Both the position numbers and the translations under genes were made by a program. Below the pieces are notes generated by a model, which was not told the DNA's origin, did no database searches, and worked only from the letters and a program-made list of their open reading frames with translations. A DNA stretch of 64,000 nucleotides from Candidatus Melainabacteria bacterium SSGW_16 (lineage in GTDB: Bacteria > Cyanobacteriota > Vampirovibrionia > 2-02-FULL-35-15). Location: contig DUDS01000019.1 of the NCBI GenBank assembly GCA_004769085.1, forward strand, positions 446-64,445, in the 5' to 3' direction. Shown here piece by piece: positions 1 to 64,000 of the stretch (within the stretch, counting starts at the first letter, position 1; the number at the start of each line of letters is the position of its first letter).

Positions 1-1362
1 AATTACAGTTTTATTTTTTCTATGTATCCACTCAGTGTATCTAAATCTATTAGTTCTTGCTGATATAACTTTGTATCCTACCCCTGGCATAGCAATAACT
101 GTAAGAGCAGCTTCTTTATGCTCAAGATCAGGATTTTTTAGAACACGTATAAAACTCTCTCCATCTATATTGTTTTTATGAGGTAGTGATGCAAGATCTA
201 TTAAAGTAGGAAATAAATCTACTAGTTCTACTAGTGAATCTGTTTTTATATCCTTTTTAATTAGTTTTGGATATCTAATTATAAGTGGCACTCTACTAGA
301 ATTTTCAAAACAAGTATGTTTTCCAAATGTTCCCTGTTCAAACAAGTGGTAACCATGATCACCTAAAAGTATGACAATAGTATTTTTTTCTAAATTGTTC
401 GCTTCTAAAGCTTTAAGCAAATGACCAACTAATGAATCTACATAAGAGACACAAGCAAAGTAACCTCTTAAAAGTTCTTTTTGTTTAGTCTCGTTTGAAT
501 ATAAATTTTTACTTATATCAGTGTATATTTCTATTTCACCAAGACCTCTGTCTATTGAAAGAGTTGGAGCGCCTTTAGGTAGGTTTTTGTTTTTTGATAA
601 CTTAATTTCAGAAATTGGATATAAGTCATAAAAGTTTTTTGGGGCTACAAAGGGTAGATGAGGCCGATGAAGTCCAACTGCAAGGAAAAATGTTTTGTCT
701 TTTAAGTATTGAAGTCTTTCAATAGCAGCCACTGTTATCCTTCCATCGTATAATTGTTGCTCAGGAAGATTAGGCGCTTCCCATGAGCTTCCTGCATACC
801 ATCTTTCTGAATCAGTCCACCACAAATCTTGCTCTTTAGAAAATGATCCTTTTTTAAAACTTTCTATTTGAAACTCAACATTTTTAACTGTCCTGTATTC
901 AGGGAAAAATAAAAAAGGTTTTGGGTAATATGCTGCACTTGTCCAGGATATTGAGTCCTGAATGTGAAATACTTTTCCAATTGATTCAGTTAAGTAAGCA
1001 TGATCTTTAAAATATTGTGGTAATGTTACTAGATTTGGCATTTTAGTTCTAAAGTATTCTATTAAAAAGTCTTCATTTGGCCTAAGTCCAGTTAAAAATG
1101 ATTGCCTTGAAGGTAAGCATGATGCAACTTGGCAATAGGCCATTGTAAATAAAATCCCTTCACTTGCGAGCTTGTCGATATTTGGCGTTTTCATATGATT
1201 TTTCCCATAACATTTAAGTTCAGGCCTTAAATCATCAACTATGATAAGTAAAATGTTTGGTTTTTTTGAATTGCTTGTTGGATAAAAGGAATTAAATAAA
1301 CTAATTGCAATTAAAAAGATTGCTAAAGTAAATAGTGCTCTAATGTAAAAATTTTTATTCAC
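1..1362 (-). CDS. Sulfatase (formylglycine-dependent arylsulfatase family), 3' end runs off window
   Basis: Reverse-strand translation from GTG at 1362 gives a signal-peptide-like N-terminus (VNKNFYIRALFTLAIFLIAISLF) followed by IIVDDLRPELKCYGKNHMKTPNIDKLASEGILFTMAYCQVASCLPSRQSFLTGLRP. This is the canonical sulfatase C-x-P-S-R-xxx-L/F-TG formylglycine signature. The reading frame stays open to position 1. Confidence 0.8.
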   Translation of the reverse strand, partial: MNKNFYIRALFTLAIFLIAISLFNSFYPTSNSKKPNILLIIVDDLRPELKCYGKNHMKTPNIDKLASEGILFTMAYCQVASCLPSRQSFLTGLRPNEDFLIEYFRTKMPNLVTLPQYFKDHAYLTESIGKVFHIQDSISWTSAAYYPKPFLFFPEYRTVKNVEFQIESFKKGSFSKEQDLWWTDSERWYAGSSWEAPNLPEQQLYDGRITVAAIERLQYLKDKTFFLAVGLHRPHLPFVAPKNFYDLYPISEIKLSKNKNLPKGAPTLSIDRGLGEIEIYTDISKNLYSNETKQKELLRGYFACVSYVDSLVGHLLKALEANNLEKNTIVILLGDHGYHLFEQGTFGKHTCFENSSRVPLIIRYPKLIKKDIKTDSLVELVDLFPTLIDLASLPHKNNIDGESFIRVLKNPDLEHKEAALTVIAMPGVGYKVISARTNRFRYTEWIHRKNKTVI

Positions 1363-1475
1363 TTTATTTAGTTGGGAAAGTTAATTAAAGATTATAGCGG
1401 TTTGTATGTGGACTATAAAAGTAAAATTGGTTAATACTTTGAATTAATCTCTTAAACTATGCAAGGATAGTTACC

Positions 1476-2648
1476 ATGAATGATGCTCCTCAAATTACCA
1501 CTATAATACCTTACTTTAATCCAAGATTTAACTTCTTTGTTGAAGCTATAGAGAGCCTTCTTTCACAATCCTACAAAAAGTGGGAATGCATAATAGTAAA
1601 TGATGGCAGCTCAATAGAAAGTAAAAATGCTCTAGAAGGATATATTCATAGCTTAAGCGATAAAAGATTTTCGATTTTGCACTTTGATAAAAACTATGGT
1701 TCTTCTGCTGCAAGAAATATTGGCATAAGAAATACAAAAAGTGAGATTGTTACTTTTTTAGATACAGATGATATACATTTCCCATGGTACTACCAAGAAA
1801 TTATTAATTTTTTTTCAAAGAGTCCTGAATATTTAATTCTTGCTAGTCCTTCCTATTTGCACATTAAAACAAAGGAAGAGAAAAGTATTTTTCTTGGAGA
1901 ATTTGAAAACAAGATTATTAACAAACCACATGGGATTGTTTTTCACGGTTTTAGATTTCCAAAGATTTTATCTAATGAGGAAAAAGAAGTCTATGATTTA
2001 TTAACAAAAAAAATTGCACTTAAGCTTTTTATAAATACTACTCCAAGGCTTGCACTTAAAAAAGAAGTATTTCAAAGGATTGGTTACGATCCACAATTTT
2101 TAACTAGTGAAGATTCTGATCTTTGTCTTCAGATTTTAAACAGCGAGGACCTATTGAACTCAACTTATATAACCTTAAATCCTTACTACTTACATAGAAT
2201 ATTTTCATCTAGGACAAGACTTACACAAAATTCACTGCTTGTTTTTCAAAATATGGCCAGATTGAAAAATAAATATAATGACAAAGCTTCTATTGCCTCA
2301 AAATCCCTTTGGCTCTTGGGCAGGAGGGATGAATGGCAGTTTAATACAATTATTTATGATCACTTAAATGGGCAATCCTTAATAAAGACAATTAGAGATA
2401 CAATGTCTACCTCTAAAAGTAAAAAAGGTAAAATTAAAAATCTCTGGAGGGTTTTAAAATTAATAATTAAGTATCAGCTTATTACTCAAATTCTTGGTAT
2501 AGATTATAGAGAACATATAATACCAAAGGCAGGAAGTACTAATAAAACTAAAGATATAGAGGAGCTTTTTATTAAGCACCTTCAAAGCATTGAACAAAAT
2601 AGAAATAAAACTTATGTAAATAAAACTTATGAAGCAATTTTTAATTAG
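1476..2648 (+). CDS. Family 2 glycosyltransferase (GT-A fold) with ~170-aa C-terminal domain of unknown function
   Basis: N-terminus IIPYFNP...ECIIVNDGSS...DKRFSILHFDKNYGSSAARNIGI...FLDTDD is the GT2 nucleotide-binding motif plus DxD signature. A divergent promoter region separates it from the sulfatase gene. Confidence 0.8.
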   Translation: MNDAPQITTIIPYFNPRFNFFVEAIESLLSQSYKKWECIIVNDGSSIESKNALEGYIHSLSDKRFSILHFDKNYGSSAARNIGIRNTKSEIVTFLDTDDIHFPWYYQEIINFFSKSPEYLILASPSYLHIKTKEEKSIFLGEFENKIINKPHGIVFHGFRFPKILSNEEKEVYDLLTKKIALKLFINTTPRLALKKEVFQRIGYDPQFLTSEDSDLCLQILNSEDLLNSTYITLNPYYLHRIFSSRTRLTQNSLLVFQNMARLKNKYNDKASIASKSLWLLGRRDEWQFNTIIYDHLNGQSLIKTIRDTMSTSKSKKGKIKNLWRVLKLIIKYQLITQILGIDYREHIIPKAGSTNKTKDIEELFIKHLQSIEQNRNKTYVNKTYEAIFN

Positions 2649-3789
2649 TGTAATTGTTCCATTTTACAATCCTGACTTTGATTTATTTAAAGTTGCTATC
2701 TATAGTATTCTTTCACAGTCATATACAAACTACGAAGTAGTTATAGTAAATGATGGTAGTACCTCCGAGAATAAAACGATCTTAGAAGACTTCATAGATA
2801 ACCTAAACGATAAGAGATTCTTGGTTATTCATTTAGATAGAAATTATGGACCTTCCTTTGCAAGGAATAAAGGGATAGATTCATCAAGGGGTGACATTGT
2901 AACTTTTCTTGATTCTGATGACTTACATCTTCCTTGGTATTATGAGGAAATTGCTAACCATTTTTTGCAGGATCCATCCTCACTTATACTTGGAACCCCA
3001 CCACTACATTACTTACCAAATAAAAAAAGAATATATTTAGATAGGCATCGTTATAGCCTAGTAGAACATCCAGAAAAGCTTGCATTCCCAGCTTTTAAAT
3101 ACTATCCAATTCTTTCGGATGAAGAAGAAAAGACGTTTAAATTACTTGCAAAAAAATGTGGTACAAAGCTTATGTTTTTTTCAACACCCCGCCTAGCTAT
3201 GAAAAAGGAAGCATTTGAAATTACAAAATATGATCCAGATTTTATAGCAATTGAGGATACGGAATTTTGTTTAAGTATCATTAATAATTCCGAGTTAATT
3301 AATAGGGCAATTGTAAATCCCAATTTTGGTTACCTATATAGAATATATTCTTTGAAAAATCGACACACAAGAAAAACTAATTTGAATTTTGAGCATATGT
3401 TCAAAATGATTAAAAAATATTCCAATGAAAACACTCTTGTGTATGACATACTTAATCACTGGAAAAGAAGGGATGAATGGAAATATTGTAGTAATATTTC
3501 AAAAATACTTAAAAATAGATCTAATGGGAATTTCATAGAGATTGCAAGAGAATTTTATACAGTTGGCAGAAAAAATCTCAAAGCTCTTTTTCTTTTGTGC
3601 AAAATAATTTTTAAGTACAAAGTACTTCATGAAGCCCTTGGTATAGATTTTCGAGCGTTTGAAATACCATCTAAAGTAAACATAGACAAGACAAAGGATA
3701 TAAAAGATAAATTTGAGTTTTATTTAACTAGTTACACGAGTGAAATTCAACGAAGATATGCAACTTTAGTAATGAAAAGCATATTTTAA
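2629..3789 (+). CDS. Family 2 glycosyltransferase, tandem paralog of preceding gene
   Basis: VIVPFYNP...EVVIVNDGST...DKRFLVIHLDRNYGPSFARNKGI...FLDSDD. It overlaps the previous stop by 20 bp. The C-terminal half aligns with the upstream paralog (both carry an RRDEW motif). Confidence 0.8.
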   Translation: MKQFLISVIVPFYNPDFDLFKVAIYSILSQSYTNYEVVIVNDGSTSENKTILEDFIDNLNDKRFLVIHLDRNYGPSFARNKGIDSSRGDIVTFLDSDDLHLPWYYEEIANHFLQDPSSLILGTPPLHYLPNKKRIYLDRHRYSLVEHPEKLAFPAFKYYPILSDEEEKTFKLLAKKCGTKLMFFSTPRLAMKKEAFEITKYDPDFIAIEDTEFCLSIINNSELINRAIVNPNFGYLYRIYSLKNRHTRKTNLNFEHMFKMIKKYSNENTLVYDILNHWKRRDEWKYCSNISKILKNRSNGNFIEIAREFYTVGRKNLKALFLLCKIIFKYKVLHEALGIDFRAFEIPSKVNIDKTKDIKDKFEFYLTSYTSEIQRRYATLVMKSIF

Positions 3790-4595
3790 TCAGTGACGCG
3801 TATCCTTGCAGCAAGCTGTTCTAATTTTTGAATAGCTGAAACAATCAAAACAAAAAGAATTAAACTTAGTAAAATCATATTGAATGAACCTGAAATACTA
3901 TCATAAATATCACCAGAAAACATTTCTCTTGTACGTAGAATTGCCCAAACAAAAGGTATGTTTTTATAAAACGTTCTTACATCTTCTGGAATAAAACTTA
4001 AGTTGTAAAAGATTGGAAGCCCTACTAAACTTAGCCTTACAAAAAATGGAAAAATTAATCTTAAATCTGGTATAAACTTTTGCAAGAAAGCAAAAATTAT
4101 ACAAAAAGAAGAAACAAATATAAAACAAACAAGAAGCACTGGCAAGAATTCAATAAAGTGGGAAAATAATTTCTTTTCAAAAAGGAATAAAAGAGAGTAA
4201 TAAACTATAACATTCACAAGAGTTACAATAAAATACACAACTACAACAGAGAGCGGAACTAAAAAAACTGGAAGTTTAAGATTAGAAATAAATTTTGGGT
4301 TTCTTGTAAGGCAATCAATGCTGTTTTGAGCTGACATTACAAAAAAAAGCCACAAAATAAGCAACAAATAAAAATCTATCAAAGAAATTTGACCAACTTC
4401 AAATTTGTGGGAAAAGAAAACCCTGACTCCAATGAAAGATGAGGCAATTAACAAAGGGTGCAATACAAACCAGGATATGCCCAAAAGAGTGTTCTTATAG
4501 CGTGTTTCTAACTCTCTTTTGACTAGCTCAATAAAAAGTTCTAGAGTTCTTGGTATCCATCTTCTAGCTGATACACTTATAATATTAGTATTCAT
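3786..4595 (-). CDS. ABC-2 type polysaccharide/teichoic-acid exporter permease (Wzm/KpsM/TagG-like)
   Basis: 269 aa. N-terminus LELFIELVKRELETRYKNTLLGISWFVLHPLL is typical of the ABC-2 permease family, followed by about 6 hydrophobic segments. No cognate ATPase gene is adjacent. Confidence 0.7.
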   Translation of the reverse strand: MNTNIISVSARRWIPRTLELFIELVKRELETRYKNTLLGISWFVLHPLLIASSFIGVRVFFSHKFEVGQISLIDFYLLLILWLFFVMSAQNSIDCLTRNPKFISNLKLPVFLVPLSVVVVYFIVTLVNVIVYYSLLFLFEKKLFSHFIEFLPVLLVCFIFVSSFCIIFAFLQKFIPDLRLIFPFFVRLSLVGLPIFYNLSFIPEDVRTFYKNIPFVWAILRTREMFSGDIYDSISGSFNMILLSLILFVLIVSAIQKLEQLAARIRVTD

Positions 4596-4617
4596 TAATA
4601 TTTATAGATTATCACAG

Positions 4618-5724
4618 ATGTTATTCACAGATACTATTAAAGAACCAATTTTAAGTAGAGAAGGCAAAAAATTAAAGCCACCTATCTTTCTTACAGGGTG
4701 TGGTAGATCAGGAACATCTTTATTACAAAGAGTTATATCAAATCACAAAAATATCTACTCCTTTAGGTCTGAAACTCACTTTTTTGGGAGATACTACAAT
4801 ATTCCATCATTGAAGGAAGTTAATATTGAGAATCTGTTGGAAAGTGCTAAATATACTGGTGCAATGGAAGTTTTTTATAAGGAGTTTGAAAGTAACCAAG
4901 ATTATGAAAACCTAGCTCTCTCATTGCTTTCTGTAATGTTTCATACCATAGAAATTGCCCCGGATATGGTTAAAAATAAGAATTATCAAAGCAACGTACT
5001 ACAAATTTATGGAGAAATCAAAGAACTTGATGATTATAAAAACGTAAGCAACAGATATGAAATGTTTAACCTCTTGGCAAATCACTTAACAATAAAATCA
5101 AATAAAAAAAGATGGGCAGACAAGTCTTCTGTGAATATGTTTAATACACATACAATTTTAGACTTTTTTCCAGATGCAAAGTTTATTGAAATATACAGAG
5201 ATCCAAGAGGAGTATATTATTCCTGGACAAGATGCCCGTTTAAGTTTTTTAGATTAGCAAGTCCAATTACATGCTCAGAAATGTGGAGAAAAACTTCTAG
5301 ATTAGGAGAAAAACTTGAAAAAGAACTGAATGGCAAATATTATAGGATAAAATATGAAGATTTGCTTATAAGTCCCGTAAAAGAGGTTGAAAAGATCTGC
5401 AACTTTATTGAAGAAGAATTTGATCCTAATATGCTTCAGGTTAAAACTACAAATAGCTCCTTTAGACAATACAATGGTAAAGAAGGAATAGACAGTCAAA
5501 GAACAAGCCACTGGAAAAACTCACTATCAAAAAGTGAACTTATCTTTATAGATTTTGCTACAAGAAAAAATAGAACAAACCTTGGTTATCCTGACATTGC
5601 ACCTAGGTTAACACCTATAAATATCTTACCCTTTTTAGTATTTTTTACTAAACTGTGTCTAAAAGCTAAAACAAATCCTATTAAGTATATTAAAAAAATA
5701 ATAAAAGAAGATGCAAACACTTAA
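4618..5724 (+). CDS. Sulfotransferase (PAPS-dependent, Sulfotransfer_3-like)
   Basis: KPPIFLTGCGRSGTSLL is the 5'-PSB P-loop-like motif, and EIYRDPRGVYYSW is the 3'-PB RDPR motif. The ORF-track start at 4519 would overlap the divergent permease gene, so I prefer the ATG at 4618 (MLFTDTIKEP). Confidence 0.7.
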   Translation: MLFTDTIKEPILSREGKKLKPPIFLTGCGRSGTSLLQRVISNHKNIYSFRSETHFFGRYYNIPSLKEVNIENLLESAKYTGAMEVFYKEFESNQDYENLALSLLSVMFHTIEIAPDMVKNKNYQSNVLQIYGEIKELDDYKNVSNRYEMFNLLANHLTIKSNKKRWADKSSVNMFNTHTILDFFPDAKFIEIYRDPRGVYYSWTRCPFKFFRLASPITCSEMWRKTSRLGEKLEKELNGKYYRIKYEDLLISPVKEVEKICNFIEEEFDPNMLQVKTTNSSFRQYNGKEGIDSQRTSHWKNSLSKSELIFIDFATRKNRTNLGYPDIAPRLTPINILPFLVFFTKLCLKAKTNPIKYIKKIIKEDANT

Positions 5725-7495
5725 AAGTACAACTCAAACTAAAAAGATAACAACAAATGCTTTTGACATAAAATTAAAACCACCTATTTTTATATTAGGT
5801 TCTGGTAGATCAGGAACCTCACTACTTAGAAGTATTTTGAATAATCATCCTGATATTTACTGTATGGAAGGAGAAACTCATTTATTTTCACCGGAGTCAA
5901 ATCCTTATCTTGAAGAATTAGAATTTTTTCAAAGTTCAAATGACATTAAAAGCTTAATATTTACAATTATTTCATCTATATTATTTGGGCATGAATGCAC
6001 AGCTCTATTTGCAAGAAGAAAGAAGTTTCCAAAGGAAGTTATTGAAATATACCACGATCTTCAAGACTTCCTTTTGACTGTAGGCTCGCAAGAAAAGTAC
6101 AAAATCTTTAATATTTGTATAGGACACATAACACTGAAAGAAAATAAAAAAAGGTGGCTTGAAAAAACTCCAAACAATATATTTAATTTACCTGATATTC
6201 TCTCCCTTTATCCAGATGCAAAGTTTATTGAAATATACAGAGATCCAAGGGGAGTATATTATTCCTGGAAAAATGCTAAGCAAGATTATTTTAAAAAAAC
6301 TAATATTATTGAGTGTATAAAAAAGTGGAGCAAAACTTTTGAGTATTCAAAAAAATATGCTCATGAGTTACCAAATCAATTTTACAAACTCAAATATGAA
6401 AACCTGGTCGAAGATCCTAAAGTAGAACTGATTAGTCTTTGTAATTTTTTAAATGAAGATTTCAATCAGTCGTTACTAGGGGTGACAACAAGGAGCCTTG
6501 GTTTTGACGAGACTTCAAGCACTACTATATGGAAAGATAATCTAATAAAAAACGAATTACTATTGATTGACTTGAAAACCAAGGAATACAGGAAAGAGCT
6601 TGGCTATATTGATTCCGGAGTAAAACTTAATTTAATTAACATGATTCCATTTTGTCTTTTTTATATAAGAAACAAATTTTTTGGTCGAATAAATTTTCTT
6701 ACTGAAAAGCTTTTTGGTCAAATCAATTTTCTTACTGAAAAGCTTTTTGGTCAAATCAATTTTCTTGCTAGAAAGCTTTTTGGTCGCATAAATCTTCGTA
6801 CTGAAAAGCTTTTTGGTCGCATAGCTTTGCTTATTAATAAATACATAGCTATTGCAAATGAACTTCTTCAATCAATTTTAAGGAAACCATATTCCTTTAG
6901 AAGAAAATGTAAAACTTTGTATTGGGTTATTAAAAGAAAAAGAAAGGTACAAGAGTACATTGATACGCATAAGGTTAAAAAACTTCACATAGGAGCTGGT
7001 CCTAATATGCTTAAAGACTGGTTAAATACAAATATTATGCCAATTACAAATGAAGATATTTTTTTAGATGCTTCAATACGTTTTCCATTTGATGGTAATA
7101 CTTTTGATTGCATATCTATTAATCAGTCCATAGAGTATCTGAAATATAACCAGTCCAAACACTGTTTGAATGAGTGCTTCAGAGTCTTGAAGCCAGACGG
7201 AAAAATCAGGATCATTACCGTAAATTTGGAGAACTTTATTAAAATCTATTCAAAGAAAGACCCAACAAAAGAAGAAAAAGATTACATAAAATTTGTAATA
7301 GATTCATGCATGCCAGATATTGGCATCTATAAAAATGCTTTTATTATGAACAGTCTGTTTAGCAGGCTTAATTATAAATTTATTCATGACTATGAATCAC
7401 TGAATGACATGCTGGAAAAAATTGGATTTATTTACATTAATTTTTTATCAAAGAATGATTTCGAGACTTTAGTGGTTGAAGCCAGGAAGCCATAA
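5711..7495 (+). CDS. Bifunctional sulfotransferase / class I SAM-dependent methyltransferase fusion with internal 11-aa tandem-repeat linker
   Basis: The N-terminal domain has KPPIFILGSGRSGTSLL and EIYRDPRGVYYSW, a sulfotransferase paralog of the upstream gene. The middle carries FGRINFLTEKL x about 5. The C-terminus has HIGAGPNMLKDW...FDCISINQSIEYL...CFRVLKPDGKIRI, a Methyltransf_11-like SAM-binding fold. Confidence 0.75.
   Translation: MQTLKSTTQTKKITTNAFDIKLKPPIFILGSGRSGTSLLRSILNNHPDIYCMEGETHLFSPESNPYLEELEFFQSSNDIKSLIFTIISSILFGHECTALFARRKKFPKEVIEIYHDLQDFLLTVGSQEKYKIFNICIGHITLKENKKRWLEKTPNNIFNLPDILSLYPDAKFIEIYRDPRGVYYSWKNAKQDYFKKTNIIECIKKWSKTFEYSKKYAHELPNQFYKLKYENLVEDPKVELISLCNFLNEDFNQSLLGVTTRSLGFDETSSTTIWKDNLIKNELLLIDLKTKEYRKELGYIDSGVKLNLINMIPFCLFYIRNKFFGRINFLTEKLFGQINFLTEKLFGQINFLARKLFGRINLRTEKLFGRIALLINKYIAIANELLQSILRKPYSFRRKCKTLYWVIKRKRKVQEYIDTHKVKKLHIGAGPNMLKDWLNTNIMPITNEDIFLDASIRFPFDGNTFDCISINQSIEYLKYNQSKHCLNECFRVLKPDGKIRIITVNLENFIKIYSKKDPTKEEKDYIKFVIDSCMPDIGIYKNAFIMNSLFSRLNYKFIHDYESLNDMLEKIGFIYINFLSKNDFETLVVEARKP
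6680..6830 (+). repeat. In-frame 33-bp tandem repeat (about 4.5 copies) inside the sulfotransferase-methyltransferase gene
   Basis: Units tttggtcgaataaattttcttactgaaaagctt / tttggtcaaatcaattttcttactgaaaagctt / ...gctagaaagctt / tttggtcgcataaatcttcgtactgaaaagctt. They encode the FG(R/Q)INFLTEKL hendecad repeats. Confidence 0.9.
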
Positions 7496-7500
7496 ATCTG

Positions 7501-8748
7501 TCATTTTACTGACATTGATGGCTGCTTATTAAGCATAAGAACTATATCTTTAACTGATTTTATTATATATTCAATATCAGCCTCAGTATTTTCTCTTCCA
7601 AGAGTCAGCCTCAATGAACCATTTCGAAATTCTTCAGGAACTGTAAGAGCAACTAAAACATGAGAAGGTTCAAAGTTAGATTCTTTCTTATCTCTGCTTT
7701 TACACGCAGACCCTGAGCTACATGCTATACCTCTCAGATCAGCTTGTAAAACAAGTGTTTCACCCTCAACATTTTTTACGCATAGACTTACATGTCCAGG
7801 AATTCTGTACAGAAATTTTTCTTCACTGTAATTTTCTTTGATTTTATCTAAGGTAACCCCTGTAAAAACCAAATCGTTGAGTTCTTCCAGTCCTTCCATA
7901 AGTTTGATTTGCAAGAATCTAAGTTTTTTTACATTCTCATCCATCTCAGAATGCATAAGTTTTGCTGCTTTTGCAAAACCTACTATTGAGGGCAAACTTT
8001 CAGTCCCTGATCTTAAATTATTCTCTTGTCCACCACCAACCAAATAAGAACTAAAATCTTCAGGTGACTTGATATACAATGCACCTACTCCTTTTGGTCC
8101 ATAAATTTTATGTGCAGACATGGACATAAAGTCCATATCCATATACTTGACATTTACAGGTACTTTTCCAAATGCCTGAACAGAATCTGTATGAAAAAGA
8201 ACATTATGTTTCCTGCATACTTTAGAAATTTTTCCTATACTCTGTATCGTGCCAATTTCATTGTTTGCATGAATTACTGAAACAAGCAATGTTTTATCTG
8301 AAATGAAAGATTCAAGCTGGTTTAAATCTAAAAACCCTTCCTTATCAACATCCAGCCATGTTATTTTCCAGCCTTTTTTCTCAAGGTATTCCAGAGGCTC
8401 TTTAACTGAAGGATGTTCTATCTTCGAGGTAATTATATGTTTCTCTTTATTCTTGATTTTTCCATCTTCTAATAATCGTACCAGTCCAAAAATTACAGTA
8501 TTATTTGATTCTGTACCTCCGCTTGTAAAAATAATCTGATCTTCTTCAGCATTAATCACAGATGCAATTTCATTTCTGGATTTGTTCAGATACTCGCTGG
8601 CTTTTCTGCCAAAAGCATGAATAGAAGAAGGATTTCCAAAGTTTTCAGTTAATAAAGGCAACATTGCTTCTACCACTTCTGCTCTTACTCTAGTGGTTGC
8701 ACTGTGATCTGCATATATGATTCTTTTTTTATTGTACATAAGTTTCAT
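7501..8748 (-). CDS. iscS: Cysteine desulfurase (IscS/NifS family, PLP-dependent)
   Basis: ADHSATTRVRAEVVEAM...GNPSSIHAFGRKA...SAHKIYGPKGVGALY, and the conserved active-site Cys region SSGSACKS. Confidence 0.8.
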   Translation of the reverse strand: MKLMYNKKRIIYADHSATTRVRAEVVEAMLPLLTENFGNPSSIHAFGRKASEYLNKSRNEIASVINAEEDQIIFTSGGTESNNTVIFGLVRLLEDGKIKNKEKHIITSKIEHPSVKEPLEYLEKKGWKITWLDVDKEGFLDLNQLESFISDKTLLVSVIHANNEIGTIQSIGKISKVCRKHNVLFHTDSVQAFGKVPVNVKYMDMDFMSMSAHKIYGPKGVGALYIKSPEDFSSYLVGGGQENNLRSGTESLPSIVGFAKAAKLMHSEMDENVKKLRFLQIKLMEGLEELNDLVFTGVTLDKIKENYSEEKFLYRIPGHVSLCVKNVEGETLVLQADLRGIACSSGSACKSRDKKESNFEPSHVLVALTVPEEFRNGSLRLTLGRENTEADIEYIIKSVKDIVLMLNKQPSMSVK

Positions 8749-9160
8749 TTTCTTTTGAAGCCTTAAAGCTTATTGAGTCAAAGTATAAATCTTCCAGCGA
8801 TATTGATTTCAATATGCCATATATATTACGGTTTAATTTTTGCCACAGCTGATTTGTTACTTCAAAATCTCTGGATGAATTAGGAGCAACATTTACAGGG
8901 CCTTCAACAGCCTGAATAATATCTGCAAGTGATATTTGTTTTATATCCCTGGAGAGCACGTAACCCCCTGCAGGTCCACGCATGCTTTTTACAAGACCGG
9001 ACTGTCTGAGTTTTATAGCAATTTGTTCTAAAAAAGGTAGAGGAATATTCTGGGTATCTGCAATTTCTCTAAGTGACACAGGATTTTTTGATTTAGTCTT
9101 ATGCAATGCAATGCCAATCATAGCCTGGATTGCATATTGTCCTTTAGTGGTTAACTTCAT
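8729..9160 (-). CDS. iscR: Rrf2-family transcriptional regulator (IscR-like)
   Basis: MKLTTKGQYAIQAMIGIAL...VSLREIADTQNIPLPFLEQIAIKLRQSGLVKSMRGPAGGYVL is the Rrf2 wHTH domain. It lies immediately upstream of iscS. The start is set at MKLTTKG rather than the upstream in-frame Met at 9193. Confidence 0.75.
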   Translation of the reverse strand: MKLTTKGQYAIQAMIGIALHKTKSKNPVSLREIADTQNIPLPFLEQIAIKLRQSGLVKSMRGPAGGYVLSRDIKQISLADIIQAVEGPVNVAPNSSRDFEVTNQLWQKLNRNIYGILKSISLEDLYFDSISFKASKENETYVQ

Positions 9161-9246
9161 AGTTAAATTATAATATAGATACTTATGCGTCATTTGAACT
9201 CACCTTAAAAATCAAGTGCAATCTTTACAGCTTTTATAAGAAAACC

Positions 9247-9360
9247 TTAAGTGTGCTTACACAAAAGCGAAACCCATACCCTAAGCGCAGCGTTGGAAGC
9301 GCCAAGCGGACAAGCGGAGCATGGGTATGGGTTGAGCATAAAAAGTGTAAGCACACTTAA
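9247..9360. repeat. GC-rich ~113-bp nested-hairpin element, copy 1 (TIR ttaagtgtgcttacac / gtgtaagcacacttaa)
   Basis: Perfect 16-bp terminal inverted repeat. Inner stem aaacccataccc / gggtatgggtt. GC-rich core in an AT-rich genome. It lies 10 bp after the fliR stop and is near-identical in architecture and sequence to 22676-22788. Confidence 0.85.
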
Positions 9361-9369
9361 ATAACAGTA

Positions 9370-10155
9370 CTAATACAAATACCTGTTAGGATCCAGAAAT
9401 AGTTTTGCTAAAATCTGAAACAAAGCCGGAAGAAGAATCAACATGAGCAATATACCTACTGAAGGTTTTATTGAAAAACTAACCTGAAAAGCATTAATCT
9501 GAGGGGCAGCTCTCGACATAAGACCAAGTATTAAATCAACAGTAAGAAGTATCATAATAATTGGTGAAACAATAAGAAATGCAATTGAAATTAAATCTGC
9601 AGTAGCTTTTAAAAGTTTAAGAAAATTAAAATTAAAGCTGTATACAATTACCGGGAAAGTATTATAACTTTTGAATAGTCCTTCAATAACCTTTTCCATT
9701 CCTCCAATTGAAACAAAAATCACAAGTCCAAGCATATTAAAGAAATGTCCCATTATTGTTGTTTGACTTTGTGTACCAGGATCAAAAACAGTTGCTGCAT
9801 TTAATGCCATCTGCGAATCAAGCATTTCACCTGCAACCCTTGCAATCTCAATCACAAGGCTTGAAACCCACCCGATAAACATTCCAATCGCTGCATTCAT
9901 AAAAATCAGATAAATAAATTTATAACCCTTTGGATATTCTGAAGGTGTATCAATCATTGGCATAAATATTAATGAGAGTACAATTGCAAAACCTACCTTT
10001 ACAAGTGCGGGTATTTGTTTGCTTCCAATTAATGGTGCTGTGCTTATAAAACCAATAGTCCTTGCAAAGATCAACAACAAAATAATCCATACCCCGCCCA
10101 GTTGGGTAAGAATTTTTGTTTCATTAATTATAAAATCAAACATCAAATACCTCAT
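9370..10155 (-). CDS. fliR: Flagellar type III export gate component FliR
   Basis: 261-aa polytopic membrane protein. ARTIGFISTAPLIGSKQIPALVKVGFAIVLSL matches the FliR N-terminal region. It is the last gene of the fliPQR operon. Confidence 0.8.
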   Translation of the reverse strand: MRYLMFDFIINETKILTQLGGVWIILLLIFARTIGFISTAPLIGSKQIPALVKVGFAIVLSLIFMPMIDTPSEYPKGYKFIYLIFMNAAIGMFIGWVSSLVIEIARVAGEMLDSQMALNAATVFDPGTQSQTTIMGHFFNMLGLVIFVSIGGMEKVIEGLFKSYNTFPVIVYSFNFNFLKLLKATADLISIAFLIVSPIIMILLTVDLILGLMSRAAPQINAFQVSFSIKPSVGILLMLILLPALFQILAKLFLDPNRYLY

Positions 10156-10931
10156 TCAAGCCAGGTGGGTGGCACCTGATCCTTTGGAGCAGTATCAGAT
10201 TCATTTACAGTTTTTGGATTGTCTTCAATTACATCCTGAATACCTATAGGGGAAGCATTTTGAGCAGGGGCTTGTATTTCATTTACATTTGCCTGAGGAT
10301 TTTCATTCTGCTTAATAATATTTGTTGCCGGTGAAGGCACTGGTGTAGGGGTAGGGGTTGGAGCAGGAGCAGTCTGAATATTTGTTAACTCTTGTTCTTT
10401 AACATTTAAAGAATCTGTCTGGGTTTCAATAATTTTATTTTGGTTTATCGGAATAGAAGGCGGCAATAGTTTTGTTATCTGAGGAGGATTTGGAACTTCA
10501 GGTGCACCGGCGTATGGTACTCCAGGCGGCACACCCCCCTGAGGAAGAAGCTCTTCAATTTTTTCAGCCTTGGGAAGTTTTGGTACAGGAATCTCATTCT
10601 CTTCATCAAAAGTAATATTAAATTTATTTTCATCAAAAGCACCTGTAGGGACTGCTTTTTGTGATTGTTTAGGCACAAATGAAAAGGCCGAGTTAAGTGT
10701 CCTTGTTGCATATTGATTTAAATACTGATACATCCAGAAACCTGCAATAATAATCAGTCCAAAAACCCCGATAATTTTTAATGCAGAACCAATTGTCTGT
10801 TCCTGCACCTGTGTAGCAGCCTGCAGAATACCAATCACAAGACCAATTAATGCAGCAGCAAGCACAAGAGGTCCTGAAACAATCAATACAACGATTATTC
10901 CATCCCTAACTGCTTGTGGCATCCATTCCAT
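10152..10931 (-). CDS. fliQ: Flagellar export gate component FliQ with ~170-aa Pro/Gln-rich C-terminal extension
   Basis: The first ~88 aa (LAAALIGLVIGILQAATQVQEQTIGSALKIIGVFGLIIIAGFWM) align with canonical 89-aa FliQ. The ORF then continues through a low-complexity P/Q/T-rich tail (PTPTPTPVPSPATN) and overlaps the fliR start by 4 bp. Confidence 0.7.
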   Translation of the reverse strand: MEWMPQAVRDGIIVVLIVSGPLVLAAALIGLVIGILQAATQVQEQTIGSALKIIGVFGLIIIAGFWMYQYLNQYATRTLNSAFSFVPKQSQKAVPTGAFDENKFNITFDEENEIPVPKLPKAEKIEELLPQGGVPPGVPYAGAPEVPNPPQITKLLPPSIPINQNKIIETQTDSLNVKEQELTNIQTAPAPTPTPTPVPSPATNIIKQNENPQANVNEIQAPAQNASPIGIQDVIEDNPKTVNESDTAPKDQVPPTWLE

Positions 10932-11050
10932 TTTTTATTTGAAAACATTTAGGCTTAAATGTTTTCTTTCCTCCTCGGCGCTCAAAATATTGCTCCTCGC
11001 AACATTTTTCGCTTATCTACTTATCCCCCTTGTACAGATGATATCTCAAG

Positions 11051-11701
11051 CTAATTAAAGCTCTGGACAAGCCCTTTAATAATAAGCGTCCAGCCATCTA
11101 CAGCTACAAATATTAATAACTTAAACGGAAGAGAAACAATAGTCGGAGACAACATTATCATACCTAAAGCAAGAAGTATATTAGCGATAATAAGATCAAT
11201 CACAAGAAAAGGAATGAAAATTAAAAACCCAATCTGAAATGATGTTCGCAATTCACTCAACAGATACGCTGCTACAAGCTCTCTGAAACCAACCTGATCA
11301 GGATTTTTTGGATTTGGAGATTTACTCAGACGATAAAAAAAAGCTAAATCTTTCATGTCAGTCTGCTTCAGCATATAATTTCTAAGTGGTTTATATGCTT
11401 CTCCAACTGCCTGTGGTACAGACATCTGCTGATTACTAAGAGGAATAAGAGCCTTCTCATTCATCTGCCCCAGAGTAGGACCCATTACATAACCAGTAAG
11501 TATAATTGCCATTCCGATTATTACCAGATTTGGCGGCACCTGCTGAGTACCGATTGAGGTTCTAAGCAAGGAAAGAATAATTATTATTCTTAAAAAAGGA
11601 GTCATCGTGACTACTATTAATGGAAGCATTGAAAGCAGAACAAGCAGTACTACTATCTGTAAGGATGGTTCTAAATTAGGCAGAAGATTTTCCCAGTTCA
11701 T
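11051..11701 (-). CDS. fliP: Flagellar export gate component FliP
   Basis: TPFLRIIIILSLLRTSIGTQQVPPNLVIIGMAIILTGYVMGP matches the FliP signature (FTRIIIVxxLLRxALGT...PPNQV). Confidence 0.85.
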   Translation of the reverse strand: MNWENLLPNLEPSLQIVVLLVLLSMLPLIVVTMTPFLRIIIILSLLRTSIGTQQVPPNLVIIGMAIILTGYVMGPTLGQMNEKALIPLSNQQMSVPQAVGEAYKPLRNYMLKQTDMKDLAFFYRLSKSPNPKNPDQVGFRELVAAYLLSELRTSFQIGFLIFIPFLVIDLIIANILLALGMIMLSPTIVSLPFKLLIFVAVDGWTLIIKGLVQSFN

Positions 11702-11711
11702 TTTTTATACC

Positions 11712-11972
11712 TTAAAATATCCTTATCCCTTTTTGAGAAGAAAATAGTTTTAGTTTTTCACCAGCAGGCATTAGAAGTTCATAAAGAGCAGATTTCAGAA
11801 TAACCTTCTTTTTCTTTACAATTTTTATATCAGGAATCCCTGTTAATGCGCCATAAAGCAGCCTTGCAGCAATATTTGATTCTTTTGCTACCCAGAATGC
11901 AAAGAGAGAAACCAGTCCCCCGCCAAGAAAAATAATCATTAGTTTTAATAAAAATGAAAAAATAAATTCCAT
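11712..11972 (-). CDS. Small single-pass membrane protein, FliO/FliZ-like by position
   Basis: 86 aa with one hydrophobic helix (IIFLGGGLVSLFAFWVA). It sits between the fliN-like gene and fliP, where fliO usually lies. The call rests on position only. Confidence 0.4.
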   Translation of the reverse strand: MEFIFSFLLKLMIIFLGGGLVSLFAFWVAKESNIAARLLYGALTGIPDIKIVKKKKVILKSALYELLMPAGEKLKLFSSQKGIRIF

Positions 11973-11975
11973 CTT

Positions 11976-13166
11976 CTATGTCTCTTCAAGGTCTTTCAAT
12001 GCATCAGCAAAAGAAGATGACTGTTCAGTTTTTGTCTGCTGCCCTTTTCCGAGAAGATCATCTATTTCCACAGTAGAACCAGTTGTCCCCTTGGCACCTT
12101 TCTTGGAACCAATCAACAGATCTGTAATCCTCATCCCAAACTGGTTTCCAATAATTACAAGTTCACCTTTTGCAACCGGCTTACCTTGTGCAGTTAAAAC
12201 AAGTTCAGAATCAAGCACCGGACCCAATGGAAGAACACCGCCTGATTTAAGTTCCAGGACCTGCTTCAAAGGAATTAACACCTTCTGGAATTCCGCGGAT
12301 AACTCCAGAGGAAGACTTGAAAGCGGGTCATCATCGTAATTTTGTGGATTTTTTGCCATCTCTTTGGCCAATTGATTTATATTACTAATCCCCTGTAAAA
12401 AAACAGGGTGATCGCTTTCTGGTAAGACGAGACTTATTTCACCTAAGTGCCAGTAAAATTTGCTAATATCACTATCTTCAAAAACAAGAAGGTCCCCGGA
12501 CTCCAGAGACTTGACATCATTCACCGAAACCCTCGTAGAGCCAACTTTTAAGCTAATTGGGACCTTTATACCCGTATTAGCAAGTTTGTTAATATCTATA
12601 ACTTGTTTTCCTTCAAGTGTAACTTTTTTTGGCTTTAAGCTTGCAGGTATACCATATGCAATTCTCCCGATCTCTGCCTCTTCTGATTCAATTAACCATA
12701 CAAGATATATTAAATCCAAAAGATATGCATGTTTTACATCAACCTCCCAGTACTCTCTCATTTTATTTTCAATATTTACAAGTAATCCCTGAAGTATCTG
12801 AATCTCAAGCTGTGTAATTCTTTTTATGCTGAATGGCTGGTTTACAGGAGATGGTCCAAAAGCATGGTTCAAGAGGAAATCAGCCAGCTTCTCATCTATT
12901 CTTATCTGACCATTCTGATTATTATGCTGCCATGAACCTGCAAGTCCAATCCAATTATTTAAATCCAAATCAAGAAGTATTGCAACAATTTTTGTTTTTA
13001 CCCTCAAACCAAAAAATTTTAAAAATATATCCTGTAAATCAATATTTTGATCTGACCACTGAAAAAGGTTATTAATTAAAGGTTCATTTACAATTTGAAA
13101 AGAATCAGGTTTTAGTGGATTCAACCCAATTTGTCTTATTAGCTCTTTGTTCTTATTCTTTGTCAT
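11976..13166 (-). CDS. Flagellar motor switch protein, FliN/FliY family (SpoA domain) with long N-terminal region
   Basis: LVLTAQGKPVAKGELVIIGNQFGMRITDLLIGSKK matches the FliN SpoA surface-presentation domain (GEVVVV.DKFGVRITDI). It is the first gene of the fliOPQR operon. Confidence 0.6.
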   Translation of the reverse strand: MTKNKNKELIRQIGLNPLKPDSFQIVNEPLINNLFQWSDQNIDLQDIFLKFFGLRVKTKIVAILLDLDLNNWIGLAGSWQHNNQNGQIRIDEKLADFLLNHAFGPSPVNQPFSIKRITQLEIQILQGLLVNIENKMREYWEVDVKHAYLLDLIYLVWLIESEEAEIGRIAYGIPASLKPKKVTLEGKQVIDINKLANTGIKVPISLKVGSTRVSVNDVKSLESGDLLVFEDSDISKFYWHLGEISLVLPESDHPVFLQGISNINQLAKEMAKNPQNYDDDPLSSLPLELSAEFQKVLIPLKQVLELKSGGVLPLGPVLDSELVLTAQGKPVAKGELVIIGNQFGMRITDLLIGSKKGAKGTTGSTVEIDDLLGKGQQTKTEQSSSFADALKDLEET

Positions 13167-13221
13167 ATTAGAGAATACCTTTTAAATTTCCCGTTCTTAA
13201 TGTTATTATTCCCTTTTTTAC

Positions 13222-13256
13222 TCAGGTGGCTCGCTCATAATGAGACTCGCCACCTT
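13222..13256 (-). promoter_or_regulatory. Conserved 35-bp imperfect palindrome (motif A: aaggtggcgagtctcattatgagcgagccacctga) upstream of fliN-like operon
   Basis: Identical 35-mer at 31286-31320 upstream of gyrA, in the same orientation relative to the downstream gene. Arms are AGGTGGC/GCCACCT with a central CTCAT-t-ATGAG. Confidence 0.6.
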
Positions 13257-13294
13257 TCACTAGTACACTTAATATAGGCTAAATTTAACAGTTT

Positions 13295-13328
13295 AAAGGT
13301 TTTGCCAAATAAATTGGTCAAAACCTTT
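13295..13328 (-). promoter_or_regulatory. Conserved dyad motif B (aaaggttttgNccaa-N5-6-ttggNcaaaacct) upstream of fliN-like operon
   Basis: A near-identical dyad at 31214-31245 sits 40 bp upstream of motif A in the gyrA leader. Here it lies 38 bp upstream of motif A on the minus strand. Confidence 0.55.
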
Positions 13329-13392
13329 CTCGTCTAGTAGTTTAAAATATTATCTTGAATTTAAAAATCAGTGGTAATTTTAAGAAGCAAAA

Positions 13393-14274
13393 ATGAAAGA
13401 AGTTGAAGTACCAGACTATTTTACCCCTAATCCTAAAAGGCCACTGGAGGCTGACAGGCTTATTGAATTTTTAAGGAAGTTCTGGGGTTATTTCTTAACT
13501 GCAATTTTTTTACTTATGTTTCTCTCAGGATCTATAGTCAGGGTGGGTGCCGGAGAGAGAGCAGTACTCTTCAATATTTTTGGTGGTGTTGAAAAAAGAA
13601 TTCTGGGTGAAGGAATTCATATAATTGCCCCATTCATTCAGAAAGCAACTGTCTATGACGTAAAACAAGCAACTTACAGTTTTGCATCTGAAGATCAAAA
13701 CAGTCAGGGACATATTGTAGGTGGGGAAATTCATTCCCTAACCTCAGATGGTCAGAAAGTAGATATCGAATTAAGTGTTCGCTTAAGACCTGTTCCTGAT
13801 AAATTATGGTTGCTCCACAAGCACATAGGACCTAATTACCTTTATAAAATTGTAGTTCCAAAAACAAGAACTGTTTTAAGAGAAGTTCTTGCTGCTTACC
13901 CTGTTGAAGATGTTTATAGCGGAAAAAGGCAGGAGATACAAAACATGATTCAGGATTTTCTTAAAAAAGATCTTGAAAAAAAATATTTCATTGAGGTTGA
14001 AGAAATTCTATTCAGGAATGTAAAGTTTTCAAAGGAATTCCAGGATGCAATCGACAGAAAACAGCAGGCATATCAGGAATTCTTAAAAATGGAATATGTA
14101 GTTGCTGGAGAACGCGCGAAAAAAGATGCAAAAATATCACAAGCTGAGGGCGAAGCCAAAGCAATTAATCTCAGAGTAAATGCATTAAGATCAAATCCTG
14201 ACTTTATAAGGTACAGAAGAGCACAGGTTTTTGGAAAACGGGCAAAACTTATCTTCACAGATAATTTTGATTAA
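13393..14274 (+). CDS. SPFH/band-7 (prohibitin/HflK-C-like) membrane protein
   Basis: N-terminal TM helix followed by VRVGAGERAVLFNIFGGVEKRILGEGIHIIAPFIQKATVYDVKQATYSF, a PHB-domain core. Confidence 0.8.
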   Translation: MKEVEVPDYFTPNPKRPLEADRLIEFLRKFWGYFLTAIFLLMFLSGSIVRVGAGERAVLFNIFGGVEKRILGEGIHIIAPFIQKATVYDVKQATYSFASEDQNSQGHIVGGEIHSLTSDGQKVDIELSVRLRPVPDKLWLLHKHIGPNYLYKIVVPKTRTVLREVLAAYPVEDVYSGKRQEIQNMIQDFLKKDLEKKYFIEVEEILFRNVKFSKEFQDAIDRKQQAYQEFLKMEYVVAGERAKKDAKISQAEGEAKAINLRVNALRSNPDFIRYRRAQVFGKRAKLIFTDNFD

Positions 14275-14292
14275 GGAGAGAAACCCATTAAA

Positions 14293-15162
14293 ATGGAAAA
14301 AGAAAATCTCATAGCAATAGGAATGGCAATAACCTTTTCATTGTTTTGTATCTTAAGCGGTTCAATGATAAGAGTAATTCCAGCCGGTTATGTTGGTGTT
14401 GCATTTAATTTGTTTGGTGGTGTTGAGAAAAGAATACTGAATGAAGGAGTTAACTTTTTAATTCCATTTGTTGAATCTGTAACAGTATATGATGCCAGGA
14501 AAATCTCATATAACTTTTCCGACAATTACGACAAATCCATTGTAGGTCCAAGTATCAAATGCCAGACAAATGACGGTCAGAATGTTTCAATCGATGTAAC
14601 AGTAATAGCACATATAAACAAAGAGAAAGCATGGAACCTCCACCAAAGTATAGGAAGAGACTATGGAGAAAGATTAATCGTACCTCAAACCAGAAGTATT
14701 TTCCGAAATATAGTTGCAAAATACCCGATTGATACGGTGTACACTTCAGGAAGAACAGGGCTTGCAAGAGATGCTGAAGACTCACTCAAGCAGTCATTTC
14801 TAAAAAGCGGGCTACAGCTGGATGAGTTATTAATCAGAGCAATAGGTTTTTCACCTTCATTTGCTGAAGCTGTTGAAAGAAAACAGATCGCGCTTCAGGA
14901 ATCACAAAGACAAAACTGGATTAAAAAAACTGCTGAAAGAGAAAAAGAAAGAAAAATTATTGAGGGAGAAGGAGATGCAATTGCAGTTAGTGTAAAAGGA
15001 ATGGCACTTCAGCTTGATCCAAAGATTGCAGAGCTTGAATTTCTTGAGCAGTTGGATCAGAGGAATACTGAGATTCAGGTTATTACAGGCACTAAAAGTG
15101 CAATTCTTTCTATAGGCGAACTTTTTAATAATCCTACAAATGAACTGCCAAAGAAAGAATAA
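14293..15162 (+). CDS. SPFH/band-7 protein, tandem paralog
   Basis: IRVIPAGYVGVAFNLFGGVEKRILNEGVNFLIPFVESVTVYDARKISYNF, same architecture as the upstream gene. Confidence 0.8.
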   Translation: MEKENLIAIGMAITFSLFCILSGSMIRVIPAGYVGVAFNLFGGVEKRILNEGVNFLIPFVESVTVYDARKISYNFSDNYDKSIVGPSIKCQTNDGQNVSIDVTVIAHINKEKAWNLHQSIGRDYGERLIVPQTRSIFRNIVAKYPIDTVYTSGRTGLARDAEDSLKQSFLKSGLQLDELLIRAIGFSPSFAEAVERKQIALQESQRQNWIKKTAEREKERKIIEGEGDAIAVSVKGMALQLDPKIAELEFLEQLDQRNTEIQVITGTKSAILSIGELFNNPTNELPKKE

Positions 15163-15172
15163 TCTTTAAATA

Positions 15173-16261
15173 ATGAAAAAGAATTATTTAAGAAACCCAA
15201 AAGGTTCACGTGACTGGCTTCCTGACGAAGTTATTAAACAAGAATTTGTAAGACAGTCACTGGTAAAGGTTTTTGAGCTTTGGGGATATCAGCCAATTCA
15301 AACACCAATTTTAATCAACCATGATACCCTAAGCTTAGGAAGTAAAAAGCTTTCAGATATTGCGTTTAAACTTATTGGCGAACACGGTGAGCTACTGGCT
15401 TTGAGAGCAGATTTAACCACACCAATTGCAAGGGTAACTGCAGAAAGATTACAGGATCAAAAAAAACCACTAAGGTTTTACTACGTTGGGAAAGTGTTCA
15501 GATACCATGCACGGAAAACAACAAATGAAAGAGAGCTTTATCAGGTAGGAATTGAATTAATAGGTGTCAGAGAAGGAATTTCAGATTTGGAATGCCTTGG
15601 AATTCTTTCTGACGGCTTAAAAAAATCAGGTTTGAAAAGTTTTTTAATCCTCATAAACCATTCTTCGTTATGGAATGAGCTTTTCAGATACTTTAAAGAA
15701 ATAGCTTATGAACTACATAAAGCACTCTCACAAAAAAATCTTATTTTATTCAACTCAATATTAAAAAAATCAAGACTTACAAAACCTGAAAAAGAATTCT
15801 GGGAAAAACTCATACAAATAAAAGGAAAGACAGACGCTATAAAACAACTAAAAGAACTAAACAGAAAAATAAAAAAACTCAAACTTAAAAACGTAATTTC
15901 ATACTTTGAAAAAGTGCTGAATTTGTTTGAAGAGAATGTTGAAATAGATCTAAGTTTTACAAGTGATCTTGATTATTATACAGGAATATATTTTGAAGCA
16001 GTTACAGAATCACTTGGGAGAAGCCTAGGATCAGGAGGAAGATATGATCAATTAATAAATAAATTTGGATTTAACATACCTGCAGTTGGTTTTTCCCTTT
16101 GTCTTGAAGATATACTACTTGCTCTTGAAAACCAAAAGAAAGAGTTTTCAAAATTTAATCCTCCAAAACTAATAAAAGCCAGTACGAAAAACATAAAGTC
16201 AGTATTTAAAAATATTTCCAGGCTGCATAAATCAAATAAACATGCATCATTAAGTTTATGA
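15173..16261 (+). CDS. hisZ: ATP phosphoribosyltransferase regulatory subunit HisZ (HisRS-like, no anticodon-binding domain)
   Basis: Class II aaRS-like core (RFYYVGKVFRYHARKTTNERELYQVGIELIG) at 362 aa. It is immediately followed by, and overlaps, a short-form hisG. Confidence 0.7.
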   Translation: MKKNYLRNPKGSRDWLPDEVIKQEFVRQSLVKVFELWGYQPIQTPILINHDTLSLGSKKLSDIAFKLIGEHGELLALRADLTTPIARVTAERLQDQKKPLRFYYVGKVFRYHARKTTNERELYQVGIELIGVREGISDLECLGILSDGLKKSGLKSFLILINHSSLWNELFRYFKEIAYELHKALSQKNLILFNSILKKSRLTKPEKEFWEKLIQIKGKTDAIKQLKELNRKIKKLKLKNVISYFEKVLNLFEENVEIDLSFTSDLDYYTGIYFEAVTESLGRSLGSGGRYDQLINKFGFNIPAVGFSLCLEDILLALENQKKEFSKFNPPKLIKASTKNIKSVFKNISRLHKSNKHASLSL

Positions 16262-16884
16262 AAAACAAAGAAAAGCACAATCTGGTCATTGCAATTCCAA
16301 AAGGTTTTTTACATGATGGAACATACAAATACCTTTCAAGAGGCGGGATCAATTTTACCGAACAGTCCACAACCACTAGAGAGCTTGTTTTTTACGATAA
16401 AAAAAACAAAATTAAGGGACTTCTTGTAAGACCAAATGATGTAACAGTATATGTTGAACATGGAAGTGCTGATGTGGGAATTGTAGGACTTGATCTTTTA
16501 AAAGAACAAATACCCGATGTAGTTATACTTAAAGATTTAAATTTTGGCAGGTGCAAACTTGTTTTAGCAGTAAAGAAAAATTCAAACTACAAAACAGTGA
16601 GGGATCTGCCTGCAAATTCAAAAATTGCAACAAAGTTTACAAAATTAGCAAATGATTTTATTCATAAAAAAGGACTTAGTGCAGAAATTATAAAACTCTA
16701 TGGTTCCGTTGAGCTTGCACCAATTGTGGGATTAAGCGATGCAATTATTGATTTGGTTGCAACAGGAAAAACACTTACTGCAAATGACTTAGTCTCTATT
16801 GAAACAATTCTTGAAAGCAGCGCAGTGTTAATAGCTAATCCTGTTTCTTTTAAATTTAAAAGGACATTGATTAATTCTTTATAA
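16258..16884 (+). CDS. hisG: ATP phosphoribosyltransferase, short form
   Basis: 208 aa. LVIAIPKGFLHDGTYKYL...VRPNDVTVYVEHGSADVGIVGLDLL...KLVLAVKK is typical of HisG(S). Confidence 0.8.
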   Translation: MKNKEKHNLVIAIPKGFLHDGTYKYLSRGGINFTEQSTTTRELVFYDKKNKIKGLLVRPNDVTVYVEHGSADVGIVGLDLLKEQIPDVVILKDLNFGRCKLVLAVKKNSNYKTVRDLPANSKIATKFTKLANDFIHKKGLSAEIIKLYGSVELAPIVGLSDAIIDLVATGKTLTANDLVSIETILESSAVLIANPVSFKFKRTLINSL

Positions 16885-17791
16885 GAAGATTTTTATTTTT
16901 TCCTTCGGGGTTATAAATATCATTTCTCCAGTCACTTGTTTCTTTAAGTATCTTAATTAGATCCTGAGAACTGGACTTGCCCATAGTCAAAAGCCCATTC
17001 AGAGTGGAAGTATATAAAGGAATCAATTTTTCAATGTTATTAAGATTAGAAGTAATCAGATCTCTGCTCAGCTCAGGATTTCCGCCAGCAATCCTGCTTA
17101 TATCCCTAAAACCGCTTGAAGCCAACAATAAAGAAAGAGTGTTTAATTCTTTATCCTGATGATCTTTTACGAGGCTACAAAGAGCTGAGGATATTAAAAG
17201 GGGAATATGACTGATTAAAGCCACTGCTAAATCATGTTTTTCAGGGGAAACGGTTACAGGAATTGCACCAATTTGTTTAATCAAATCTTTTAATTTATTT
17301 AAAGCTTCATTATTTTCTTTACCAAATGGTGTTAATACCCAGGCTGCATCTTTAAAAAGGTTATCAGTGCTTGATTTAAATCCTGCATTTTCGGTTCCAG
17401 CCATTGGATGTCCTCCAATAAATATGATATTTGCAGGTAAAACATCATTAGCAATCTTACAAATATCAGACTTTGTACTCCCAACATCAGTAAGAATAAT
17501 TTCATGTTTAACTATCTCAGCAATCTTTTTTATATATTGTTTAATTAACAAAAGTGGTACAGCCAGAACAATTAAGTCAACGTCATTTAAAGAAGCAGAA
17601 TCTAAAACAGTAAAGCCTTTATCAATTGCTTTTTCATTGAGTGCAAGTTTAATTGTTTCTTCTGATCTGGTTATACCAGTTATGTAATAATTTTTCTCTT
17701 TCAGAGCTTTAGCAAGTGAGCCCCCAATTAATCCAAGCCCTATAATTGCAATGTTTTTAATATTATTTTTCATATCGGGTAACGCTTCCAT
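16871..17791 (-). CDS. tyrA: Prephenate/arogenate dehydrogenase
   Basis: NIAIIGLGLIGGSLAKALKEKNYYITG Rossmann motif; catalytic region DVGSTKSDI...GGHPMAGTE. Confidence 0.75.
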   Translation of the reverse strand: MEALPDMKNNIKNIAIIGLGLIGGSLAKALKEKNYYITGITRSEETIKLALNEKAIDKGFTVLDSASLNDVDLIVLAVPLLLIKQYIKKIAEIVKHEIILTDVGSTKSDICKIANDVLPANIIFIGGHPMAGTENAGFKSSTDNLFKDAAWVLTPFGKENNEALNKLKDLIKQIGAIPVTVSPEKHDLAVALISHIPLLISSALCSLVKDHQDKELNTLSLLLASSGFRDISRIAGGNPELSRDLITSNLNNIEKLIPLYTSTLNGLLTMGKSSSQDLIKILKETSDWRNDIYNPEGKNKNLLIKN

Positions 17792-17816
17792 TATATATTG
17801 AGGTTATCGTTTTATA

Positions 17817-18530
17817 ATGATTCACATGCCGAAGCTTTGTGTAAATGTAGATCATATTGCCACTGTAAGGGAAGCAAGAAAAACCATAGAGCCTGATCCT
17901 CTGGCTGGTGCAATGCTTGCCATAGAAGGTGGTGCAGATGGAATTACAGTCCATTTAAGGGAAGACAGAAGACACATAAAAGATAGAGATGTACTTGTAC
18001 TTAGACAAAATTTAAAAGGTGTGATTTTTACCATGGAAATGGCAGCAACAGAAGAAATGGCAGAGATTGCAAAAAAAATAAAACCAGATTTAATAACTCT
18101 CGTACCTGAAAAAAGACAGGAATTAACTACAGAAGGCGGATTGAATGTAACTGATCAAAAGGAACATCTTAAAAGATATATAGAAGATTTGCATAAAAGC
18201 AATCTGGTTATAAGCATTTTCATAAATGCAGATACTGATCAAGTTAAAACTGCAAAAGAAATTGATACGGATTTTGTAGAGATACACACAGGTCCCTATG
18301 CAGAAAATCCAGATGTAAAAGAGCTGAAAAAAGTTACAGATGCAATAAATTTTTCAAATAAAATAGGACTTAAAACAAATGCAGGACACGGGTTAAATTA
18401 CGAGAACACGGCCCCCATAGTAAATATTCCTGGCATAAAGCAACTTCATATAGGACATTCTGTAATTAGCAGGGCAGTCTTAGTAGGTATAAAACAGGCT
18501 GTATGGGAGATGAAACAAATCCTAAAATAG
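17817..18530 (+). CDS. pdxJ: Pyridoxine 5'-phosphate synthase
   Basis: KLCVNVDHIATVREARKTIEPDPLAGAMLAIEGGADGITVHLREDRRHI is the PdxJ signature. Confidence 0.85.
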   Translation: MIHMPKLCVNVDHIATVREARKTIEPDPLAGAMLAIEGGADGITVHLREDRRHIKDRDVLVLRQNLKGVIFTMEMAATEEMAEIAKKIKPDLITLVPEKRQELTTEGGLNVTDQKEHLKRYIEDLHKSNLVISIFINADTDQVKTAKEIDTDFVEIHTGPYAENPDVKELKKVTDAINFSNKIGLKTNAGHGLNYENTAPIVNIPGIKQLHIGHSVISRAVLVGIKQAVWEMKQILK

Positions 18531-18616
18531 TTTTTATTTAAACTAGGTTTATCCTATGTTATAGAGGCCACCAAAACGGGAATAATATACTCACGTTAAA
18601 ATAAAGAAGAGATTTA

Positions 18617-18639
18617 GGAACCGCAAGGTTCTTTTTTTA
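18617..18639 (+). terminator. Putative Rho-independent terminator after pdxJ
   Basis: gGAACCgcaaGGTTC followed by TTTTTTT. The stem is only 5 bp and loop-adjacent positions are imperfect, so this is a weak call. Confidence 0.4.
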
Positions 18640-18673
18640 TTTTATAGTTATATTTTGTTGTAGGGGGCGTACT

Positions 18674-20188
18674 GTGGTACGCCCCTACTGTTATTATTTT
18701 CATGTGCCTTTGGATATTGATATAAAACTTGGACAACAATTTTTTGTAGGCTTTAAAGGGACAACCCTGTCAAAAAAAACGGGTAGTTTTTTGGAAAAAA
18801 TACAACCCGGTGGAATTGTTTTTTTTGAAGAGAATATAAGAGATAAAAAACAGGTTAAAAACCTAATAAGAAGTATTAAAAGTATTCTTAGTATAAAGCC
18901 ATTTATTGCAGTTGACCAGGAAGGTGGTCCAGTTGAGAGACTAAGAAGGATCTGTACTTCACTATCAAGTCCTTGGGGACTTGGAAAAGTTGGACTAAAG
19001 GAGTTATTACTTGCTCATGAAATTATTGCTTCAGAACTTTCAGAGCTTGGTTTTAATATGAACTTTGCCCCGGTTCTTGATATAAATTCAAATCCCGAAA
19101 ACCCGGTTATTGGCACAAGAGCAATAAGCGCTGATCCGGAAACCGTAAACAAATACGGGAATAAAATAATTGAACTGTATATGAAGCATAATATTATTCC
19201 GGTTGCCAAACACTTTCCCGGACATGGAGATTTAAATATTGATTCACACTTTGATTTGCCAATTTTAAACAAATCAAAAAAAGAACTGTTTAGATCAGAA
19301 TTGATTCCTTTTATTAATGCCATTCATAAAAAAGTACCATGTATAATGATCGGACATATTTATCTTCCAAAACTAGAGAAAGAAAAAAATAAACCTGCAA
19401 GTATTTCAAAAAACATAACAACAAAACTCTTAAGAAATGAACTTGGGTATAAAGGGCTCATTCTTACTGATGAACTAAACATGAAAGGGGTTACAAAGAA
19501 TTACCCATTAAACACTGCTACATTTCATGCACTTAAAGCCGGAGCTGATTTATTACTACTTAATCAGAATGAAGAGCTAACATTAAATGCATTTAATTAT
19601 TTACGAGATGCAGTCCATAAGGATAAATCTCTTGTTCAGATAAATAACAAAGCCTATAAAAGAATAATCTCAATAAAGAACACTTTTATAGATAGAACAG
19701 GAAGGCTTTTTAAGAAGGATTTATCAAATCATGAAAAGATCTCAGAAGAACTTGCTCAAAAAACAGTTCATTGGTATAAGAGAGATTTATTTCTGAAGCC
19801 ATTAAAACCTAAATCACCAGTAGAAATAATATATCCCGAGAGCCCAAAACTAAGAGAAGTAGATTTGAAGGCTATCTGTAAAAAATTAAGATTTGATACC
19901 TTTAGGTTAACCAGATATAAAATTAATCCTTCATCAAAAGAAATAAATAAAATAACAGCCAGGCTAAACTATAAAAGGAATATAGTAATAATTACCTATG
20001 ACATTGCATGCAGAAAAGGACAAAAGAAACTTGTTAACAGGATTTTAAAAAAGCACCGTAATCTAATCGTGATTGCAGCAGGATTAGAACAGGATTTGAG
20101 GGCTATCCCCAATATTAATAGTTTCATAGCTGCCTTTGCGCCTAATTTCATTAGTCTTTATGCTGCTTTTAAAAAGCTTTTACTTTAA
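18674..20188 (+). CDS. nagZ: Beta-N-acetylhexosaminidase, glycoside hydrolase family 3 (NagZ-like) with C-terminal extension
   Basis: AVDQEGGPVERL and KHFPGHGDLNIDSHFDLP are GH3 catalytic motifs. The predicted GTG start lies inside a GC-rich hairpin, so the true start may be GTG 18713 or TTG 18719. Confidence 0.7.
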   Translation: MVRPYCYYFHVPLDIDIKLGQQFFVGFKGTTLSKKTGSFLEKIQPGGIVFFEENIRDKKQVKNLIRSIKSILSIKPFIAVDQEGGPVERLRRICTSLSSPWGLGKVGLKELLLAHEIIASELSELGFNMNFAPVLDINSNPENPVIGTRAISADPETVNKYGNKIIELYMKHNIIPVAKHFPGHGDLNIDSHFDLPILNKSKKELFRSELIPFINAIHKKVPCIMIGHIYLPKLEKEKNKPASISKNITTKLLRNELGYKGLILTDELNMKGVTKNYPLNTATFHALKAGADLLLLNQNEELTLNAFNYLRDAVHKDKSLVQINNKAYKRIISIKNTFIDRTGRLFKKDLSNHEKISEELAQKTVHWYKRDLFLKPLKPKSPVEIIYPESPKLREVDLKAICKKLRFDTFRLTRYKINPSSKEINKITARLNYKRNIVIITYDIACRKGQKKLVNRILKKHRNLIVIAAGLEQDLRAIPNINSFIAAFAPNFISLYAAFKKLLL

Positions 20189-20283
20189 AGTATATGAAAG
20201 AACATTATCAGATTTTAATAATTTCTCTAAACCTTCTCTTAACTAATCTCATGTAGTTTACCTCTACCGCATAAAGGGACATT

Positions 20284-20727
20284 ATGTCATTCAAATATCG
20301 TTTAGAAAAAGTCCTGAAGATTCGAGAAGAACAACTCGATGAAGCAATACTTAAAATGAAAAAAGCAGAAGAAAATCTTAAATCCATTTCATACGATCTC
20401 AGTGTAACAACTGAACACAGAAATGATCTTCATACTGAACTTATAAAAGAGGGATTATCACATGCAACTCTCTACGTAAGAAGGATTAAGCAACTGAATG
20501 AAAGAATTGCAAAATTAGAAAAAGATCTTCAGTCCGCACAAGATGCACTTATTAAGGCCAAAGAAGATGTAATCGAAGCAAAGATGAAACTTGAAGCTCT
20601 GAAAAAACATAAACAGAAAAAATACAGTGATTATATAAATGAAGAAAACAGAAAAGAAAGACTTATGCTGGATGAAATTGGTGTACTAAAGCACACAAGA
20701 GAGCTGATAGAAAGTAGGGAGGAATAA
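20284..20727 (+). CDS. fliJ: Flagellar export chaperone FliJ-like coiled-coil protein
   Basis: 147 aa, entirely coiled-coil (YRLEKVLKIREEQLDEAILKMKKAEENL). It lies upstream of FliK-like and rod-protein genes. Confidence 0.5.
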   Translation: MSFKYRLEKVLKIREEQLDEAILKMKKAEENLKSISYDLSVTTEHRNDLHTELIKEGLSHATLYVRRIKQLNERIAKLEKDLQSAQDALIKAKEDVIEAKMKLEALKKHKQKKYSDYINEENRKERLMLDEIGVLKHTRELIESREE

Positions 20728-21519
20728 GTGGCTGGACCAATAATACAACCTGGCGACACAAAAGCCTTCAGACTTGGAATAAGTTTGCTTGATAATCCTT
20801 ATGTAAAACCTGCCAGTGCACTAAGCTTTGAAGAAGTACTGGATAGCAAAACAAAAGAGGTTACAGAAAAAGTAAAAGATGAGACTGTTAAAACCTCGGA
20901 AGAAACTTCTGACACGAAAAACAAGAAGTTAGACAGAAACTCAAAAGATGAACTTTTTAACATTAATAAGATAGTTCAAAATGACAGAAACCAAGGTGCT
21001 GAATTAAAAAACACATACACATTATTAAAGCAGTTTAAACAAAACAGGAAATCCTATGAGGAAGAGTCTTCAAAAGGATCAAGACACAACACTCTAACCA
21101 ATGTATACAACGCTGCAGGACAACCCCAAATACAAGCGACTTACGAAAGAGGATCACAGAGAAGAATGTCAAAATCACAACTTCTCAATTTGTGGGAAAA
21201 AGTAGCTCCATGGATAACAGAAGACGCAATGAAGAAATCAATTAGGGTTGACATTCCATTGGTAAATGACATACAAGCCCTCGTACTTAGAATGCACCCG
21301 GACAAAAGTGTAACAGCATCACTTCTGGGATCAGAAGAGATGGGAAAACTAATCAAAGAAAACAAAGACAAGCTTGACAGAAACCTAAAGCATCACAAGC
21401 TCTCATTAAGGGAATTTAATACCTATCATTCAGAGCTTACATTTAATTCGGAATCCGGAACAAAGAAACAAAAGAAAAAAGCAAAAATAGGTGACAAGAA
21501 ACAGGTAGATTTAATTTAA
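20728..21519 (+). CDS. Flagellar hook-length control protein FliK-like
   Basis: The C-terminal region IRVDIPLVNDIQALVLRMHPDKSVTASLLGSEEMGKLIKEN resembles the FliK Flg_hook domain (LRLQLHPEELGRV...). It sits between fliJ and a rod/hook gene. Confidence 0.45.
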   Translation: MAGPIIQPGDTKAFRLGISLLDNPYVKPASALSFEEVLDSKTKEVTEKVKDETVKTSEETSDTKNKKLDRNSKDELFNINKIVQNDRNQGAELKNTYTLLKQFKQNRKSYEEESSKGSRHNTLTNVYNAAGQPQIQATYERGSQRRMSKSQLLNLWEKVAPWITEDAMKKSIRVDIPLVNDIQALVLRMHPDKSVTASLLGSEEMGKLIKENKDKLDRNLKHHKLSLREFNTYHSELTFNSESGTKKQKKKAKIGDKKQVDLI

Positions 21520-21541
21520 GGTTTAGAAGGAGAAAGAAAAC

Positions 21542-22426
21542 ATGTTTAACTCAACAACAATATCAGCAAATGCAGCCCAGTCATCACTGGAATTGATTGA
21601 CATACTGTCAACAAACATAATCAATTCAGAAGCCCCTGGTTTCAACAGCAAAAGATTTTCATTTCATGATTATCTTACAGGTGGACAGGTAGAAATTAAT
21701 GGTAATTCATGGAGACAAGGGAAAAAAATTGTCAGAGTGGGTGAGCCAACCAAAATGATGCTCTCAGGAAAAGGCTTTTTTACAACTGTAAATCCACAAA
21801 ACAATGAGATCCTTTATACAAGGCTTGGTGATTTTAATTTTGACAGAAGCGGTTACCTCGCAACACAGGAAGGTTTTCTTCTTTTAGGAACACCTTTGAT
21901 ATCAAATGTACAGCCAAAAGGTGGTAACTCACAGTACAAAACTCCAGGAGCAAAATATGATATTTCTACATTTGTGGATCCTTTTAATAATCCTTTAAAC
22001 AGAGAGCATCCACAGGCAGATCAGGGAGCAGCACTAGGTGGCCCACAGCCAATTAATCTGGCAGTTGATCCAACAAACGGACTATACCTGGGCAAATATG
22101 AAAAAATAAGAATTGATGAATCAGGTGTGGTTTGGGGAAGATACGGTGATAGTGAAGTATCCCTCTATAAAATTACACTTAATAATTTTCAAAATCTAAA
22201 TGGATTGAAAAATTTCCGCGACACATACTGGAAGCAAACTTCAGAAAGCGGTGCCCCGCTTCCGTGCAGTGCAACAGTATTCAATGAAGCTTTAGAAAAA
22301 TCAAATGTATGGGCAAAGGTCGAGGTTGATTACATTATTGAAGCTCAAAGACAATATTCCGCTGCAATAAATGCTCACAAGGTAGCAGACAGACTGATGC
22401 AGCAAGCAATTGAACTTGTTGGTTAA
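21542..22426 (+). CDS. Flagellar basal-body rod / hook family protein (FlgF/FlgG-like)
   Basis: The N-terminal motif LSTNIINSEAPGF matches flg_bb_rod. The C-terminal SNVWAKVEVDYIIEAQRQYSAAINAHKVADRLMQQ matches the FlgG C-terminal motif (SNVDLxxEMVNMIxAQRxYEANSK). Confidence 0.7.
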   Translation: MFNSTTISANAAQSSLELIDILSTNIINSEAPGFNSKRFSFHDYLTGGQVEINGNSWRQGKKIVRVGEPTKMMLSGKGFFTTVNPQNNEILYTRLGDFNFDRSGYLATQEGFLLLGTPLISNVQPKGGNSQYKTPGAKYDISTFVDPFNNPLNREHPQADQGAALGGPQPINLAVDPTNGLYLGKYEKIRIDESGVVWGRYGDSEVSLYKITLNNFQNLNGLKNFRDTYWKQTSESGAPLPCSATVFNEALEKSNVWAKVEVDYIIEAQRQYSAAINAHKVADRLMQQAIELVG

Positions 22427-22466
22427 TCCCACCCAAATTACCCCTGTCAACTGACAAGTTCGTATG

Positions 22467-22493
22467 AAAACCCCTGGGAAACCAGGGGTTTTT
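22467..22493. terminator. Bidirectional Rho-independent terminator
   Basis: aaaaCCCCTGGgaaaCCAGGGGttttt: a perfect 7-bp GC stem, GAAA loop, and A-tract / T-tract on either side. It serves the convergent rod-protein gene (+) and carA (-). Confidence 0.75.
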
Positions 22494-22675
22494 CATTTCT
22501 TTATACCGGTTTTTGTCACGCTGCGTCGCTTCTTCGTTTTTTCATATCTTCTCTTAAGGAACTACGAAGACTCCTTGCTATTTTGATCTAATCATTTTCG
22601 ACGCTCAGATTTTCGCTATTGGAAAATCTTCGCTTTGATTCTAGTTTATCCTTGAATGTTACAAAATATTTTTGA

Positions 22676-22788
22676 CAAATGTGCTTACACAACGCGAAAC
22701 CCATGCCCGAAGTCGAGCGTTGTAGGCTTCGAGCCGTACAAGCGAGCGCAGGGTATGGGTGGAGCATAAAAAGTGTAAGCACATTTGA
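22676..22788. repeat. GC-rich ~113-bp nested-hairpin element, copy 2 (TIR caaatgtgcttacac / gtgtaagcacatttg)
   Basis: Perfect 15-bp TIR. Inner stem aacccatgccc / gggtatgggtg. It shares ...gcgaaacccat.ccc...gggtatgggt.gagcataaaaagtgtaagcaca with copy 1 and lies 14 bp after the carA stop. Confidence 0.85.
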
Positions 22789-22802
22789 GGTTTACTATAA
22801 AC

Positions 22803-23942
22803 TTAATCAATCGGCTTATAATTTTGTTTTTTAATTATCTCTACAAAATCTCTAAACAAATAATCACTATCGTGAGGACCGGGAGACGCTTCAGGATGAT
22901 ACTGAACAGAAAATACAGGAAGTTCTTTGTGTCTGAAACCTTCGTTTGTATTATCGTTTAAATTATAGTGTGTTATCTCGAGCTCTTTAGGTAAAGTATC
23001 AGCATCAACTGCAAAACCATGATTTTGAGCAGTTATTTCAACCCTACCAGTAAGAACATTTTTGACAGGTTGGTTTGCACCTCTATGACCGAATTTCATT
23101 TTAAAGGTTTTTGCACCAAATGCCTGTGCCAAAAGCTGGTGCCCAAGACAAATTCCAAAAACAGGGATTTTTAGATCATTTATTATTTTTTTTATTGTTT
23201 CAACAGCATATTTTACCGGTTCAGGATCACCAGGACCATTTGACAAAAATAACCCGACTGGATTTATAGATTTAATTTCATCAAATGTACTTGTTGCAGG
23301 AACAACAAGAGGAGCCAGCCCATAATGACTAAGTCTATTCAATATATTTTGTTTTATCCCGAAATCAATGGCAACTATAGGCCATGCTGGCTGTCTTTTT
23401 GGCATTGGTCCTCGGTATTTTTCTTTTGTACTAACAACCTTTGCAAGATCTGTTCCTAACATTAAAGGAGAATTTAAAACCTCTTTCTGAAGCTTATCCG
23501 GAGCCAGAATTTCAGTAGAAATTCCTGCCCTCATGGCACCAGAGGATCTGATTTTTTTTGTTATTGCCCTTGTATCCACACCACTAATACCAACCAGCTT
23601 GTGAGATTGCAAGAAATCACTTAATGTACCTTCTGCGCGCCAGTTGCTAATCACCGGGCTTAAATCTTTAACAACAATCCCTTTTGCAAAACTCATTTTG
23701 GATTCGTTATCGCTACTATTAACACCATAGTTTCCTATTTCAGGATAAGTAAATGTAATTATTTGTCCCGCATAACTTGGATCAGTAATAATTTCCTGAT
23801 ATCCAGTCATGCTTGTATTAAATACAATCTCTCCAAAAGCAGTCCCATCAGAACCAAAGTTTTCCCCTTCAAAAAAAGTTCCATCTTCAAGTACTAAAAT
23901 TGCTTTTTTGCTTTGCATCTTTAACATTTTACTTCCAGCCAA
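22803..23942 (-). CDS. carA: Carbamoyl-phosphate synthase small (glutaminase) subunit
   Basis: LVLEDGTFFEGENFGSDGTAFGEIVFNTSMTGYQEIITDPSYAGQI; the GATase triad region GICLGHQLL. Confidence 0.85.
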   Translation of the reverse strand: MAGSKMLKMQSKKAILVLEDGTFFEGENFGSDGTAFGEIVFNTSMTGYQEIITDPSYAGQIITFTYPEIGNYGVNSSDNESKMSFAKGIVVKDLSPVISNWRAEGTLSDFLQSHKLVGISGVDTRAITKKIRSSGAMRAGISTEILAPDKLQKEVLNSPLMLGTDLAKVVSTKEKYRGPMPKRQPAWPIVAIDFGIKQNILNRLSHYGLAPLVVPATSTFDEIKSINPVGLFLSNGPGDPEPVKYAVETIKKIINDLKIPVFGICLGHQLLAQAFGAKTFKMKFGHRGANQPVKNVLTGRVEITAQNHGFAVDADTLPKELEITHYNLNDNTNEGFRHKELPVFSVQYHPEASPGPHDSDYLFRDFVEIIKKQNYKPID

Positions 23943-24154
23943 ATAATAGTAACTAAGTACTACTTCTGTTCTTAATCTTTTATATCTTAATGAAGCATCT
24001 CTTTGTTTTATTCAAAAAGTAGTTAATTCTTAGCATTAAAGGTAATTAACAAAAGATTTAATTATTAGGAGTTGACTTTACACATAGAATGTTTAGAATC
24101 AGAAGTAGAGAGGTCCTTAATTGTCTCTTAACCAAATTGAAGAAGGAAAACTAA

Positions 24155-24658
24155 ATGCCACCCAGAACACCACAAAGAAGACCACAAATAGCTAGAACAA
24201 GAGGAAGCGATCCTACAGTAAGTATTGCAAGTGCTGCTGCTGCTAAAACCCAGCTTGCAAATGAAACAGAAGTATTCCCAGAACAACAAAACGCCCAGCC
24301 TAAAGAACAAAAGCAGCAGGCAAATGATGATCTCAAAAAATTAATTGAAACACTTAAAAACAAACTTGGAAATGGTCCGGCAGGTCAAGTGCAGAAAAAA
24401 GTACCACCTCAGCCATCGCGTGCTCCATGGAACAGAAGCATAGAAGAAAAACAGGATAAAAATGAAACTGGCTGGAAACCTGCATACACAGTTCTCACAA
24501 GAATTTCAAACCATGAAAAAGTACCTGTAAAGAATGTAAAATCTGCAGAAGTTACATTAAATTCACTTCCACACTCATTCATTTACAAGCCAGGCATAGA
24601 TGGAATTAAAGTTGATAAACTCCAGGTCAAACCAGGTAAACAAATCTGTATGGGCTAG
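24155..24658 (+). CDS. Hypothetical protein (basic/Gln-rich, low complexity N-terminus)
   Basis: AGGA about 8 nt upstream of the ATG and a reasonable amino-acid composition. No recognisable domain. The overlapping minus-strand ORFs are Cys/Phe-rich and look spurious. Confidence 0.4.
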   Translation: MPPRTPQRRPQIARTRGSDPTVSIASAAAAKTQLANETEVFPEQQNAQPKEQKQQANDDLKKLIETLKNKLGNGPAGQVQKKVPPQPSRAPWNRSIEEKQDKNETGWKPAYTVLTRISNHEKVPVKNVKSAEVTLNSLPHSFIYKPGIDGIKVDKLQVKPGKQICMG

Positions 24659-24872
24659 GTTCTTTTTATCAGCCCTCCTTGCTCCTTCGTCGCTTGTCGG
24701 GCTTTGCAAAGTGCTCCTGGTTTGCCATTTGCCACATTATTCAGATTTTACCGAATGAATCGGATAAAATCTTACTTTATAAGTAGTTTACTCTGATAAC
24801 TTACCATAGCTAGGCAGTAACCATTAATTGTTTACTATTAAATCTTCCTCTAGCTAAGAAGTAAATAAAAGT

Positions 24873-25538
24873 TTATTTAGAAGACTTTGATTTCTTATTA
24901 GTCCAATTTGGTTTATTTTCCTGTTTTGGTCTGGTAATTGCCAGCGCATTTTTTGGAACGTTTTTAGTAATTACAGAGCCGGCTGCTACCATTGCTCCTT
25001 CTTCAAGGGTAACCGGTGCAACAAGTACAGAATTTGAGCCTGTAGAAGCTTTGTCTTTTATTATTGTTTTGCTCTTTTTACCAGTGAGTGAATTATAGTT
25101 TGCAGTTATTGTACCTGCTCCAATATTTACACTTTTTCCAATTTTTGAATCTCCTATGTAACTCAAATGTGCAATCTGAGTTTTATCACCTATTGAACTG
25201 TTTTTTACTTCAACAAAATTTCCTACCTTCACATAGTTTGAAATCCGGGAATTGTCCCTGATCCTTGTATATGGACCAATCTGATTATTGTTTCCAATTT
25301 TTGAATCTGTAATATGAGAATAAGTTATTGTATTTCCGGAACCAATTGTTACATTGCCCTCAATATAAAGATTTGGTCCAAGGCTATTCCCTATTCCAAG
25401 TCTGACTTTACCCTTTAAAAAAGTATTGGGATAAATAATATTTCCTTTTGCAATTTTTACCTCAGTGCCAATATATGTGTTTCGTGGATCAAGTACTGTT
25501 ATGCCCTTATCTCTGAATTTTTTTATAACTTTTTCATT
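24873..25538 (-). CDS. Left-handed beta-helix acetyltransferase closely resembling the GlmU C-terminal domain (glucosamine-1-phosphate N-acetyltransferase), no uridyltransferase domain
   Basis: IGAGTITANYNSLTGKKSKTIIKDKASTGSNSVLVAPVTLEEGAMVAAGSVITKNVPKNALAI nearly matches the GlmU IGAGTITCNYDG..K.KT.IGD.VFVGS...VAPV tail. I set the start at MNEKVIKKF (25538) to avoid the 45-bp divergent overlap. Confidence 0.6.
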   Translation of the reverse strand, partial: NEKVIKKFRDKGITVLDPRNTYIGTEVKIAKGNIIYPNTFLKGKVRLGIGNSLGPNLYIEGNVTIGSGNTITYSHITDSKIGNNNQIGPYTRIRDNSRISNYVKVGNFVEVKNSSIGDKTQIAHLSYIGDSKIGKSVNIGAGTITANYNSLTGKKSKTIIKDKASTGSNSVLVAPVTLEEGAMVAAGSVITKNVPKNALAITRPKQENKPNWTNKKSKSSK

Positions 25539-25571
25539 CATACTGTAAAATGATATCAAATAAATTACGCT

Positions 25572-26729
25572 ATGCTTAAGAACTTCATAGAACAAGTTAA
25601 AGAAATAACGGAACATAAACCAAAAGCTTTCTCATTAATTACAAAATGGAAAGAATGCCAGAATTTCATTGGCAAAGTAAAAGATAAAAAGCCTCTTTTT
25701 ATCCTCGTAATTGGTTCAACAGAAACTGCCTTAATACCAGGAATTTCAGCAGCAGGTCAGAATCCCGAAAAAATAAAACATACCCCTTCGCTGGATGCTG
25801 ATTTTTTGCTGTCAAGAGAAAAAGGAGCTAAAAACTCAATACCTATTTCCCCTCATGGGATACCATCTCCAGCAATTATTTCAAAAGCACTTATTAAACT
25901 TTTAGAATTAGAGATAAATATCATAGATACAGGAGCATTTTTTAAACCACAATGTGATCACATAAGCCTGAATATGGGTGCCGGGAAATCTATTACTACA
26001 GGAAAAGCGCTTGACCCGATTAAAACAGATTTTTTATTTCAGAAAGGCGAGAAATTTGGTGCTAGTCTTTCTTCACATCCATATGTAATTATTGGGGAAT
26101 GTGTCCCTGGAGGAACAACAACAGCATTAAGTGTTTTATGTTCACTTGGAATAAATGCATTTGATCTTGTAAGCAGCAGCAGCCCGGACGGAAATAACAT
26201 GTGGAAAAATGAGGTTGTAAAAGATGCCCTTTTAAATAATCCTGAAGCCTTTACTGCCATTAAAAAAAATCCGCTTAAGTCAATTGAGTTTTTTGGAGAT
26301 ACAATGCAGGCATTTTTATGCGGGTTTATAAAAGGTGCACAAAAGATAAATCTACCTGTAATGCTAGCAGGTGGGTCACAAATGCTTGCTGTTTATTATT
26401 TAACTAAAAGAGTTCTGGAATATAGTCCACATGATACCGTGGTAGCAACTACCTCATGGATTACCAACGATAAAAATGCAAAAACAAAAAAACTAGCAGA
26501 ACTTTGTAATGCACCACTTATATCTTCAAATATAAGCTTTGCGGGCTCAAAACATTCTGGTCTAAGAGCATATGAAGAAGGACATATAAAAGAAGGTGTT
26601 GGCGCTGGTGGGCTAATGGTAGCTGCTGATTTATATAAAAATATTTCAATGGAGAACATAACAGAAAGGATTGAAACTTCTTATTCAGAAGTGATTAATT
26701 CAATAAATACTTTTAAACAACATTCCTAA
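25572..26729 (+). CDS. CobT-like phosphoribosyltransferase homolog (archaeal-type, TIGR00303/UPF0284-like)
   Basis: LFILVIGSTETALIPGISAAGQNPEKIKHTPSLDADFLL resembles the archaeal CobT-homolog signature. Adjacent convergent cobS supports a cobalamin lower-ligand role. The assignment is from memory of the family motif. Confidence 0.45.
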   Translation: MLKNFIEQVKEITEHKPKAFSLITKWKECQNFIGKVKDKKPLFILVIGSTETALIPGISAAGQNPEKIKHTPSLDADFLLSREKGAKNSIPISPHGIPSPAIISKALIKLLELEINIIDTGAFFKPQCDHISLNMGAGKSITTGKALDPIKTDFLFQKGEKFGASLSSHPYVIIGECVPGGTTTALSVLCSLGINAFDLVSSSSPDGNNMWKNEVVKDALLNNPEAFTAIKKNPLKSIEFFGDTMQAFLCGFIKGAQKINLPVMLAGGSQMLAVYYLTKRVLEYSPHDTVVATTSWITNDKNAKTKKLAELCNAPLISSNISFAGSKHSGLRAYEEGHIKEGVGAGGLMVAADLYKNISMENITERIETSYSEVINSINTFKQHS

Positions 26730-27482
26730 CACAAGTACCACTGTTTCAGAAAGTTCAACTATTGCACCATAAGTATCCCCACTGTGTCCTTTAAAATGGG
26801 AATTCAGCCAATAAGCTATTAGTAAACTTACAAAAACTGATATGAAAATAAAAACCAACACCATAAAACTAAAATTAAAATCTGACAGACAGATGTAGGC
26901 AAAAAATATTATTAAAAAAACAATCAGATTAACAAAAAAATCAAATGGTTTTTTAACTCCGCTTAAAATCAAATTTGCACTCAATGAGTGTTTATTATTT
27001 GAACCTAAAAAAGTAAATGAGTAAATCACAATTAGCCTCGCAATAACAGGTGCTAATAGAATCACAAAAAATAATTTATTTAAAAGTATAGTACATAAAG
27101 AAATAATCTTAAAAAGAATTACAAATATTCCACCCATGGCTCCAAATGCCCCGATTCTACTATCTTTTAAGGCTTCTATCTTTCTTTCTTTTTCTTTACA
27201 ACCAATTCCATCAAAGGTATCAAAAACACCATCCAGGTGTAATCCCCCAGTAATAAGGACCCACAATAAAACAATTAAAAGTGATGAAAATAAGATTGGT
27301 AAGTTACTTCCAGTTAATAATTTAGCTACAAAATAAAGAATGCCACCAATAATAAATCCAATCAAAACAAAAAAGGGTGCAATTCTTCCCCAGTCTTCTT
27401 TTGTAGCTTTTGGCAAAGGTGGCGCAGGAAGTTTTGTTAAAAAAAGCCATGCATAAAAGAATCTATGAAGTGTTTTTATCAT
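26700..27482 (-). CDS. cobS: Adenosylcobinamide-GDP ribazoletransferase (cobalamin synthase)
   Basis: Polytopic membrane protein with a GGLHLDGVFDTFDGIG motif (the CobS LDGLADTADG signature). Confidence 0.75.
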   Translation of the reverse strand: MIKTLHRFFYAWLFLTKLPAPPLPKATKEDWGRIAPFFVLIGFIIGGILYFVAKLLTGSNLPILFSSLLIVLLWVLITGGLHLDGVFDTFDGIGCKEKERKIEALKDSRIGAFGAMGGIFVILFKIISLCTILLNKLFFVILLAPVIARLIVIYSFTFLGSNNKHSLSANLILSGVKKPFDFFVNLIVFLIIFFAYICLSDFNFSFMVLVFIFISVFVSLLIAYWLNSHFKGHSGDTYGAIVELSETVVLVLGMLFKSIY

Positions 27483-27483
27483 T

Positions 27484-28764
27484 CTAGGAATCTTTCAGTC
27501 TAATTTTTACTGCATCTCCATGAGCTTTTAAGCCTTCTGCACTGGCAAGCTCAACTACATCTTTTGCAACTGATTTAAATGACTTTTCAGAAAACGATAA
27601 AATTGATATCTTTTTTATAAAATCCATTACTGTGAGTCCGCTTGAAAATCTTGCAGTACCACCAGTAGGAAGACAGTGGCTGGGTCCAGCCACATAGTCA
27701 CCAACTGATTCACAGGAATATTCGCCTACAAATATAGCCCCAGCATGCCTTATCTTATTAATCAGAGATGAAGGATTTCTTACTATGACTTCAAGATGCT
27801 CAGGAGCAAAGAGATTTATCAAATCAGCTGATTTTTGAATATTGTTTACAACAGCAATTACACTGTTTTTTCTCCAGGATTTTAATACTGTTTTTCTATT
27901 CGGCAGACTTTTTGCAAAATTTAAGATATTCTTCTCCACTTCTTTACCAAAACCATAGTTGTCCGTCACCAATAGAGCAGATTCAAGCCCGCTCCCATGC
28001 TCTAACTGACTCAATAAATCCATTGCAACATGAGAAGGGTTTGCAAATCTGTCAGCAATAATTGCAATTTCACTGGGTCCATAAAGTCCATCAATCCCAA
28101 CCTCTCCATAAACTATTTTTTTTGCCAGTGTAACAAATACATTCCCAGGCCCAACAATTTTATCCACTGGTTTTATTGTTTCAGTGCCAAATGCTGCTGC
28201 TGCAACTGCCTGGGCACCTCCAGCCTGATAAATCTCATTTATCCCCAAAATCTTACATGCAGCAAGTATTCCATCATGTACAGGTGGTGGTGTAAAAATA
28301 GCTATCCGTTTTACTCCTGCCACCTTTGCAGGAATAACAGTCATTAATACAGTAGAGATAAGTGGAATTTTACCGCCAGGTATATAAACTCCAACCGAAT
28401 CAAGAGGAATATATTTATAGCCTAATTTTTCACCATTTCCAAATGTTTTAAGCCAGCTCTTAGGAACATTTGTTTTTTGAAATTGTTCAACTCTTTTTGC
28501 AGCTCGTTTTATTGATAGAAGCAGACTCTTTTTTATTTTTTTAGAATCATTGCTTAGTTTTTTATGGGATATCCTGAAATCTAAAATATCAACATTGTCG
28601 AACTTCTTCGAATAAAGAATTAATGCTTTATCACCATTTTTCCTTACATTTTCAACTATTTTTTCAACAGTCTTAAATTCTTTTTTTCTCTGAGACAGAT
28701 TAAACCTGGATTTCATTACCAGGATTTTTCTCTTTATTTTTTTTAAGTCAGTTATTATTGACAT
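27484..28764 (-). CDS. hisD: Histidinol dehydrogenase
   Basis: LDSVGVYIPGGKIPLISTVLMTVIPAKVAGV and SQLEHGSGLESALLVT motifs; 426 aa. Confidence 0.85.
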   Translation of the reverse strand: MSIITDLKKIKRKILVMKSRFNLSQRKKEFKTVEKIVENVRKNGDKALILYSKKFDNVDILDFRISHKKLSNDSKKIKKSLLLSIKRAAKRVEQFQKTNVPKSWLKTFGNGEKLGYKYIPLDSVGVYIPGGKIPLISTVLMTVIPAKVAGVKRIAIFTPPPVHDGILAACKILGINEIYQAGGAQAVAAAAFGTETIKPVDKIVGPGNVFVTLAKKIVYGEVGIDGLYGPSEIAIIADRFANPSHVAMDLLSQLEHGSGLESALLVTDNYGFGKEVEKNILNFAKSLPNRKTVLKSWRKNSVIAVVNNIQKSADLINLFAPEHLEVIVRNPSSLINKIRHAGAIFVGEYSCESVGDYVAGPSHCLPTGGTARFSSGLTVMDFIKKISILSFSEKSFKSVAKDVVELASAEGLKAHGDAVKIRLKDS

Positions 28765-28782
28765 ATTTATTATTATATAGAC

Positions 28783-29658
28783 CTAAGGTTCCACATGGAC
28801 AGTTACTTTACAGTTACCGAAATCACTTTTTAATTTGTCTTCAACCTTATCAGCAAGCTGATGTGCACCATATAAATCTTTAGGAGCTACTTTAATCTTG
28901 CATTCAATAAATGAAACATATGGACTTCGTCTGGAATAAATATCGTAACATTCAATAACACCACTGACTGAAAGAGCTGATTCTGAGACTACTTTAGGAT
29001 CAACCCATACCTCATCTACAAGGATAGGAACAGTACTTGTAAGGATCTCATATCCAGCTTTAATCACAAAAATTGCAATAGCTATTCCAACAATTGGATC
29101 AACCCACAAAAACCCCTTTGCTATAAAAACCTGGGATAAAATAACTGATATGGTAATAAGAATATCTGACCCTGTATGAGATGAATCGGCAATAAGTAAA
29201 TCACTTTTTAGTTTTTTCCCCATGTATCTTTCATAAATCCAGACAATTAAATTAATTACTAAAGTCAGAACAAGAAGCCAGACAATTTCCTTTCTATATA
29301 CAGGTAAATTCACAGGATGAATCAGTCTGGATATAGAATTTTTTATAATTTCAAGACATGCAATAGCCAGAAATATGACAATCCCAAATGCAGAAAGAGT
29401 TTCAAACTTACCATGTCCATAAGGATGTTTATCATCCGGAGGTTCAACTGCAAACCGTAAAACAAAAAAACCAACAAGGTTATTTATAGCATCAAAAGCA
29501 GAATGTACAGCACCTCCAATAATACCCAGGGATCTTGTAGCAATTCCTGAAATTATATCTATTACTAAAACCAGTATATTTAATACAAAGATGTACAACA
29601 AAACTTTTTTAGTTTCTGTTGAATATTCAGATATATCATTTATGGCTGTTGTTTTCAT
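28783..29658 (-). CDS. Cation diffusion facilitator (CDF) family metal efflux transporter
   Basis: Six TM helices, HSAFDAINNLVG in TM2 and DxxxH-type motifs, and a C-terminal cytoplasmic domain. Confidence 0.8.
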   Translation of the reverse strand: MKTTAINDISEYSTETKKVLLYIFVLNILVLVIDIISGIATRSLGIIGGAVHSAFDAINNLVGFFVLRFAVEPPDDKHPYGHGKFETLSAFGIVIFLAIACLEIIKNSISRLIHPVNLPVYRKEIVWLLVLTLVINLIVWIYERYMGKKLKSDLLIADSSHTGSDILITISVILSQVFIAKGFLWVDPIVGIAIAIFVIKAGYEILTSTVPILVDEVWVDPKVVSESALSVSGVIECYDIYSRRSPYVSFIECKIKVAPKDLYGAHQLADKVEDKLKSDFGNCKVTVHVEP

Positions 29659-29729
29659 TCTTACAATAATATATTTTATATTATCCCTTTAAGAAATTTT
29701 GTTGTTAGGAATAAGATATAATCTAACTT

Positions 29730-30500
29730 GTGCGAATACTTATATCAAATGATGATGGAATTCATTCAAGCGGGATTAAATCACTAGCTGAAGCAGTTTC
29801 AAAAGAACATGAAGTCTATGTCGTTGCTCCTGACAGAGAAAGAAGTGCAACAGGGCATTCTCTAACACTCCACAGACCTCTCAGGCTTGATGAAGTAACC
29901 CACCTTTCAGGAGTATCAATTGCATATTCAACTGACGGTACCCCAAGCGATTGCGTAAAAATTGCAATAGGAGCAATTTTAAAAGAACCTCCGGAAATAG
30001 TACTTTCCGGAATCAACCATGGTCCAAACATGGGATCTGATGTATTGTACTCTGGCACAGTCAGTGCAGCAATGGAAGGTGCCATTTACAACATTCCAAG
30101 CATAGCCATAAGCCTGGCGGACAATAAACCTCAGGACTTTACATCTGCTGCACTTTTTATTACTAAACTTTTAAAAATAATTCCTCAGATAAAATTCCCT
30201 GATAGAACCCTTCTAAACATAAACATACCACCTCTTCCTGTTGAAGAAATTGCAGGGATTCAGATTACAGAATTAGGTGTGAGGCCTTATAACGACTATT
30301 TTGTAAAAAGAGTCGATCCGCGGGGTAGAACCTATTACTGGTTAGCTGGAGAAGCTGTAGAAGAAAATGAACTCCCCGGCACAGACGTATTTGCTGTAAG
30401 GAATAATATGATTTCAATTACACCTGTTACAGTTCATATGACAAATAGATCTATGTTGCCTGAGCTAAAGGATTGGGTTAAACAGATAAAAATAAATTAA
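29730..30500 (+). CDS. surE: 5'/3'-nucleotidase SurE
   Basis: GTG start. MRILISNDDGIHSSGIKSLAEAV...VYVVAPDRERSATGHSLTLHRPLR is the canonical SurE N-terminus. Confidence 0.85.
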   Translation: MRILISNDDGIHSSGIKSLAEAVSKEHEVYVVAPDRERSATGHSLTLHRPLRLDEVTHLSGVSIAYSTDGTPSDCVKIAIGAILKEPPEIVLSGINHGPNMGSDVLYSGTVSAAMEGAIYNIPSIAISLADNKPQDFTSAALFITKLLKIIPQIKFPDRTLLNINIPPLPVEEIAGIQITELGVRPYNDYFVKRVDPRGRTYYWLAGEAVEENELPGTDVFAVRNNMISITPVTVHMTNRSMLPELKDWVKQIKIN

Positions 30501-30588
30501 AAAATCACTCAAAAAGAACTTCTCTCTATTTTAAGTAAAAACTACAATCTGGGAAGAGTTGACCTATAATAATCACGGTTGTTACTAC

Positions 30589-31050
30589 TCATGATTTAAG
30601 TTGAAAAACACAGACAGTACAGTGACCTTTTGGCGATTTTACCTTTTGATCATTTAAATCAAAACCTTCCTGTATCCAGATTCTCAGAGGGTTCTCACAA
30701 ACAGGACATGAAATATTTGAATTGCCTGAAAGTATTTGTTCTTGTATTCTTTCTATCACCTCATACGGAGGATATTTCATTTGTTCTTCACTAAATAATT
30801 TTTTAATTTCAACCTCTTCAAGAATATTTGGATCCACCTTTAGCACTCTTGCAATTCTTTGCCTGACTGATGTGGGCAGCCATGTTTCTATACCTGCTTC
30901 TATATCCTCAAGCATTTTTATGGAAACTCTGGCTTGGTGTGACAATTCAGCCATATGAAGTCTTCTGGCATTTCTAAGAAATAAAACTCTTGAACCTAAA
31001 GTATTAGGTAAGCTCTCTTCATGTCCATGAATATATTTTGGTAAATCCAT
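30589..31050 (-). CDS. Putative transcriptional regulator: XRE-like HTH plus C-terminal CxxC...CxxC zinc ribbon
   Basis: LFLRNARRLHMAELSHQARVSIKMLEDIEAG is HTH-like. C-terminus has CPVCEN...CTVCVF. It is divergent from gyrA and shares the conserved upstream module region. Confidence 0.5.
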   Translation of the reverse strand: MDLPKYIHGHEESLPNTLGSRVLFLRNARRLHMAELSHQARVSIKMLEDIEAGIETWLPTSVRQRIARVLKVDPNILEEVEIKKLFSEEQMKYPPYEVIERIQEQILSGNSNISCPVCENPLRIWIQEGFDLNDQKVKSPKGHCTVCVFQLKS

Positions 31051-31213
31051 AATTTATGGAAATTATATCAATCAAATAGTCATATTATTTAATAATATTT
31101 GTCGTGTCATTACAACGTTATTCTTACTGTTTTTAAGCCTAAAATACGATAGAATAATCTATTGGAAGTAATAAAGCATGTCGCTAGTAATTAAAATAAA
31201 TCAGTTAATTAGA

Positions 31214-31245
31214 AAAGGTTTTGTCCAATTCATTTGGCAAAACCT
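31214..31245 (+). promoter_or_regulatory. Dyad motif B (aaaggttttgtccaattcatttggcaaaacct) upstream of gyrA
   Basis: Same dyad as 13295-13328; 40 bp upstream of motif A. Confidence 0.55.
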
Positions 31246-31285
31246 GGGAAACGTTAAAGTTGGTTTATTATAAGTACGCTATGCA

Positions 31286-31320
31286 AAGGTGGCGAGTCTC
31301 ATTATGAGCGAGCCACCTGA
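31286..31320 (+). promoter_or_regulatory. Motif A palindrome (aaggtggcgagtctcattatgagcgagccacctga) 14 nt upstream of gyrA start
   Basis: A 35/35 identical copy of the element upstream of the fliN-like operon. No canonical SD lies between it and the ATG. Confidence 0.6.
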
Positions 31321-31334
31321 TTAAAAAAAATTCT

Positions 31335-33827
31335 ATGGCTAAGCAAAAAGATACCATACCGGAAAATCCAGGAAAAATTATTGAAGTAGATATTAAGGAC
31401 GAAATGAGACGTAGTTTTATAGACTACGCCATGAGTGTAATTGTCAGCCGGGCATTACCTGATGCCAGGGATGGATTAAAACCTGTACATAGACGAATAC
31501 TTTTTGCAATGAGTGAGCTTAGTCTGACGCCTGACAAGCCATATAAAAAATGTGCTCGTATAGTTGGAGAAGTTTTAGGTAAATATCACCCACATGGAGA
31601 CACTGCAGTTTATGAAGCACTTGTCAGACTAGCCCAACCATTCAGTTCACGATATCCCCTGATTGACGGTCACGGTAACTTTGGATCACTTGATGATGGT
31701 CCAGCAGCCATGCGTTATACAGAAGCTAAGCTTACCGGCGTATCAACAGAAATACTAAGTGACATTGATTCTGAAACAGTGGATTTTGTTGACAATTTTG
31801 ATGGCAGCCTGAAAGAGCCTGTTTTACTCCCGGCTAAACTACCTGTACTTCTTCTAAATGGCGCAAGTGGGATTGCAGTAGGTATGGCAACAAACATTCC
31901 CCCTCATAATCTTGGCGAAGTATTAGACGGAACAATTGCCCTGGTAGATAATCCCGATATAACAATTGAAGGATTGATGCAGCATATAAAAGGTCCTGAT
32001 TTCCCTTCCGGTGGGCAAATAATGGGTACTGCAGGTATTAAAGAAGCTTTCGAAACAGGACGTGGTTCCATAACAGTTCGCAGCCAGGTTTCGGTCGAAG
32101 AAGTACCAAGTAGCTCGGGAAGAGGCATGGTAACAGGCATAGTTATAACAGAACTTCCATACCTTGTTGGACCTGAAATGGTAATAAATAAAATTGCAGA
32201 TCTTGTAAAAGATGAAAAGATTACAGGAATTGCTGATCTAAATGATGAGTCAGGAAGAGATGGTCTTCGTGTAGTAATAAAACTAAAAAGAGACGCAAAA
32301 CCTGATGTTGTTTTGAATAACTTATACAAACATACCCAAATTCAGGAAACATTTTCTACAAATACTCTTGCACTTATTGGGAAAAAACCAAAAACACTAA
32401 ATCTTAAGGAACTACTTAATGAGTTTGTTGAACACAGAGTTGAAGTAATAACCAGACGATGCAAATTTGAACTTGGAAAAGCAGAAGCAAGGGTACATAT
32501 ACTTGAAGGACTTTTAATAGCACTTGAAAATATCGATGCAATTATAAAACTTATAAGAGCTGCAGCAGATAATGAAAAAGCCAGGGAATCCCTAATTAAA
32601 AAATATAATCTTGATGAACCACAGGCAAATGCCATCCTTGAAATGCAGCTTAGAAGATTAACAGGACTTGAGAGTGAGAAAATTGAAAAAGAAAACAAAG
32701 AACTAAATAAAAGAATTAAGGAGCTTAAGAAAATACTTTCACAAAGACAACTGATTCTTGACATTATTAAGGAAGAGCTTACTGAGATAAAGAAAAAATA
32801 TGCAGACTCCCGTAGAACAAAGATTGTACCTGCTGCTGAAGAATTTTCTGCTGAAGATTTAATTCCAAATGAAAGAATGGTTGTCTTTTTAACCGAAAAA
32901 GGTTATATGAAGCGCATTCCGCTTACAAAATTTGAAAGACAAAACAGAGCAACAAGAGGAAAAGGCGGCATAAAAACCCGAGAAGAAGATGCTGTAGAAC
33001 ATTTTCTTACTGCTAACATGCACGATACACTTCTTTTCTTTACGCAAGGTGGTTCTGTTTTCAGCGCAAAAGTATATGATGTTGTAGAAGGAAGTGCCCA
33101 GCATAAAGGGCAGGCTATTTTCAATCTTGTTTCAATCAGACAGGATGACAAAGTTACTGCTATTTATACAGCAAGTGAGTTCAAAGAAGACAATTATTTC
33201 GTAATGCTTACAAAACTAGGTGTTATCAAAAAGATCTCAATGGATAATTTTGAGAGTGTAAGAAGATCTGGCATTGTTGCTATGAACATAGATGAAGGCG
33301 ATCAACTTTCCTGGGTTAGAAGAAGCTATGGCAGTGATCACATTATAATAGGCACTTATGACGGCATGGTTTTAAGATTTGCAGAAGAAGATTTAAGGCC
33401 GCTTGGAAGAACAGCAAGAGGTGTAAGAGCTATAAATCTACGAGAAGGTGATTATGTTGTTGGTTTTGATACTTTTGGCTCAGACTCAAAAGATCAAATA
33501 CTTCTTGTAACTACTGATGGATTTGGAAAAAGAGTTGAAATTGAAGAATTTAGAGTGCAGAATCGATCAGGAATAGGTTTAATTGGTACAAAATTTAAAT
33601 CAGAATCAAGCCACTTGGCTTCATTAAGAGTAGTAAAAGATACTGATGAAGTAATTATTGCTTCAGCACAAGGTGTTGTTCTTCGATCCAAAACAGGTGA
33701 TATTAGCTGTCAAAGCAGAATGGCTACAGGTGTAAGACTTCAAAGGCTTGACGAAGAAGATTATGTAGCATCAGTGACAAAACATACAGAAGAAGAAAGT
33801 AAGCTTGAAAGCGGTCCAGTAGATTAG
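31335..33827 (+). CDS. gyrA: DNA gyrase subunit A
   Basis: [29 protein letters not shown] plus the active-site Tyr region; 830 aa with a C-terminal beta-pinwheel domain. Confidence 0.9.
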
Positions 33828-33902
33828 TACTCTTTTCCTTTGTAAGGTTTTTGGAAGACTCAGCCCTTACCAAACAAAATCATGTTATAAGGAGTAGTAA
33901 AA

Positions 33903-34706
33903 ATGGAGAGAAAAAATATGAATGTATCAGCTGTTACTGCTAGTCCAAAAACTTATACCAGGAAAACCTTAGCAAATATGATTGATCATACCGTTTTAAA
34001 ACAAAATGCAACTGAAAAAGATATAAGGTCAGGTGCTTCTAGTGCTATTCAACGTGATTTTCGTGCTTTTGTTGTAGAGCCTCATCATGCAGCATTTGTA
34101 ATAAGACAAAATTTGCTTGCAAAGAGTAGTGTTTTCTGTGCAGCTGTTTGTGATTTTCCTAAAGCAGGTAGTACTACTAGAATGAGGGTTTCAATGATAA
34201 ACGAGCTTCTTGGTTTAGGGGTAGATGAGGTTGATATTGTTTCTAAATTTTATTTATTGTTAAATGATAACTATCCTGAATATAAAGAAGATATTAGAGA
34301 AGTAGTAAAAGCAATGAGAGGCAAAACATTAAAGATTATTCTTGAATGTGATTATTTAAATGAAGCACAAATAAGAAAGGCAACTGATTTAATTTGTGAG
34401 GTTGCAAAAGAAGAAAAAGCCAAATACCTGATTGTAAAAACGAATACGGGTTTTGCAAAAGAAATAAAGACTGAAAATACAGATGCATTAAGATATATCA
34501 AAGAGACTTTGGAAAAACATGGGCTTTACGCAGAAAGATTGGAAGATATTTCAAATGGCAAGATAGGCATAAAGGTTTCAGCCAGGGTTAAAACAACAGA
34601 TTCTGCAATAACCTTGCTAAATGCAGGAGCTCATATTATTGGTACAAGCAGTGGTGAGGAAATTGTGGATGGAGTTTCAAGCAACAAGACTGATTCATCT
34701 TACTAA
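33903..34706 (+). CDS. deoC: Deoxyribose-phosphate aldolase (DeoC/LacD aldolase family)
   Basis: IDHTVLKQNATEKDI..., CAAVCDFPKAGSTT (compare CTVIGFPLGA), GVDEVDIVSK (compare GADEIDMVIN), and LKIILECDYL. Confidence 0.55.
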   Translation: MERKNMNVSAVTASPKTYTRKTLANMIDHTVLKQNATEKDIRSGASSAIQRDFRAFVVEPHHAAFVIRQNLLAKSSVFCAAVCDFPKAGSTTRMRVSMINELLGLGVDEVDIVSKFYLLLNDNYPEYKEDIREVVKAMRGKTLKIILECDYLNEAQIRKATDLICEVAKEEKAKYLIVKTNTGFAKEIKTENTDALRYIKETLEKHGLYAERLEDISNGKIGIKVSARVKTTDSAITLLNAGAHIIGTSSGEEIVDGVSSNKTDSSY

Positions 34707-34733
34707 TTCAGAAGAAGTAGTGGAGTTCAATAT

Positions 34734-35519
34734 TTATTTATAGTTTTGTTTTGTCAGCAGGTTTTCCAGATCTTTTCTTAAGAATAAATAACCTTCATAA
34801 CCATTTTTGGTTTTATATGTCTCTGAGACTTTTAAAGTCCCGCTGTTAACTAATTCATAGAGCCTATCTTTTGGCATACTTAAATATTCAGCAGCCTCAA
34901 AAGATTTTAATTTATCAGTTTGAGCGCTTTCAATATAATCAAGCAGCTCCTGTTTTCTTTTTTTTATTTCTTCCAGGCAAATTAAAAGTATTTTTGCAGT
35001 AGCCTTTGCATCTTCAAGAGCACGGTGTCTTTTTTCAGTCTGTATATTAAAATGTGTTATAAGATCCCCCAGTTTTCTGCTTTTTAAATCAGGGAATAAA
35101 ATACGGGTGGTCTTAACGGTACAAAAAAAAGTAAGGCTATCAAGCCCTGCCATAGGTAAATTAAGGGTTTTAAGATATTTATAGATAAAATCATAATCAA
35201 ACATCACATTATGGGCACAAAAGAAATCAGAACCTTTAATAAAATCAACCCACTCAGTTAAAACACTATTAATTCCTGGCGCATTTTCAACATCTTCATT
35301 TTTAATTCCTGTCATATCAGTAATAAATGAAGGAACCAGATTGTTTGGTTTCACATAAGAACAATATTCATCAGTAATTTTGCAATTATGGACTTTTACA
35401 CTTGCAATTTCAATAATTTCAGAGTCTTCGGGCTTTTGGCCTGTAGTTTCTATATCGGTTACACAAAAAGTCTTTGTAAGGTTTTCTTCCAGATTTAAAA
35501 GGAAATTCTTAGTTAGCAT
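34734..35519 (-). CDS. DEDDh 3'-5' exonuclease (DnaQ/Pol III epsilon-like) with C-terminal extension
   Basis: FCVTDIETTGQKPEDSEIIEIASVKV (Exo I), FFCAHNVMFDYDFI (Exo II), and HRALEDAKATAKIL (Exo III). Confidence 0.65.
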   Translation of the reverse strand: MLTKNFLLNLEENLTKTFCVTDIETTGQKPEDSEIIEIASVKVHNCKITDEYCSYVKPNNLVPSFITDMTGIKNEDVENAPGINSVLTEWVDFIKGSDFFCAHNVMFDYDFIYKYLKTLNLPMAGLDSLTFFCTVKTTRILFPDLKSRKLGDLITHFNIQTEKRHRALEDAKATAKILLICLEEIKKRKQELLDYIESAQTDKLKSFEAAEYLSMPKDRLYELVNSGTLKVSETYKTKNGYEGYLFLRKDLENLLTKQNYK

Positions 35520-35611
35520 TTTATTATTTTAACGCAGTATTGTCATTCCGAGCCCTGAGTGAAACGAAGGGCGTGGCAATCTCCTAACGTTTGTGAGATT
35601 GCTTCGTCGTT

Positions 35612-36859
35612 TCACTCCTCGCAATGACGTGGAACTTTATCCCTATCGTTAGACTCAAAGTATTTTTTACTTTGCAATTCTTTCGGCAGGTACTCTTGAT
35701 CAACCTTTGCATCTTTAAATGAATGTGGATATTTATATCCTTCACCACCAATATTTCTGATATTTAAAGGAACAGGATAGGGTTCAAGCTCGGTTGCATC
35801 TTTAATAGCTTTGTCAATAGAAACAATTGCAGTATTTGATTTGGGAGCACAGGATAGATAAATTACTGCCTGTGAAAGCGGAATCCTTGCTTCAGGCATT
35901 CCAAGAAATTGCGCAGCCTGATAAGCATTTATTGCAACCGTTAGAGCATTATTATCAGCAAGTCCTATGTCTTCCGAAGCAGTAACAAGTATTCGCCTCG
36001 CTACATGAACAGGATCAATCCCTCCTGAAAGCAGTCTGGCTAACCAGTAAAGAGCAGCATCTGGATCAGAACCACGGATAGATTTTTGCAGGGCACTTAC
36101 ACAGTTATAATAACTCTCTGCATCTGTTCCAATCTGAAGCTGTGTATCTTTAAGAGCCTTTTTTACAATATTCTCATCAATTAAAAAATCACTTGTAATT
36201 TTTACTGCCTGTTCAAGATTAAACAAAAGCCTCCTGGCGTCTCCATTTGAGTTTCTAGCCAGGTATTCAGCTGCACTATCAGTAATTTTATGTTTTGGAC
36301 ACCCTAAAGGATGCGATAAAGCTCTGTTTATGAGCTTTTTTAAGCTGTTATTGTCGTGTGGTTTCAGCTCAAGAACTTTTACACGTGAATGAAGAGCTCT
36401 TGTAATTGAAATATGTGGATTTTCAGTAGTTGTCCCTATTAATATTAGCTGACCAGCTTCAACAGATTCAAGCAAAACATCCTGTTGATTTTTTGAAAGC
36501 CTGTGAATTTCATCTATAAATAAAATTGTTCTTCCAGGAATACTTCTAGCACTATCAATTGATTCCCTGAGTTCAGCTACTGATGTACTTGCACCAGAGA
36601 GATAAATAAATTCTTTTCCAGAAATAGTTTGTGCAAGTTTTGCAATTGAGGTTTTCCCAGTACCAGGCGGACCCCACAAAATCAATGAATATGGAGCACC
36701 GCTTTTAAGATATGATGTTAATACCCCATCTTTTCCAAGCAAATGATCCTGACCTATAATGTCACCTGTAGTTGAAGGTCTTATTCTGTATGGAAGCGGC
36801 TTATCCCCTTCAAACAAGTTAATTTGTGAGTCAGATACTAATTTTCTATTTTTTATCAT
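35612..36859 (-). CDS. rarA: Replication-associated recombination protein A (AAA+ ATPase)
   Basis: LILWGPPGTGKTSIAKL Walker A, ILFIDEIHRLSKNQQDVLL Walker B/sensor, and the MgsA C-terminal domain. Confidence 0.85.
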   Translation of the reverse strand: MIKNRKLVSDSQINLFEGDKPLPYRIRPSTTGDIIGQDHLLGKDGVLTSYLKSGAPYSLILWGPPGTGKTSIAKLAQTISGKEFIYLSGASTSVAELRESIDSARSIPGRTILFIDEIHRLSKNQQDVLLESVEAGQLILIGTTTENPHISITRALHSRVKVLELKPHDNNSLKKLINRALSHPLGCPKHKITDSAAEYLARNSNGDARRLLFNLEQAVKITSDFLIDENIVKKALKDTQLQIGTDAESYYNCVSALQKSIRGSDPDAALYWLARLLSGGIDPVHVARRILVTASEDIGLADNNALTVAINAYQAAQFLGMPEARIPLSQAVIYLSCAPKSNTAIVSIDKAIKDATELEPYPVPLNIRNIGGEGYKYPHSFKDAKVDQEYLPKELQSKKYFESNDRDKVPRHCEE

Positions 36860-36873
36860 AGAATTATCTATAT

Positions 36874-38049
36874 ATGAAAAAATTATTCTTTATAACTGGC
36901 GAATTATCAGGTGATATACATGCTGCAAAAGTACTCAATGAACTTTATAAAATAATACCACCTAAAGATATTTTAGTTAAAGCCATAGGTTCAGTTAATC
37001 TTGAAAAAGCAGGAGCTGAAATATTTTTTGACTGCAAGTATCTTAGCTCAATGGGTCTTACTGAGGTTATTAAAAAACTTCCATTATATGTTGGTCTTGA
37101 AAGAGAGCTTTTGTCAAAACTAAGTACTTTCCTCCCTGACGTTGTAATTTTGGTTGATTTTCCGGGCTTTAATTTAAGAATTGCTAAGAAAATTAGAGAA
37201 AGATTTCCAAATACAAAGGTTGTTTATTATTTACCACCCCAGGTATGGGCTTGGAATGAAGGTCGTACAAAAATACTTGCTAAATATTGTGACCTTGTTT
37301 TATGTGGACTTCCATTTGAAGAAGAGTTTCACAAAAAGCGCGGGGTTAATGCTTATTATGTAGGAAACCCTCTTTTAAATGAATTAGAAATCTTTGATCG
37401 TGAAAAAGTTAGAAATGAATTTGGTATTACAAAAGAAGATACGTTAGTTGGTCTATTTCCAGGGAGTAGAGCATCAGAGATATATTATATGCTTCCTGTT
37501 TTACTTCAAGCAAGTGCATTACTTTATAAAGTTTTTCCTCACTATCGGTTTATGATAGCTCAAGCACCAACTATTTCTAACTTAGAGTCAGAAGTTCAGA
37601 ATGGTTTACAAAAACATGGTCTCTTAAATATTCGAGAAAAAATAAAAATCTTACCTCCAGGAAATAATCATAAACTTTTATATGCAAGTGACTTTGTTTG
37701 GCTTACTTCTGGAACAGTTACTTTAGAAGCTGCATTATACGAGACGCCAATGATTTTAGGTTATAAGAGTAATCAGATTAACTATCTTTTATATCTACTC
37801 GTTAAAAGAATAAATATGATTGGGTTGCCAAATATTATTCTAAGTGAAAAAATAGTACCTGAGCTTATTCAAAATGATGCCACTGCACAAAACTACTACC
37901 AAGCCACAAAAGAATGGCTTCAAGTTCATGGACATTTAGAAAAAATTAAAAACAATTTAAAAAGAGTAAAAGAAAAACTTGGTTCAAAGGATGCCTCAAG
38001 GGAAACAGCAGAAAGAATCATTAAATTAATAACAAAAAGGTCTTTTTAA
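36874..38049 (+). CDS. lpxB: Lipid-A-disaccharide synthase
   Basis: N-terminus MKKLFFITGELSGDIHAAKVL (compare IAGEASGDILGA); GT19 fold length of 391 aa. Confidence 0.8.
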   Translation: MKKLFFITGELSGDIHAAKVLNELYKIIPPKDILVKAIGSVNLEKAGAEIFFDCKYLSSMGLTEVIKKLPLYVGLERELLSKLSTFLPDVVILVDFPGFNLRIAKKIRERFPNTKVVYYLPPQVWAWNEGRTKILAKYCDLVLCGLPFEEEFHKKRGVNAYYVGNPLLNELEIFDREKVRNEFGITKEDTLVGLFPGSRASEIYYMLPVLLQASALLYKVFPHYRFMIAQAPTISNLESEVQNGLQKHGLLNIREKIKILPPGNNHKLLYASDFVWLTSGTVTLEAALYETPMILGYKSNQINYLLYLLVKRINMIGLPNIILSEKIVPELIQNDATAQNYYQATKEWLQVHGHLEKIKNNLKRVKEKLGSKDASRETAERIIKLITKRSF

Positions 38050-38055
38050 GCATTC

Positions 38056-38763
38056 TTAATTTAACAGATCAAAAGCTTTTCTTATCTCCTGCACATCTTT
38101 CCACATTTGTCCTTTTGGAGAATCAGGGGCTTTATTCCATTCATGTCTTAAGAGATACGATGGATGAAAAATAGGCATTATTTTTCTACCATTTAGTAAG
38201 GGATCATTTGAATCTATCCAGCTACCACGTATTTTTGTGATTTTTACATCTTTTACTTTTAAAACACCTTTTACTGCTACAGCACCAGCAAGAATTATAA
38301 TTTTTGGATCTATATAACGAATCTGAGCTTCCAGGTAATCACGACATGAAGCTGCTTCTTCCTCAAGAGGTGCACGGTTATTAGGTGGACGACATTTAAC
38401 AATATTACAAATATAAAGATGTTCTTTTCTGTTTAACTCTACTGAAGCAAATATTTTATCAAGCAATTGCCCGGCTCTACCAACAAAAGGAAGTCCCTGT
38501 AAATCCTCATTTTCTCCAGGTCCTTCTCCAATAATCATAATTTTTGCTTTTTCATTACCATCACTGAATACAACATTAGTTCTGCCGCTGCAGAGTACAC
38601 ATCTTTTGCATTTTAAAGCATCAGATTTTGCTTCTTCCAAGGATTTGTATTTTATTTGAACAAGTTGAGGTATAGGTGATTTAGGACTTTTTCCCTCTTC
38701 CTTCCTGATTTTTGCTTCTTGTTTTGATTCTTTAAGGCTGAATAAATTTAATTGACTGTCCAT
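38056..38763 (-). CDS. Uracil-DNA glycosylase, family 4
   Basis: GEGPGENEDLQGLPFVGRAGQLL is the family-4 UDG motif, together with a Cys cluster CKRCVLCSG. Confidence 0.8.
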   Translation of the reverse strand: MDSQLNLFSLKESKQEAKIRKEEGKSPKSPIPQLVQIKYKSLEEAKSDALKCKRCVLCSGRTNVVFSDGNEKAKIMIIGEGPGENEDLQGLPFVGRAGQLLDKIFASVELNRKEHLYICNIVKCRPPNNRAPLEEEAASCRDYLEAQIRYIDPKIIILAGAVAVKGVLKVKDVKITKIRGSWIDSNDPLLNGRKIMPIFHPSYLLRHEWNKAPDSPKGQMWKDVQEIRKAFDLLN

Positions 38764-38883
38764 AGATAATATTTTAACGCATTCTAGTAAAGGCTGAGCA
38801 AAGAATGTCTGGTAGCAACATCCTGAGCGTTGTAAATTGATGCACCAAATAGCCGAAGAGTCTGCATAGCAGCGACGAGGCGT

Positions 38884-40053
38884 TTAAGAAAAATAAGCAG
38901 AATTAAGTTTTACATAATCAAAACTCAAATCACATCCAAATGCTAGTCCTAATGCTTTGCCAAGTTTAAGATTTACAGTTAACTTAACTTCTTTAGATTG
39001 TTTTATTTCTTTATTAAGTTTGTTTTTATTAAACTCCACTGGTGTTCCATTTTTAAATACAAGTGTTTTATTTATAGAAATTTCAATTCTATTCTGATTA
39101 ACTAAAACACTTGTAGCACCAATTCTTGCTGCAGCACGACCCCAGTTAGGATCAGATCCAAATATTGCACATTTAAAAAGATTTGAACTTGCTATTGATC
39201 TTGCAATTTCATTTGCATCTTTTTGTGATTTTGCACCATTTACATACACTGTGATTACCTTATTTGCACCCTCACCATCAGCAACTATTTCTTTTGCAAG
39301 TTTAAGACATTGCTCATTTAATATTTTCTTGAAATTTGAAAATAAAGGGTCGTTTTTTTTTGTTATTTTCTTTTTACCGTGGCAATTTGAAAGAAGTATA
39401 ACCATATCATTTGTGCTCATATCACCATCTACTGATATAAGATTAAAGCTATTTTCTACAGCAGATTTTAATGCACTTTGTAACATAAGCTGTGATGCAT
39501 TAATATCAGTCATAAAGTAACAAAGCATTGTTGCCATATTTGGATGAATCATTCCTGCGCCTTTTGTAAACCCAACAATACTAAAGTCTTTCGTTTGCTT
39601 TTTAATAGTCTTTAGATATCTGTCAGTCGTAAGAATTGCTTTTGCTGCATTTTTTAAATTCCTAACATTTAATTTTGGTACAGCAGCAACTATTCCTTTT
39701 TCCATCTTCTCCATATCCAGATGAACCCCGATAACACCAGTACTTGCAACAAGCACTTCACTAGACTTTATTTTTAATATCCTGGCTGTTATTTCTCTGG
39801 TCTTTCTAACAGCATTTATACCTCTTTTACCTGTACAGGCATTTGCATTTCCAGAATTAACAACTATTGCCCTGATTTTTTGTTTTTTCTTTAATAAAAT
39901 CCTGTTTTCATCTACGCAGGCTGCACGAACTTGGTTTGTAGTAAAAACCCCTGCATAAACACATGGAACTGGTGAATAAATTAATGCCAGATCCGGCTTT
40001 CCTGTCCGTTTAAACCCACATGTAGCAGATGAATATAAAAAATGTGACTTCAT
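38884..40053 (-). CDS. argJ: Bifunctional glutamate N-acetyltransferase / amino-acid acetyltransferase
   Basis: GFKRTGKPDLALIYS, the ATMLCYFMTD self-cleavage/active-site Thr region, and 389 aa. Confidence 0.85.
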   Translation of the reverse strand: MKSHFLYSSATCGFKRTGKPDLALIYSPVPCVYAGVFTTNQVRAACVDENRILLKKKQKIRAIVVNSGNANACTGKRGINAVRKTREITARILKIKSSEVLVASTGVIGVHLDMEKMEKGIVAAVPKLNVRNLKNAAKAILTTDRYLKTIKKQTKDFSIVGFTKGAGMIHPNMATMLCYFMTDINASQLMLQSALKSAVENSFNLISVDGDMSTNDMVILLSNCHGKKKITKKNDPLFSNFKKILNEQCLKLAKEIVADGEGANKVITVYVNGAKSQKDANEIARSIASSNLFKCAIFGSDPNWGRAAARIGATSVLVNQNRIEISINKTLVFKNGTPVEFNKNKLNKEIKQSKEVKLTVNLKLGKALGLAFGCDLSFDYVKLNSAYFS

Positions 40054-40350
40054 GAATTTACATCCATTATGCTATCATTTTTGTAAGCCAATGGAAAAAA
40101 CTAAACTTATATTTTTCAGGGATTTTCTTTTCAGATATTTTATCACTGGTCTTTTCTTTGCAATTCTTATGTTTTCTATAACGAAATTTTTCTGGTTCAA
40201 GTGGTCATATTTTATCTGTTCAAGTTTTCAGTTAACCCAAAGCGAACTTGGCAGTCTTGTTGTAAATTCATTTTTGCAATTCAGATTCTTTCTGGTTTTT
40301 TTACTACTTGTACCTGCAATAGCACTTCATTGGACCATTAAAAGAAAACA

Positions 40351-40716
40351 CTAATCAGACACGCATACAGCATACAGTTCATGTGTAAACATATTATGTC
40401 TTCCCTGGCAATGCCTGCCAGAACCTTGTGGGCAATCATTATTACAAATCTCATCAGGTAATATTGGATCCTGAATAACACATTCAGGCGGAATACATGC
40501 AGGAGGGTCTTGGAATTGTGCTGGAGGTTGGGGAGTTGGCTTTTTGCCTTTTTTCTTTTTCCTATCCATCAAGTGTCCTTCAGGTTCATCTTCTTCTGGT
40601 GATACAGTCCTGTCATAGTGATATTTTTTCAAATCCTGTGCAGATGCCTGAAGTTGCATAAATGGTGCACTAAGTACAAAAGAGAGAAATATAATGGCAA
40701 AAGACTTTCCAAGCAT
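40351..40716 (-). CDS. Small secreted protein with K/G-rich basic tract and C-terminal 6-Cys domain
   Basis: Signal peptide MLGKSFAIIFLSFVLSAPFMQLQASA; ...RKKKKGKKPTPQPP...PACIPPECVIQDPILPDEICNNDCPQGSGRHCQGRHNMFTHELYAVCVSD. Confidence 0.5.
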   Translation of the reverse strand: MLGKSFAIIFLSFVLSAPFMQLQASAQDLKKYHYDRTVSPEEDEPEGHLMDRKKKKGKKPTPQPPAQFQDPPACIPPECVIQDPILPDEICNNDCPQGSGRHCQGRHNMFTHELYAVCVSD

Positions 40717-40795
40717 AACTTAAATATTCCCATCACTTGTTATAGGAATCTAAAATTCATACATATAGCTTAATAGGGGTATCCCGACAGGAATA

Positions 40796-41236
40796 CTAAT
40801 CAGGGACACAGACAGCAATATTTTCCTCACCAACTCTTATATCTTTTCTTCCCTGACAATGGGAATCAGCTTTACACTTGTTTTCGCACTCATTAGCTGA
40901 TAATGGGTCCCTAAGGATAGTACAAACTGGTGGATCACATGGAAATAACGGTGGTGAAACCGGGCTATTAATAACACTATTTTGATCCGGATAAAATTCA
41001 TCAAAATCATTTGCTCCAAAAGCATCTGTATCTATACCGCTGCCTTTTTTCCCACCTTTTTTACCTCCATGTTTACCCTTTTTTCTTTCCATATCAGCCG
41101 AATCATAACCTGTTCTTGCATTTAATGAACCATCTTTAGTATTGTTATAGCCATCATAAAATTTAAATTCACCTGCACTAACTGTCAAAGCAGCAACACC
41201 AAACAATAAAAAAATTGTCGTATAAAATACCCTCAT
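40796..41236 (-). CDS. Small secreted protein, tandem paralog with the same C-terminal 6-Cys domain
   Basis: Signal peptide MRVFYTTIFLLFGVAALTVSA; RKKGKHGGKKGGKKGSG; ...FPCDPPVCTILRDPLSANECENKCKADSHCQGRKDIRVGEENIAVCVPD. Confidence 0.5.
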   Translation of the reverse strand: MRVFYTTIFLLFGVAALTVSAGEFKFYDGYNNTKDGSLNARTGYDSADMERKKGKHGGKKGGKKGSGIDTDAFGANDFDEFYPDQNSVINSPVSPPLFPCDPPVCTILRDPLSANECENKCKADSHCQGRKDIRVGEENIAVCVPD

Positions 41237-41454
41237 TAATTAATGATATTCCTTATTTTTTCAGGGTTAAAACTTAAATTTCACTAATACAGAAATAGTA
41301 ATGCCCCTAATGGAAATCCCTAAGTCCAAAAAGGTCCTGTTTTCAAATCAATGTTTACATTTTTGATTCCTTGAAAATGCTCTTAATTAAGGATTAATCC
41401 TGAAAATTTTACATATAGCACAAAATTATAAAAATTTCGTCTATTATTCTCCAT

Positions 41455-42237
41455 ATGGCTTTTGATATAAACAAACTTTCAAAAAGAGAAAAAATGCTGG
41501 TTGGTGTTCTGATTTTAGCAGTTTCTACAGTCCCATTTTTTCAGCTTACAATACCTGCATGGAATAAATATAACGAATTCAATACAAAAATAAAAGAACT
41601 ACAGAATAAATTGTTTGAAACCGGAAGTAAAATTAAAAAACTTGAAAGATTAAAATCTGAGAATCAGAAAATGCTCAAGAAAGTAGAAGGTCAAAAAATT
41701 TATCTTGCAAAATCGTATGAGATTGATTTTCTTGTCCAGGATCTGAAAAAAATATGTGATGAGAGTCTTATAAGCCTTGAAAGCTTTACACCAACAAACC
41801 CCGAACCAGTAAACATTGTTCTTGAAAAACAACTTGAAGCTGACAGTGCAGGTGGACAAAGAAATAAACTAAAAGAAGCACTGGAAAAACTAAAAGGACA
41901 GGATTTACCTATTGACTTATATCGCTTTCCTGTAGAAGTAAGAGTTGCAGGAAACTTTTCAGAAGTACTTGAGCTTTTAAAAAAACTGGAAACTTACGGC
42001 AGAGTAATCTCTGTAGAAAATATTTCAATTGGGAAAATCCAGTCAAAAGATTTTGGCGGGGGGAACAGACTCTCAAAATCAAAATCCAAAAAGAAGGCGG
42101 AAACAGGTGGTTTATTAAGCACATTTGATCTTGTAGCGTATAGCCTTCCCTTAAGTGATGAAAAAATTCCTGTAAAACAATTACAGAAATCGCTGGGTGC
42201 AAAGTCTTCCTTTTCAATTAAAAAAACCAATCGCTAA
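41455..42237 (+). CDS. Membrane-anchored coiled-coil protein with PilO/GspM-like C-terminal domain
   Basis: N-terminal TM, coiled coil, then LPIDLYRFPVEVRVAGNFSEVLELLKKLETYGRVISVENISIGK, which resembles PilO C-terminal regions. No other pilus genes are nearby. Confidence 0.4.
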   Translation: MAFDINKLSKREKMLVGVLILAVSTVPFFQLTIPAWNKYNEFNTKIKELQNKLFETGSKIKKLERLKSENQKMLKKVEGQKIYLAKSYEIDFLVQDLKKICDESLISLESFTPTNPEPVNIVLEKQLEADSAGGQRNKLKEALEKLKGQDLPIDLYRFPVEVRVAGNFSEVLELLKKLETYGRVISVENISIGKIQSKDFGGGNRLSKSKSKKKAETGGLLSTFDLVAYSLPLSDEKIPVKQLQKSLGAKSSFSIKKTNR

Positions 42238-42359
42238 TCGTAGAATTGTAGAGACATTCTAGATACAACATGTTTAGTTGACAGTACAATTTACATCTCT
42301 ACTGACAAAGCAGTTATCTCCTAGAAGCATTCAGTGTATAATATAATTTCCTTAGAGAA

Positions 42360-42809
42360 ATGAAGACTTACCTAGCAAAAAAACACGAAGTAAAGCAAAG
42401 CTGGTGGCTGTTAAATGCTGAAGGCCAAGTACTTGGCAGAGTTGCAAGTCAGGTTGCAGCAATATTAAGGGGAAAAACAAAACCGGAATTTACTCTAAAT
42501 GTTGATACAGGTGACTTTGTCGTTGTAGTAAATGTTGAAAAAATCAAAATCAGTGGTAAAAAGGAAAACAAGAAATTATACATAAGGCACAGTGGAATCC
42601 CGGGTGGATTTAAGTCGGTTTCTGTTGAAAAAATGAGACAGAAAAACCCTATAAAGATCCTAAAAAATGCAGTCAGAGGAATGATCCCACATACTACTTT
42701 AGGTGAAAAACAGTTTAAAAAACTAAAGCTCTATGTAGGGCAGGCACATCCACACAAGGCACAAAATCCAAAAGAACTAAAATTAACTTCTGCCGGCTCA
42801 AGCAGATAG
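42360..42809 (+). CDS. rplM: 50S ribosomal protein L13
   Basis: MKTYLAKKHEVKQSWWLLNAEGQVLGRVASQVAAILRGKTKPEFT. Confidence 0.9.
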   Translation: MKTYLAKKHEVKQSWWLLNAEGQVLGRVASQVAAILRGKTKPEFTLNVDTGDFVVVVNVEKIKISGKKENKKLYIRHSGIPGGFKSVSVEKMRQKNPIKILKNAVRGMIPHTTLGEKQFKKLKLYVGQAHPHKAQNPKELKLTSAGSSR

Positions 42810-42823
42810 TATGAGGTGAAACG

Positions 42824-43234
42824 ATGGCAAGAACAGTAAGCAAAAAAAATCAATTTATTGCAACAGGCAGAAGAAAAACTTCAGTAGCAAGGGTTTTTTT
42901 AAAAGGCGGCAAGGGAAAATTTATTATTAACGGCAAAGAACCAGTTAAATATTTAGGGGATGTATCATCATTTCTTAATCTCATAAAAAAACCTCTTATT
43001 GCAACACAGACCGAAACTAAATATGATGTAGACGCAAAAGTACATGGTGGTGGTATATCCGGGCAAGCCGATGCAATAAGGCTTGGCATAGCCCGAGCAC
43101 TTGTTTATATTAATTCTTCATATAAAGCTGTACTTAAATCAGAGGGACTTTTAACACGCGATCCGAGAGATAAAGAGCGTAAGAAATATGGACGCAAGAG
43201 GGCAAGAAAACGATTCCAGTTCTCAAAGAGATAA
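42824..43234 (+). CDS. rpsI: 30S ribosomal protein S9
   Basis: GGGISGQADAIRLGIARAL...RDPRDKERKKYGRKRARKRFQFSKR. Confidence 0.9.
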   Translation: MARTVSKKNQFIATGRRKTSVARVFLKGGKGKFIINGKEPVKYLGDVSSFLNLIKKPLIATQTETKYDVDAKVHGGGISGQADAIRLGIARALVYINSSYKAVLKSEGLLTRDPRDKERKKYGRKRARKRFQFSKR

Positions 43235-43265
43235 TTTTTCAAATTATTGCTCAATTAATCTAAAA

Positions 43266-43916
43266 ATGAAATTAAGTATTGAAAATATTGTAATCTTAAA
43301 AAATGATCTTTCTGCCGAACTACTTAACTATTATTCTTCATCACAGTTTTTGGCTATAGATTGTGAAATGATGGGATTAAATCCTGTGAGAGACAGGCTT
43401 TGCCTTATACAAATGTGTGACCAGAAAGAAAAAGTAACTCTGGTAAAGCTAGAATCAGACATTCTTTCAAAAGAAGTTAATCAAAGATCCCCAAATCTTA
43501 AAAAACTTCTTGAGGATCCAGAGATAAAAAAGATTTTTCATTTCGGCAGAACAGACATAGCTTTTCTCTATTGGTGGCTTGGTATAGAAATTAAAAACGT
43601 TTTCTGTACAAAAAGCGCAAGTAAACTAACAAGAACATATACTGATAAACACAGTCTGAAAGATCTATTAAAAGATACTTTAAGTGTTGATATTGATAAA
43701 ACCAGTCAGTTAACGGATTGGGGAGCACCTGAGCTTTCCAAAGATCAGATTAAATATGCAGCAAATGATGTTTTACATTTAATCCCTCTTCATTTCAGAC
43801 TTATTGATTTTCTAAAGAGAGAAAACCGGCTTGAAATTGCAGAAGAAGCAAATAAGTTCTTGCCTACACTGGCAAGACTTGATTTACTTGGATATATTGA
43901 TTTTTTTGCACATTAA
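43266..43916 (+). CDS. DEDDy 3'-5' exonuclease domain protein (RNase D-like)
   Basis: FLAIDCEMMGLNPVRDRLCLIQM (Exo I), IFHFGRTDIAFL (Exo II), and YAANDVLHLIPLH (Exo III with Tyr). The start is moved to MKLSIEN after the rpsI stop. Confidence 0.6.
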   Translation: MKLSIENIVILKNDLSAELLNYYSSSQFLAIDCEMMGLNPVRDRLCLIQMCDQKEKVTLVKLESDILSKEVNQRSPNLKKLLEDPEIKKIFHFGRTDIAFLYWWLGIEIKNVFCTKSASKLTRTYTDKHSLKDLLKDTLSVDIDKTSQLTDWGAPELSKDQIKYAANDVLHLIPLHFRLIDFLKRENRLEIAEEANKFLPTLARLDLLGYIDFFAH

Positions 43917-43989
43917 TTTGTATCCGCTGCCAGACTTTGCAAAGCAAAGATATGCTCATATACCTTTCATATGTTAAATTAATATTGAA

Positions 43990-45039
43990 ATGCAAAAGAA
44001 TGAAATATATAGAATCATCGATGCAAATCTAAACAGAGCTTCAGAAGCGCTTAGAGTCCTGGAAGACTGGAGCAGATTTGCAAAGAACAACCAGGTATTA
44101 TCACAGAAATTAAAATCACTAAGACATGAATTAAACAATTTTTTCCAGACAAATATTGTTTTCCACAGAGAGTCAGTAAGCGATGTAGGAAGATTTATTG
44201 AAAATAAAACAAAAAGAAACTCAGTGAGAGATATTATAAGAGCCAATAGTAAAAGATTTGAAGAGTCCGTTCGTACACTTTCTGAATATGGCTCACTTAT
44301 TGATTTAAATACAATCAGACTTGAAGAAATTCGTTATGAAATGTACACGATTGAAAAAGAGCTACTGAAAAATGAAAAAGTTCTCAGGTTGTTTAACGCT
44401 TCTTTATACCTGATTTCAAACAGCGATGGCTTCAGCTCCAATAAAGATTTTTTTAAAGTACTGGAAGGAGCAATAGAGGGCGGCATAGATATCATTCAGT
44501 TACGGGAGAAAAATCAAACCGAAAAAAAGATAATAGAAATTGGCAAGGAAATACAAAAACTAATAAACAACACAAATGTTTTATTTATAGTAAATGACAG
44601 GCTTGATCTGGCACTGGCATGTGATGCTGATGGTGTTCACTTTGGACAGAATGATCTGCCAGTACATGAGGCAAGAAAAATATCTCCTGATGGATTTATT
44701 ATTGGACTTTCAACTCACAATATTGAACAGGGAGTAGAGGGTAAAATCTCCGGAGCAGATTATCTTGGGGTAGGACCTGTATTTGCAACCCCGACAAAAC
44801 CTGATTACAATCCTTGTGGACTTGAATATGTAAAATGGGCAAATGAAGACCTAAAGAATATTCCCTGGTTTGCTATCGGCGGAATTGATGAAACAAATGT
44901 CCATAAAGTGACAGACGCTGGTGCAGGAAGAATTGCTGTGGTCCGTGCAATAATGAAAGCTGACAAGCCTAAAGAAATAAGTCGTAAGTTAAAAGAAATT
45001 ATAAATAAAAACAAATTGGCTTATGCAGAAAACGCTTAA
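43990..45039 (+). CDS. thiE: Thiamine-phosphate synthase with ~130-aa N-terminal extension domain
   Basis: The C-terminal 210 aa have LYLISN...IIQLREK...FIVNDRLDLALACDADGVHFGQNDL...LGVGPVFATPTK...IGGI, the ThiE TIM-barrel motifs. The N-terminal domain (IIDANLNRASEALRVLEDWSRF) is of unknown function. Confidence 0.75.
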   Translation: MQKNEIYRIIDANLNRASEALRVLEDWSRFAKNNQVLSQKLKSLRHELNNFFQTNIVFHRESVSDVGRFIENKTKRNSVRDIIRANSKRFEESVRTLSEYGSLIDLNTIRLEEIRYEMYTIEKELLKNEKVLRLFNASLYLISNSDGFSSNKDFFKVLEGAIEGGIDIIQLREKNQTEKKIIEIGKEIQKLINNTNVLFIVNDRLDLALACDADGVHFGQNDLPVHEARKISPDGFIIGLSTHNIEQGVEGKISGADYLGVGPVFATPTKPDYNPCGLEYVKWANEDLKNIPWFAIGGIDETNVHKVTDAGAGRIAVVRAIMKADKPKEISRKLKEIINKNKLAYAENA

Positions 45040-46060
45040 AATTAATCGAAAAAAGCTTGATGAACAAATTAAAAGCTTTTCTTCAGGCTCAGTTCTTGTA
45101 GTAGGGGATATCATCCTGGATGAATTTATTGTTGGTTCTCCTGAAAGAATTTCACGAGAAGCCCCTGTAGTTATACTTGAGCACATGTCAAGCCAATTTG
45201 CACTCGGTGGAGCTTCAAATGCAGCTCACAACATAAGTGCCATTGGCGCCAAATGTTTCCTGCTGGGTGTAGTAGGTGAAGATTTGTATTCAAAAGCGCT
45301 TGAAACAGAATGCCTAAAAAACAGCATTAGCCCTCTATTTATATTTGATAAAACCAGGCCAACCACAGTTAAAACCAGGCTTCTTTCAACAGCACATAAA
45401 CACCCGACAAGCACCATAATTTTTAAACAACAACTTTTAAGACTTGACAGACTCAGCAGAAGTCCAATAAATAAAAGTACTGAAGATTCCATTCTTCAGA
45501 AAATAAAGGACCACATTCCAAAAGTAAAATCTATACTAATATCCGATTACAATCTCGGGGTCTGTACCAAAAGATTAGTAACCCAGATTGTTAAATTATC
45601 CATAAAATATAAATTACCTGTGATTGCAGATGCATCAAAAAATTTCAACTGGTTTAAGGGCTCATTTCTTATTACTCCAAATCAGCCTGATGCTGAATCA
45701 GCTGTCGGATTCAGCATTAAAGATCATGAATCACTCATAAAAGCAGGAAAGAAACTTTTAAAATCCTCTTCAGCAAAAAATGTTCTCATGACAAGAGGTT
45801 CAGAAGGCATGGCTTTATTTACAGGTAATAATCCGGACAGTCCGTTTTTACTTCCTGCATTTAATGTCAGTGAAGTTTTTGACGTTACAGGAGCTGGTGA
45901 TACTGTAGCTGGGTTAATCTCTACCGGATTAAGCCTTAAATCATCACTTGAGACATCCTGCACAATTGCAAATCTTGCAGCAAGCATCGTAGTAAAAAAA
46001 TACGGGACTGCTGTAACAAGCATAAAAGAATTAAGAAGATATATGAACAGTCTTTCATGA
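45023..46060 (+). CDS. D-glycero-beta-D-manno-heptose 7-phosphate kinase (HldE domain I / RfaE1-like, PfkB family), stand-alone
   Basis: VLVVGDIILDEFIVGSPERISREAPVVILEH...GGASNAAHNISAIGAKCFLLGVVG closely matches the HldE kinase domain. A C-terminal GAGD motif is present and there is no adenylyltransferase domain. Confidence 0.7.
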   Translation: MQKTLKINRKKLDEQIKSFSSGSVLVVGDIILDEFIVGSPERISREAPVVILEHMSSQFALGGASNAAHNISAIGAKCFLLGVVGEDLYSKALETECLKNSISPLFIFDKTRPTTVKTRLLSTAHKHPTSTIIFKQQLLRLDRLSRSPINKSTEDSILQKIKDHIPKVKSILISDYNLGVCTKRLVTQIVKLSIKYKLPVIADASKNFNWFKGSFLITPNQPDAESAVGFSIKDHESLIKAGKKLLKSSSAKNVLMTRGSEGMALFTGNNPDSPFLLPAFNVSEVFDVTGAGDTVAGLISTGLSLKSSLETSCTIANLAASIVVKKYGTAVTSIKELRRYMNSLS

Positions 46061-46278
46061 GATTTCTTTGTACAAAAGTAAAGGGGTTCTGGCTGACATC
46101 TGCAGAAAATGTCACTAAAGTACATGATGCTGGTTTAAGTATTAAAAGCCCTTTTATAGGAATAGAAATCCACAGCAACAAGCCATCAGAAGAAGAATAT
46201 AATAAAATCAATAAAGCAATCGAGCTTTTATTTGAAAAAAACAAAAAAGTTTTTCCTGTAAGGTTCCTGGAAATATAA
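46057..46278 (+). CDS. Hypothetical small protein
   Basis: A 73-aa ORF filling the gap between the hldE-kinase and trpG-like genes, with no recognisable motif. Confidence 0.3.
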   Translation: MRFLCTKVKGFWLTSAENVTKVHDAGLSIKSPFIGIEIHSNKPSEEEYNKINKAIELLFEKNKKVFPVRFLEI

Positions 46279-46283
46279 AAATT

Positions 46284-46871
46284 ATGCATGTATTAGTAAT
46301 AGATAACTACGACAGTTTTACTTATAACCTTGTTCAATACATAGGTGAATTAAAATATGAGGTTTCAGTATTCAGGAATGATGAAATTACAATTGAAAAA
46401 ATAAAGTCATTAAATCCATGTCATATAGTAATTTCACCCGGTCCAGGAAGGCCTGACGATGCAGGAATCAGCAAATCAATAATAAAAGAACTTGCCGGAA
46501 AAATACCAATACTTGGAGTATGTCTTGGACATCAGTGCATTGGTGAAGTATATGGCGGAAAAATAACTAATGCACCTGAACTTATGCATGGGAAAACTTC
46601 AGATATTCATCATTCAGGAGATTCAATATTTTCAGATATTCCAAGCCCTTTTACAGCGACCAGGTACCATTCATTAATTGTTGATTTAAAAAGTATTGAA
46701 AAAAGTCCTTTAAAAATAACTGCAAAAACAAAAGACAATCTTATAATGGCTCTTGAACATAAGGAATTTAACAGCCTTATTGGTGTACAATTTCATCCTG
46801 AATCAATTCTTACTGAGCACGGACATAAACTACTGACTAATTTCTTAAAGTTAAAAGGAATCAAATCATGA
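46284..46871 (+). CDS. Glutamine amidotransferase class I: anthranilate/aminodeoxychorismate synthase component II
   Basis: MHVLVIDNYDSFTYNLVQYIGELKYEVSVFRNDE; PILGVCLGHQ catalytic Cys; FHPES. Confidence 0.8.
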   Translation: MHVLVIDNYDSFTYNLVQYIGELKYEVSVFRNDEITIEKIKSLNPCHIVISPGPGRPDDAGISKSIIKELAGKIPILGVCLGHQCIGEVYGGKITNAPELMHGKTSDIHHSGDSIFSDIPSPFTATRYHSLIVDLKSIEKSPLKITAKTKDNLIMALEHKEFNSLIGVQFHPESILTEHGHKLLTNFLKLKGIKS

Positions 46872-47359
46872 GGACATTATTAAAATATTTATTGTTTATT
46901 TTATTTCTTGCAATATCTCTAAATATCCCGGCAAACGCACTATTAGATAAGGACAAAGACATTGCCAGGAAAAACCCAAACAGCGCTTTTGCAGAAGGAC
47001 TTACACAAAACCCAAGATATAAAGTCACTGAAGATGACAGAGTTTTTGCACGGAACAATCCACAAACAAGATTTGCCAAAACAATAGCGGCAAACCCAAA
47101 TTATATTGTAGATCTGCCAGACAAAACATTTGCAATGAAAAACCCCGACAGTGCTTTTGCTGAAGGACTTGCACAAAATCCTACTTATCTAATCAGAAAT
47201 GAAGACAAAGAATTTGCAAGAAGTAATCCAAATACAAAGTTTTCAGAATTCCTGGTTACAAATCCTGCTTATATAATTGAACCTGCAGACAGGGAATTCG
47301 CAAGAAACAACCCTGATACAAAAGCAGCATATGGGATTGCCAAGAATCCAAGTCATTAA
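46868..47359 (+). CDS. Secreted protein made of about five ~28-aa repeats (D-K/R-x-F-A-R-x-NP-x-S/T-x-F-A-E-x-L-x-x-NP-x-Y)
   Basis: Signal peptide MRTLLKYLLFILFLAISLNIPANA, then DKDIARKNPNSAFAEGLTQNPRYKVTE / DDRVFARNNPQTRFAKTIAANPNYIVDLP / DKTFAMKNPDSAFAEGLAQNPTYLIRNE / DKEFARSNPNTKFSEFLVTNPAYIIEPA / DREFARNNPDTKAAYGIAKNPSH. Confidence 0.55.
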   Translation: MRTLLKYLLFILFLAISLNIPANALLDKDKDIARKNPNSAFAEGLTQNPRYKVTEDDRVFARNNPQTRFAKTIAANPNYIVDLPDKTFAMKNPDSAFAEGLAQNPTYLIRNEDKEFARSNPNTKFSEFLVTNPAYIIEPADREFARNNPDTKAAYGIAKNPSH

Positions 47360-47360
47360 A

Positions 47361-48482
47361 ATGAGAAGTAATTACGTTATAGGGCTGAATTCAGGAACTT
47401 CATTTGATGGAATTGATGTTGCACTGGTTAAATTTAAAAAAAATGATTTAAGACCTATCTTTGTAGACGGAATTGTTTGTGAATATCCGAAAAAAATCAA
47501 GGAACAAATCAGAGAATTAATTGCTTCAGCAGGATCAATTCATAATCTATCTCCACAGAAAATATCAAAATTAGATATAAGCCTTGGCAATTTATTTGCA
47601 AATACTGCTCTGCAAATCATCAAAAAACGCGGATTAAAAAAAGAAGATATTTTATTAATAGGTTCTCATGGTCAAACTATTTACCATAAACCAAGAGTAA
47701 AATCAGTACAAATCGGTAACGGAAAAATAATTGCAAAAAGAACAGACATAAAAACAATTAATGATTTCAGAGAAGCGGACATTAAAGCAGGTGGCGAGGG
47801 TGCACCACTTATGCCATTTCTGGATCAGGTATGTTTTGGCAAAACGAAAAAAGGAATTATTACTTTAAATATTGGCGGTATAGCAAATATAACTGCTACA
47901 GGAAAGAACATAAAACCTATTGCATTTGATACAGGCCCAGGAAATGCACTCATAGACCTGGTTACAAGAAAATATTTTAATACTGATTTTGACAGGGATG
48001 GACTAATAGCAAAAAAAGGTAATGTGATTTTTAAGTATATAAAAAAAGCAGCCCTAGATCCTTATTTTAGGATTTCTCCGCCAAAGTCTACAGGCAAAGA
48101 ATATTTCAATCAACAATTCATAGATAGATATTTTTCACAAATAAAGAAGAAAAGGGATCTTATTTCAACTCTTACATTTTTCACTGCATACACAATTAAA
48201 TACTCGCTCGAGAAATATGTTTTTCGAAAACATAAAATAAGCGAAATTGTAATCTCAGGAGGAGGGTTAAAAAATAAAACTCTTGTAAGTTTTCTTAAGA
48301 AGATTTTACCCAGGATAAATATTACAAGCTCAGATAAATACGGGCTGCCGTCGAAATATAAAGAAGCTATACTTTTTGCATTACTTGGTTATACATGTCT
48401 GAAACAAATCCCTAATAACATTCCAAGCTGTACAGGTGCCAGAAAAAAAACAGTAACTGGTAAAATATGTGTAGGTATTTAA
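47361..48482 (+). CDS. anmK: Anhydro-N-acetylmuramic acid kinase
   Basis: YVIGLNSGTSFDGIDVALV (compare GLMSGTSLDGVDAALI). The start is placed at MRSNYV after the upstream stop. Confidence 0.8.
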   Translation: MRSNYVIGLNSGTSFDGIDVALVKFKKNDLRPIFVDGIVCEYPKKIKEQIRELIASAGSIHNLSPQKISKLDISLGNLFANTALQIIKKRGLKKEDILLIGSHGQTIYHKPRVKSVQIGNGKIIAKRTDIKTINDFREADIKAGGEGAPLMPFLDQVCFGKTKKGIITLNIGGIANITATGKNIKPIAFDTGPGNALIDLVTRKYFNTDFDRDGLIAKKGNVIFKYIKKAALDPYFRISPPKSTGKEYFNQQFIDRYFSQIKKKRDLISTLTFFTAYTIKYSLEKYVFRKHKISEIVISGGGLKNKTLVSFLKKILPRINITSSDKYGLPSKYKEAILFALLGYTCLKQIPNNIPSCTGARKKTVTGKICVGI

Positions 48483-48489
48483 GCAATAA

Positions 48490-49452
48490 TTGAGGAAAGT
48501 AACCATGGTCTTAAAAAATCCAAAAGTAACAGTTGTAGGTGCAGGAAATGTAGGTGCCACCTGTGCGCAAAGACTAATTGAGAAAAATATTTGTGATGTT
48601 GTACTGATAGATATTTTAGAAGGAATTCCTCAGGGAAAAGCACTGGATTTAATGGAAGCAAGACCTGTTGAACTGCATGACAGGAAAATCAAAGGTACAA
48701 ATAATTATTCAGCGACAAAAGATTCAGATGTAGTAGTAATTACTGCAGGCATTGCCAGAAAACCAGGCATGAGCAGAGATGATCTTTTAAAAACAAATGC
48801 TCAGATTGTCAGTGGAGTCACAACAGAAGTAGTAAAATACTCACCTGATTCAATAATAATAGTAGTATCTAACCCTCTGGATGTAATGACTCACCTTACC
48901 TGGCTAAAAAGCAAATTCCCTCCGAAAAGGGTTTTTGGTATGGCAGGAGTTCTTGATTCAGCCAGAATGAGATTTTTTATTGCTGAGGCACTTAATGTTT
49001 CTACAGATGATGTTCAGGCAATGGTTTTAGGAGGTCATGGTGATCAAATGGTTCCATTACCCAGGTTTTCAACTGTTTCCGGTATTCCTATTACAGAACT
49101 TCTCCCGCCACAAAAAATTAATGAAATAAATGAAAGAACAAAAAATGGTGGGATTGAAATAGTAAATCTTTTAAAAACCGGAAGCGCATATTACGCCCCT
49201 GCAAGCTCTGCTGCAACAATGGTAGAAGCTATAGTACAGGACAGAAAAAGAGTTTTCCCGGTTGCTGCTTATCTAAATGGAGAATATGGACTCAAAGATG
49301 TTTTTATAGGAGTTCCTGTAAAACTTGGTTCAGGTGGCATTGAAGAGATAATTGAATTAAAACTTGCGGCAGAAGAACTGGAAGCACTACATAAAAGTGC
49401 TGAAGCTGTAAAAAGCAATACTAGTAAGCTTTTTGAACTTGCTCTGGTTTAA
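48490..49452 (+). CDS. mdh: Malate dehydrogenase (LDH-like MDH family)
   Basis: [16 protein letters not shown]...[22 protein letters not shown]; the IPQGKALD motif and substrate-loop region [14 protein letters not shown]. Confidence 0.8.
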
Positions 49453-49495
49453 CCTCTTAACTTTCTTCTTATTTCTTTACAGCCAAATTTAGGCC

Positions 49496-49522
49496 TTGAC
49501 ATCACAATATTTTTTTTATTAT
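49496..49522 (+). promoter_or_regulatory. Candidate sigma-70-type promoter (TTGACA-N15-TATTAT) upstream of the Cys-rich protein gene
   Basis: TTGACA at 49496-49501 and TATTAT at 49517-49522. The 15-bp spacing is suboptimal, so the call is tentative. Confidence 0.3.
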
Positions 49523-49603
49523 TATCGGGATATCAGTACATATATTCTATTTACTTCAAGCGGGAAGTGTATCTAGAGGAGGAGGCACTTCCCGTGCATT
49601 TAT

Positions 49604-49626
49604 TAAACCCTCTCAATAACAGCAGC
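49604..49626. repeat. 23-bp direct repeat copy 1 (taaaccctctcaataacagcagc), a displaced duplicate of the thiolase 3' end
   Basis: Identical 23-mer at 50747-50769, where it encodes the thiolase C-terminus AAVIERV plus stop on the minus strand. Here it is non-coding. Confidence 0.85.
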
Positions 49627-49685
49627 GTATTTACTCTATAGGGGCAACCCTAAACACTGATCTTTTCAGCGGGTAAAAATCCTTT

Positions 49686-50726
49686 ATGAGAATGTTAAAA
49701 GTTATTTTTGGTTTGCTGATATTTATTAGCATTATCCAAACAGTAAATATTCAAAATTTATTCACATCATTACCTGCTATTGCATGTCCAAGCGGTTCCA
49801 CGGCAAGTGACTGCTCGTTAAGAGGATGCTCTGGTAATGCACAATGCAAAGACAGATGTATCTGTACTCACTGTACAAATGAAACATATGGGGGTTCATG
49901 CTTTAAAGACAGTGACTGTAAAAATGGAGGTAAATGTATCGGGGGAGATAGTGAACAATGTATAGTTGGCGAATGTCGCTTTTTACCAACAACTGATGAT
50001 GATTGTTATAATTTTTGCCATGGACTAAAAGAAGGTTATCGAAATGGATTTCATTTAAAGCAAGGAGAAACTTGTACCTCAATTGGGAAAAACACTGAAA
50101 ATAAATGTCTTAATAGCAAAGAAATAAATAATTGTTGTTGTGTACCCTGCAAAGATAATGATAATAGCTGTCATTGTGAATATGGCACAGATGAATCCGT
50201 GATTTGCTCAGCAAAAGAACATATAAATTCAGAATGCCCAAGCTATTTAAAATCTACAAATGTAAATGTCCCTGATCCCCCCATAACTTATAAAAGAGAC
50301 TGCAGTACAAATGATCATGGATATTGTGGATATTGCTCTTGTCCAGAAAATAATAATAATATATGCATAAGTACATGTTCACATCAAGGTTGTATATCAG
50401 ATATTTGTGAAATAGCAAATCATGAAATGGGTCATTGGTGGGATTGTTTCACAAATAGAACTGGATCTAATTCTGATTCTGCTTGCACCGGAATAAAAAA
50501 CCATGTAGTAATTGAAAATGCTACCTATAATGACTGTATTGAAAGAAATCAATTCCCTTCCGATTGTAATGATACGAAAAATAGACTTATAAATTATTGC
50601 AATAATTACTGTAGTAATAAATGTCCCTTCAGTAATGAGGTAAAACTTATTTGTGAAAAGTTTGGAATAACCTGTGGTTCTGCTGCCTCTGGAGCTGGAG
50701 CTGCAGTTCCAATGCCAACCCCATAA
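49686..50726 (+). CDS. Secreted, extremely cysteine-rich protein (about 50 Cys in 346 aa), unknown function
   Basis: Signal peptide MRMLKVIFGLLIFISIIQTVNIQN. There are dense CxxC, CC and CxC patterns, several N-x-S/T sites, a G/A-rich C-terminus, and no recognisable domain. It is bounded by the 23-bp direct repeats. Confidence 0.55.
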   Translation: MRMLKVIFGLLIFISIIQTVNIQNLFTSLPAIACPSGSTASDCSLRGCSGNAQCKDRCICTHCTNETYGGSCFKDSDCKNGGKCIGGDSEQCIVGECRFLPTTDDDCYNFCHGLKEGYRNGFHLKQGETCTSIGKNTENKCLNSKEINNCCCVPCKDNDNSCHCEYGTDESVICSAKEHINSECPSYLKSTNVNVPDPPITYKRDCSTNDHGYCGYCSCPENNNNICISTCSHQGCISDICEIANHEMGHWWDCFTNRTGSNSDSACTGIKNHVVIENATYNDCIERNQFPSDCNDTKNRLINYCNNYCSNKCPFSNEVKLICEKFGITCGSAASGAGAAVPMPTP

Positions 50727-50745
50727 GCTCTTATCAAAGGCTGCT

Positions 50746-51903
50746 CTAAACCCTCTCAATAACAGCAGCAATTCCCTGACCAAATCCTATACAAAGACTG
50801 GACACGCCTCTCTTTAGATTTCTTCGTTCAAGTTCATGCAACAAAGTAGTAATCAGCCTGGCACCACTAGCCCCCAAAGGATGCCCGATAGCAATTGCAC
50901 CACCGTTTACATTTACTTTATCTGCAGGAATACTTAGTTCTCTCTGAGCTGCAAGAACAACAGATGCAAATGCTTCATTTATTTCAAATAAATCTATATC
51001 CTTCATTTCAAGTCCTGATTTTTTCAATGCCTTGGGAATTGAATAAATTGGTCCTGTAAGCTGAAGTTCTACATCAGTACCCACTACTGAAAAACCCAAA
51101 AACTTTGCCCTTGGTTTAAAACCATATTTCTTTACAGCACTTTCACTTGCTATTAATAGTGCAGAAGCTCCGTCACTAACCTGGCTGGCATTGGCTGCTG
51201 TAATAACTCCGCCTTCTTTAAAGGCAGGTGCTAAAGTACCCATTTTCTCAATGGATGTATCACTTCTGATTCCTTCATCCTTTTCAATCAGTCCCTTGGA
51301 AGTACTAACAGGAATAATTTCTTTTTTGAAAAATCCTTTGCCTGTTGCAATAGCAGCTTTCATGTGACTTTCATATGAAAACTCATCCAGATCCCTTCTG
51401 CTTAATTTCCATTTTGCAGCCATTAATTCTCCGGAAATTCCCATTGGATTTGCTTTAAAATTCTTTAAAAAACTATCTGGTAAAGTTGGTTTTGTTTTGC
51501 CTGGCATGGGAAACCCATCACCACCAAGTGGAATTTTTCCCATGCTTTCTACGCCACCTGCTATAAGAAGATCATGAGCACCAGCCATTACAGCCTGAAT
51601 CGCAAAATGAATTGCCTGCTGCCCTGATCCACACATTCTGTTTAGCTGGACGCCCGGCACAGTAATATCAAGAGCTGTTATTGCAATAAGCCTGGCAATA
51701 TTTAATCCCTGCTCAGCAACAGGACTTGCACAACCATAAATTAAATCCTCAATATCAGTTGGTTTTAGATTATTTCTTTTAACTAATTCTTTTACAGGTA
51801 TCCCTCCAAGATCCACTGGATGAACTTCAGCAAAAACACCTGTATCTTTTCCACGACCAATCGGTGTTCTTATTGCATCAATAATATAAGCTGCATTTGA
51901 CAT
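50746..51903 (-). CDS. Thiolase (acetyl-CoA C-acetyl/acyltransferase)
   Basis: [15 protein letters not shown]...[21 protein letters not shown] and the catalytic Cys region [12 protein letters not shown]. Confidence 0.85.
50747..50769. repeat. 23-bp direct repeat copy 2 (within thiolase 3' coding end)
   Basis: Perfect match to 49604-49626, 1143 bp apart. Confidence 0.85.
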
Positions 51904-52000
51904 TTTTATTTCTTTCTGGTTTTAGAAAACATTAATAGTTTACTCTAAGATTATAAAAATGTAACTACTCAGTATATATATAAAAAACAAAGTGAAATTT

Positions 52001-53227
52001 TTAAACTCTTTCAAAGATAATAGCTATAGCCTGTCCACCGCCAATACACAGTGTTACCAATCCATATCGGGATGGAAGCCCTTCATCTGCTCTTTTATGC
52101 ATCTCATGTAATAGAGTTACAGGAAGCCTTGTCCCACTTGCTCCTAATGGATGTCCTAAAGCAATAGCGCCACCGTTTACATTTACTTTTTCAGGATCTA
52201 TGCCAAGTTCTTCTATTGTTGCAAGTGCAACAGATGCAAATGCTTCATTTATTTCAAATAAATCTATATCTTTAATTTTCATATTAGCTTTTGCAAGAAC
52301 TTTTCTTACAGCATCTATTGGTCCAATTAAATGTTCTGCAGGTTTTTGAGAATCTGTTTTTACTACAGCAGAGGCAACAATCCTCGCCATAGGAACAAGA
52401 TCATGTTCTTTAAGTGCCTGTTCACTAACGACTAAATACCCTGCAACACCAGCACTAATCTGACTGGAAGTAGCAGCAGTATGCAGACCAAACCTGCCAA
52501 ATGAAGGCTTGAGTTTTTTAGATAAAACTTCAAGCGAAGTATCAGATCTTATCCCTTCATCAAAATCAAGATACCCTCTCGGTGTTCTGACTGTAACTAT
52601 TTCGTCTTTAAATCTTCCATTCTGCATTGCATAAGCTGCCTTCATCTGGCTAAAAAAACCGTATTCATCAAGCATTTTCCTGGAATATCCACGGCTTGTT
52701 GCTATGGCATCACCATAAGCTCCCATTGGTAATAGTGAATACCCTTCCGGAAGAGAAAGTTTAACAACCGATGCACCCATTGCAACAATCTTTCTAAGAT
52801 TTTTTAAATTCCCGCCAAGAGTATTTGATGCAGGCATTAAATCCTGTCCCTGGAAAACTCTGTGATTATTTTCTACCCCCATTACAAGCACTATTTCATT
52901 TTCACCGCTTGCAATTTGAGCCTGAGCTAATCGGGTAGCCTGTGCACTGGAACCACATAAATCATTAATTGTTGTTGCATGAACAAACGGACCAAATGCT
53001 AATTCACCAATTCTTGTAGCCATGTTACATCCCTGTTCACCAGTTTGAGTAGCACAGCCTACAAAAAGTTCATTAATGTACTTTGGATCTAAATTTGCCC
53101 TGTTAACTATTTCTTTTGCAACTGTAACACCAAGAGTTTCAGGTTTTACCCTAGAGAAAAGTCCACCTTTAGCACTAGTTGCTGTTCTGAGAGGTCCCAC
53201 AAGAAATGCTGATCTTACTTCAGGCAC
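52001..53227 (-). CDS. Thiolase paralog
   Basis: [52 protein letters not shown] active-site region. Confidence 0.8.
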   Translation of the reverse strand: MPEVRSAFLVGPLRTATSAKGGLFSRVKPETLGVTVAKEIVNRANLDPKYINELFVGCATQTGEQGCNMATRIGELAFGPFVHATTINDLCGSSAQATRLAQAQIASGENEIVLVMGVENNHRVFQGQDLMPASNTLGGNLKNLRKIVAMGASVVKLSLPEGYSLLPMGAYGDAIATSRGYSRKMLDEYGFFSQMKAAYAMQNGRFKDEIVTVRTPRGYLDFDEGIRSDTSLEVLSKKLKPSFGRFGLHTAATSSQISAGVAGYLVVSEQALKEHDLVPMARIVASAVVKTDSQKPAEHLIGPIDAVRKVLAKANMKIKDIDLFEINEAFASVALATIEELGIDPEKVNVNGGAIALGHPLGASGTRLPVTLLHEMHKRADEGLPSRYGLVTLCIGGGQAIAIIFERV

Positions 53228-53448
53228 AGATAACTCCTTAACTACTTTTTATCTTTACTCCGGCCCCTTATATGAGGAATTTACCCAAGAGCATTTACTA
53301 TTTCATGTGTAATTATTAATTGTTATCAAGAATAACAAATTAGCTTAAAAAAGTATATGTCTCTACTAACAATTAAGGCACAAAAAAGAAAGGGAGTTAG
53401 TCTCTAATAAAGCTCGGCTAAAGAACTAGCCCTAAAAGGAGAAAAAAA

Positions 53449-53658
53449 ATGTTTTCTTTTAACCTCTTAAAGTATGAACCTTTGACATTTGAAAAATATA
53501 AAAACTATATTCCACAAGCACCAAGAGAAATTAGAAAAATGATTCAGACACTTAATAAATGTCCAAACTGTAATTTCCTTATATTTGATAATTACTGGTC
53601 AGATAATATTGAAAGAAACGAGAAAAAAGTCTGCCCTACATGTGGAAATAAGCTTTAG
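53449..53658 (+). CDS. Small zinc-ribbon protein (CxxC...CxxC)
   Basis: 69 aa, CPNCNF...CPTCGNKL, with a strong SD (aaaggagaaaaaaaATG). Confidence 0.45.
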   Translation: MFSFNLLKYEPLTFEKYKNYIPQAPREIRKMIQTLNKCPNCNFLIFDNYWSDNIERNEKKVCPTCGNKL

Positions 53659-53673
53659 GAACCTCAGGATTAT

Positions 53674-55071
53674 TTACCTTTCAAGAAGAACTATACATTC
53701 AGTGTGATATGAATGGGGAAACATATCTATAGGCTGAATGGTTTTAATACTAAAGCCTCTCTGATTACTTTCACCAAGGCATAAAATATTTAAATCTCGT
53801 ATAAGTGTCGAGGGATTACAACTTACATAAATAATTTTTCTCACATCTGAATCACATATAGTATTAAGGATATTTTTGGCACATCCTCCTCTTGGAGGAT
53901 CTAAAATAATTACTTCAGGTTTATAAGTTTCAATACCTTGCTGAATTTTATTTTCAACTTTTCCATTTATTAGAATTACATTATTAATATTATTTTCCTG
54001 CAAGCTGGTTTTTGCATCTTCAATAGATTGCTTTATTTCCTCTATGCCAATAACTTTCTTTACAAATTTTGCCATATAGAGTGAAATCAGTCCCACTCCA
54101 CAATAAGCATCAACCAATACCTCCTCTCCTGAAAGCTGCAATAAATCACTTATAGTCGAAAGAAGTTTTTCTGTCTGCAATGTATTCACCTGAAAGAAGC
54201 TTGTTGCAGATATTTTAAATTTGATACCGTTTACAATTTCATTAATATAGCCTTTCCCTTTTAATACTTCAGTTTTATTTCCATAAATTACGTTTGTAGT
54301 CTGATTGTTTACATTAATGCAAACACCAACAAGCTGAGGGAATTTTCCCATTAACTCTGATACAAACATTTGTGAATTTGAAAGTCCGAGATCAACACCA
54401 ACTAGTGTAAGCAAAGCCTCTCCTGTATTAATCCCAAGCCTTACACAAATATGTCTTAGCCAGCCTTTTTTTGTGCTGCTGTCATAAGCAATTATTTTAT
54501 ATTTTTCAGCTATGTTTCTGACTGCTTCAATAATTTCATCAAAAAGATTATTCTGGATAGGACAGTGCTTTATATTAACCAGCTCATTTGAATGCCATTC
54601 AAAATATCCTGCTTTAAGCCTGCCTGTTTCCTGTATAGTTCTTACAGGGTACTGGACTTTATTTCTATAATTCCATATATCTGGGGAAGGAATTATTGGT
54701 TTAATTTGATCTGATGATATATTAAGTGTTTTAAGAAAATCAGCAATGAGTATATTTTTTTGCTCAAGTTGTTTTTCATATGGCAAATGCTGCCACTGGC
54801 ATCCACCACACACTTTAAAAACCTTACACTTAGCTTCAATCCTGTAAAGAGGATCAGAACCCTGAACCTCAAGTATTTTTGCCCTTGCATAATTATGCCT
54901 CAACGTTGTTGCCTGAGCTAAGACTTTGTCTCCTGGTGCAGCTCTATCAACAAAAACAACAAAATCTTTATATCTTCCAACAGCTGAATTGTCATAAGCC
55001 ATAGAAGTTATTTCTATTTCAAATGTTTGATTTTCAGATAGAGGTATAGATTTAAGTGTTTCTTTTGCCAT
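53674..55071 (-). CDS. 23S rRNA (uracil-C5)-methyltransferase RumA/RlmD family (TRAM + Fe-S + SAM MTase)
   Basis: The TRAM domain N-terminus, a Cys cluster CKVFKVCGGCQWQH, MTase motifs VLVDAYCGVGLISL, and ILDPPRGGC. Confidence 0.8.
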   Translation of the reverse strand: MAKETLKSIPLSENQTFEIEITSMAYDNSAVGRYKDFVVFVDRAAPGDKVLAQATTLRHNYARAKILEVQGSDPLYRIEAKCKVFKVCGGCQWQHLPYEKQLEQKNILIADFLKTLNISSDQIKPIIPSPDIWNYRNKVQYPVRTIQETGRLKAGYFEWHSNELVNIKHCPIQNNLFDEIIEAVRNIAEKYKIIAYDSSTKKGWLRHICVRLGINTGEALLTLVGVDLGLSNSQMFVSELMGKFPQLVGVCINVNNQTTNVIYGNKTEVLKGKGYINEIVNGIKFKISATSFFQVNTLQTEKLLSTISDLLQLSGEEVLVDAYCGVGLISLYMAKFVKKVIGIEEIKQSIEDAKTSLQENNINNVILINGKVENKIQQGIETYKPEVIILDPPRGGCAKNILNTICDSDVRKIIYVSCNPSTLIRDLNILCLGESNQRGFSIKTIQPIDMFPHSYHTECIVLLER

Positions 55072-55114
55072 AATGGTTATCTCTTATTAAACTATTATAT
55101 TTGAAATTTAAATG

Positions 55115-55250
55115 ATGGACTTGCTTTTTTTGCTTGCCCTATGCCATTCGCTCCTTTTCACCCTGCGCTAATTTCACATTGTTAATTATATGTGAAATTA
55201 GCTTGGGATACATCCGCTTCAGGCATAGGGCTCTCTTTTGCAAGTCCATT
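55115..55250. repeat. 136-bp nested palindromic element (three stems) in a divergent intergenic region
   Basis: Outer stems atggacttgc / gcaagtccat and gccctatgcc / ggcatagggc. Inner perfect 13-bp stem gctaatttcacat / atgtgaaattagc. Confidence 0.7.
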
Positions 55251-55319
55251 TAGTTAGATATTTCTATAAGGAGTTTAAAATGAACTCAAAGAATAATCAG
55301 CATGCTAAAATCGTGAATC

Positions 55320-56105
55320 ATGTTTAACATAGATCTATCAGATAAAGTAGCAGTAATAACAGGTGCAAGCCAGGGAATCGGAAAAGCAATTGCTGAGGTA
55401 TTTGCAGAAGCTGGTTCTTCTTTAATATTACTTTCAAGAAATAAAACGAAGTTGGAAGAAAACATAAAACAGCTAAAAGCTAACAGCCACAAGCCAATAG
55501 CTAAATACCATATTCTTGACGTTTCGGACAGTGAAAGTGTTGAAAAGATTTTTAAAGAGATTGGCAATGTTGATATTTTAATAAATAATGCAGGGATTCA
55601 CTTTACATCACCCGTTGAAAGTATGGATATTAAAAAATGGAAAGAATTACTCGATACTAACCTGAACGGTGTAATGTATTGCTCAAAAGCAGTAATTAAA
55701 ACCATGATGAAAGACAAAAAGGGAAGAATAATAAATATTTCATCAGTAAGCGGTAAGGTTGGTGATGCCTATGGAAGTGCATACAGTGCATCAAAATTCG
55801 GAGTAATTGGATTTACACAGTCACTGGCACAGGAAGTAGCTAAGCACAATATTACAGTAAATGCAGTCTGCCCTGGATGGGTAGAAACACAAATGGCAGA
55901 AGAAATATTACATGATAAAGACTATGCCAAACTGCATAACATTAGAGTTGATGAGCTTAAAAAAACATCACTTGAAGCAGTACCTATTGGAAGATACATC
56001 CACCCGGCTGAAATAGGCTATCTGACACTGTTTCTGGCAAGTGACTATGCAAGTGCAATTACTGGTCAATCTATAAACATCTGCGGCGGGGTTTATATGC
56101 ATTGA
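55320..56105 (+). CDS. Short-chain dehydrogenase/reductase (FabG-like 3-oxoacyl-ACP reductase family)
   Basis: KVAVITGASQGIGKAIA (TGxxxGIG), NNAG, and the catalytic YSASKFGVIGFTQSLA (YxxxK). Confidence 0.8.
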   Translation: MFNIDLSDKVAVITGASQGIGKAIAEVFAEAGSSLILLSRNKTKLEENIKQLKANSHKPIAKYHILDVSDSESVEKIFKEIGNVDILINNAGIHFTSPVESMDIKKWKELLDTNLNGVMYCSKAVIKTMMKDKKGRIINISSVSGKVGDAYGSAYSASKFGVIGFTQSLAQEVAKHNITVNAVCPGWVETQMAEEILHDKDYAKLHNIRVDELKKTSLEAVPIGRYIHPAEIGYLTLFLASDYASAITGQSINICGGVYMH

Positions 56106-56418
56106 TTCAATGTAAATTCTTGGTATTTGATACAAGGTGAAAGCTTTTTGTGTGATTCACTCACCAAAAAGCGCCGTGACTCTACAAGCGAGTTGAGCGT
56201 TCGCGCGAAACGAGCGATATTAAAAAATATGCATTAAAATCTCATGTGATATATAGCACATTAAATCATAGATATTTCATACTAATTAAATAAACATCAA
56301 TATGTAACTTAACGAAATTTAATTAATATAAAAAATGTTTTTTACATTATTTTAAACTTCAAGTATTTTACTATGAAAAAATAAAAAGTAAGAAATACTT
56401 CTTACTAAGGGGGTCGCT

Positions 56419-56781
56419 ATGGGGAATAATCCCACCTTAACTACAGGTTCAAGTATTCTTCTGTCAAAACTAAGTGCAATAAGAGACCAGCTATTTCTGG
56501 CTAAAAGAGATATTTTTGAACTTGAAAGCCTTTACTTATATTTAGCTATGGGTTCACCAAATAGTAAAATTATGGGTTCTGATAGTCCCTCACTGGCATT
56601 TTTTTACGATATAACCAAGATTCGGGAAAGGCTTTCAGACACATTAGATACAAGGAATTTCCTTGAAATGGATGAAAGTACATACCTCTCAATGATTAAA
56701 AGTATGTATGCTCAGACGGGGCCGGCGGGAGCCGAAATAGTCAATTTAGCTCGTATTCATAATTATGTTCCGATAAGCTGA
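56419..56781 (+). CDS. Hypothetical protein
   Basis: 120-aa ORF with a good SD (aagggggtcgctATG) and no recognisable motif. It is preceded by about 310 bp of AT-rich non-coding DNA. Confidence 0.4.
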   Translation: MGNNPTLTTGSSILLSKLSAIRDQLFLAKRDIFELESLYLYLAMGSPNSKIMGSDSPSLAFFYDITKIRERLSDTLDTRNFLEMDESTYLSMIKSMYAQTGPAGAEIVNLARIHNYVPIS

Positions 56782-56811
56782 GAATATTTTTAATGTTGCT
56801 TATTTTTAATA

Positions 56812-58431
56812 TTACTTATCGCCAGGCTTAGGAGGAGGAAATATTCTGATTCTTCTCTTCGGCTCCTGTCCTATACTAAGACTGTCTAATTTATATTCTT
56901 CTACAAGTTCATGTTGCAATTTTCTTATTTCAGCATTTCTGGGACTAAGGTCAATAGATTTTTCTGTATCCATTACCATGCTTATAGCACCCCGGACTTC
57001 TTCAAGAGCATTTTGAACATCATCAACTTTCTTTTTTTCAATTTCTTCTATAATGAAATCACTTATTAAATCAGGGAAGAGTTCTTTTAGTGCATTTTGA
57101 ATGCCATCAATGGTATTGTTCTTGACTATATAAAGAGGTATTTTATGCTTCTTTGCAAGTTCAAGAATCTTCGCCCCGACTTTTGCATAATTTTTAAGTG
57201 CAAAAATGACACCTGCTTCATCAATTGTTCTGCACACCATTCCAGGAAGCTGAAGATTTCTTATAACCCTTTCAAGTTGTCCACGGCTCACTGCATAGGG
57301 ATAGATTTTAATGGTTTCAACAGGATGCTCAGCCATCTCTGTAGTAGAAAATGAGACTTGTCCCTGGGAAATTGTTTCCTTCTTTGTAAGGATTTCAACC
57401 TTTCCGGTTTTCAGATCAAGTTTACGAATTTCAGGGAACAGGGCTTTTCCTCTTAAAAGATTATCAACTGCAACAGCCACTTCTTTATGGATTGCAAGTC
57501 TTTGATGATCCAGGATTTCAATTGCAATCTGAAATGTTGGTTCATTGGCTCTTTCAAGTATTGTTTTTTGTGTGCCACGTCTTTTTGCTTCTTCATCTCC
57601 CAGAGTAACTGTTTGTATCCCTCCGATCAGATCAGATAAAGTAGGATTTTTTAAGAGATTTTCAAGCGCATTTCCGTGAGCAGTACCTATAAGCTGCACG
57701 CCTCGTTCAGCAATAGTTCTTGCTGCCTGTGCTTCAAGTTCAGTACCAATCTCATCAATTATTATCACTTCTGGAGTATGATTTTCCACAGCTTCAATCA
57801 TTACAGCATGCTGAAGCTCAGGTCTTCCCACCTGCATTCTTCTTGCACGACCAATTCCATGGTGCGGAATATTACCATCACCTGCAATTTCATTTGAAGT
57901 ATCAATTACAATTACTCTTCTGTTTAAATCTTCAGCCAGAAATCTTGCCATCTCCCTGAGTTTTGTTGTTTTCCCGACTCCTGGGGGACCTAACAATAGG
58001 ATAGATTTCTTTGATTCTACAAAATCCCTGATAATATCAATTGTCCCTGTTATCGATCTGCCAACTCTGCATGTTAGTCCTACTATTTCACCCCTGCGAT
58101 TTCTAATACAACTTATCCTGTGAAGTGTCCGTGCAATACCAGCCCTGTTGTCAGAGGTGAAGTCTCCCACCCTGTTAACAGCATAATTAATATCCCCCAG
58201 AGTAACAGGTTCATGTTCAAGTTCAATTCTCTTACCATTAAAAAACCGTGCTTCAGGTAATCTTCCAAAATCCATAACTATTTCAATAAGCCCAGCCAAG
58301 TTATGTTTTTCAAGTGATGTCCTGAGCTTATCAGGAAGCACATCCAACATAAGAGGCAAATCCTGTGCAGGGACATGATCAATTTCCTGGATTTCTTCAT
58401 TTTTCAAATTTAACTTTTCTTCTTTAGTCAT
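56812..58431 (-). CDS. AAA-type ATPase of the SpoIIIAA/Ycf45-like family with C-terminal nucleic-acid-binding region
   Basis: LLLGPPGVGKTTKLREMARFL Walker A, VIIIDEIGTELEAQAARTIAERGVQLIGTAHG Walker B, and an N-terminal region like SpoIIIAA. Confidence 0.55.
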   Translation of the reverse strand: MTKEEKLNLKNEEIQEIDHVPAQDLPLMLDVLPDKLRTSLEKHNLAGLIEIVMDFGRLPEARFFNGKRIELEHEPVTLGDINYAVNRVGDFTSDNRAGIARTLHRISCIRNRRGEIVGLTCRVGRSITGTIDIIRDFVESKKSILLLGPPGVGKTTKLREMARFLAEDLNRRVIVIDTSNEIAGDGNIPHHGIGRARRMQVGRPELQHAVMIEAVENHTPEVIIIDEIGTELEAQAARTIAERGVQLIGTAHGNALENLLKNPTLSDLIGGIQTVTLGDEEAKRRGTQKTILERANEPTFQIAIEILDHQRLAIHKEVAVAVDNLLRGKALFPEIRKLDLKTGKVEILTKKETISQGQVSFSTTEMAEHPVETIKIYPYAVSRGQLERVIRNLQLPGMVCRTIDEAGVIFALKNYAKVGAKILELAKKHKIPLYIVKNNTIDGIQNALKELFPDLISDFIIEEIEKKKVDDVQNALEEVRGAISMVMDTEKSIDLSPRNAEIRKLQHELVEEYKLDSLSIGQEPKRRIRIFPPPKPGDK

Positions 58432-58439
58432 AATTGAAA

Positions 58440-59489
58440 TTAATTATAATTCCCACTTACAGCAGACGATTGTACTAATGATCTTGCTATACGAAAAGCA
58501 CTGGAAAAATTCTGATCACTATATATATCATTTAAATATGGAATTAACAGTTTTCTTGCATAAGAACCAACAGCTATTCCGTTAACCGGAAGGCCAGAGT
58601 TTTTTACATTGTCAAAAGAAAACTCTGTGGTACCGCCTGCAATCTGCAAATATACAGGCATTTTTTCTTCCTCTATAAGCTTTGCTACATGAAGGCTCAA
58701 TTCATCATTATTATGCCCGTTTTTACCTGCATTACTCCTGCCGCCACTCATGGGAATACCATCACACTGCAAGATAATATTACTCCCTGCAAGCTCAAAA
58801 CAAAGCCTAGCTGCATCCTTGATTTCAATATCACTTAATAAGCCACTTCCAAGGCTAAATGAAACCAGTTCAAGTTTCTTTACTAAATCTTTAATTTTGT
58901 CCCATATTTCCCTGATTCTTAAATAGTTTTTCCCAAAATGAAACTCAATTGATTTAAGGCCTAGAAGGAGCATATCATTTAAAGTATTATAAGGATCCAT
59001 TTTCACTTCAGTCATATTTAGCGCTTTTACATGGCAATATGAAGGACAGATACCACAGCCATAACATCTTTCTTTATTGTAAATAAAATCTTTCACTCCT
59101 TCATTTTCGTTAATTTTAAATGCTTCCGTAGGACAGACTTTTACACAAGCTCCACATACATCACACAAGTTTCTGTCTACTTCTACTTTTCTGAAATGTG
59201 GATCAAGATCAAGCTGGATGCTTGCCATTAGAAGAGGTGGTTTCAAATTATATTTAAATCTTTTATCCTTTTTACCAAACTCAATAGCTTTTTCAACACC
59301 ATTTTTTGCTGCAATAACAATATCTGCATGCGGAGCCAGATCAATAACATGTGCACCGGCTAAAGTAAAAATAAACGACAAATTTTCAACAAGTACATTA
59401 TCAGTAAAACTAGCTCCACAAATAAGTTTAAAGAAACTTTTATTTCCTAGTGCTTCGAAAACATGGTTTTCTTTTTTAAGAGTCAGCAT
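58440..59489 (-). CDS. 4Fe-4S dicluster ferredoxin-domain protein
   Basis: CDVCGACVKVCP and CYGCGICPSYC motifs. The flanking domains are unassigned. Confidence 0.45.
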   Translation of the reverse strand: MLTLKKENHVFEALGNKSFFKLICGASFTDNVLVENLSFIFTLAGAHVIDLAPHADIVIAAKNGVEKAIEFGKKDKRFKYNLKPPLLMASIQLDLDPHFRKVEVDRNLCDVCGACVKVCPTEAFKINENEGVKDFIYNKERCYGCGICPSYCHVKALNMTEVKMDPYNTLNDMLLLGLKSIEFHFGKNYLRIREIWDKIKDLVKKLELVSFSLGSGLLSDIEIKDAARLCFELAGSNIILQCDGIPMSGGRSNAGKNGHNNDELSLHVAKLIEEEKMPVYLQIAGGTTEFSFDNVKNSGLPVNGIAVGSYARKLLIPYLNDIYSDQNFSSAFRIARSLVQSSAVSGNYN

Positions 59490-60802
59490 TTATTGTTCCC
59501 GGGAATATTTACTGCATAACCTGGAGGACATGGAGCAACTACATCACATTCATATTTTAAACTATCCTTATTTCTAAACCCACGCAGGAATGCTTCCCGT
59601 GGATTTTCTTTCATGGAAATATTATTTGGATTTACCAAAACTGTTCCAGCCTTAGAGTCAGATATAACAGGAGGTTTTTCAGCTACCATATCGTTAACTG
59701 CTAATAATACTTTTTCGGCAGATTCCCTGGTAAAACCCTGCCCAATCTGCATTAAAAAACCAATTTCATTTGCACTTTCAATTTCAACAGAATATTTTTC
59801 AAAAAGTTTTATTCCAGAATCAATTCCTGAATAATTATAATGCTTAACATACACCTTGAAAGGATCTTCATTTTTTAAGAGAGAAATGTTTTTTATCGGC
59901 ATTAATCCCTTTTTGAATGACTGAGCCAACATTAACAAATCATTAAAACTATTACTATTTTCAGCAAAATATTTTCTGGTCAATTCAAGCGAAAGTAAAA
60001 GCAAAAACGATGGACTTGTCGAACACACCAAATCAAGCGATCTTTTTAAGTCATTATATGAAAAATATTTATCAGAGACCAGGTGAAGTACCCCGCTTTG
60101 TGTAAGACTGCCCAATGATTTATGCCAGGACTGAATAACTATATCTGCTCCAAGGTTTATTGCTGAATTTAACTCGTTATCTTTCAAAAGAGATAAATGC
60201 GCTCCGTGTGCCTCATCCACTATTAGTGGAATATCATATGTATGGCAAACTTCAGAGATATAAGAAACATCAGAAATAATTCCTTCATAGGTTGGAGAAA
60301 CTATTACACAGCCAGCCAGATCATTATAGTTTTTAATTATTTTTATAAGACTCTCAGGATCTGCCTTCGAAAAAATACCCCATTTTTCATCAAACTCAAT
60401 ATCCAGCCAGACTGGCTCAAGTCCACTTAAAACCAGTCCATTAATTACCGACTTATGCACATTTCTCGCTACAATAACCCTTTTACCAATTTTATTTAAT
60501 GCAATAAGACTAGCTAACAATCCTGCACTTGCACCACCTGTAAGATAAAAAGAATGCAATACTCCAAAAAAGTCTGCTGTAATCTTTTCAGATTTAAATA
60601 AAGGGTTATTTTCTCCACCAGCATCATAACCACTTACTTCAGATATATCCAATTTATAAATTTCATTCGGGAAAAGATTATTGTTTGACATTCCACCATG
60701 AAAAGGAACATGCATACGAACAGGATTTTTTGAAATATAATCATTCAGCACATCAAGGATTGGTGTTTCTGTAAAATTAGTTGTTTCTTTTTTATTCATC
60801 AT
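59483..60802 (-). CDS. PLP-dependent Orn/Lys/Arg decarboxylase family protein
   Basis: N-terminal VRMHVPFHGG and FFGVLHSFYLTGGASAG..., and SWHKSLGSLTQSG (PLP-Lys region), typical of the OKR_DC_1 major domain. Confidence 0.7.
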   Translation of the reverse strand: MMNKKETTNFTETPILDVLNDYISKNPVRMHVPFHGGMSNNNLFPNEIYKLDISEVSGYDAGGENNPLFKSEKITADFFGVLHSFYLTGGASAGLLASLIALNKIGKRVIVARNVHKSVINGLVLSGLEPVWLDIEFDEKWGIFSKADPESLIKIIKNYNDLAGCVIVSPTYEGIISDVSYISEVCHTYDIPLIVDEAHGAHLSLLKDNELNSAINLGADIVIQSWHKSLGSLTQSGVLHLVSDKYFSYNDLKRSLDLVCSTSPSFLLLLSLELTRKYFAENSNSFNDLLMLAQSFKKGLMPIKNISLLKNEDPFKVYVKHYNYSGIDSGIKLFEKYSVEIESANEIGFLMQIGQGFTRESAEKVLLAVNDMVAEKPPVISDSKAGTVLVNPNNISMKENPREAFLRGFRNKDSLKYECDVVAPCPPGYAVNIPGNNKC

Positions 60803-60817
60803 CTGATATCTTTTATT

Positions 60818-61363
60818 TTATACAGGTAGCACTTCATAAATTTTTCTCTCAACGGTTACCTGTCTTATTGCTTCATATAAGACAACACCAACTGCTGTTG
60901 AAAGATTTATGCTTCTTGTTAAACCATTCATTGGAATTGAAATTACAGACTCACTGTACATTTTTAAAATATCTTCATCAAGTCCTTTTGTCTCACTTCC
61001 AAAAACAAGATAATCACCAGGGTTAAATTTAACATCCCATATATTTTTTTCACCTCTTGTAGATATGAACCAAGATTGGGATTTACTATCATCCTGAGGA
61101 ACGTTAATGACATTATTGCTGTTGCAAAATTCTTCCCAGTCTTTGTATTCTTTAATATCAAGCAGCGGCCAATAATCAAGACCTGCCCTTTTAAGATGTT
61201 TGTTATTGATTTCAAAGCCAAGTGGATGAACTAAATGCAGCAGAGAGCCTGTAGCAGCACATAGTCTAGCTATATTCCCGGTATTAGGAGGAATTTCAGG
61301 ATTTACAAGGACAATGTTAAATGGTTCAGAAATTTTTAATTTTTGTTTTGAGCGAATAACCAC
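60818..61363 (-). CDS. trmL: tRNA (cytidine/uridine-2'-O)-methyltransferase, SpoU-TrmL family
   Basis: IVLVNPEIPPNTGNIARLCAATGSLLHLVHPLGF strongly matches TrmL. Confidence 0.8.
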   Translation of the reverse strand: MVIRSKQKLKISEPFNIVLVNPEIPPNTGNIARLCAATGSLLHLVHPLGFEINNKHLKRAGLDYWPLLDIKEYKDWEEFCNSNNVINVPQDDSKSQSWFISTRGEKNIWDVKFNPGDYLVFGSETKGLDEDILKMYSESVISIPMNGLTRSINLSTAVGVVLYEAIRQVTVERKIYEVLPV

Positions 61364-61440
61364 AAAAATAATTATAACCGTGCTAAATCCAAAATTTTGT
61401 ATTCAGTTTAACCCCGAAAAATCAATAATTATAGCTGTTC

Positions 61441-62457
61441 GTGCTGTATTATATTATTACTGCTATGGCTACTATTACTTCATCAAAATATTTACTTGAT
61501 ACATTAAGCGTCCTTGAAACAGAAAAAGGAGCAATTAAAGACCTTATTGTTGATTTAGAAACAAAACAGGCAAAAGATCTTAATCTTGCTATTGATATTT
61601 TATTAGGCTGCAAAGGCAGAATTGTTGTAACAGGCATGGGTAAATCAGGACACATTGCAGGAAAAATTGCTGCAACATTTGCAAGCACCGGCACACCAGC
61701 TTTTTTTGTTCACCCGGCAGAACTTGGTCATGGTGATTTTGGAATGTTAACAAATTCAGACATAATGCTTGCTCTATCATTCAGCGGTGAAACAGATGAG
61801 CTAAAAAAAGTACTAATTCCAATAAAAAGACTTGGAATAAAACTTATTTCAATAACAGGTAATGAGAATTCCACCCTTGCACAAAATAGTAATGTGGCAC
61901 TGTTTGTTAAAGTCCAGAAAGAAGCATGTCCATTAAATCTGGCTCCAACTGCAAGTACCACATGCACGCTTGCACTTGGTGATGCACTGGCAATTACTTT
62001 AATGCAGGCTAAGGGTTTTAGTACAGAAGATTTTGCAAAATCTCACCCTGCAGGATCTCTCGGGAAAAAATTTATCAAAGTAAAAGAAGTAATGAGAAAA
62101 GAGAACGAGATGCCATCTGTTAAACCTGATGAAAGTTTTTACAGAATCCTTGAGGAAATAAGCTCCAAAAAGCTTGGTTTTACAATGGTTACAAACAATA
62201 GCGGAAAACTTGAAGGAGTTGTTACAGACGGTGATATAAGAAGAGCATGCATAAAATTTCAGGATAAAGCAACTACAAAATCAGCTAAAGATATAATGTC
62301 AACCAGTCCAAAAACAATATTAGCTGACGATCTTGCTGTAAGTGCATTAAGAATAATGGAAGAATTTAGGATTTCTGATTTAATTGTTATAAATGATTCC
62401 GGGAAACCCTTAGGAATCATAGATTTAAAAGACCTGCTTAAGGCTGGTTTAATATAA
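61441..62457 (+). CDS. kdsD: Arabinose-5-phosphate isomerase (SIS + tandem CBS)
   Basis: GRIVVTGMGKSGHIAGKIAATFASTGTPAFFVHPAELGHGDFGM is the KdsD/KpsF signature; C-terminal CBS pair. Confidence 0.85.
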   Translation: MLYYIITAMATITSSKYLLDTLSVLETEKGAIKDLIVDLETKQAKDLNLAIDILLGCKGRIVVTGMGKSGHIAGKIAATFASTGTPAFFVHPAELGHGDFGMLTNSDIMLALSFSGETDELKKVLIPIKRLGIKLISITGNENSTLAQNSNVALFVKVQKEACPLNLAPTASTTCTLALGDALAITLMQAKGFSTEDFAKSHPAGSLGKKFIKVKEVMRKENEMPSVKPDESFYRILEEISSKKLGFTMVTNNSGKLEGVVTDGDIRRACIKFQDKATTKSAKDIMSTSPKTILADDLAVSALRIMEEFRISDLIVINDSGKPLGIIDLKDLLKAGLI

Positions 62458-62598
62458 AGGAGCCAAAAATGAAAAAAACAAAATCAAAAAAATCAGATGG
62501 AGCATTATTAAAGAATAAAAAAATATATTCTAAAAGACATGCCTCAAGGCTGCTTGATTTAGTTTTAATATCTTTAATCAGTAACTTATCCAGGTAAG

Positions 62599-63219
62599 AT
62601 GCAGGAGTTAAAAAAGAAAATTATTGTCCTGGTATCCGGCTCAGGTACAAACCTTCAGGCTGTTATTGATGCAATAAAAACCAATGAAATTGAAAATGTA
62701 GAGATTTCAATGGTAATTTCAAATAAGCAGGATGCTTTTGCATTAAAAAGAGCAGAAAAAGAAGGAATACCTACCTGTTTTATTAATCCAAAAGAATTTT
62801 CTGACAATACTCAGTATGATAAAAAACTAACAGAAATAATAAGCAAATACAATCCTGATTTAATTATTCTTGCTGGCTATACAAGAATTCTTACAAACCA
62901 ATTTATAAATTCTTTTAAAAACAAAATAATAAATATCCATCCGTCCTTACTACCTGCATTTGGTGGAAAAGGTATGTATGGCCACAAAGTTCACGAAGCA
63001 GTACTAAAAAGTAAAGTTAAAGAAAGCGGTTGCACAGTTCATTTTGTAACAGAAAATCTTGATGCAGGACCAGTAATTGCACAGAAAAAAGTCCCTATTA
63101 CAGATAGTGATACAGTAAAAACACTTTCAGAAAGAGTATTAAAGGAAGAACATAAGCTCTTAGTCGAAGCTATTAAAAAGATTATTTTTTCTTCACGTCA
63201 TTTCGTATATAATACTTGA
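62599..63219 (+). CDS. purN: Phosphoribosylglycinamide formyltransferase
   Basis: KIIVLVSGSGTNLQAVIDA; NIHPSLLPAFGG; HFVTENLDAGPVIAQ. Confidence 0.85.
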   Translation: MQELKKKIIVLVSGSGTNLQAVIDAIKTNEIENVEISMVISNKQDAFALKRAEKEGIPTCFINPKEFSDNTQYDKKLTEIISKYNPDLIILAGYTRILTNQFINSFKNKIINIHPSLLPAFGGKGMYGHKVHEAVLKSKVKESGCTVHFVTENLDAGPVIAQKKVPITDSDTVKTLSERVLKEEHKLLVEAIKKIIFSSRHFVYNT

Positions 63220-63836
63220 TTATGATTTTTCTAATAGTTTTAGTTATTTTAGCTTTCTTTGCACTTTACCTTTTATTTTTTTCAAGCGGCAATCTTGTTG
63301 ACTGGCAGCTTAAGCTTTATCTAAAACTAGGTCTTTTAAAGATTGATAACTACAGAGAAGATGCTATACAGCCAAATAGCCTTGATGTACATCTGGGTAA
63401 TCACTTTGCTATTCAGTTAAATGATGGGGCTTTTGAAGAAATCATTGCTGATGAGTTTGTGCTACAGCCCAGAGATTTTGTTTTAGCAATAACTAAAGAA
63501 TATTTTCATTTTGGAAGCACATTGCATGGTGTTTTGCAGGGAAAATCCAGCTGGGCTAGAGTAGGACTGTACGTAGAATCTGCAGGGCTTTTCGACTCGG
63601 GGTTTGAAGGAGTTGCTGTTGTAGAGCTAACAAACCAGGGAAAAGCTCCTCTTCTTTTAAAATCAGGCCAGCCTATTGCACAAATGATATTCCAGAAAAA
63701 TCTTCCTGTATTCAAATCCTATAAAAAGAAAGGTCATTATCAGGGGCAAAAGAAAGCAACACAAACCTGGATGAAAAATGTTATAGAAAAAACAAAACAA
63801 AAAATATCAATAAAAGAAGAATATATTACAAATTAA
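63216..63836 (+). CDS. dcd: dCTP deaminase (dUTPase superfamily)
   Basis: SLDVHLGNHF..., ARVGLYVESAGLFDSGFEGVAVVELTNQGKAPLLLKSGQPIAQMIFQ (compare the Dcd motif GWIDPGF.G..TLEL.N). Confidence 0.75.
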   Translation: MIMIFLIVLVILAFFALYLLFFSSGNLVDWQLKLYLKLGLLKIDNYREDAIQPNSLDVHLGNHFAIQLNDGAFEEIIADEFVLQPRDFVLAITKEYFHFGSTLHGVLQGKSSWARVGLYVESAGLFDSGFEGVAVVELTNQGKAPLLLKSGQPIAQMIFQKNLPVFKSYKKKGHYQGQKKATQTWMKNVIEKTKQKISIKEEYITN

Positions 63837-63904
63837 AGAAAGATTTACTGCGATTTATAGCAATTATCTGGTAAAATAAATTGGTTTTTATTTTTTAACT
63901 AAAG

Positions 63905-64000
63905 GAATGTTTTGAATGTTTATTAATGGATGGTTCTTTGAAGATGATGCCCCGCTTGCAATTGCCCTAAAGGTAAAAGAACATCTTTATTCCGGTAAAA
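63905..64000 (+). CDS. 5' end of unidentified ORF running off window
   Basis: ATG at 63905 (MFINGWFFEDDAPLAIALKV...) remains open to the window end; function not assignable. Confidence 0.2.

Follow-up and report, generated by a model that had tools for sequence, protein, structure and literature searches.

Positions 1–7495 of the 64,000-nucleotide stretch of DNA analyzed here (the window) carry a sulfated-glycan module, which is a variant of the cyanobacterial polysaccharide clusters known to contain sulfotransferases. We lean toward reading this block as the distal half of a ~17–20 kb extracellular or capsular polysaccharide locus that makes a sulfated, methylated glycan—probably a surface sugar polymer. 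Two of its features are unusual: a sulfotransferase (ST) and a methyltransferase (MT) form one fusion protein, and an ABC-2 permease has no ATPase partner nearby. The host is a low-GC, flagellated, groundwater-type Melainabacterium of the nonphotosynthetic sister lineage of cyanobacteria.

The block contains six ORFs, all intact, and in a Pfam scan each exceeds the curated cutoff for its family (Table 1). The gene list of the preliminary description—a sulfatase, two GT2 glycosyltransferases, a permease, and two STs—is thus present in full, with matches to all four proposed families. GT2a and GT2b overlap by 20 nt, GT2b and the permease stop by 4 nt, and the intergenic gaps within the block measure 113, 22, and 5 bp. 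As the permease and the sulfatase are encoded on the minus strand, the block does not form a single transcription unit. Its GC content is 30.0% versus 34.8% in the remainder of the window.

Table 1. Features of the sulfated-glycan block, in window coordinates
Feature	Position	Strand	Evidence
Sulfatase, formylglycine-type (S1)	1..1362	-	PF00884 E=2.4e-45 + SGSH_C
GT2a, 390 aa	1476..2648	+	PF00535 E=2.1e-26
GT2b, 386 aa	2629..3789	+	PF00535 E=2.5e-31
Wzm/TarG-like ABC-2 permease, 269 aa	3786..4595	-	PF01061 31 bits
ST1, PAPS-type sulfotransferase, 368 aa	4618..5724	+	PF13469 7e-26, PF00685 1.9e-15
ST2-MT fusion, whole ORF	5711..7495	+	
ST2 sulfotransferase domain of fusion, aa 1-307	5711..6631	+	PF13469 1.2e-30
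Helical linker of fusion, aa 308-419	6632..6967	+	TRF repeat, AF2
C-terminal class-I SAM methyltransferase domain of fusion, aa 420-594	6968..7495	+	PF08241 6.3e-7

Judged by profile and motifs—and for ST2 also by predicted fold—ST1 and ST2 are genuine PAPS-type sulfotransferases, as initially described. Their Sulfotransfer_3 scores of 92.3 bits (ST1) and 107.8 bits (ST2) lie well above the cutoff of 27. The 5'-PSB loop reads GCGRSGTS in ST1 (4696–4719) and GSGRSGTS in ST2 (5798–5821), followed by RDPR at 5197–5208 and 6239–6250, respectively; these PAPS-binding motifs are invariant among nine homologues of the fusion and the ST1/ST2 of five loci. ST1, whose orthologues are 57–74% identical, has a hydrophobic C-terminal tail and probably starts at ATG 4618 rather than at TTG 4519—the gene callers of relatives use the equivalent ATG—which places its start codon 22 bp from the divergent permease start. 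The AF2 model of the ST2 domain has pLDDT values mostly of 80–95, and Foldseek matches it with a probability of 1.00 to TPST1 (5wrj, E=3.2e-10), TPST2, the ST domains of OLS and CurM, Stf1, and 3-OST. TPST1/2 are also the best solved matches by profile (E=1.6e-14).

The nearest solved relatives are protein-tyrosine STs and ST domains of polyketide synthesis, whose acceptors are peptide tyrosines or polyketide intermediates, and the "carbohydrate" label given to the two enzymes initially was overstated. While the 5'-PSB and 3'-PB elements are common to both sides, identity to TPST1/2 and the CurM/olefin synthase domains is just 17–22%, and the setting differs: the core described here has a polysaccharide context and bears no PKS, precursor peptide, or peptide exporter. 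For these TPST/XssE-like enzymes, a carbohydrate acceptor is suggested by the genomic context (the accompanying GT2s, Wza/Wzc, and linked sulfatase) and not by the ST sequences themselves.

GT2a and GT2b are paralogues with 39% identity over their full length, and their intact DTDD (1761–1772) and DSDD (2911–2922) motifs agree with the two tandem glycosyltransferases described before. GT2a bears a ~150-aa C-terminal extension with a conserved RRDEW and a hydrophobic helix, and its orthologues in L001, L003, L004, and L088 are 56–81% identical; the best solved matches of GT2b (GalT1, K4CP chondroitin synthase, and heparosan synthase) cover the GT-A core only. The sulfatase gene runs past the window start: the window covers the N-terminal 454 residues, whereas the 3' end lies outside, and full-length 497-aa copies occur in L005/L087. 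PF00884 (155.6 bits) and CLPSR at 1105–1119—within CLPSRQSFLTG—confirm the formylglycine type with its intact C-x-P-S-R motif. The closest solved chains are 6hhm (E=2.8e-81), an ulvan sulfatase (S1_7) from Formosa agariphila, and human iduronate-2-sulfatase (5.5e-59). With these S1 carbohydrate sulfatases the protein shares strong full-length similarity, the CxPSR motif, and an N-terminal export signal or anchor (hydrophobic residues 4–22), whereas its gene accompanies a locus for biosynthesis, not for degradation. It is accessory to the module, being found nearby in three of six lineages; no formylglycine-generating maturase (anSME or FGE) is among the 56 window ORFs scanned.

At least six lineages (window/L005/L087; L088; L003; L004; L001/L007; L008) retain the core GT2a–GT2b–permease (antisense)–ST1–ST2 with unchanged gene order and orientation, at 32–85% amino-acid identity, and L006 holds its permease/ST1/ST2 portion. 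The association of these genes proposed in the preliminary description is thus borne out in related genomes. The genes tested against L088—lone permease and sulfatase included—are under purifying selection, with dN/dS of 0.16–0.28 at an unsaturated dS of 0.39–0.68 for sulfatase (0.28), GT2a, GT2b (0.16), permease (0.20 at dS 0.39), and ST1.

In the near-identical contig L087, window position 1 is preceded by Wzc–Wza–292aa–GT2–GT2(fragment)–Methyltransf_24–sulfatase, an upstream half of the locus that the preliminary description did not include. Wza (Poly_export) and Wzc (Wzz plus tyrosine autokinase) match exopolysaccharide export and chain-length families; their genes lie outside the window itself and are found beside the module in L006 and L008 too, so that three separate lineages show the linkage. 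The glycan reading fits this context, since Wza/Wzc are encoded upstream and the sulfatase is nearest to 6hhm and iduronate-2-sulfatase. On the other side, the pathway is incomplete as seen, because PAPS synthesis, an initiating phosphoglycosyltransferase, Wzx, Wzy, and an ABC ATPase were not found: Polysacc_synt and Wzy_C matches are missing from every locus gene table, a polyprenyl-phosphate initiating transferase (which may be encoded elsewhere) from those of L087, L088, L001, L003, and L004, and PAPS-synthesis genes—which the preliminary description suggested seeking beyond the window—from both the window and the 20–22 kb loci of relatives.

The permease (PF01061 cutoff 26.9; NCBIfam galactan Wzm 1.4e-6) has multiple hydrophobic segments. 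Among solved chains, it is closest to Aquifex Wzm (1.6e-5) and TarG (5e-4), with a well-matched N-terminal interface helix. Its position between the GT2 pair and the ST pair and its antisense strand are identical in every locus seen. That it lacks a partner ATPase, as first noticed within the block, holds across the window, which contains no LSGG[QEM] signature in any frame and no ABC_tran domain among the 50 ORFs outside the block that were scanned against Pfam. Outside the window, the search for a Wzt-like ATPase gave a divided result: none is encoded in the 20–22 kb loci L087, L088, L003, L004, and L008, although a copy may lie elsewhere in the genome, and one of 227 aa adjoins the permease in a single lineage, L001/L007, where it follows in the usual operon order. 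In this nucleotide-binding domain (NBD), the H-loop His is replaced by Thr, Walker A reads GEQDSGKT, the Q-loop position is nonconserved, and Wzt_C or another C-terminal carbohydrate-binding domain is absent. A comparison with 5.8 billion proteins gave no relatives of it at E≤1e-10 except its own variants, and in L007—a 99.9%-identical genome—a 96-bp in-frame deletion removes 32 residues. From its sequence, this ATPase looks catalytically impaired.

The permease belongs to the same Wzm/TarG class as those of Aquifex Wzm-Wzt, TarGH, and mycobacterial Rv3781/Rv3783, and the module differs from these systems by the NBD, which five lineages lack at the locus and which in the sixth has atypical motifs and no C-terminal carbohydrate-binding domain. 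The ABC-transporter-dependent route is doubtful, because no ATPase is found in the 20–22 kb of five lineages and the sole copy seems impaired. Of the originally proposed synthesis, export, and remodeling of a sulfated surface glycan, the glycan context stands by Wza/Wzc and the kinship of the sulfatase, whereas export by an ABC transporter is not established, a cognate Wzt with intact catalytic motifs being missing from the loci.

In the second ST, the catalytic domain is joined to a C-terminal Methyltransf_11 domain (PF08241, 30.4 bits, cutoff 21.2) with motif I HIGAGPN at 6986–7006, a fusion that the preliminary description did not mention. Many stand-alone ~245-aa proteins match this MT domain with E values of 1e-50 to 1e-70. 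The linker contains a 33-bp tandem repeat (repeat family D1) at 6678–6823, with 4.4 copies and 88% matches in TRF, that encodes five 11-residue units FG(R/Q)INFLTEKL. Its hydrophobic periodicity is 3.69 residues (power 122 versus 50±16 in shuffles), and AF2 predicts long helices across it, at low confidence as for the MT domain. Linker length varies from 36 to 138 aa among homologues of the fusion, and the 98% identical P0001 has one 11-residue unit fewer. The window's MT domain is shortened and divergent, which counts against the explanation favored here: ~29 residues near the C terminus, kept in seven of eight aligned homologues, are missing.

In the favored explanation, the two soluble GT2 paralogues and the upstream GT2s would build or extend the glycan on the cytoplasmic side of the inner membrane. 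ST1 and ST2, seemingly anciently duplicated, might O-sulfate it at two different positions, and the hydrophobic or amphipathic helix after each catalytic domain may associate them with the membrane, while the fused MT domain would methylate the glycan. The Wzm-like permease might provide inner-membrane passage, with Wzc and Wza taking the polymer through the periplasm and outer membrane. In some lineages, the exported S1 sulfatase could then trim or recycle sulfate outside the cytoplasm.

The closest known counterparts are the synechan (xss) cluster on pSYSM of Synechocystis sp. PCC 6803 and the cyanobacterial polysaccharide clusters that carry sulfotransferases (Maeda et al. 2021, PMC8205485). 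XssE, whose deletion left EPS accumulation unchanged and which has no demonstrated biochemical activity, is homologous to ST2 (E=6e-19) and ST1 (E=1e-14, 23% identical), at 22–23% identity over nearly the whole domain. These clusters and the present module place STs among glycosyltransferases in a polysaccharide locus with PCP/OPX (Wzc/Wza) export, and their hosts belong to the same phylum-level lineage. In contrast to synechan, the loci described here show neither Wzx nor Wzy nor an XssA-type ST (E=0.005), and the XssS/R/Q regulators were not seen in them, albeit without a dedicated search. Moreover, their glycosyltransferases all belong to one GT2 paralogue family, a Wzm-like permease stands in place of the flippase, one ST is MT-fused, a sulfatase is linked, and the host is nonphotosynthetic.

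It is unlikely, but worth weighing, that the product is instead a small sulfated, methylated glycolipid or lipo-oligosaccharide, which the GT2s would assemble, the STs and the MT decorate, and the ABC-2 permease move. Rhizobial Nod factors (NodC GT2, NodH ST, NodS MT, NodIJ ABC-2) and mycobacterial sulfoglycolipids follow the same enzyme logic, with which the enzyme set agrees, as does the lack of a polymerase, flippase, and initiating transferase in the locus; the hydrophobic or amphipathic helix on every enzyme would also suit a lipid-linked substrate, and NCBIfam gives weak echoes of NodC, NoeE, and NodI, far below the cutoffs. However, Wzc and Wza are components of polymer export and are linked to the module in three lineages, the three to four GT2 paralogues per locus suit a repeat-unit polymer as well, and these Nod-family echoes span generic regions only, at 5–20% of the cutoffs. 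A cluster tailoring a peptide—with STs sulfating peptide or protein tyrosines as RaxST/RaxX or TPST do, and GT2s glycosylating the same peptide or protein—is very improbable. The TPST1/2 matches would agree with it, but PF13469 is a broad ST family. Relatives' neighborhoods encode PqqD, Transglut_core3, an NTP_transf_5 protein that weakly matches HprK-like proteins and signal peptidase I, and a conserved 55-aa ORF with a Tyr/Ser/Thr-rich tail at its end, but sets of PqqD, HprK-like, and NTP_transf_5 proteins recur as accessories of Wza/Wzc exopolysaccharide loci, and these peptide-like genes vary in position and are missing from the window lineage. In or beside the conserved five-gene core, there is no small ORF or peptidase-type exporter.

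Another explanation, which we regard as quite unlikely, makes ST2-MT a chain terminator and length ruler that caps the nonreducing end of a polymer synthesized at the cytoplasmic side with sulfate—instead of phosphate—and methyl. The precedents are WbdD and newer Klebsiella terminators, which combine kinase, methyltransferase, and coiled-coil ruler (PMC3482155; PMC11231755). Like WbdD, ST2-MT would combine an anionic-group transferase, a SAM methyltransferase, and a helical region of variable length—down to one 11-residue unit between near-identical strains—and its gene neighbors that of a Wzm-type permease. Nevertheless, an ST replaces the kinase, the domain order differs, and the linker connects two catalytic domains instead of tethering catalytic domains to a membrane anchor. 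The sole Wzt-like ATPase has no carbohydrate-binding domain for reading terminal caps, neither of the two STs in L008 is MT-fused, and the 11/3 periodicity of the low-confidence linker model would fit a membrane-surface amphipathic helix equally well; the likeness to WbdD is one of analogy, not membership. Still more doubtful is the joint proposal of such a sulfate-based terminator with a permease independent of a dedicated ABC ATPase, the latter part being suggested because five lineages lack the ATPase and the sixth has an atypical one, yet purifying selection acts on the permease. If true, ST2-MT would add terminal sulfate and methyl to a glycan built in the cytoplasm, the hendecad-repeat linker would be a tunable ruler of chain length changing by 33-bp units, and the permease would be a passive or Wzc-coupled conduit.

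Returning to the favored sulfated polymer, it is scarcely probable that the locus is decaying and the product no longer made in the window lineage. Upstream of the sulfatase, the near-identical contig does bear a GT2 truncated to 141 aa (L088 has 384 aa), what is left of an HTTM gene, and 120 aa of an SGNH protein that is 350 aa long when complete; this local decay also counts against the favored explanation. The shortened MT domain and absent ATPase would be in line with a decaying locus. Against this, the six ORFs of the block are intact, and the dN/dS values of the five tested genes are 0.16–0.28. The divergent MT variant is also conserved in the distant relative P0073.

The block at the start of the window (positions 1-7495) encodes a sulfatase, two family-2 glycosyltransferases (GT2a and GT2b), an ABC-2 permease and two sulfotransferases (ST1 and ST2). 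All six families claimed in the preliminary description are recovered by Pfam profile scan, and the motifs lie where it had placed them: GCGRSGTS in ST1, GSGRSGTS in ST2 and RDPR in both. Genes were called by ORF listing and translation, followed by Pfam and NCBIfam scans. For ST1, the ATG at 4618 is the likely start rather than the upstream TTG at 4519, as gene callers pick the equivalent ATG in relatives. GT2a and GT2b share 39% identity, and their family bears a C-terminal extension beside the catalytic part; an AF2 model of GT2b, whose alignment held only the window paralogue, reached a pLDDT of 37.5. The GC content of the block is 30.0% versus 34.8% elsewhere in the window, and an Rfam scan of window positions 1-9400 gave no credible match.

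Features of the block, of the remaining window and of homologous loci (L001, L003-L008, L087 and L088) in related contigs. dN/dS was calculated after Nei-Gojobori against L088, with unsaturated dS of 0.39-0.68.
Feature	Sequence	Position	Strand	Annotation	dN/dS
Type I sulfatase	window	1362..1	minus	PF00884 E=2.4e-45; 454/497 aa, cut by window start; CLPSR 1105-1119	0.28
GT2a	window	1476-2648	plus	PF00535 E=2.1e-26; DTDD	0.23
GT2b	window	2629-3789	plus	PF00535 E=2.5e-31; DSDD	0.16
ABC-2 permease	window	4595..3786	minus	PF01061 31 bits (cutoff 26.9)	0.20
ST1	window	4618-5724	plus	PF13469 7e-26	0.22
ST2	window	5711-7495	plus	PF13469 1.2e-30	
33-bp tandem repeat in ST2	window	6678-6823		4.4 copies, 88% matches	
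Methyltransferase domain of ST2	window	6968-7495		PF08241 30.4 bits (cutoff 21.2)	
FliQ homologue	window	10152-10931	minus	259 aa	
Two tandem SPFH/Band-7 genes	window	13393-15162	plus		
LdpA homologue (Fe-S, 'light-dependent period') and AAA/R3H/PTPase neighbor	window	56812-59489	minus		
Wzt-like ATPase gene	L001	7409-8092	minus	227 aa	
Wzt-like ATPase gene	L007	7048-7632	minus	96-bp in-frame deletion	
Protein following Wza	L087	18354-19232	minus	N-terminal signal sequence	
Protein following Wza	L006	6816-7676		N-terminal signal sequence	
Protein following Wza	L008	2349-3236		N-terminal signal sequence	
Gene fragments beside window start	L087	16237-18190			
Gene fragments beside window start	L005	696-3120			
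Bac_globin-domain gene	L001	12154-13047			
Bac_globin-domain gene	L003	11972-12721			
767-774-aa protein and neighbors	L003	1-5761			
767-774-aa protein and neighbors	L004	645-5789			
767-774-aa protein and neighbors	L008	3280-5601			
PqqD, Transglut_core3, TPR genes	L006	7852-9963			

Permease and sulfatase are encoded on the minus strand. Hence, judged from strand and overlaps, the block would comprise at least four transcription units—sulfatase, GT2a–GT2b, permease and ST1–ST2—and co-transcription of its genes, which the preliminary description had envisaged, fails in the trivial sense that two of them are antisense. GT2a and GT2b overlap by 20 nt and ST1 and ST2 by 14 nt; the start codons of permease and ST1 stand back to back with 22 bp between them. 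A scan for promoters and terminators did not exceed the shuffled expectation (41 versus 42.9 expected; 1 versus 3.8).

Co-conservation in relatives, on the other hand, is borne out for a five-gene core. The order GT2a–GT2b–permease (antisense)–ST1–ST2 is kept, strands included, in the nearly identical L005 and L087, in L088 (permease 83% identical), in L003 and L004 (62-77% amino-acid identity per gene), in L001/L007 (48-57%) and in L008 (32-43%), whose second sulfotransferase lacks the methyltransferase fusion described below; the short contig of L006 carries the permease/ST1/ST2 part. The sulfatase is accessory to the core: it directly neighbors the core in the window lineage and L088, lies ~3.3 kb off in L001/L007, and has no copy inside 10 kb in L003, L004 or L008. 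The export genes Wzc and Wza are linked to the module in three separate lineages—upstream in L087 and L008, downstream in L006. Further neighbors vary: a Bac_globin-domain gene directly follows ST2 in L001 and L003, its place being taken by IscS/Rrf2 in the window lineage and L004. Upstream of the core, L003, L004 and L008 encode a protein of 767-774 aa that combines an NTP_transf_5 domain with a middle part weakly resembling HprK-related kinases and a C-terminal domain like signal peptidase I. Beside it are a conserved 55-aa ORF with a Tyr/Ser/Thr-rich tail at its end and an HTTM membrane protein paired with a protein of 195 aa. In L006, Wzc, Wza and a 286-aa protein are immediately followed by genes for PqqD, Transglut_core3 (lasso-B2-like) and a TPR protein; no asparagine-synthase-like cyclase was found there before the contig end.

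The block itself is the distal 7.5 kb of a polysaccharide locus of ~17-20 kb, since a near-identical contig continues past the window start (ENA ERZ27253376 k141_875966, bearing L005/L087; 98-100% identical). Toward the block, this contig encodes Wzc (711 aa, Wzz plus autokinase), Wza (412 aa), a secreted protein of 292 aa, a 120-aa SGNH fragment, a GT2 of 370 aa, a truncated GT2 of 141 aa, an HTTM gene remnant, a Methyltransf_24 gene and then the sulfatase. Wza and Wzc match the exopolysaccharide export and chain-length-determinant families, with the tyrosine-autokinase domain as the only model above cutoff. The secreted protein, conserved at 286-295 aa, always follows Wza, has no Pfam or NCBIfam match and is a candidate periplasmic partner of the export apparatus. 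The fragments beside the window start point to gene decay at this site within the window lineage: the truncated GT2 is intact in L088 (384 aa), the HTTM remnant retains 71 aa (77% identical to the L003 HTTM protein), and the SGNH fragment covers 120 aa of a 350-aa SGNH/GDSL protein.

ST2, 594 aa long and here called ST2-MT, fuses a sulfotransferase (aa ~20-305) via a helical linker (aa ~308-419) to a class-I SAM methyltransferase (MT); neither this fusion nor its repeat linker nor the antisense permease appeared in the preliminary description. The linker includes five 11-residue units, FG(R/Q)INFLTEKL, encoded by the 33-bp tandem repeat. Its hydrophobicity has a period of 3.69 residues (power 122 versus 50±16 in shuffles), which is an 11/3 (hendecad) pattern. 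The AF2 model is of low confidence for MT domain and linker; from it the secondary structure of the linker alone was used, under the same caveat. Linkers of homologues measure 36 to 138 residues, and several show recognizable 11-residue units. The 98% identical homologue P0001 carries four units versus five in the window protein, as does L005—a repeat-mediated length polymorphism between close strains. When 1.84 billion cluster representatives were searched exhaustively with HMMER, only ~5 clusters at 50% identity (P0001, P0007, P0072, P0073 and P0074) combined both domains in a single protein; for the MT domain by itself, stand-alone relatives of ~245 aa are numerous (E 1e-50 to 1e-70). In the window protein and P0001, ~29 residues are missing near the C terminus of this domain and the segment after motif II is divergent (SINQSIEYL versus FSEHQIEHL or a close variant in 7/8 aligned homologues). 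P0073, a distant relative, has the same divergent segment, and its glycine-rich GxGxG SAM motif is lost as well. Because of these losses, the three proteins may form a subclade with changed or lost MT activity.

The permease was described as lacking a partner ATPase in the window, and this stands: the 64 kb contain no ABC signature motif in whichever frame they are read, and 50 ORFs outside the block, scanned with Pfam, yielded housekeeping genes, flagellar genes and lpxB/kpsF only, with neither ABC_tran nor genes for PAPS synthesis or a sulfatase maturase. An ABC ATPase beside the permease is found only in L001/L007, where a Wzt-like ATPase subunit (NBD) of 227 aa lies directly downstream (L001 against Aquifex Wzt: E=1.1e-30). 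It retains Walker B and the signature S-x-G; its Walker A reads GEQDSGKT versus GPNGAGKS in Wzt, the Q-loop position of the family is not conserved, and in the H-loop Thr replaces His (FIITATS versus IIFVSHD). L007 is 99.9% identical to L001 at DNA level over 21 kb, and the deletion that costs its NBD 32 residues is possibly an assembly artifact. In a word-seeded search of 5.8 billion proteins, the only relatives of the L001 NBD at E<=1e-10 were itself and its deletion variant; no trans-encoded orthologue turned up, and a canonical unrelated Wzt elsewhere in these genomes is possible given the word-based search. In the other five lineages, the 20-22 kb seen contain neither an NBD nor, at the GT2b/permease junction, a remnant of one. 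The permease, nevertheless kept under purifying selection and with its Wzm-like N-terminal interface helix, may be energized by an unrelated NBD encoded elsewhere or may be independent of a dedicated ATPase.

The sulfotransferase domain of ST2 was modeled with pLDDT mostly of 80-95. By structure and sequence it comes closest to human TPST1/2, the olefin-synthase and CurM sulfotransferase domains and mycobacterial Stf1, with heparan-sulfate 3-O-sulfotransferases ranked below them. Membership in the family is therefore secure, but homology does not reveal the acceptor. The nearest solved relatives of the sulfatase are 6hhm (E=2.8e-81), which we take to be an ulvan sulfatase of family S1_7, and human iduronate-2-sulfatase (5.5e-59). 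From these relatives, together with four GT2 paralogues and Wza/Wzc as context, we infer a glycan acceptor. The synechan cluster (Synechocystis pSYSM) has two sulfotransferases, XssE and XssA. XssE is homologous to ST1 (E=1e-14) and ST2 (E=6e-19) at 22-23% identity over nearly the whole domain; XssA gave no meaningful alignment to either. Deletion of xssE leaves EPS accumulation unchanged (Maeda et al. 2021, PMC8205485). ST1 and ST2 are 36% identical, and orthologues of each are far closer in the loci compared, so the duplication is old, with both copies kept. Gene conversion in a 148-nt patch (78% identical) was rejected, orthologues being closer than paralogues there too; the patch is the conserved PAPS-binding core.

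We consider it reasonably probable that this locus makes and exports a sulfated, methylated glycan, and hold each single step with less confidence. The soluble GT2s would lengthen the glycan on the cytoplasmic side of the membrane; ST1 and ST2, each followed by a hydrophobic or amphipathic helix, would place PAPS-derived sulfate on two positions, and the MT fused to ST2 would contribute a methyl group. Export of the product would fall to the Wzm-like permease together with the upstream Wzc/Wza, and in lineages having one, an exported sulfatase might edit or recycle its sulfate. Families, motifs, synteny and selection in this scheme are observed; acceptor, product, membrane association and energy source are our inference.

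The same enzyme logic would yield a Nod-factor-like sulfated lipo-oligosaccharide, but Wza/Wzc favor a polymer. ST2-MT might serve as a WbdD-like terminator or ruler, as its variable helical linker suggests (cf. PMC3482155, PMC11231755); yet a cap-reading Wzt domain is missing, and L008 does without the MT fusion. That such a sulfate-based chain-length ruler is combined with an ATPase-independent Wzm seems quite improbable; it would be highly interesting if it held. We give less weight to a peptide being sulfated and glycosylated by the sulfotransferases and GT2s: the TPST-like fold and the PqqD, Transglut_core3 and NTP_transf_5 genes with the 55-aa ORF of some relatives would fit, but precursor gene and peptide exporter are absent from the conserved core. 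Decay of the locus as a whole, to which the upstream fragments could point, is at odds with a core that is intact and constrained.

Among bacteria, sulfated extracellular polysaccharides have been described as a cyanobacterial speciality, and synechan has the only genetically dissected biosynthetic cluster (Maeda et al. 2021, PMC8205485). We found nothing relevant in the literature on sulfotransferases or exopolysaccharides in Melainabacteria/Vampirovibrionia. The locus belongs with the sulfotransferase-bearing polysaccharide clusters known in the cyanobacterial lineage, and the protein families themselves hold no surprise. It is set apart by the non-photosynthetic host, the rare fusion with its repeat-length-variable linker, a Wzm-like permease that is conserved although its ATPase is either lacking or atypical, and the linked S1 sulfatase. 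As the XssE-like module is conserved, under purifying selection and linked to Wza/Wzc in a non-photosynthetic sister lineage, glycan sulfation would not depend on phototrophy. The five-gene cassette could become a compact tool for heterologous sulfated, methylated glycans. Its fusion offers a cheap, testable handle on the positioning of glycan-modifying enzymes, and the permease kept without ATPase one on the energizing of Wzm-type channels.

ST2-MT homologues are rare and come from metagenomes and MAGs labeled Candidatus Melainabacteria, including groundwater bins of ~34% GC. The window's genes for flagellar export, its lpxB and its ldpA homologue are consistent with a diderm, flagellated organism from the cyanobacterial lineage. 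The LdpA homologue stands beside an AAA/R3H/PTPase-domain protein; the pair represents cyanobacterial clock-associated genes, here in a lineage presumed non-photosynthetic. FliQ usually measures ~90 aa; in its window homologue, Bac_export_3 spans residues 7-75 only and is followed by a proline-rich low-complexity extension of ~180 aa, a long form also present in L004 (242 aa) and L005. The SPFH/Band-7 gene pair, located between the flagellar export operon and hisZ/hisG, is likewise conserved in L004 and L005.

Follow-up and report, generated by a model that had tools for sequence, protein, structure and literature searches.

A sulfotransferase joined through an in-frame 11-residue repeat to a mosaic methyltransferase-like domain in a Melainabacteria genome

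The window, i.e., the whole 64,000 nucleotide stretch of Candidatus Melainabacteria bacterium SSGW_16 that was analysed, carries near one end a conserved module of two GT2 glycosyltransferases, a Wzm-like ABC-2 permease, a standalone sulfotransferase, and a gene in which another sulfotransferase is fused to a methyltransferase-like domain. The genes of the module are the following.

1476..3789, plus strand: two paralogous soluble GT2 glycosyltransferases of 390 and 386 aa, 39% identical
3786..4595, minus strand: ABC-2/Wzm-like permease of 269 aa (Pfam PF01061), divergent from the sulfotransferase operon
4618..5724, plus strand: standalone paralog sulfotransferase (P0020), 368 aa from the ATG at 4618, assigned from its ORF, Pfam and the shared tail
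5711..7495, plus strand: fusion ORF of 594 aa with an ATG start, encoding a sulfotransferase, a repeat linker and a methyltransferase-like domain

The fusion ORF and the upstream sulfotransferase gene share 14 nt, where the start of the former overlaps the stop of the latter, and the two genes are probably translationally coupled via this overlap. The two GT2s match generic families only and are without coiled coils; the pair also adjoins the permease in the related loci L001, L002, and L004. The permease has multiple transmembrane segments by KD hydropathy and a weak NCBIfam match to galactan Wzm/RfbD. L002 is the one relative with an ABC ATPase in the locus (227 aa, PF00005 only). In the window, L001, and L004 alike, no ABC ATPase adjoins the permease, and the L002 ATPase gave 0 matches as a tblastn query against the 64-kb window. 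Because the permease lacks an adjacent ATPase in these three loci, the export role of the module is uncertain. The most likely product is a lipid-linked glycan or glycolipid, which the module would assemble, sulfate, and export. The envelope chemistry of Melainabacteria has, to our knowledge, hardly been described, and the gene content of the module suggests that these bacteria carry a surface glycan or glycolipid that is sulfated and possibly methylated. A literature search for sulfotransferases in Melainabacteria returned nothing relevant. An Rfam search of the whole window at the gathering threshold gave 0 matches.

An earlier note on this DNA had described the fusion ORF as a sulfotransferase, a repeat and a methyltransferase, in that order. 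The ORF, Pfam, repeat and fold evidence agree with this three-part architecture, which is laid out as follows.

5780..6586, plus strand: sulfotransferase domain, aa 24-292, assigned from Pfam, conserved motifs, PDB relatives and AF2
6617..6679, plus strand: hydrophobic, Pro-containing sulfotransferase tail, aa 303-323, GVKLNLINMIPFCLFYIRNKF, a candidate membrane-interface anchor
6680..6844, plus strand: repeat array of five 33-bp units (11 aa each), assigned from TRF, codon frame and homolog comparison
6845..6967, plus strand: helical continuation, aa 379-419, with the methyltransferase family's cationic N-terminal helix starting at aa ~392
6884..7081, plus strand: A-type half of the methyltransferase-like domain, aa 392-457, with the N-terminal helix, motif I and D453, of the P0002-5 lineage
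7076..7111, plus strand: recombination breakpoint interval, residues ~455 to ~467, placed by informative sites
7082..7492, plus strand: B-type half of the methyltransferase-like domain, aa 458-594, P0173-like

The 594-aa protein is 100% identical to P0314 (NCBI/JGI/GEM). The fusion architecture is found in ~12 sequences, which form only 5 clusters when grouped at 50% identity, out of 1.84 billion representatives, and all of these homologs are apparently from Melainabacteria. Only one other GTDB species representative, a Melainabacteria groundwater MAG, carries the fusion. The fusion is a genuine, rare enzyme with a bifunctional architecture, and it belongs to a small clade of Melainabacteria (Vampirovibrionia) from metagenomes of groundwater type.

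The N-terminal domain is, by its profile match and motifs, an intact PAPS-type sulfotransferase. Pfam Sulfotransfer_3 (PF13469) matches aa 25-252 (E=1.2e-30; 107.8 bits, cut-off 27) over profile positions 1-215 of 216, and the complete domain described in the earlier note is thereby confirmed. PF00685 (Sulfotransfer_1) also matches (E=1.1e-13; 51.7 bits, cut-off 22). The 5′-PSB loop GSGRSGT (aa 30-36, i.e., G30, S31, G32, R33, S34, G35, and T36) and the 3′-PB motif RDPR...SW (aa 177-186, including R177, D178, P179, R180, and S185) are invariant in 12/12 fusion homologs. The GxxRSGT[T/S] loop and the RDP...S motif are presumably the PAPS-binding elements, as is established for the sulfotransferase family. 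Relatives in the PDB are TPST1/2 and the CurM ST, and the domain is predicted by AF2 with a pLDDT of 80-95. The full-length Pfam match and both motifs are shared with the Sulfotransfer_3 family (TPST, CurM ST, and bacterial Stf/NoeE-like PAPS sulfotransferases), from which the window protein differs in its C-terminal amphipathic tail and its fusion to a methyltransferase-like domain. The tail (KLxIxNxxPFxLFxxKxCxKxK...) terminates all of the standalone paralogs P0009-P0022 (counted in 10 standalone paralogs), and its KD hydropathy lies under the transmembrane threshold. The first ~20 residues of the linker are conserved with these standalone sulfotransferases.

The repeat array follows the tail directly. 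TRF reports it at 6678-6823 with a period of 33 bp, 4.4 copies, 88% matches, 0 indels, and a score of 215. In the reading frame of the ORF, in which 6680 opens a codon, the units read FGRINFLTEKL, FGQINFLTEKL, FGQINFLARKL, FGRINLRTEKL, and FGRIALLINKY, with the consensus FG(R/Q)I(N/A)(F/L)(L/R)(T/A/I)(E/R/N)K(L/Y). Units 1-4 differ from one another at 2-8/33 nt and unit 5 differs at 11-14/33 nt, a similarity far beyond chance. The in-frame 33-bp, 11-residue repeat of about five copies that had been reported for this ORF is thus upheld by TRF and codon frame, and it extends from 6680 to 6844. Homologs carry a two-unit state, and units 4-5 of the window are the counterparts of both ancestral units. 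Units 1-3 are a lineage-specific expansion, by which an array of two ancestral units has lengthened to four or five.

The L001 allele has 4 units against the 5 of the window. It is exactly 33 bp shorter and comes from an independent assembly that is 99.8-99.98% identical; across 17.5 kb of this near-identical DNA, the one 33-bp unit is the single indel. Copy number is therefore polymorphic, and a change in copy number that keeps the reading frame, as the earlier note anticipated, is seen in the 4-unit allele. We searched JGI metagenome contigs for further alleles with a repeat-junction pattern and obtained 7 single, non-tandem chance matches, none of which is related by blastn or tblastn.

AF2 places helices at 361-390 and 396-419 (H2-28 in the domain model), and the standalone methyltransferases align from profile position ~372. 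The pLDDT of the linker is low (41-60), so that the helical spacer proposed earlier agrees with structure prediction at low confidence. The window linker is ~50% hydrophobic, has a net charge of +10 and a Gly in each unit, and repeats with a 3.67-residue (11/3) period. The linkers of the first 9 homologs are also ~50% hydrophobic, with 6-21 K+R vs 0-6 D+E, a moment peak at 98-103 degrees, and a periodicity of 3.5-3.67 residues. For the window array, the hydrophobic moment (muH) falls from 0.36 at 98.2 degrees through 0.29 at 100 degrees to 0.035 at 102.9 degrees; 98 degrees is the best angle in the window, P0001, P0002, and P0006. Taken in segments of 18 aa, the linker has <H> of 0.46-0.67, muH of 0.30-0.53, and a net charge of 0 to +4. 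A transmembrane linker was considered and rejected: the maximum 19-residue KD hydropathy is 1.22, and no segment reaches the threshold of 1.6. The linker is the only hypervariable region of the protein. Its length ranges over 43-145 aa, it is nearly absent in the orthologs P0008 and P0172, it reaches 145 aa in P0006, and its sequences in P0006 and P0007 are unrelated. Independent duplications of 2x11 aa (P0003, P0004, and P0005) and 3x14 aa (P0007) have occurred in the linkers of other lineages.

The C-terminal part of the protein has a class I methyltransferase fold, but it is not a canonical member of its family. Pfam Methyltransf_11 (PF08241) matches aa 452-499 with 30.4 bits (cut-off 21.2), and only the C-terminal half of the profile (47-93) is covered. 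Motif I, LHIGAGPN (aa 425-432, 6983-7006, with G428 and G430), and the acidic beta2 residue D453 are present and conserved in homologs. AF2 of the whole protein with 9 sequences gave a pLDDT of 28-70 for this domain; the domain was rerun with a 61-sequence alignment, which returned class I methyltransferase topology for the C-terminal 203 aa at a pLDDT of 94.8. The top Foldseek matches are all class I methyltransferases (probability 1.00, TM 0.5-0.6). A specific relative, e.g., WbdD, was sought by PDB sequence and profile searches and Foldseek, which yielded only generic class I methyltransferases. The clear homologs are a standalone family of ~240-aa 'predicted SAM-dependent methyltransferases' (PF08241/PF13649), whose members have profile E-values of ~1e-60 to 1e-88 and with which the window domain has the fold, motif I, and the beta2 Asp in common. 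The window copy differs from that family in lacking E471, H472, H476, H555, P504, and the S..E.H segment. The first four of these residues are 98-100% conserved in the family and are replaced here (E471N, H472Q, H476Y, and H555Y); P504 is replaced by V, and a conserved 29-aa segment is deleted. The window domain thus departs from the subfamily-invariant set (S-E-H-x-I-E-H, P504, G-H-x-F-x-Y-D, and the S..E.H segment), and it deviates at 19/54 family-conserved columns, against 2-8 in the other fusions. Y476 (family H476) aligns with His132 of Plasmodium PMT, which is catalytic (PMC6705855). With the family Glu and His residues lost, methyl transfer is doubtful or altered. SAM binding and some methyltransferase activity may nevertheless persist, because the GxG motif and D453 are kept. 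Of the two terminal-modifying activities that the earlier note assigned to this protein, the sulfotransferase is intact, but the methyltransferase claim is weakened by the loss of the conserved residues and of the 29-aa segment.

These substitutions have a mosaic origin. Residues 1 to ~460 track the P0002-5 lineage, whereas residues ~467-575 track a divergent, P0173-like type. Informative sites are 76 A:1 B before the breakpoint and 9 A:22 B after it (Fisher p=8.6e-15). In the B-type half INQSIEY replaces SEHxIEH, NYKF replaces GHxF, and V504 replaces P. Gene nt 1372-1719 are 76.8% identical in DNA to L092, and dN/dS against P0173 is ~0.15, i.e., purifying selection. We had considered lineage-specific decay or acceleration of the methyltransferase domain and dropped it; the sharp breakpoint, the presence of the variant residues in P0173 as well, and the dN/dS of ~0.15 led us to prefer recombination with a conserved variant type. 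By these sequence comparisons, the fusion gene is a mosaic of a native SAM-binding half and a substrate/catalytic half from a divergent P0173-like type. A second fusion-like gene, including any P0173-type donor, was sought in the window, and the search recovered the upstream sulfotransferase paralog alone. GxG is missing from the variant relatives P0173 (LLISSKN) and P0174 (LHIKANK). The B-type half is shared with P0173 and, more distantly, with P0174. Recombination inside a Rossmann fold has here joined a canonical SAM-binding half to a conserved variant half without the family Glu/His, and the mosaic domain is a candidate re-purposed or pseudo-methyltransferase.

The composition and periodicity of the linker, together with the tail shared with the standalone paralogs, fit a peripheral membrane tether. 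We lean, by a modest degree, toward an explanation of the whole protein as an enzyme of the glycan module with a cationic amphipathic linker that is tuned by unit number and an altered C-terminal domain. Binding of the linker to the membrane is suggested by its composition and periodicity; as a cationic amphipathic tether, the linker would lie flat, in the plane of the membrane, on its cytoplasmic face. Such a tether would hold both globular domains near a lipid-linked substrate and the exporter. The unit number would change by unequal recombination or slippage, and it may tune tether length or membrane avidity at ~16.5 Å of helix per unit. In the window lineage the C-terminal domain could methylate another acceptor by another mechanism, or have no catalytic role and serve for binding or docking instead. 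Should the linker prove to be a membrane tether, it would be a case of natural bacterial tuning of the membrane avidity or reach of an enzyme by an in-frame minisatellite, in 11-residue steps that separate otherwise identical strains.

Tandem amphipathic helices of 11-mers are an established device for binding membranes or lipid surfaces, e.g., in perilipins and alpha-synuclein (PMC5889406; PMC10238389). The window array, too, has 11-residue tandem units with a hydrophobic moment that is maximal near 98 degrees. Its likeness to perilipins (Plin4 33-mer repeats), alpha-synuclein, and apolipoproteins lies in a tandem period of 11 residues, with which the apolar face runs straight along the helix; perilipin-type helices are likewise highly repetitive, with a length set by unit number (PMC5889406; PMC10238389). 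The window linker differs in being bacterial and embedded between two enzyme domains, and its lipid binding is predicted. Compared with perilipin-type repeats, to which it has no sequence homology, it carries more positive charge and is much more hydrophobic and aromatic (<H> ~0.5, two Phe per unit).

An unlikely but serious alternative is that the linker is a neutral spacer, i.e., a low-constraint fusion junction in which duplications drift without function and which has no membrane or ruler role. That the linker alone is hypervariable (43-145 aa), that duplications of 11- and 14-aa units arose independently, and that 4- and 5-unit alleles coexist in otherwise near-identical genomes would all be expected of such a junction. 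However, an approximately half-hydrophobic, net-positive composition with a 3.5-3.67 periodicity is kept in every linker despite the turnover in sequence, which implies selection on those properties. The conservation of the first ~20 residues with standalone paralogs, and units that hold both reading frame and amphipathic register, also argue against drift.

The earlier note likened the protein to WbdD. We consider a ruler of the WbdD/WbbB type decidedly less likely. An oligomeric hendecad coiled coil would space a distal, terminating sulfotransferase from a methyltransferase-like, membrane-proximal or polymerase-docking end, and repeat number would set glycan length. WbdD (E. coli O9a/K. pneumoniae O3, O5) is likewise a multi-domain cytoplasmic enzyme that places small non-sugar groups on a glycan from an ABC-transporter-type locus, and its parts include a SAM methyltransferase fold of class I and a long helical stretch without catalytic function. 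In rulers of this type the coiled coil drives a trimeric state, and glycan length follows coiled-coil length. Coiled-coil proteins are a characteristic marker of terminator-controlled ABC pathways, and one terminator type has orthologs in cyanobacteria (PMC11231755). The GT2s and the Wzm-like permease of the module would suit a ruler, as would the predicted long helices of the linker (~110 residues), the in-frame variation of its copy number, and a variant C-terminal domain that could serve docking rather than catalysis.

The analogy to WbdD failed on each defining feature that was tested, namely the kinase, the CBM-bearing Wzt, the position of the helix, and the coiled-coil composition. In WbdD an N-terminal methyltransferase is directly joined to a eukaryotic-like kinase, with the methyltransferase alone in O8/O5 (PMC3482155). 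Pfam found no kinase domain in the fusion protein, whose N-terminal domain is a sulfotransferase instead. In WbdD systems the CBM of Wzt reads the cap (PMC3482155; PMC11231755). The L002 ATPase, the sole one in a related locus, has 227 aa, which leaves no room for a CBM, and the window is without an ABC ATPase. The catalytic domains of WbdD are adjacent and N-terminal, and are followed by a trimeric coiled coil that ends in a membrane anchor and the WbdA recruitment site (PMC3482155; PMC11231755). Ruler systems hold the helical region between the terminator and the polymerase or membrane-anchor end, and membrane association of WbdD is through an amphipathic helix (PMC11231755). In the window protein, by contrast, the helical segment sits between two modifying domains, nothing lies C-terminal of the methyltransferase-like domain, and there is no separate membrane anchor besides the linker. 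The Gly-containing, half-hydrophobic, net-cationic linker has no heptad pattern and does not resemble a heptad coiled coil of the soluble kind. Neither the sequence nor the fold searches returned WbdD, and the resemblance to it is only the generic class I similarity. WbbB (K. pneumoniae O12) and ORF6-O7, single polypeptides with terminator, coiled coil, and polymerase GT modules, also have a helical spacer between catalytic modules, but that spacer parts a terminator from polymerising GTs, whereas here the flanking enzymes are decorating and the GT2s are separate proteins. A ruler is also hard to reconcile with the nearly linkerless P0008 and P0172 beside 145 aa in P0006. With two sulfotransferases and a methyltransferase, the module would more readily decorate the chain along its length than cap it once. 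We also looked in the literature for chain termination by sulfate in ABC-dependent pathways, and no relevant paper came up.

Very improbable is the more specific proposal that the hendecad array is an evolvable, VNTR-tuned spacer for sulfate-capping chain-length control in non-photosynthetic cyanobacteria. Here the sulfotransferase would terminate the chain at the distal end, the remodelled methyltransferase-like domain, with its catalytic residues lost and GxG missing in relatives, would be a pseudo-enzyme docking the GT2 polymerases or the Wzm exporter, and a change of one unit (16.5 Å) would shift glycan length between strains.

We give a similarly small chance to an oligomerisation element without a ruler, in which the hendecad units would form a right-handed, tetrabrachion-like helical bundle that multimerises the enzyme. 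The array has an 11-residue period with 4-3-4 hydrophobic spacing (L11-I4-L7) and a broad apolar face, and a right-handed hendecad coiled coil also shows a broad hydrophobic face, which is why this reading keeps some probability. The net charge of +10 with few compensating acidic residues and the Gly in every unit do not favour a bundle. The tail is family-wide in monomeric-looking standalone paralogs, which suggests a shared non-oligomeric role.

That an assembly or sequencing artefact, which the earlier note had named as a threat to its reading, made the fusion or the repeat number has next to no probability: all sequences are short-read metagenome assemblies, and the related contig L094 (k127) stops ~70 nt ahead of the array, but the fusion is conserved in homologs and therefore not an artefact, with an intact ORF in 12 sequences from independent samples and sources, exact repeats within the array that fall well short of the assembly k-mer lengths given in the contig ids (k141, k127), and a separate assembly of ~65 kb behind each repeat allele. 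A practical gain is an improved annotation of the fusion gene. A minus-strand ORF across the repeat (6632-6871) is a by-product of AT-rich repetitive DNA.

A single ORF encodes a sulfotransferase, a linker built of 11-residue repeats and a methyltransferase-like domain, in that order. The features at this site are as follows.

5711-7495, forward strand: fusion ORF with an ATG start, 594 aa.
6680-6844, forward strand: five in-frame 11-aa units (FGRINFLTEKL, FGQINFLTEKL, FGQINFLARKL, FGRINLRTEKL, FGRIALLINKY), 6680 being a codon start.
6632-6871, reverse strand: antisense ORF of 79 aa across the repeat, containing …KKLFSKKIDLTKKLFSKKIDL….

The start of the fusion ORF overlaps the stop of the upstream sulfotransferase gene by 14 nt. 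In Pfam, its protein has a full-length match to Sulfotransfer_3 (aa 25-252, E = 1.2e-30) and a match above the gathering score to Methyltransf_11 (aa 452-499), which covers the C-terminal half of the profile only. Two features of SAM binding are present, motif I (LHIGAGPN) and D453, the Asp of beta2. An earlier note had described this three-part ORF and its tandem repeat, and the ORF, the in-frame units, the Pfam matches and the motifs bear that description out. The antisense ORF is better read as a by-product of AT-rich repetitive DNA than as a gene.

The fusion is genuine, and it is rare. Among 5.8 billion proteins, a word-indexed search picked out eight full-length relatives, of 579-678 aa and 37-98% identity. 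All eight keep the same domain order, which removes the concern that the fusion is an assembly artefact. Only five clusters (P0001, P0007, P0172, P0173, P0174) combine both domains according to a profile search run exhaustively over 1.84 billion cluster representatives. In the 185,579 GTDB species representatives, the fusion turned up in just one more genome, a Candidatus Melainabacteria groundwater MAG; the relative P0006 is likewise labelled Melainabacteria.

The repeat array was detected by TRF at 6678-6823 (period 33 bp, 4.4 copies, 88% matches, no indels, score 215). Pairwise differences among units 1-4 amount to 2-8 of 33 nt, and unit 5 differs from the others by 11-14. L001, a near-identical independent assembly (ENA ERZ27253376), matches the window at 99.84-99.98% identity across 17.5 kb, and the sole indel in that span is exactly one 33-bp unit, such that the L001 protein has four units and 583 aa. 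The identical five-unit protein (P0314) is recorded in NCBI/JGI/GEM on a 66-kb contig, so each copy-number allele has its own assembly. The copy number is thus polymorphic, four versus five units, between near-identical genomes, and the suggestion that units could be gained or lost in frame holds. An error of short-read assembly might conceivably still lie behind the unit number, but the k-mers of the assemblers, as given in the contig ids, are far longer than the exact repeats within the array. A third independent contig, L094 (ENA ERZ978523, groundwater metagenome, k127 contig), has the upstream sulfotransferase in identical form and the fusion gene up to aa 299. It ends about 70 nt short of the array, perhaps because the assembly broke at a repeat heterogeneous in copy number.

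The linkers of the relatives vary. Two units of the form L.GR.I.LINK are found in the close homologs P0002, P0004 and P0005, and also in P0003, where the linker is longer. The linker of P0007 contains three units of 14 residues each, different in sequence from those of the window, and that of P0006 contains a non-repetitive stretch of 145 aa; in P0008 and P0172 the linker is all but absent. Because the close homologs carry two units, the ancestral pair is represented in the window by units 4-5, and units 1-3 arose in a recent expansion.

All linkers of the nine first homologs are about 50% hydrophobic and net positive (K+R 6-21 versus D+E 0-6), with a hydrophobic-moment maximum at 98-103 degrees per residue (period 3.5-3.67). 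The moment of the window's array is 0.36 at 98.2 degrees, the angle of an 11/3 helix, versus 0.035 at 102.9 degrees, the heptad angle. In 18-residue windows along the window's linker, <H> is 0.46-0.67, muH is 0.30-0.53 and the net charge is 0 to +4; no linker segment reaches the Kyte-Doolittle transmembrane threshold. Structure prediction, proposed in the earlier note as a check on the repeat, gave a helical segment: residues 308-419 form three long helices in the AF2 model, at low confidence. Over its first ~20 residues (KLNLINMIPFCLFYIRNKF) the linker is homologous to the tail at the C-terminus of every standalone paralog sulfotransferase, and from ~392 onward the residues are those of the N-terminal helix of the methyltransferase family. 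The repeats are placed exactly at the junction of the two. Tandem 11-residue amphipathic helices are established lipid-surface binders in perilipins and alpha-synuclein (PMC5889406, PMC10238389). We infer that the linker is an in-plane cationic membrane tether.

The methyltransferase-like domain is a member of a very large family, that of the standalone SAM methyltransferases of ~240 aa (E about 1e-60 to 1e-88). A model from a 61-sequence alignment has a class I fold (pLDDT 94.8), and its structural neighbours are generic for that class (Coq5, CysG/BelI, PMTs; TM 0.5-0.6). The window's copy departs from the family consensus at 19/54 conserved columns, compared with 2-8 in the other fusions. 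The substitutions include E471N, H472Q, H476Y, H555Y and P504V, and a 29-aa segment with a conserved S..E.H is deleted. Y476 aligns with His132 of the Plasmodium phosphoethanolamine methyltransferase, a residue of the catalytic dyad there (PMC6705855). The substitutions of the window's copy (xNQxxEY, (N/K)YKF) recur in P0173 and, more distantly, in P0174, both of which lack the GxG motif.

Informative sites up to residue ~455 favor the P0002-P0005 type by 76:1, and those after ~467 favor the P0173 type (9:22), a sharp switch (Fisher p = 8.6e-15). The gene is 76.8% identical in DNA to that of P0173 at gene nt 1372-1719. Across the sulfotransferase, the first methyltransferase half and the second half, dN is 0.53, 0.69 and 0.19 versus P0173, and 0.15, 0.17 and 0.49 versus P0003; dN/dS of the second half versus P0173 is about 0.15. 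Together the site switch, the DNA match and the dN pattern show that the fusion gene is a recombinant. With the shared substitutions and the dN/dS ratio, they also show that the domain has not simply decayed. The variant half is functional in some sense, with an active-site chemistry unlike that of the canonical family: it may methylate another target, or serve as a binding or docking module.

On balance, we think that the protein is probably a peripheral-membrane enzyme of bifunctional architecture that modifies a glycan or glycolipid. An intact sulfotransferase would be joined, through a cationic hendecad amphipathic tether, to a recombinant variant of a class I methyltransferase-like domain whose catalysis is doubtful or altered. 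The number of units in the tether, which is polymorphic, would evolve by unequal recombination or slippage.

The earlier note had instead likened the protein to WbdD, a chain-terminating methyltransferase-kinase. In such ruler systems an extended coiled coil carries the terminating enzyme at its distal end, and a Wzt subunit bears a CBM that reads the terminal cap (PMC3482155, PMC11231755). The fusion protein has no kinase domain. Its helix lies between two decorating domains, with no other anchor in the protein, and the linker's composition is unlike that of a heptad coiled coil. In place of a CBM-bearing Wzt, the lone ABC ATPase at a related locus has 227 aa (in L002, a more distant relative), and the window has none. 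Sequence and fold searches gave no specific similarity to WbdD. Since none of the testable ruler features was found, membership in the WbdD type is ruled out, and that the protein merely works like a ruler is quite improbable. The observation made in the earlier note stands, and its interpretation does so in part.

The putative membrane-bound modifier is encoded in a conserved module of two paralogous soluble GT2 glycosyltransferases, a Wzm-like ABC-2 permease on the opposite strand, a 368-aa standalone sulfotransferase and the fusion gene. The GT2 pair matches generic families only; a hydropathy scan found no transmembrane segment in either, and no long coiled coil was obvious on reading their sequences by eye. 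Beside the permease gene (3786-4595, reverse strand), which the end of a GT2 gene abuts, the window, L001 and L004 have no ATPase. In L002, the only related locus with one, the short ATPase (7409-8092) lies between the GT2 and permease genes, and no homolog of it was found anywhere in the 64-kb window. The permease's ATPase is either lost or encoded elsewhere.

Immediately upstream of the module is an arylsulfatase-like gene (1-1362, reverse strand; NCBIfam arylsulfatase, E = 1e-58) that runs off the edge of the window. Its L001 ortholog matches Pfam Sulfatase/SGSH_C, and L002 likewise has a sulfatase gene upstream, ~3 kb and several genes from the first GT2. The presence of a sulfatase near sulfotransferases is a hint that the sulfated product may be turned over or remodelled. 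The mechanical ORF of the upstream sulfotransferase, from TTG 4519, overlaps the divergent permease. ATG 4618 is the start in orthologous gene calls and in the recorded protein (P0020, 368 aa), so that the two divergent start codons are just 22 bp apart. The two sulfotransferase paralogs are only ~37% identical as proteins, except that a 71-bp tract covering the conserved PDAKFIEIYRDPRGVYYSW motif (5165-5235 versus 6207-6276) is 94% identical. This could be a gene-conversion patch, or merely extreme motif and codon conservation.

Elsewhere in the window, an intergenic element of ~117 nt is found in two copies in opposite orientation (13210-13335, forward strand; 31214-31328, reverse strand), each between divergent genes. 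An exact 32-mer (CAGGTGGCTCGCTCATAATGAGACTCGCCACC; chance expectation 0) and two conserved hairpins are common to both copies; the fold energy is -30.6 kcal/mol (z = -3.9), and Rfam has no match. The element may act as a regulatory RNA or a pair of terminators, or else be a small repeat element. A FliQ/SctS-like ORF (10152-10931, reverse strand, 259 aa) has the export-apparatus domain at aa 7-80 only, and its ~180 extra C-terminal residues match no family. Its L001 ortholog is of equal length.

Follow-up and report, generated by a model that had tools for sequence, protein, structure and literature searches.

Element A, as we call it here, is a small structured non-coding sequence that occurs three times in the window (the 64-kb stretch of Candidatus Melainabacteria DNA that was analyzed), in three unrelated contexts and in both orientations. 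It is multicopy, is an insertion relative to syntenic relatives, has kept its fold and is nearly unchanged at a site shared with a relative. The reading that we favor, with about even confidence, is that element A represents an uncatalogued family of small, non-coding, dispersed palindromic repeats of the REP/REPIN or MITE kind in a groundwater Melainabacteria-like lineage. This reading is based on the presence of copies at unrelated loci, the lineage-restricted insertion and the absence of coding capacity, together with the lack of transcription signals of its own, a REP-like placement and the other repeat families found nearby. The initial annotation, made from two copies, had proposed a REP/BIME- or MITE-like structured repeat or a small structured RNA. 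More copies, absence from syntenic positions in relatives, compensatory change in the stems and placement all support the structured repeat, so that the initial interpretation is supported in part.

Both of the elements originally reported, c1 and c2, are present at their positions (Table 1), and the perfect terminal inverted repeats of 15 to 16 bp described for them hold in each. The pattern formed by their termini, GTGCTTACAC-N70-100-GTGTAAGCAC, occurs exactly twice in the window versus 0.00 expected from shuffled sequence, and the inner stem (AACCCATACCC/GGGTATGGGTT) and common tail (GAGCATAAAAAGTGTAAGCACA) noted for the pair are found in both. Their nested-hairpin architecture is likewise upheld, with predicted folds of -56.1 and -56.3 kcal/mol for c1 and c2 (z of -8.3 and -7.4) that none of 200 shuffles equaled. 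Both are indeed G+C rich relative to the window (34.2%); measured from terminal stem to terminal stem, GC content is 49% and 52%, rather than the ~55% first given.

The count of two copies has to be revised. A third, divergent copy, c3, was recovered from the window by a covariance model derived from c1, c2 and one metagenome copy. With filters off, c3 scores 27.6 bits, and its fold is predicted at -58.7 kcal/mol (z of -9.1). The stem letters of c3 differ from those of c1 and c2, and its P1 pairing can also be written GGACTTGC/GCAAGTCC. The additional hairpin in its interior (GCTAATTTCACAT/ATGTGAAATTAGC, 55167-55202) resembles a nested insertion of another small palindrome. Element A is also found on two related metagenome contigs, one bearing a full copy (L8) and the other a partial copy at the orthologous carA site, and the known set is therefore four full copies and one partial. 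L8 is 87.6% identical to c1 over 97 nt, with five P1 pairs exchanged, and lies in yet another context. That a contig ends inside the partial copy is weakly suggestive of a repeat.

Table 1. Coordinates of element A, element B and ACAAG-loop mini-hairpins. Positions are those of the window unless a fetched locus (L number) is given.
Feature	Position	Strand	Details
Element A, copy c1	9247-9360	+	114 nt; covariance model 126 bits, E 5e-29
c1 P1 arms	9247-9262 / 9345-9360	+	16 nt, 100% complementary
c1 5' loop strand	9263-9266; 9267-9270	+	AAAA; GCGA
c1 P2 arms	9271-9281 / 9323-9333	+	AACCCATACCC / GGGTATGGGTT
c1 variable interior	9282-9322	+	41 nt, G+C-rich
c1 3' loop strand	9334-9337; 9338-9344	+	GAGC; ATAAAAA
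Element A, copy c2	22676-22787	+	112 nt; covariance model 122 bits, E 5e-28
c2 P1 arms	22676-22690 / 22773-22787	+	15 nt, 100% complementary
c2 P2 arms	22698-22708 / 22751-22761	+	one G-U pair, one A-G at base
c2 loop segments	22694-22697; 22762-22765	+	GCGA; GAGC
Element A, copy c3	55109-55252	-	144 nt, divergent; covariance model 37.2 bits, E 2e-6
c3 P1	55249-55240 / 55124-55115	-	ATGGACTTGC / GCAAGTCCAT
c3 5' loop strand	55239-55232	-	AAAAGAGA
c3 P2	55231-55222 / 55145-55136	-	GCCCTATGCC / GGCATAGGGC; letters unlike c1/c2 P2
c3 3' loop strand	55135-55125	-	AAGC+AAAAAAA
c3 interior	55221-55146	-	extra perfect 13-bp AT-rich hairpin, 55167-55179 / 55190-55202
Element A, copy L8	L008 7717-7827	-	full copy; 585-kb JGI contig Ga0080064_1000018
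Element A, partial copy	very end of 1.6-kb contig		orthologous carA site; relative's carA 88% identical
Element B, copy 1	22527-22645	+	core GACGCTCAG-(8-bp hairpin)-CTTCGCTTTG at 22598-22638
Element B	38771-38892	-	
Element B	L005 11110-11233	-	
Element B	L008 7866-7996	-	
Element B	L015 8999-9127	-	
Element B	L016 12346-12477	+	
ACAAG mini-hairpins	L015 5710-5730, 18404-18424		
ACAAG mini-hairpins	L016 5491-5511, 18220-18240		
ACAAG mini-hairpin	L016 18368-18388	-	
ACAAG mini-hairpin	L003 2452-2470	-	

The copies share one architecture: an outer stem, P1, of 8 to 16 bp (16 in c1, 15 in c2, 10 in c3 and 11 to 14 in L8, with terminal sequences that vary between sub-families); a G+C-rich inner stem, P2, of 10 to 11 bp; and a variable interior of 41 to 76 nt. 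An asymmetric A-rich internal loop is constant, with AAAAG-N-GA on its 5' side and N-AGCA-W-AAAAA on its 3' side. P2 is flanked by GCGA and GAGC in c1, c2 and L8 and by GAGA and AAGC in c3, which retains AAAAG-AGA and AAGC-AAAAAAA despite its changed stems. The most conserved parts across all copies are these unpaired loop strands, not the terminal repeats.

A covariation check, suggested in the initial annotation, was run, and both stems show strong compensatory change. In the alignment of c1, c2 and L8, pairing holds in 97.4% of cells, with double changes at 10 pairs, a level reached by none of 500 shuffles, and sliding the register lowers pairing to 16-43%. MAFFT left c3 out of structural register, so the four-copy pair table was made by hand; in this hand-made register, compensatory double changes fall at 13 of 16 P1 and 5 of 11 P2 positions, and the 98 cells include only two wobbles and two non-pairs. 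From the pairing and double changes in c1, c2, L8 and c3 we conclude that the fold of element A is maintained, with the qualification that the sample is small and that co-evolution of arms in a palindromic DNA repeat is not by itself proof of an RNA. The outcome that would have spoken against a conserved structured family, namely neither further copies nor covariation, is not what was found, as both exist.

Covarying stems around loop strands that stay constant in all four copies also bring forward a structured non-coding RNA family, trans-acting or cis-regulatory, as an explanation, one that we consider possible but short of probable. The function would then belong to the conserved A-rich loop and its GA/AG mismatches, which might for instance offer a platform for protein binding, with P1 and P2 as mere scaffolds and the copies arising by duplication. 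GCGA and GAGC could pair as two G-C pairs plus a tandem G-A/A-G mismatch, which, judging from RNA motifs in general, could adopt the form of tandem sheared G-A pairs, and high GC content within an AT-rich genome is the usual signature of a structured RNA. The strand bearing the A-rich loop folds better in four of four copies, by 1.7-7 kcal/mol, and on the same strand each of the two single substitutions in P2 gives a G-U pair, in line with an RNA read from it. The wobble evidence as a whole, with three to four sites favoring the A-rich strand and one the opposite, is not significant and too sparse for a strand call. Judged by the neighboring genes, transcription would run along one strand for three of the copies and along the opposite strand for c3, which argues against such an RNA family, as does the lack of an Rfam match.

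The sites of element A were compared with those of related species, among which the gene order around both fliR and carA is conserved. The spacer between fliR and rrf2 is 176 bp in the window versus 78 bp and 42 bp in two relatives (L015 and L016). The carA 3' site is without element A in L005, L012, L015 and L016, and also in a relative with 82% carA identity, in which the gene coordinates leave a gap of 13 bp there; in all, five relatives other than the one that shares the carA copy lack element A at the sites compared. Searching 84 kb from four syntenic relatives with the covariance model returned no members, with filters off too, where about four would be expected at the density of the window (probability of none, 0.02). 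At the carA site that is shared, the element is identical at 35 of 36 positions plus one indel (about 95%), compared to 11 of 15 positions in the spacer and 58 of 99 third codon positions of carA (59%; P ~1e-7).

Together, absence from syntenic relatives and identity at the shared site indicate that element A is a lineage-restricted insertion that has since been held near-constant, either by selection or by homogenization between copies. Conservation far above that of synonymous sites is equally expected of a functional RNA, and the strong conservation at the orthologous site, along with the similarity of c1 and L8 between organisms, counts in favor of one. An RNA gene fits less well with a family that has no member in the 84 kb from four syntenic related species and is missing at both orthologous sites, and three occurrences per 64 kb in unrelated contexts would be unusual for an RNA gene. 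As to the mode of insertion, TTAA flanks c1 on both sides, but it is palindromic and extends the stem; a TA duplication is possible at c1, c3 and L8. No target-site duplication flanks c2, and the empty sites of the relatives are too diverged for alignment.

Placement with respect to genes is regular for most copies. The flanking minus-strand genes named in the initial annotation were confirmed as encoding FliR (PF01311) and CarA (PF00988/PF00117), and both elements do lie just past stop codons, at distances of 9 nt from fliR (stop codon 9370-9372, minus strand) and 15 nt from carA (22803-22805, minus strand), rather than the 10-14 bp first stated. The neighbors of c1 are co-directional, and c1 also lies upstream of rrf2, whose ORF starts at 9193 with a likelier start at 9160; c2 lies between convergent genes, as does L8, 2 nt behind a stop codon. 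Thus, three of the four full copies are found 2-15 nt behind a stop codon, each time with the same strand toward the gene. Copy c3 shares the direction of a TRAM/uracil-5 RNA methyltransferase gene and lies 37-43 nt upstream of its ATG (55071), in a divergent spacer, on the other side of which a short-chain dehydrogenase gene starts at 55320. The proposal of a consistent 3'-untranslated position consequently holds for c1 and c2 and not for c3. REPs are intergenic, mostly within 20 bp of ORF 3' ends and between convergent or co-directional ORFs (PMC3733652); c1, c2 and L8 are placed in this way, and c3, in its divergent spacer, is the exception.

Two genes of the window deserve comment in their own right. 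The FliQ-family protein (PF01313; 10152-10931, minus strand) has 259 amino acids, roughly threefold more than is usual, and is extended at its C terminus by a proline-rich region; FliQ is also long in relatives (243-256 amino acids). The gene at 58440-59489 on the minus strand encodes an iron-sulfur protein whose C-terminal domain is that of LdpA (E 5e-17), a family known from the cyanobacterial circadian input pathway and present here in a Melainabacteria-like genome.

The position behind stop codons raises the possibility of a gene-end device, that is, a terminator or 3'-end stabilizer selected locus by locus, with P2 and the UUUCGCUUUU tail acting on the mRNA. We consider this unlikely. For c1, c2 and L8, the mRNA strand of the upstream gene would carry CUUUUUAUGCUC-P2-UUUCGCUUUU, so that the strand with U-rich flanks is that of the gene ending 2-15 nt away; on that strand, every copy has UUUCGCUUUU, UUUCGCGUUG or UCUCUUUU as the tail behind P2, and fliR and carA are without any other terminator-like site. 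This tail comes after P2 but is enclosed by P1 instead of trailing the whole hairpin, and P1 itself is not consistently followed by a U-tract. Consensus scans at c1, c2, c3 and L8 revealed no consistent sigma-70-like promoter or terminator; the terminator or stabilizer role proposed in the initial annotation is accordingly supported in its placement but not by a canonical terminator at any copy. The same scans weigh against an RNA gene, with neither a promoter-like site upstream nor a terminator downstream on either strand. Further evidence against a gene-end device is that c3 lies behind no gene on the strand concerned, that the G-U pairs turn into C-A mismatches on the mRNA strand, that relatives do without the element at both sites, and that near-identical copies at unrelated loci show copying and not local evolution.

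Comparison with known systems gives partial matches to several classes. REP, BIME and REPIN sequences of Enterobacteria and Pseudomonas (PMC3733652, PMC3116915) are, like element A, non-coding, G+C-rich, dispersed intergenic palindromes. The likeness extends to a position flanked by convergent or co-directional genes, no more than 20 nt from an ORF 3' end, to the proximity of an oppositely oriented related module (the hairpin of element B, described below, compared to the core of A), to persistence at an orthologous site with high conservation, and to stems that differ among sub-families yet remain complementary. By definition, a REP carries an unpaired tag, GTAG or CGTC (or TGTC/CCTC), immediately beside one end of its stem (PMC3733652), and no GTAG, CGTC, TGTC or CCTC is present at the flanks of P1 or P2 in c1, c2, c3 or L8. 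A REP unit is also only 20-40 bp, with a single 8- to 9-bp stem and a 4- to 5-nt loop, unlike the 112-144 nt and two nested stems of element A. REPINs consist of two inverted REP units, and the halves of element A are not inverted copies, as both of its internal-loop strands, AAAAGCGA and GAGCATAAAAA, are A-rich and mutually non-complementary. Element A is hence neither a tagged REP, since it lacks the GTAG or CGTC tag and exceeds the length of a REP, nor a REP doublet. For a REPIN/RAYT system a single-copy RAYT (Y1 HUH) gene with the repeats on its flanks is expected, and none was found in the window or in the 8.7-kb L008 locus.

Bacterial MITEs, such as the Correia elements of Neisseria, RUP of Streptococcus pneumoniae and Nezha of cyanobacteria (PMC10969869), agree with element A in their size of about 100-150 bp. 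Element A is also MITE-like in its perfect 15- to 16-bp terminal inverted repeats, its lack of coding capacity, its several copies per genome (three in 64 kb), its insertion polymorphism among relatives and the long hairpin that it would form when transcribed. It is unlike MITEs in that its terminal repeats conserve pairing only, with the internal unpaired strands conserved best, and in that neither a convincing target-site duplication nor a parent insertion sequence was seen in the window and fetched loci. A match to a known insertion sequence or MITE, which would have spoken against a new family, was not obtained.

Other structured elements offer looser parallels. The GC clusters of yeast mitochondria and the palindromic elements of Rickettsia are G+C-rich palindromic insertions that are scattered through very A+T-rich genomes and tolerated at gene ends. 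They are similar in size to element A but have no sequence relationship with it and occur in unrelated hosts; Rickettsia palindromic elements often lie in frame within genes, whereas all copies of element A are intergenic. Candidate RNAs from GC-rich intergenic regions (PMC6429828, PMC11109978) share with element A a GC island, a conserved internal loop, covarying stems and the absence of coding potential, and differ from it in that element A has no fixed gene association and no promoter or terminator signals.

The imperfect palindrome of 112-144 nt, with ends conserved in structure and not in sequence and a position just behind ORFs, also recalls an integron attC-like or other site-specific recombination site. 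The attC consensus is GTTRRRY for R' with RYYYAAC as its partner. The arms GTGTAAG, GTGAAAG and GCAAGTC of element A and their partners do not fit this consensus, the neighbors are conserved syntenic housekeeping genes and not cassettes, and the window contains no integrase. By these features element A does not qualify as an attC site, and a recombination site of this general kind is highly improbable.

Searches against databases did not connect element A with any described sequence, consistent with the earlier view that it could not be assigned to a named family. Scanning the whole window against Rfam 15 (4227 families) gave no matches at gathering score, and the c1 region searched at E values up to 10 gave chance-level matches only (E >1). 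The exact 21-mer tail GAGCATAAAAAGTGTAAGCAC was found in no genome among one per GTDB species and in no JGI metagenome. A looser pattern, GGGTATGGGTNGAGCATAAAA, was likewise absent from the GTDB species genomes and had three metagenome matches, two of them real copies and one a chance match in a coding gene (L009). In three scans of viral contigs the only matches were chance ones, and the covariance model rejected every one of them; plasmid and phage sequences gave no blastn match, and six-frame peptides of element A found nothing in a database of 5.8 billion proteins. The window contains neither tRNA nor tmRNA genes. A transposase, RAYT, integrase or reverse transcriptase was found neither in the 64-kb window nor in the 8.7-kb L008 locus, and no autonomous parent element was seen in the window or the fetched loci. 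The annotated genes of the window are all housekeeping genes; proteins of the window occur in identical form on groundwater metagenome contigs, and the nearest named relatives are 'Candidatus Melainabacteria' genome bins with 71-78% protein identity.

Two further identities were tried and rejected. A small protein gene is excluded by single-base indels between c1 and c2 that break every reading frame. The notion that P1 is an older host hairpin, with the core inserted into its AAAAG loop, found no 'empty' hairpins with A(3-7)G loops and is also countered by the presence of the same P1 in c1 and c2 at unrelated loci.

Element A is not the only structured repeat in these genomes. A second, element B, is about 120 nt long with two hairpins and compensatory changes of its own, and its model finds six members, two of them in the window. 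The core of B copy 1 scores 18.4 bits (E 0.03) and the orthologous copy in L005 29.6 bits (E 3e-5). The L008 and L016 members, which lie at unrelated loci, share 84% identity over 125 nt. Across the clade, B is found about once per 25 kb, in differing contexts and orientations, and it has no Rfam match. B copy 1 ends about 35 nt before c2, and the same B-then-A order is seen on the unrelated contig L008, at 35-45 nt, so that A adjoins B in two of its four full copies, at unrelated loci. In its hairpin module, B looks like the A core read in reverse complement (GCTCAA-P2-TTTCGCTTTTG), an arrangement like that of oppositely oriented REP units. The two elements have in common a hairpin module framed by GC-(GA/GA or UC/UC).

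Several other structured features were observed in the course of this work. Mini-hairpins of the form TTATAT-stem-ACAAG-stem-TC, with an 8-bp G+C-rich variable stem ending in AG, occur in relatives and not in the window, and ACAAG with its complement is the commonest 5-nt loop among hairpins with stems of at least 6 bp in the fetched loci. In L003 (87% carA identity), the position that c2 occupies in the window holds a different G+C-rich nested hairpin, at about 2300-2410 on the minus strand, with AAAACGCCTTCC/GGAAGGCGTTTT as the outer stem and inner hairpins closed by ACAAGC loops. In the window, about 37 nt directly past the stop codon of an FlgG-like gene (TCCCACCCAAATTACCCCTGTCAACTGACAAGTTCGT, 22427-22465) are near-invariant in L003, L005, L015 and L016 even though the proteins are only 72-88% identical, and a 1-nt indel speaks against a coding role. 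This conserved stretch is followed by a strong intrinsic terminator at 22466-22493. A perfect AT-rich palindrome of 90 nt in L011 (3553-3643), matched by the hairpin model at E 0.003, lies at a contig end inside a gene and is most likely an assembly artifact. With element A, element B and the ACAAG-loop mini-hairpins all present, several structured intergenic families colonize these genomes.

If element A is a dispersed repeat of the REP/REPIN or MITE kind, a plausible course of events can be outlined. New copies would arise through duplication or insertion at the DNA level, by means of an enzyme encoded elsewhere in the genome. This enzyme would most likely read the folded single strand and the conserved loop letters rather than the sequence of the terminal repeats. 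Copies would survive chiefly where they are harmless, namely a few nucleotides past the stop codons of convergent or co-directional genes. There, the CUUUUUAUGCUC-P2-UUUCGCUUUU strand would be transcribed as the end of the upstream mRNA, and the stable 3' hairpin would probably slow 3' exonucleases or give partial termination, as proposed for REPs. Element A is thus probably, and incidentally, a 3'-end hairpin for the upstream gene.

The conservation of the loops opposes recognition of terminal inverted repeats by a transposase and is typical of functional RNAs. More speculatively, and with some doubt, element A, and perhaps B, could be a selectively maintained structured nucleic acid whose A-rich tandem-GA loop docks a putative partner protein, belonging either to a new Melainabacteria RNA family or to a hairpin mobilization system. 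Such a mobilization system may differ from both RAYT/REP and terminal-inverted-repeat transposition.

Melainabacteria are a non-photosynthetic sister lineage of Cyanobacteria and are known almost only from metagenomes, and to our knowledge their non-coding DNA has not been described. Viewed from this window, their intergenic DNA holds at least two, and probably three, dispersed structured families (A, B and the ACAAG-loop hairpins). Repeats of this kind break metagenome assemblies, as illustrated by the contig that ends within element A; in addition, they mark the ends of genes and could be used to tell strains apart. The conserved loops, the covarying stems and the identity of about 95% versus 59% at the shared site point to element A being either a REPIN-like intragenomic replicator of long standing, in a phylum new for such elements, or a structured RNA of a new kind.
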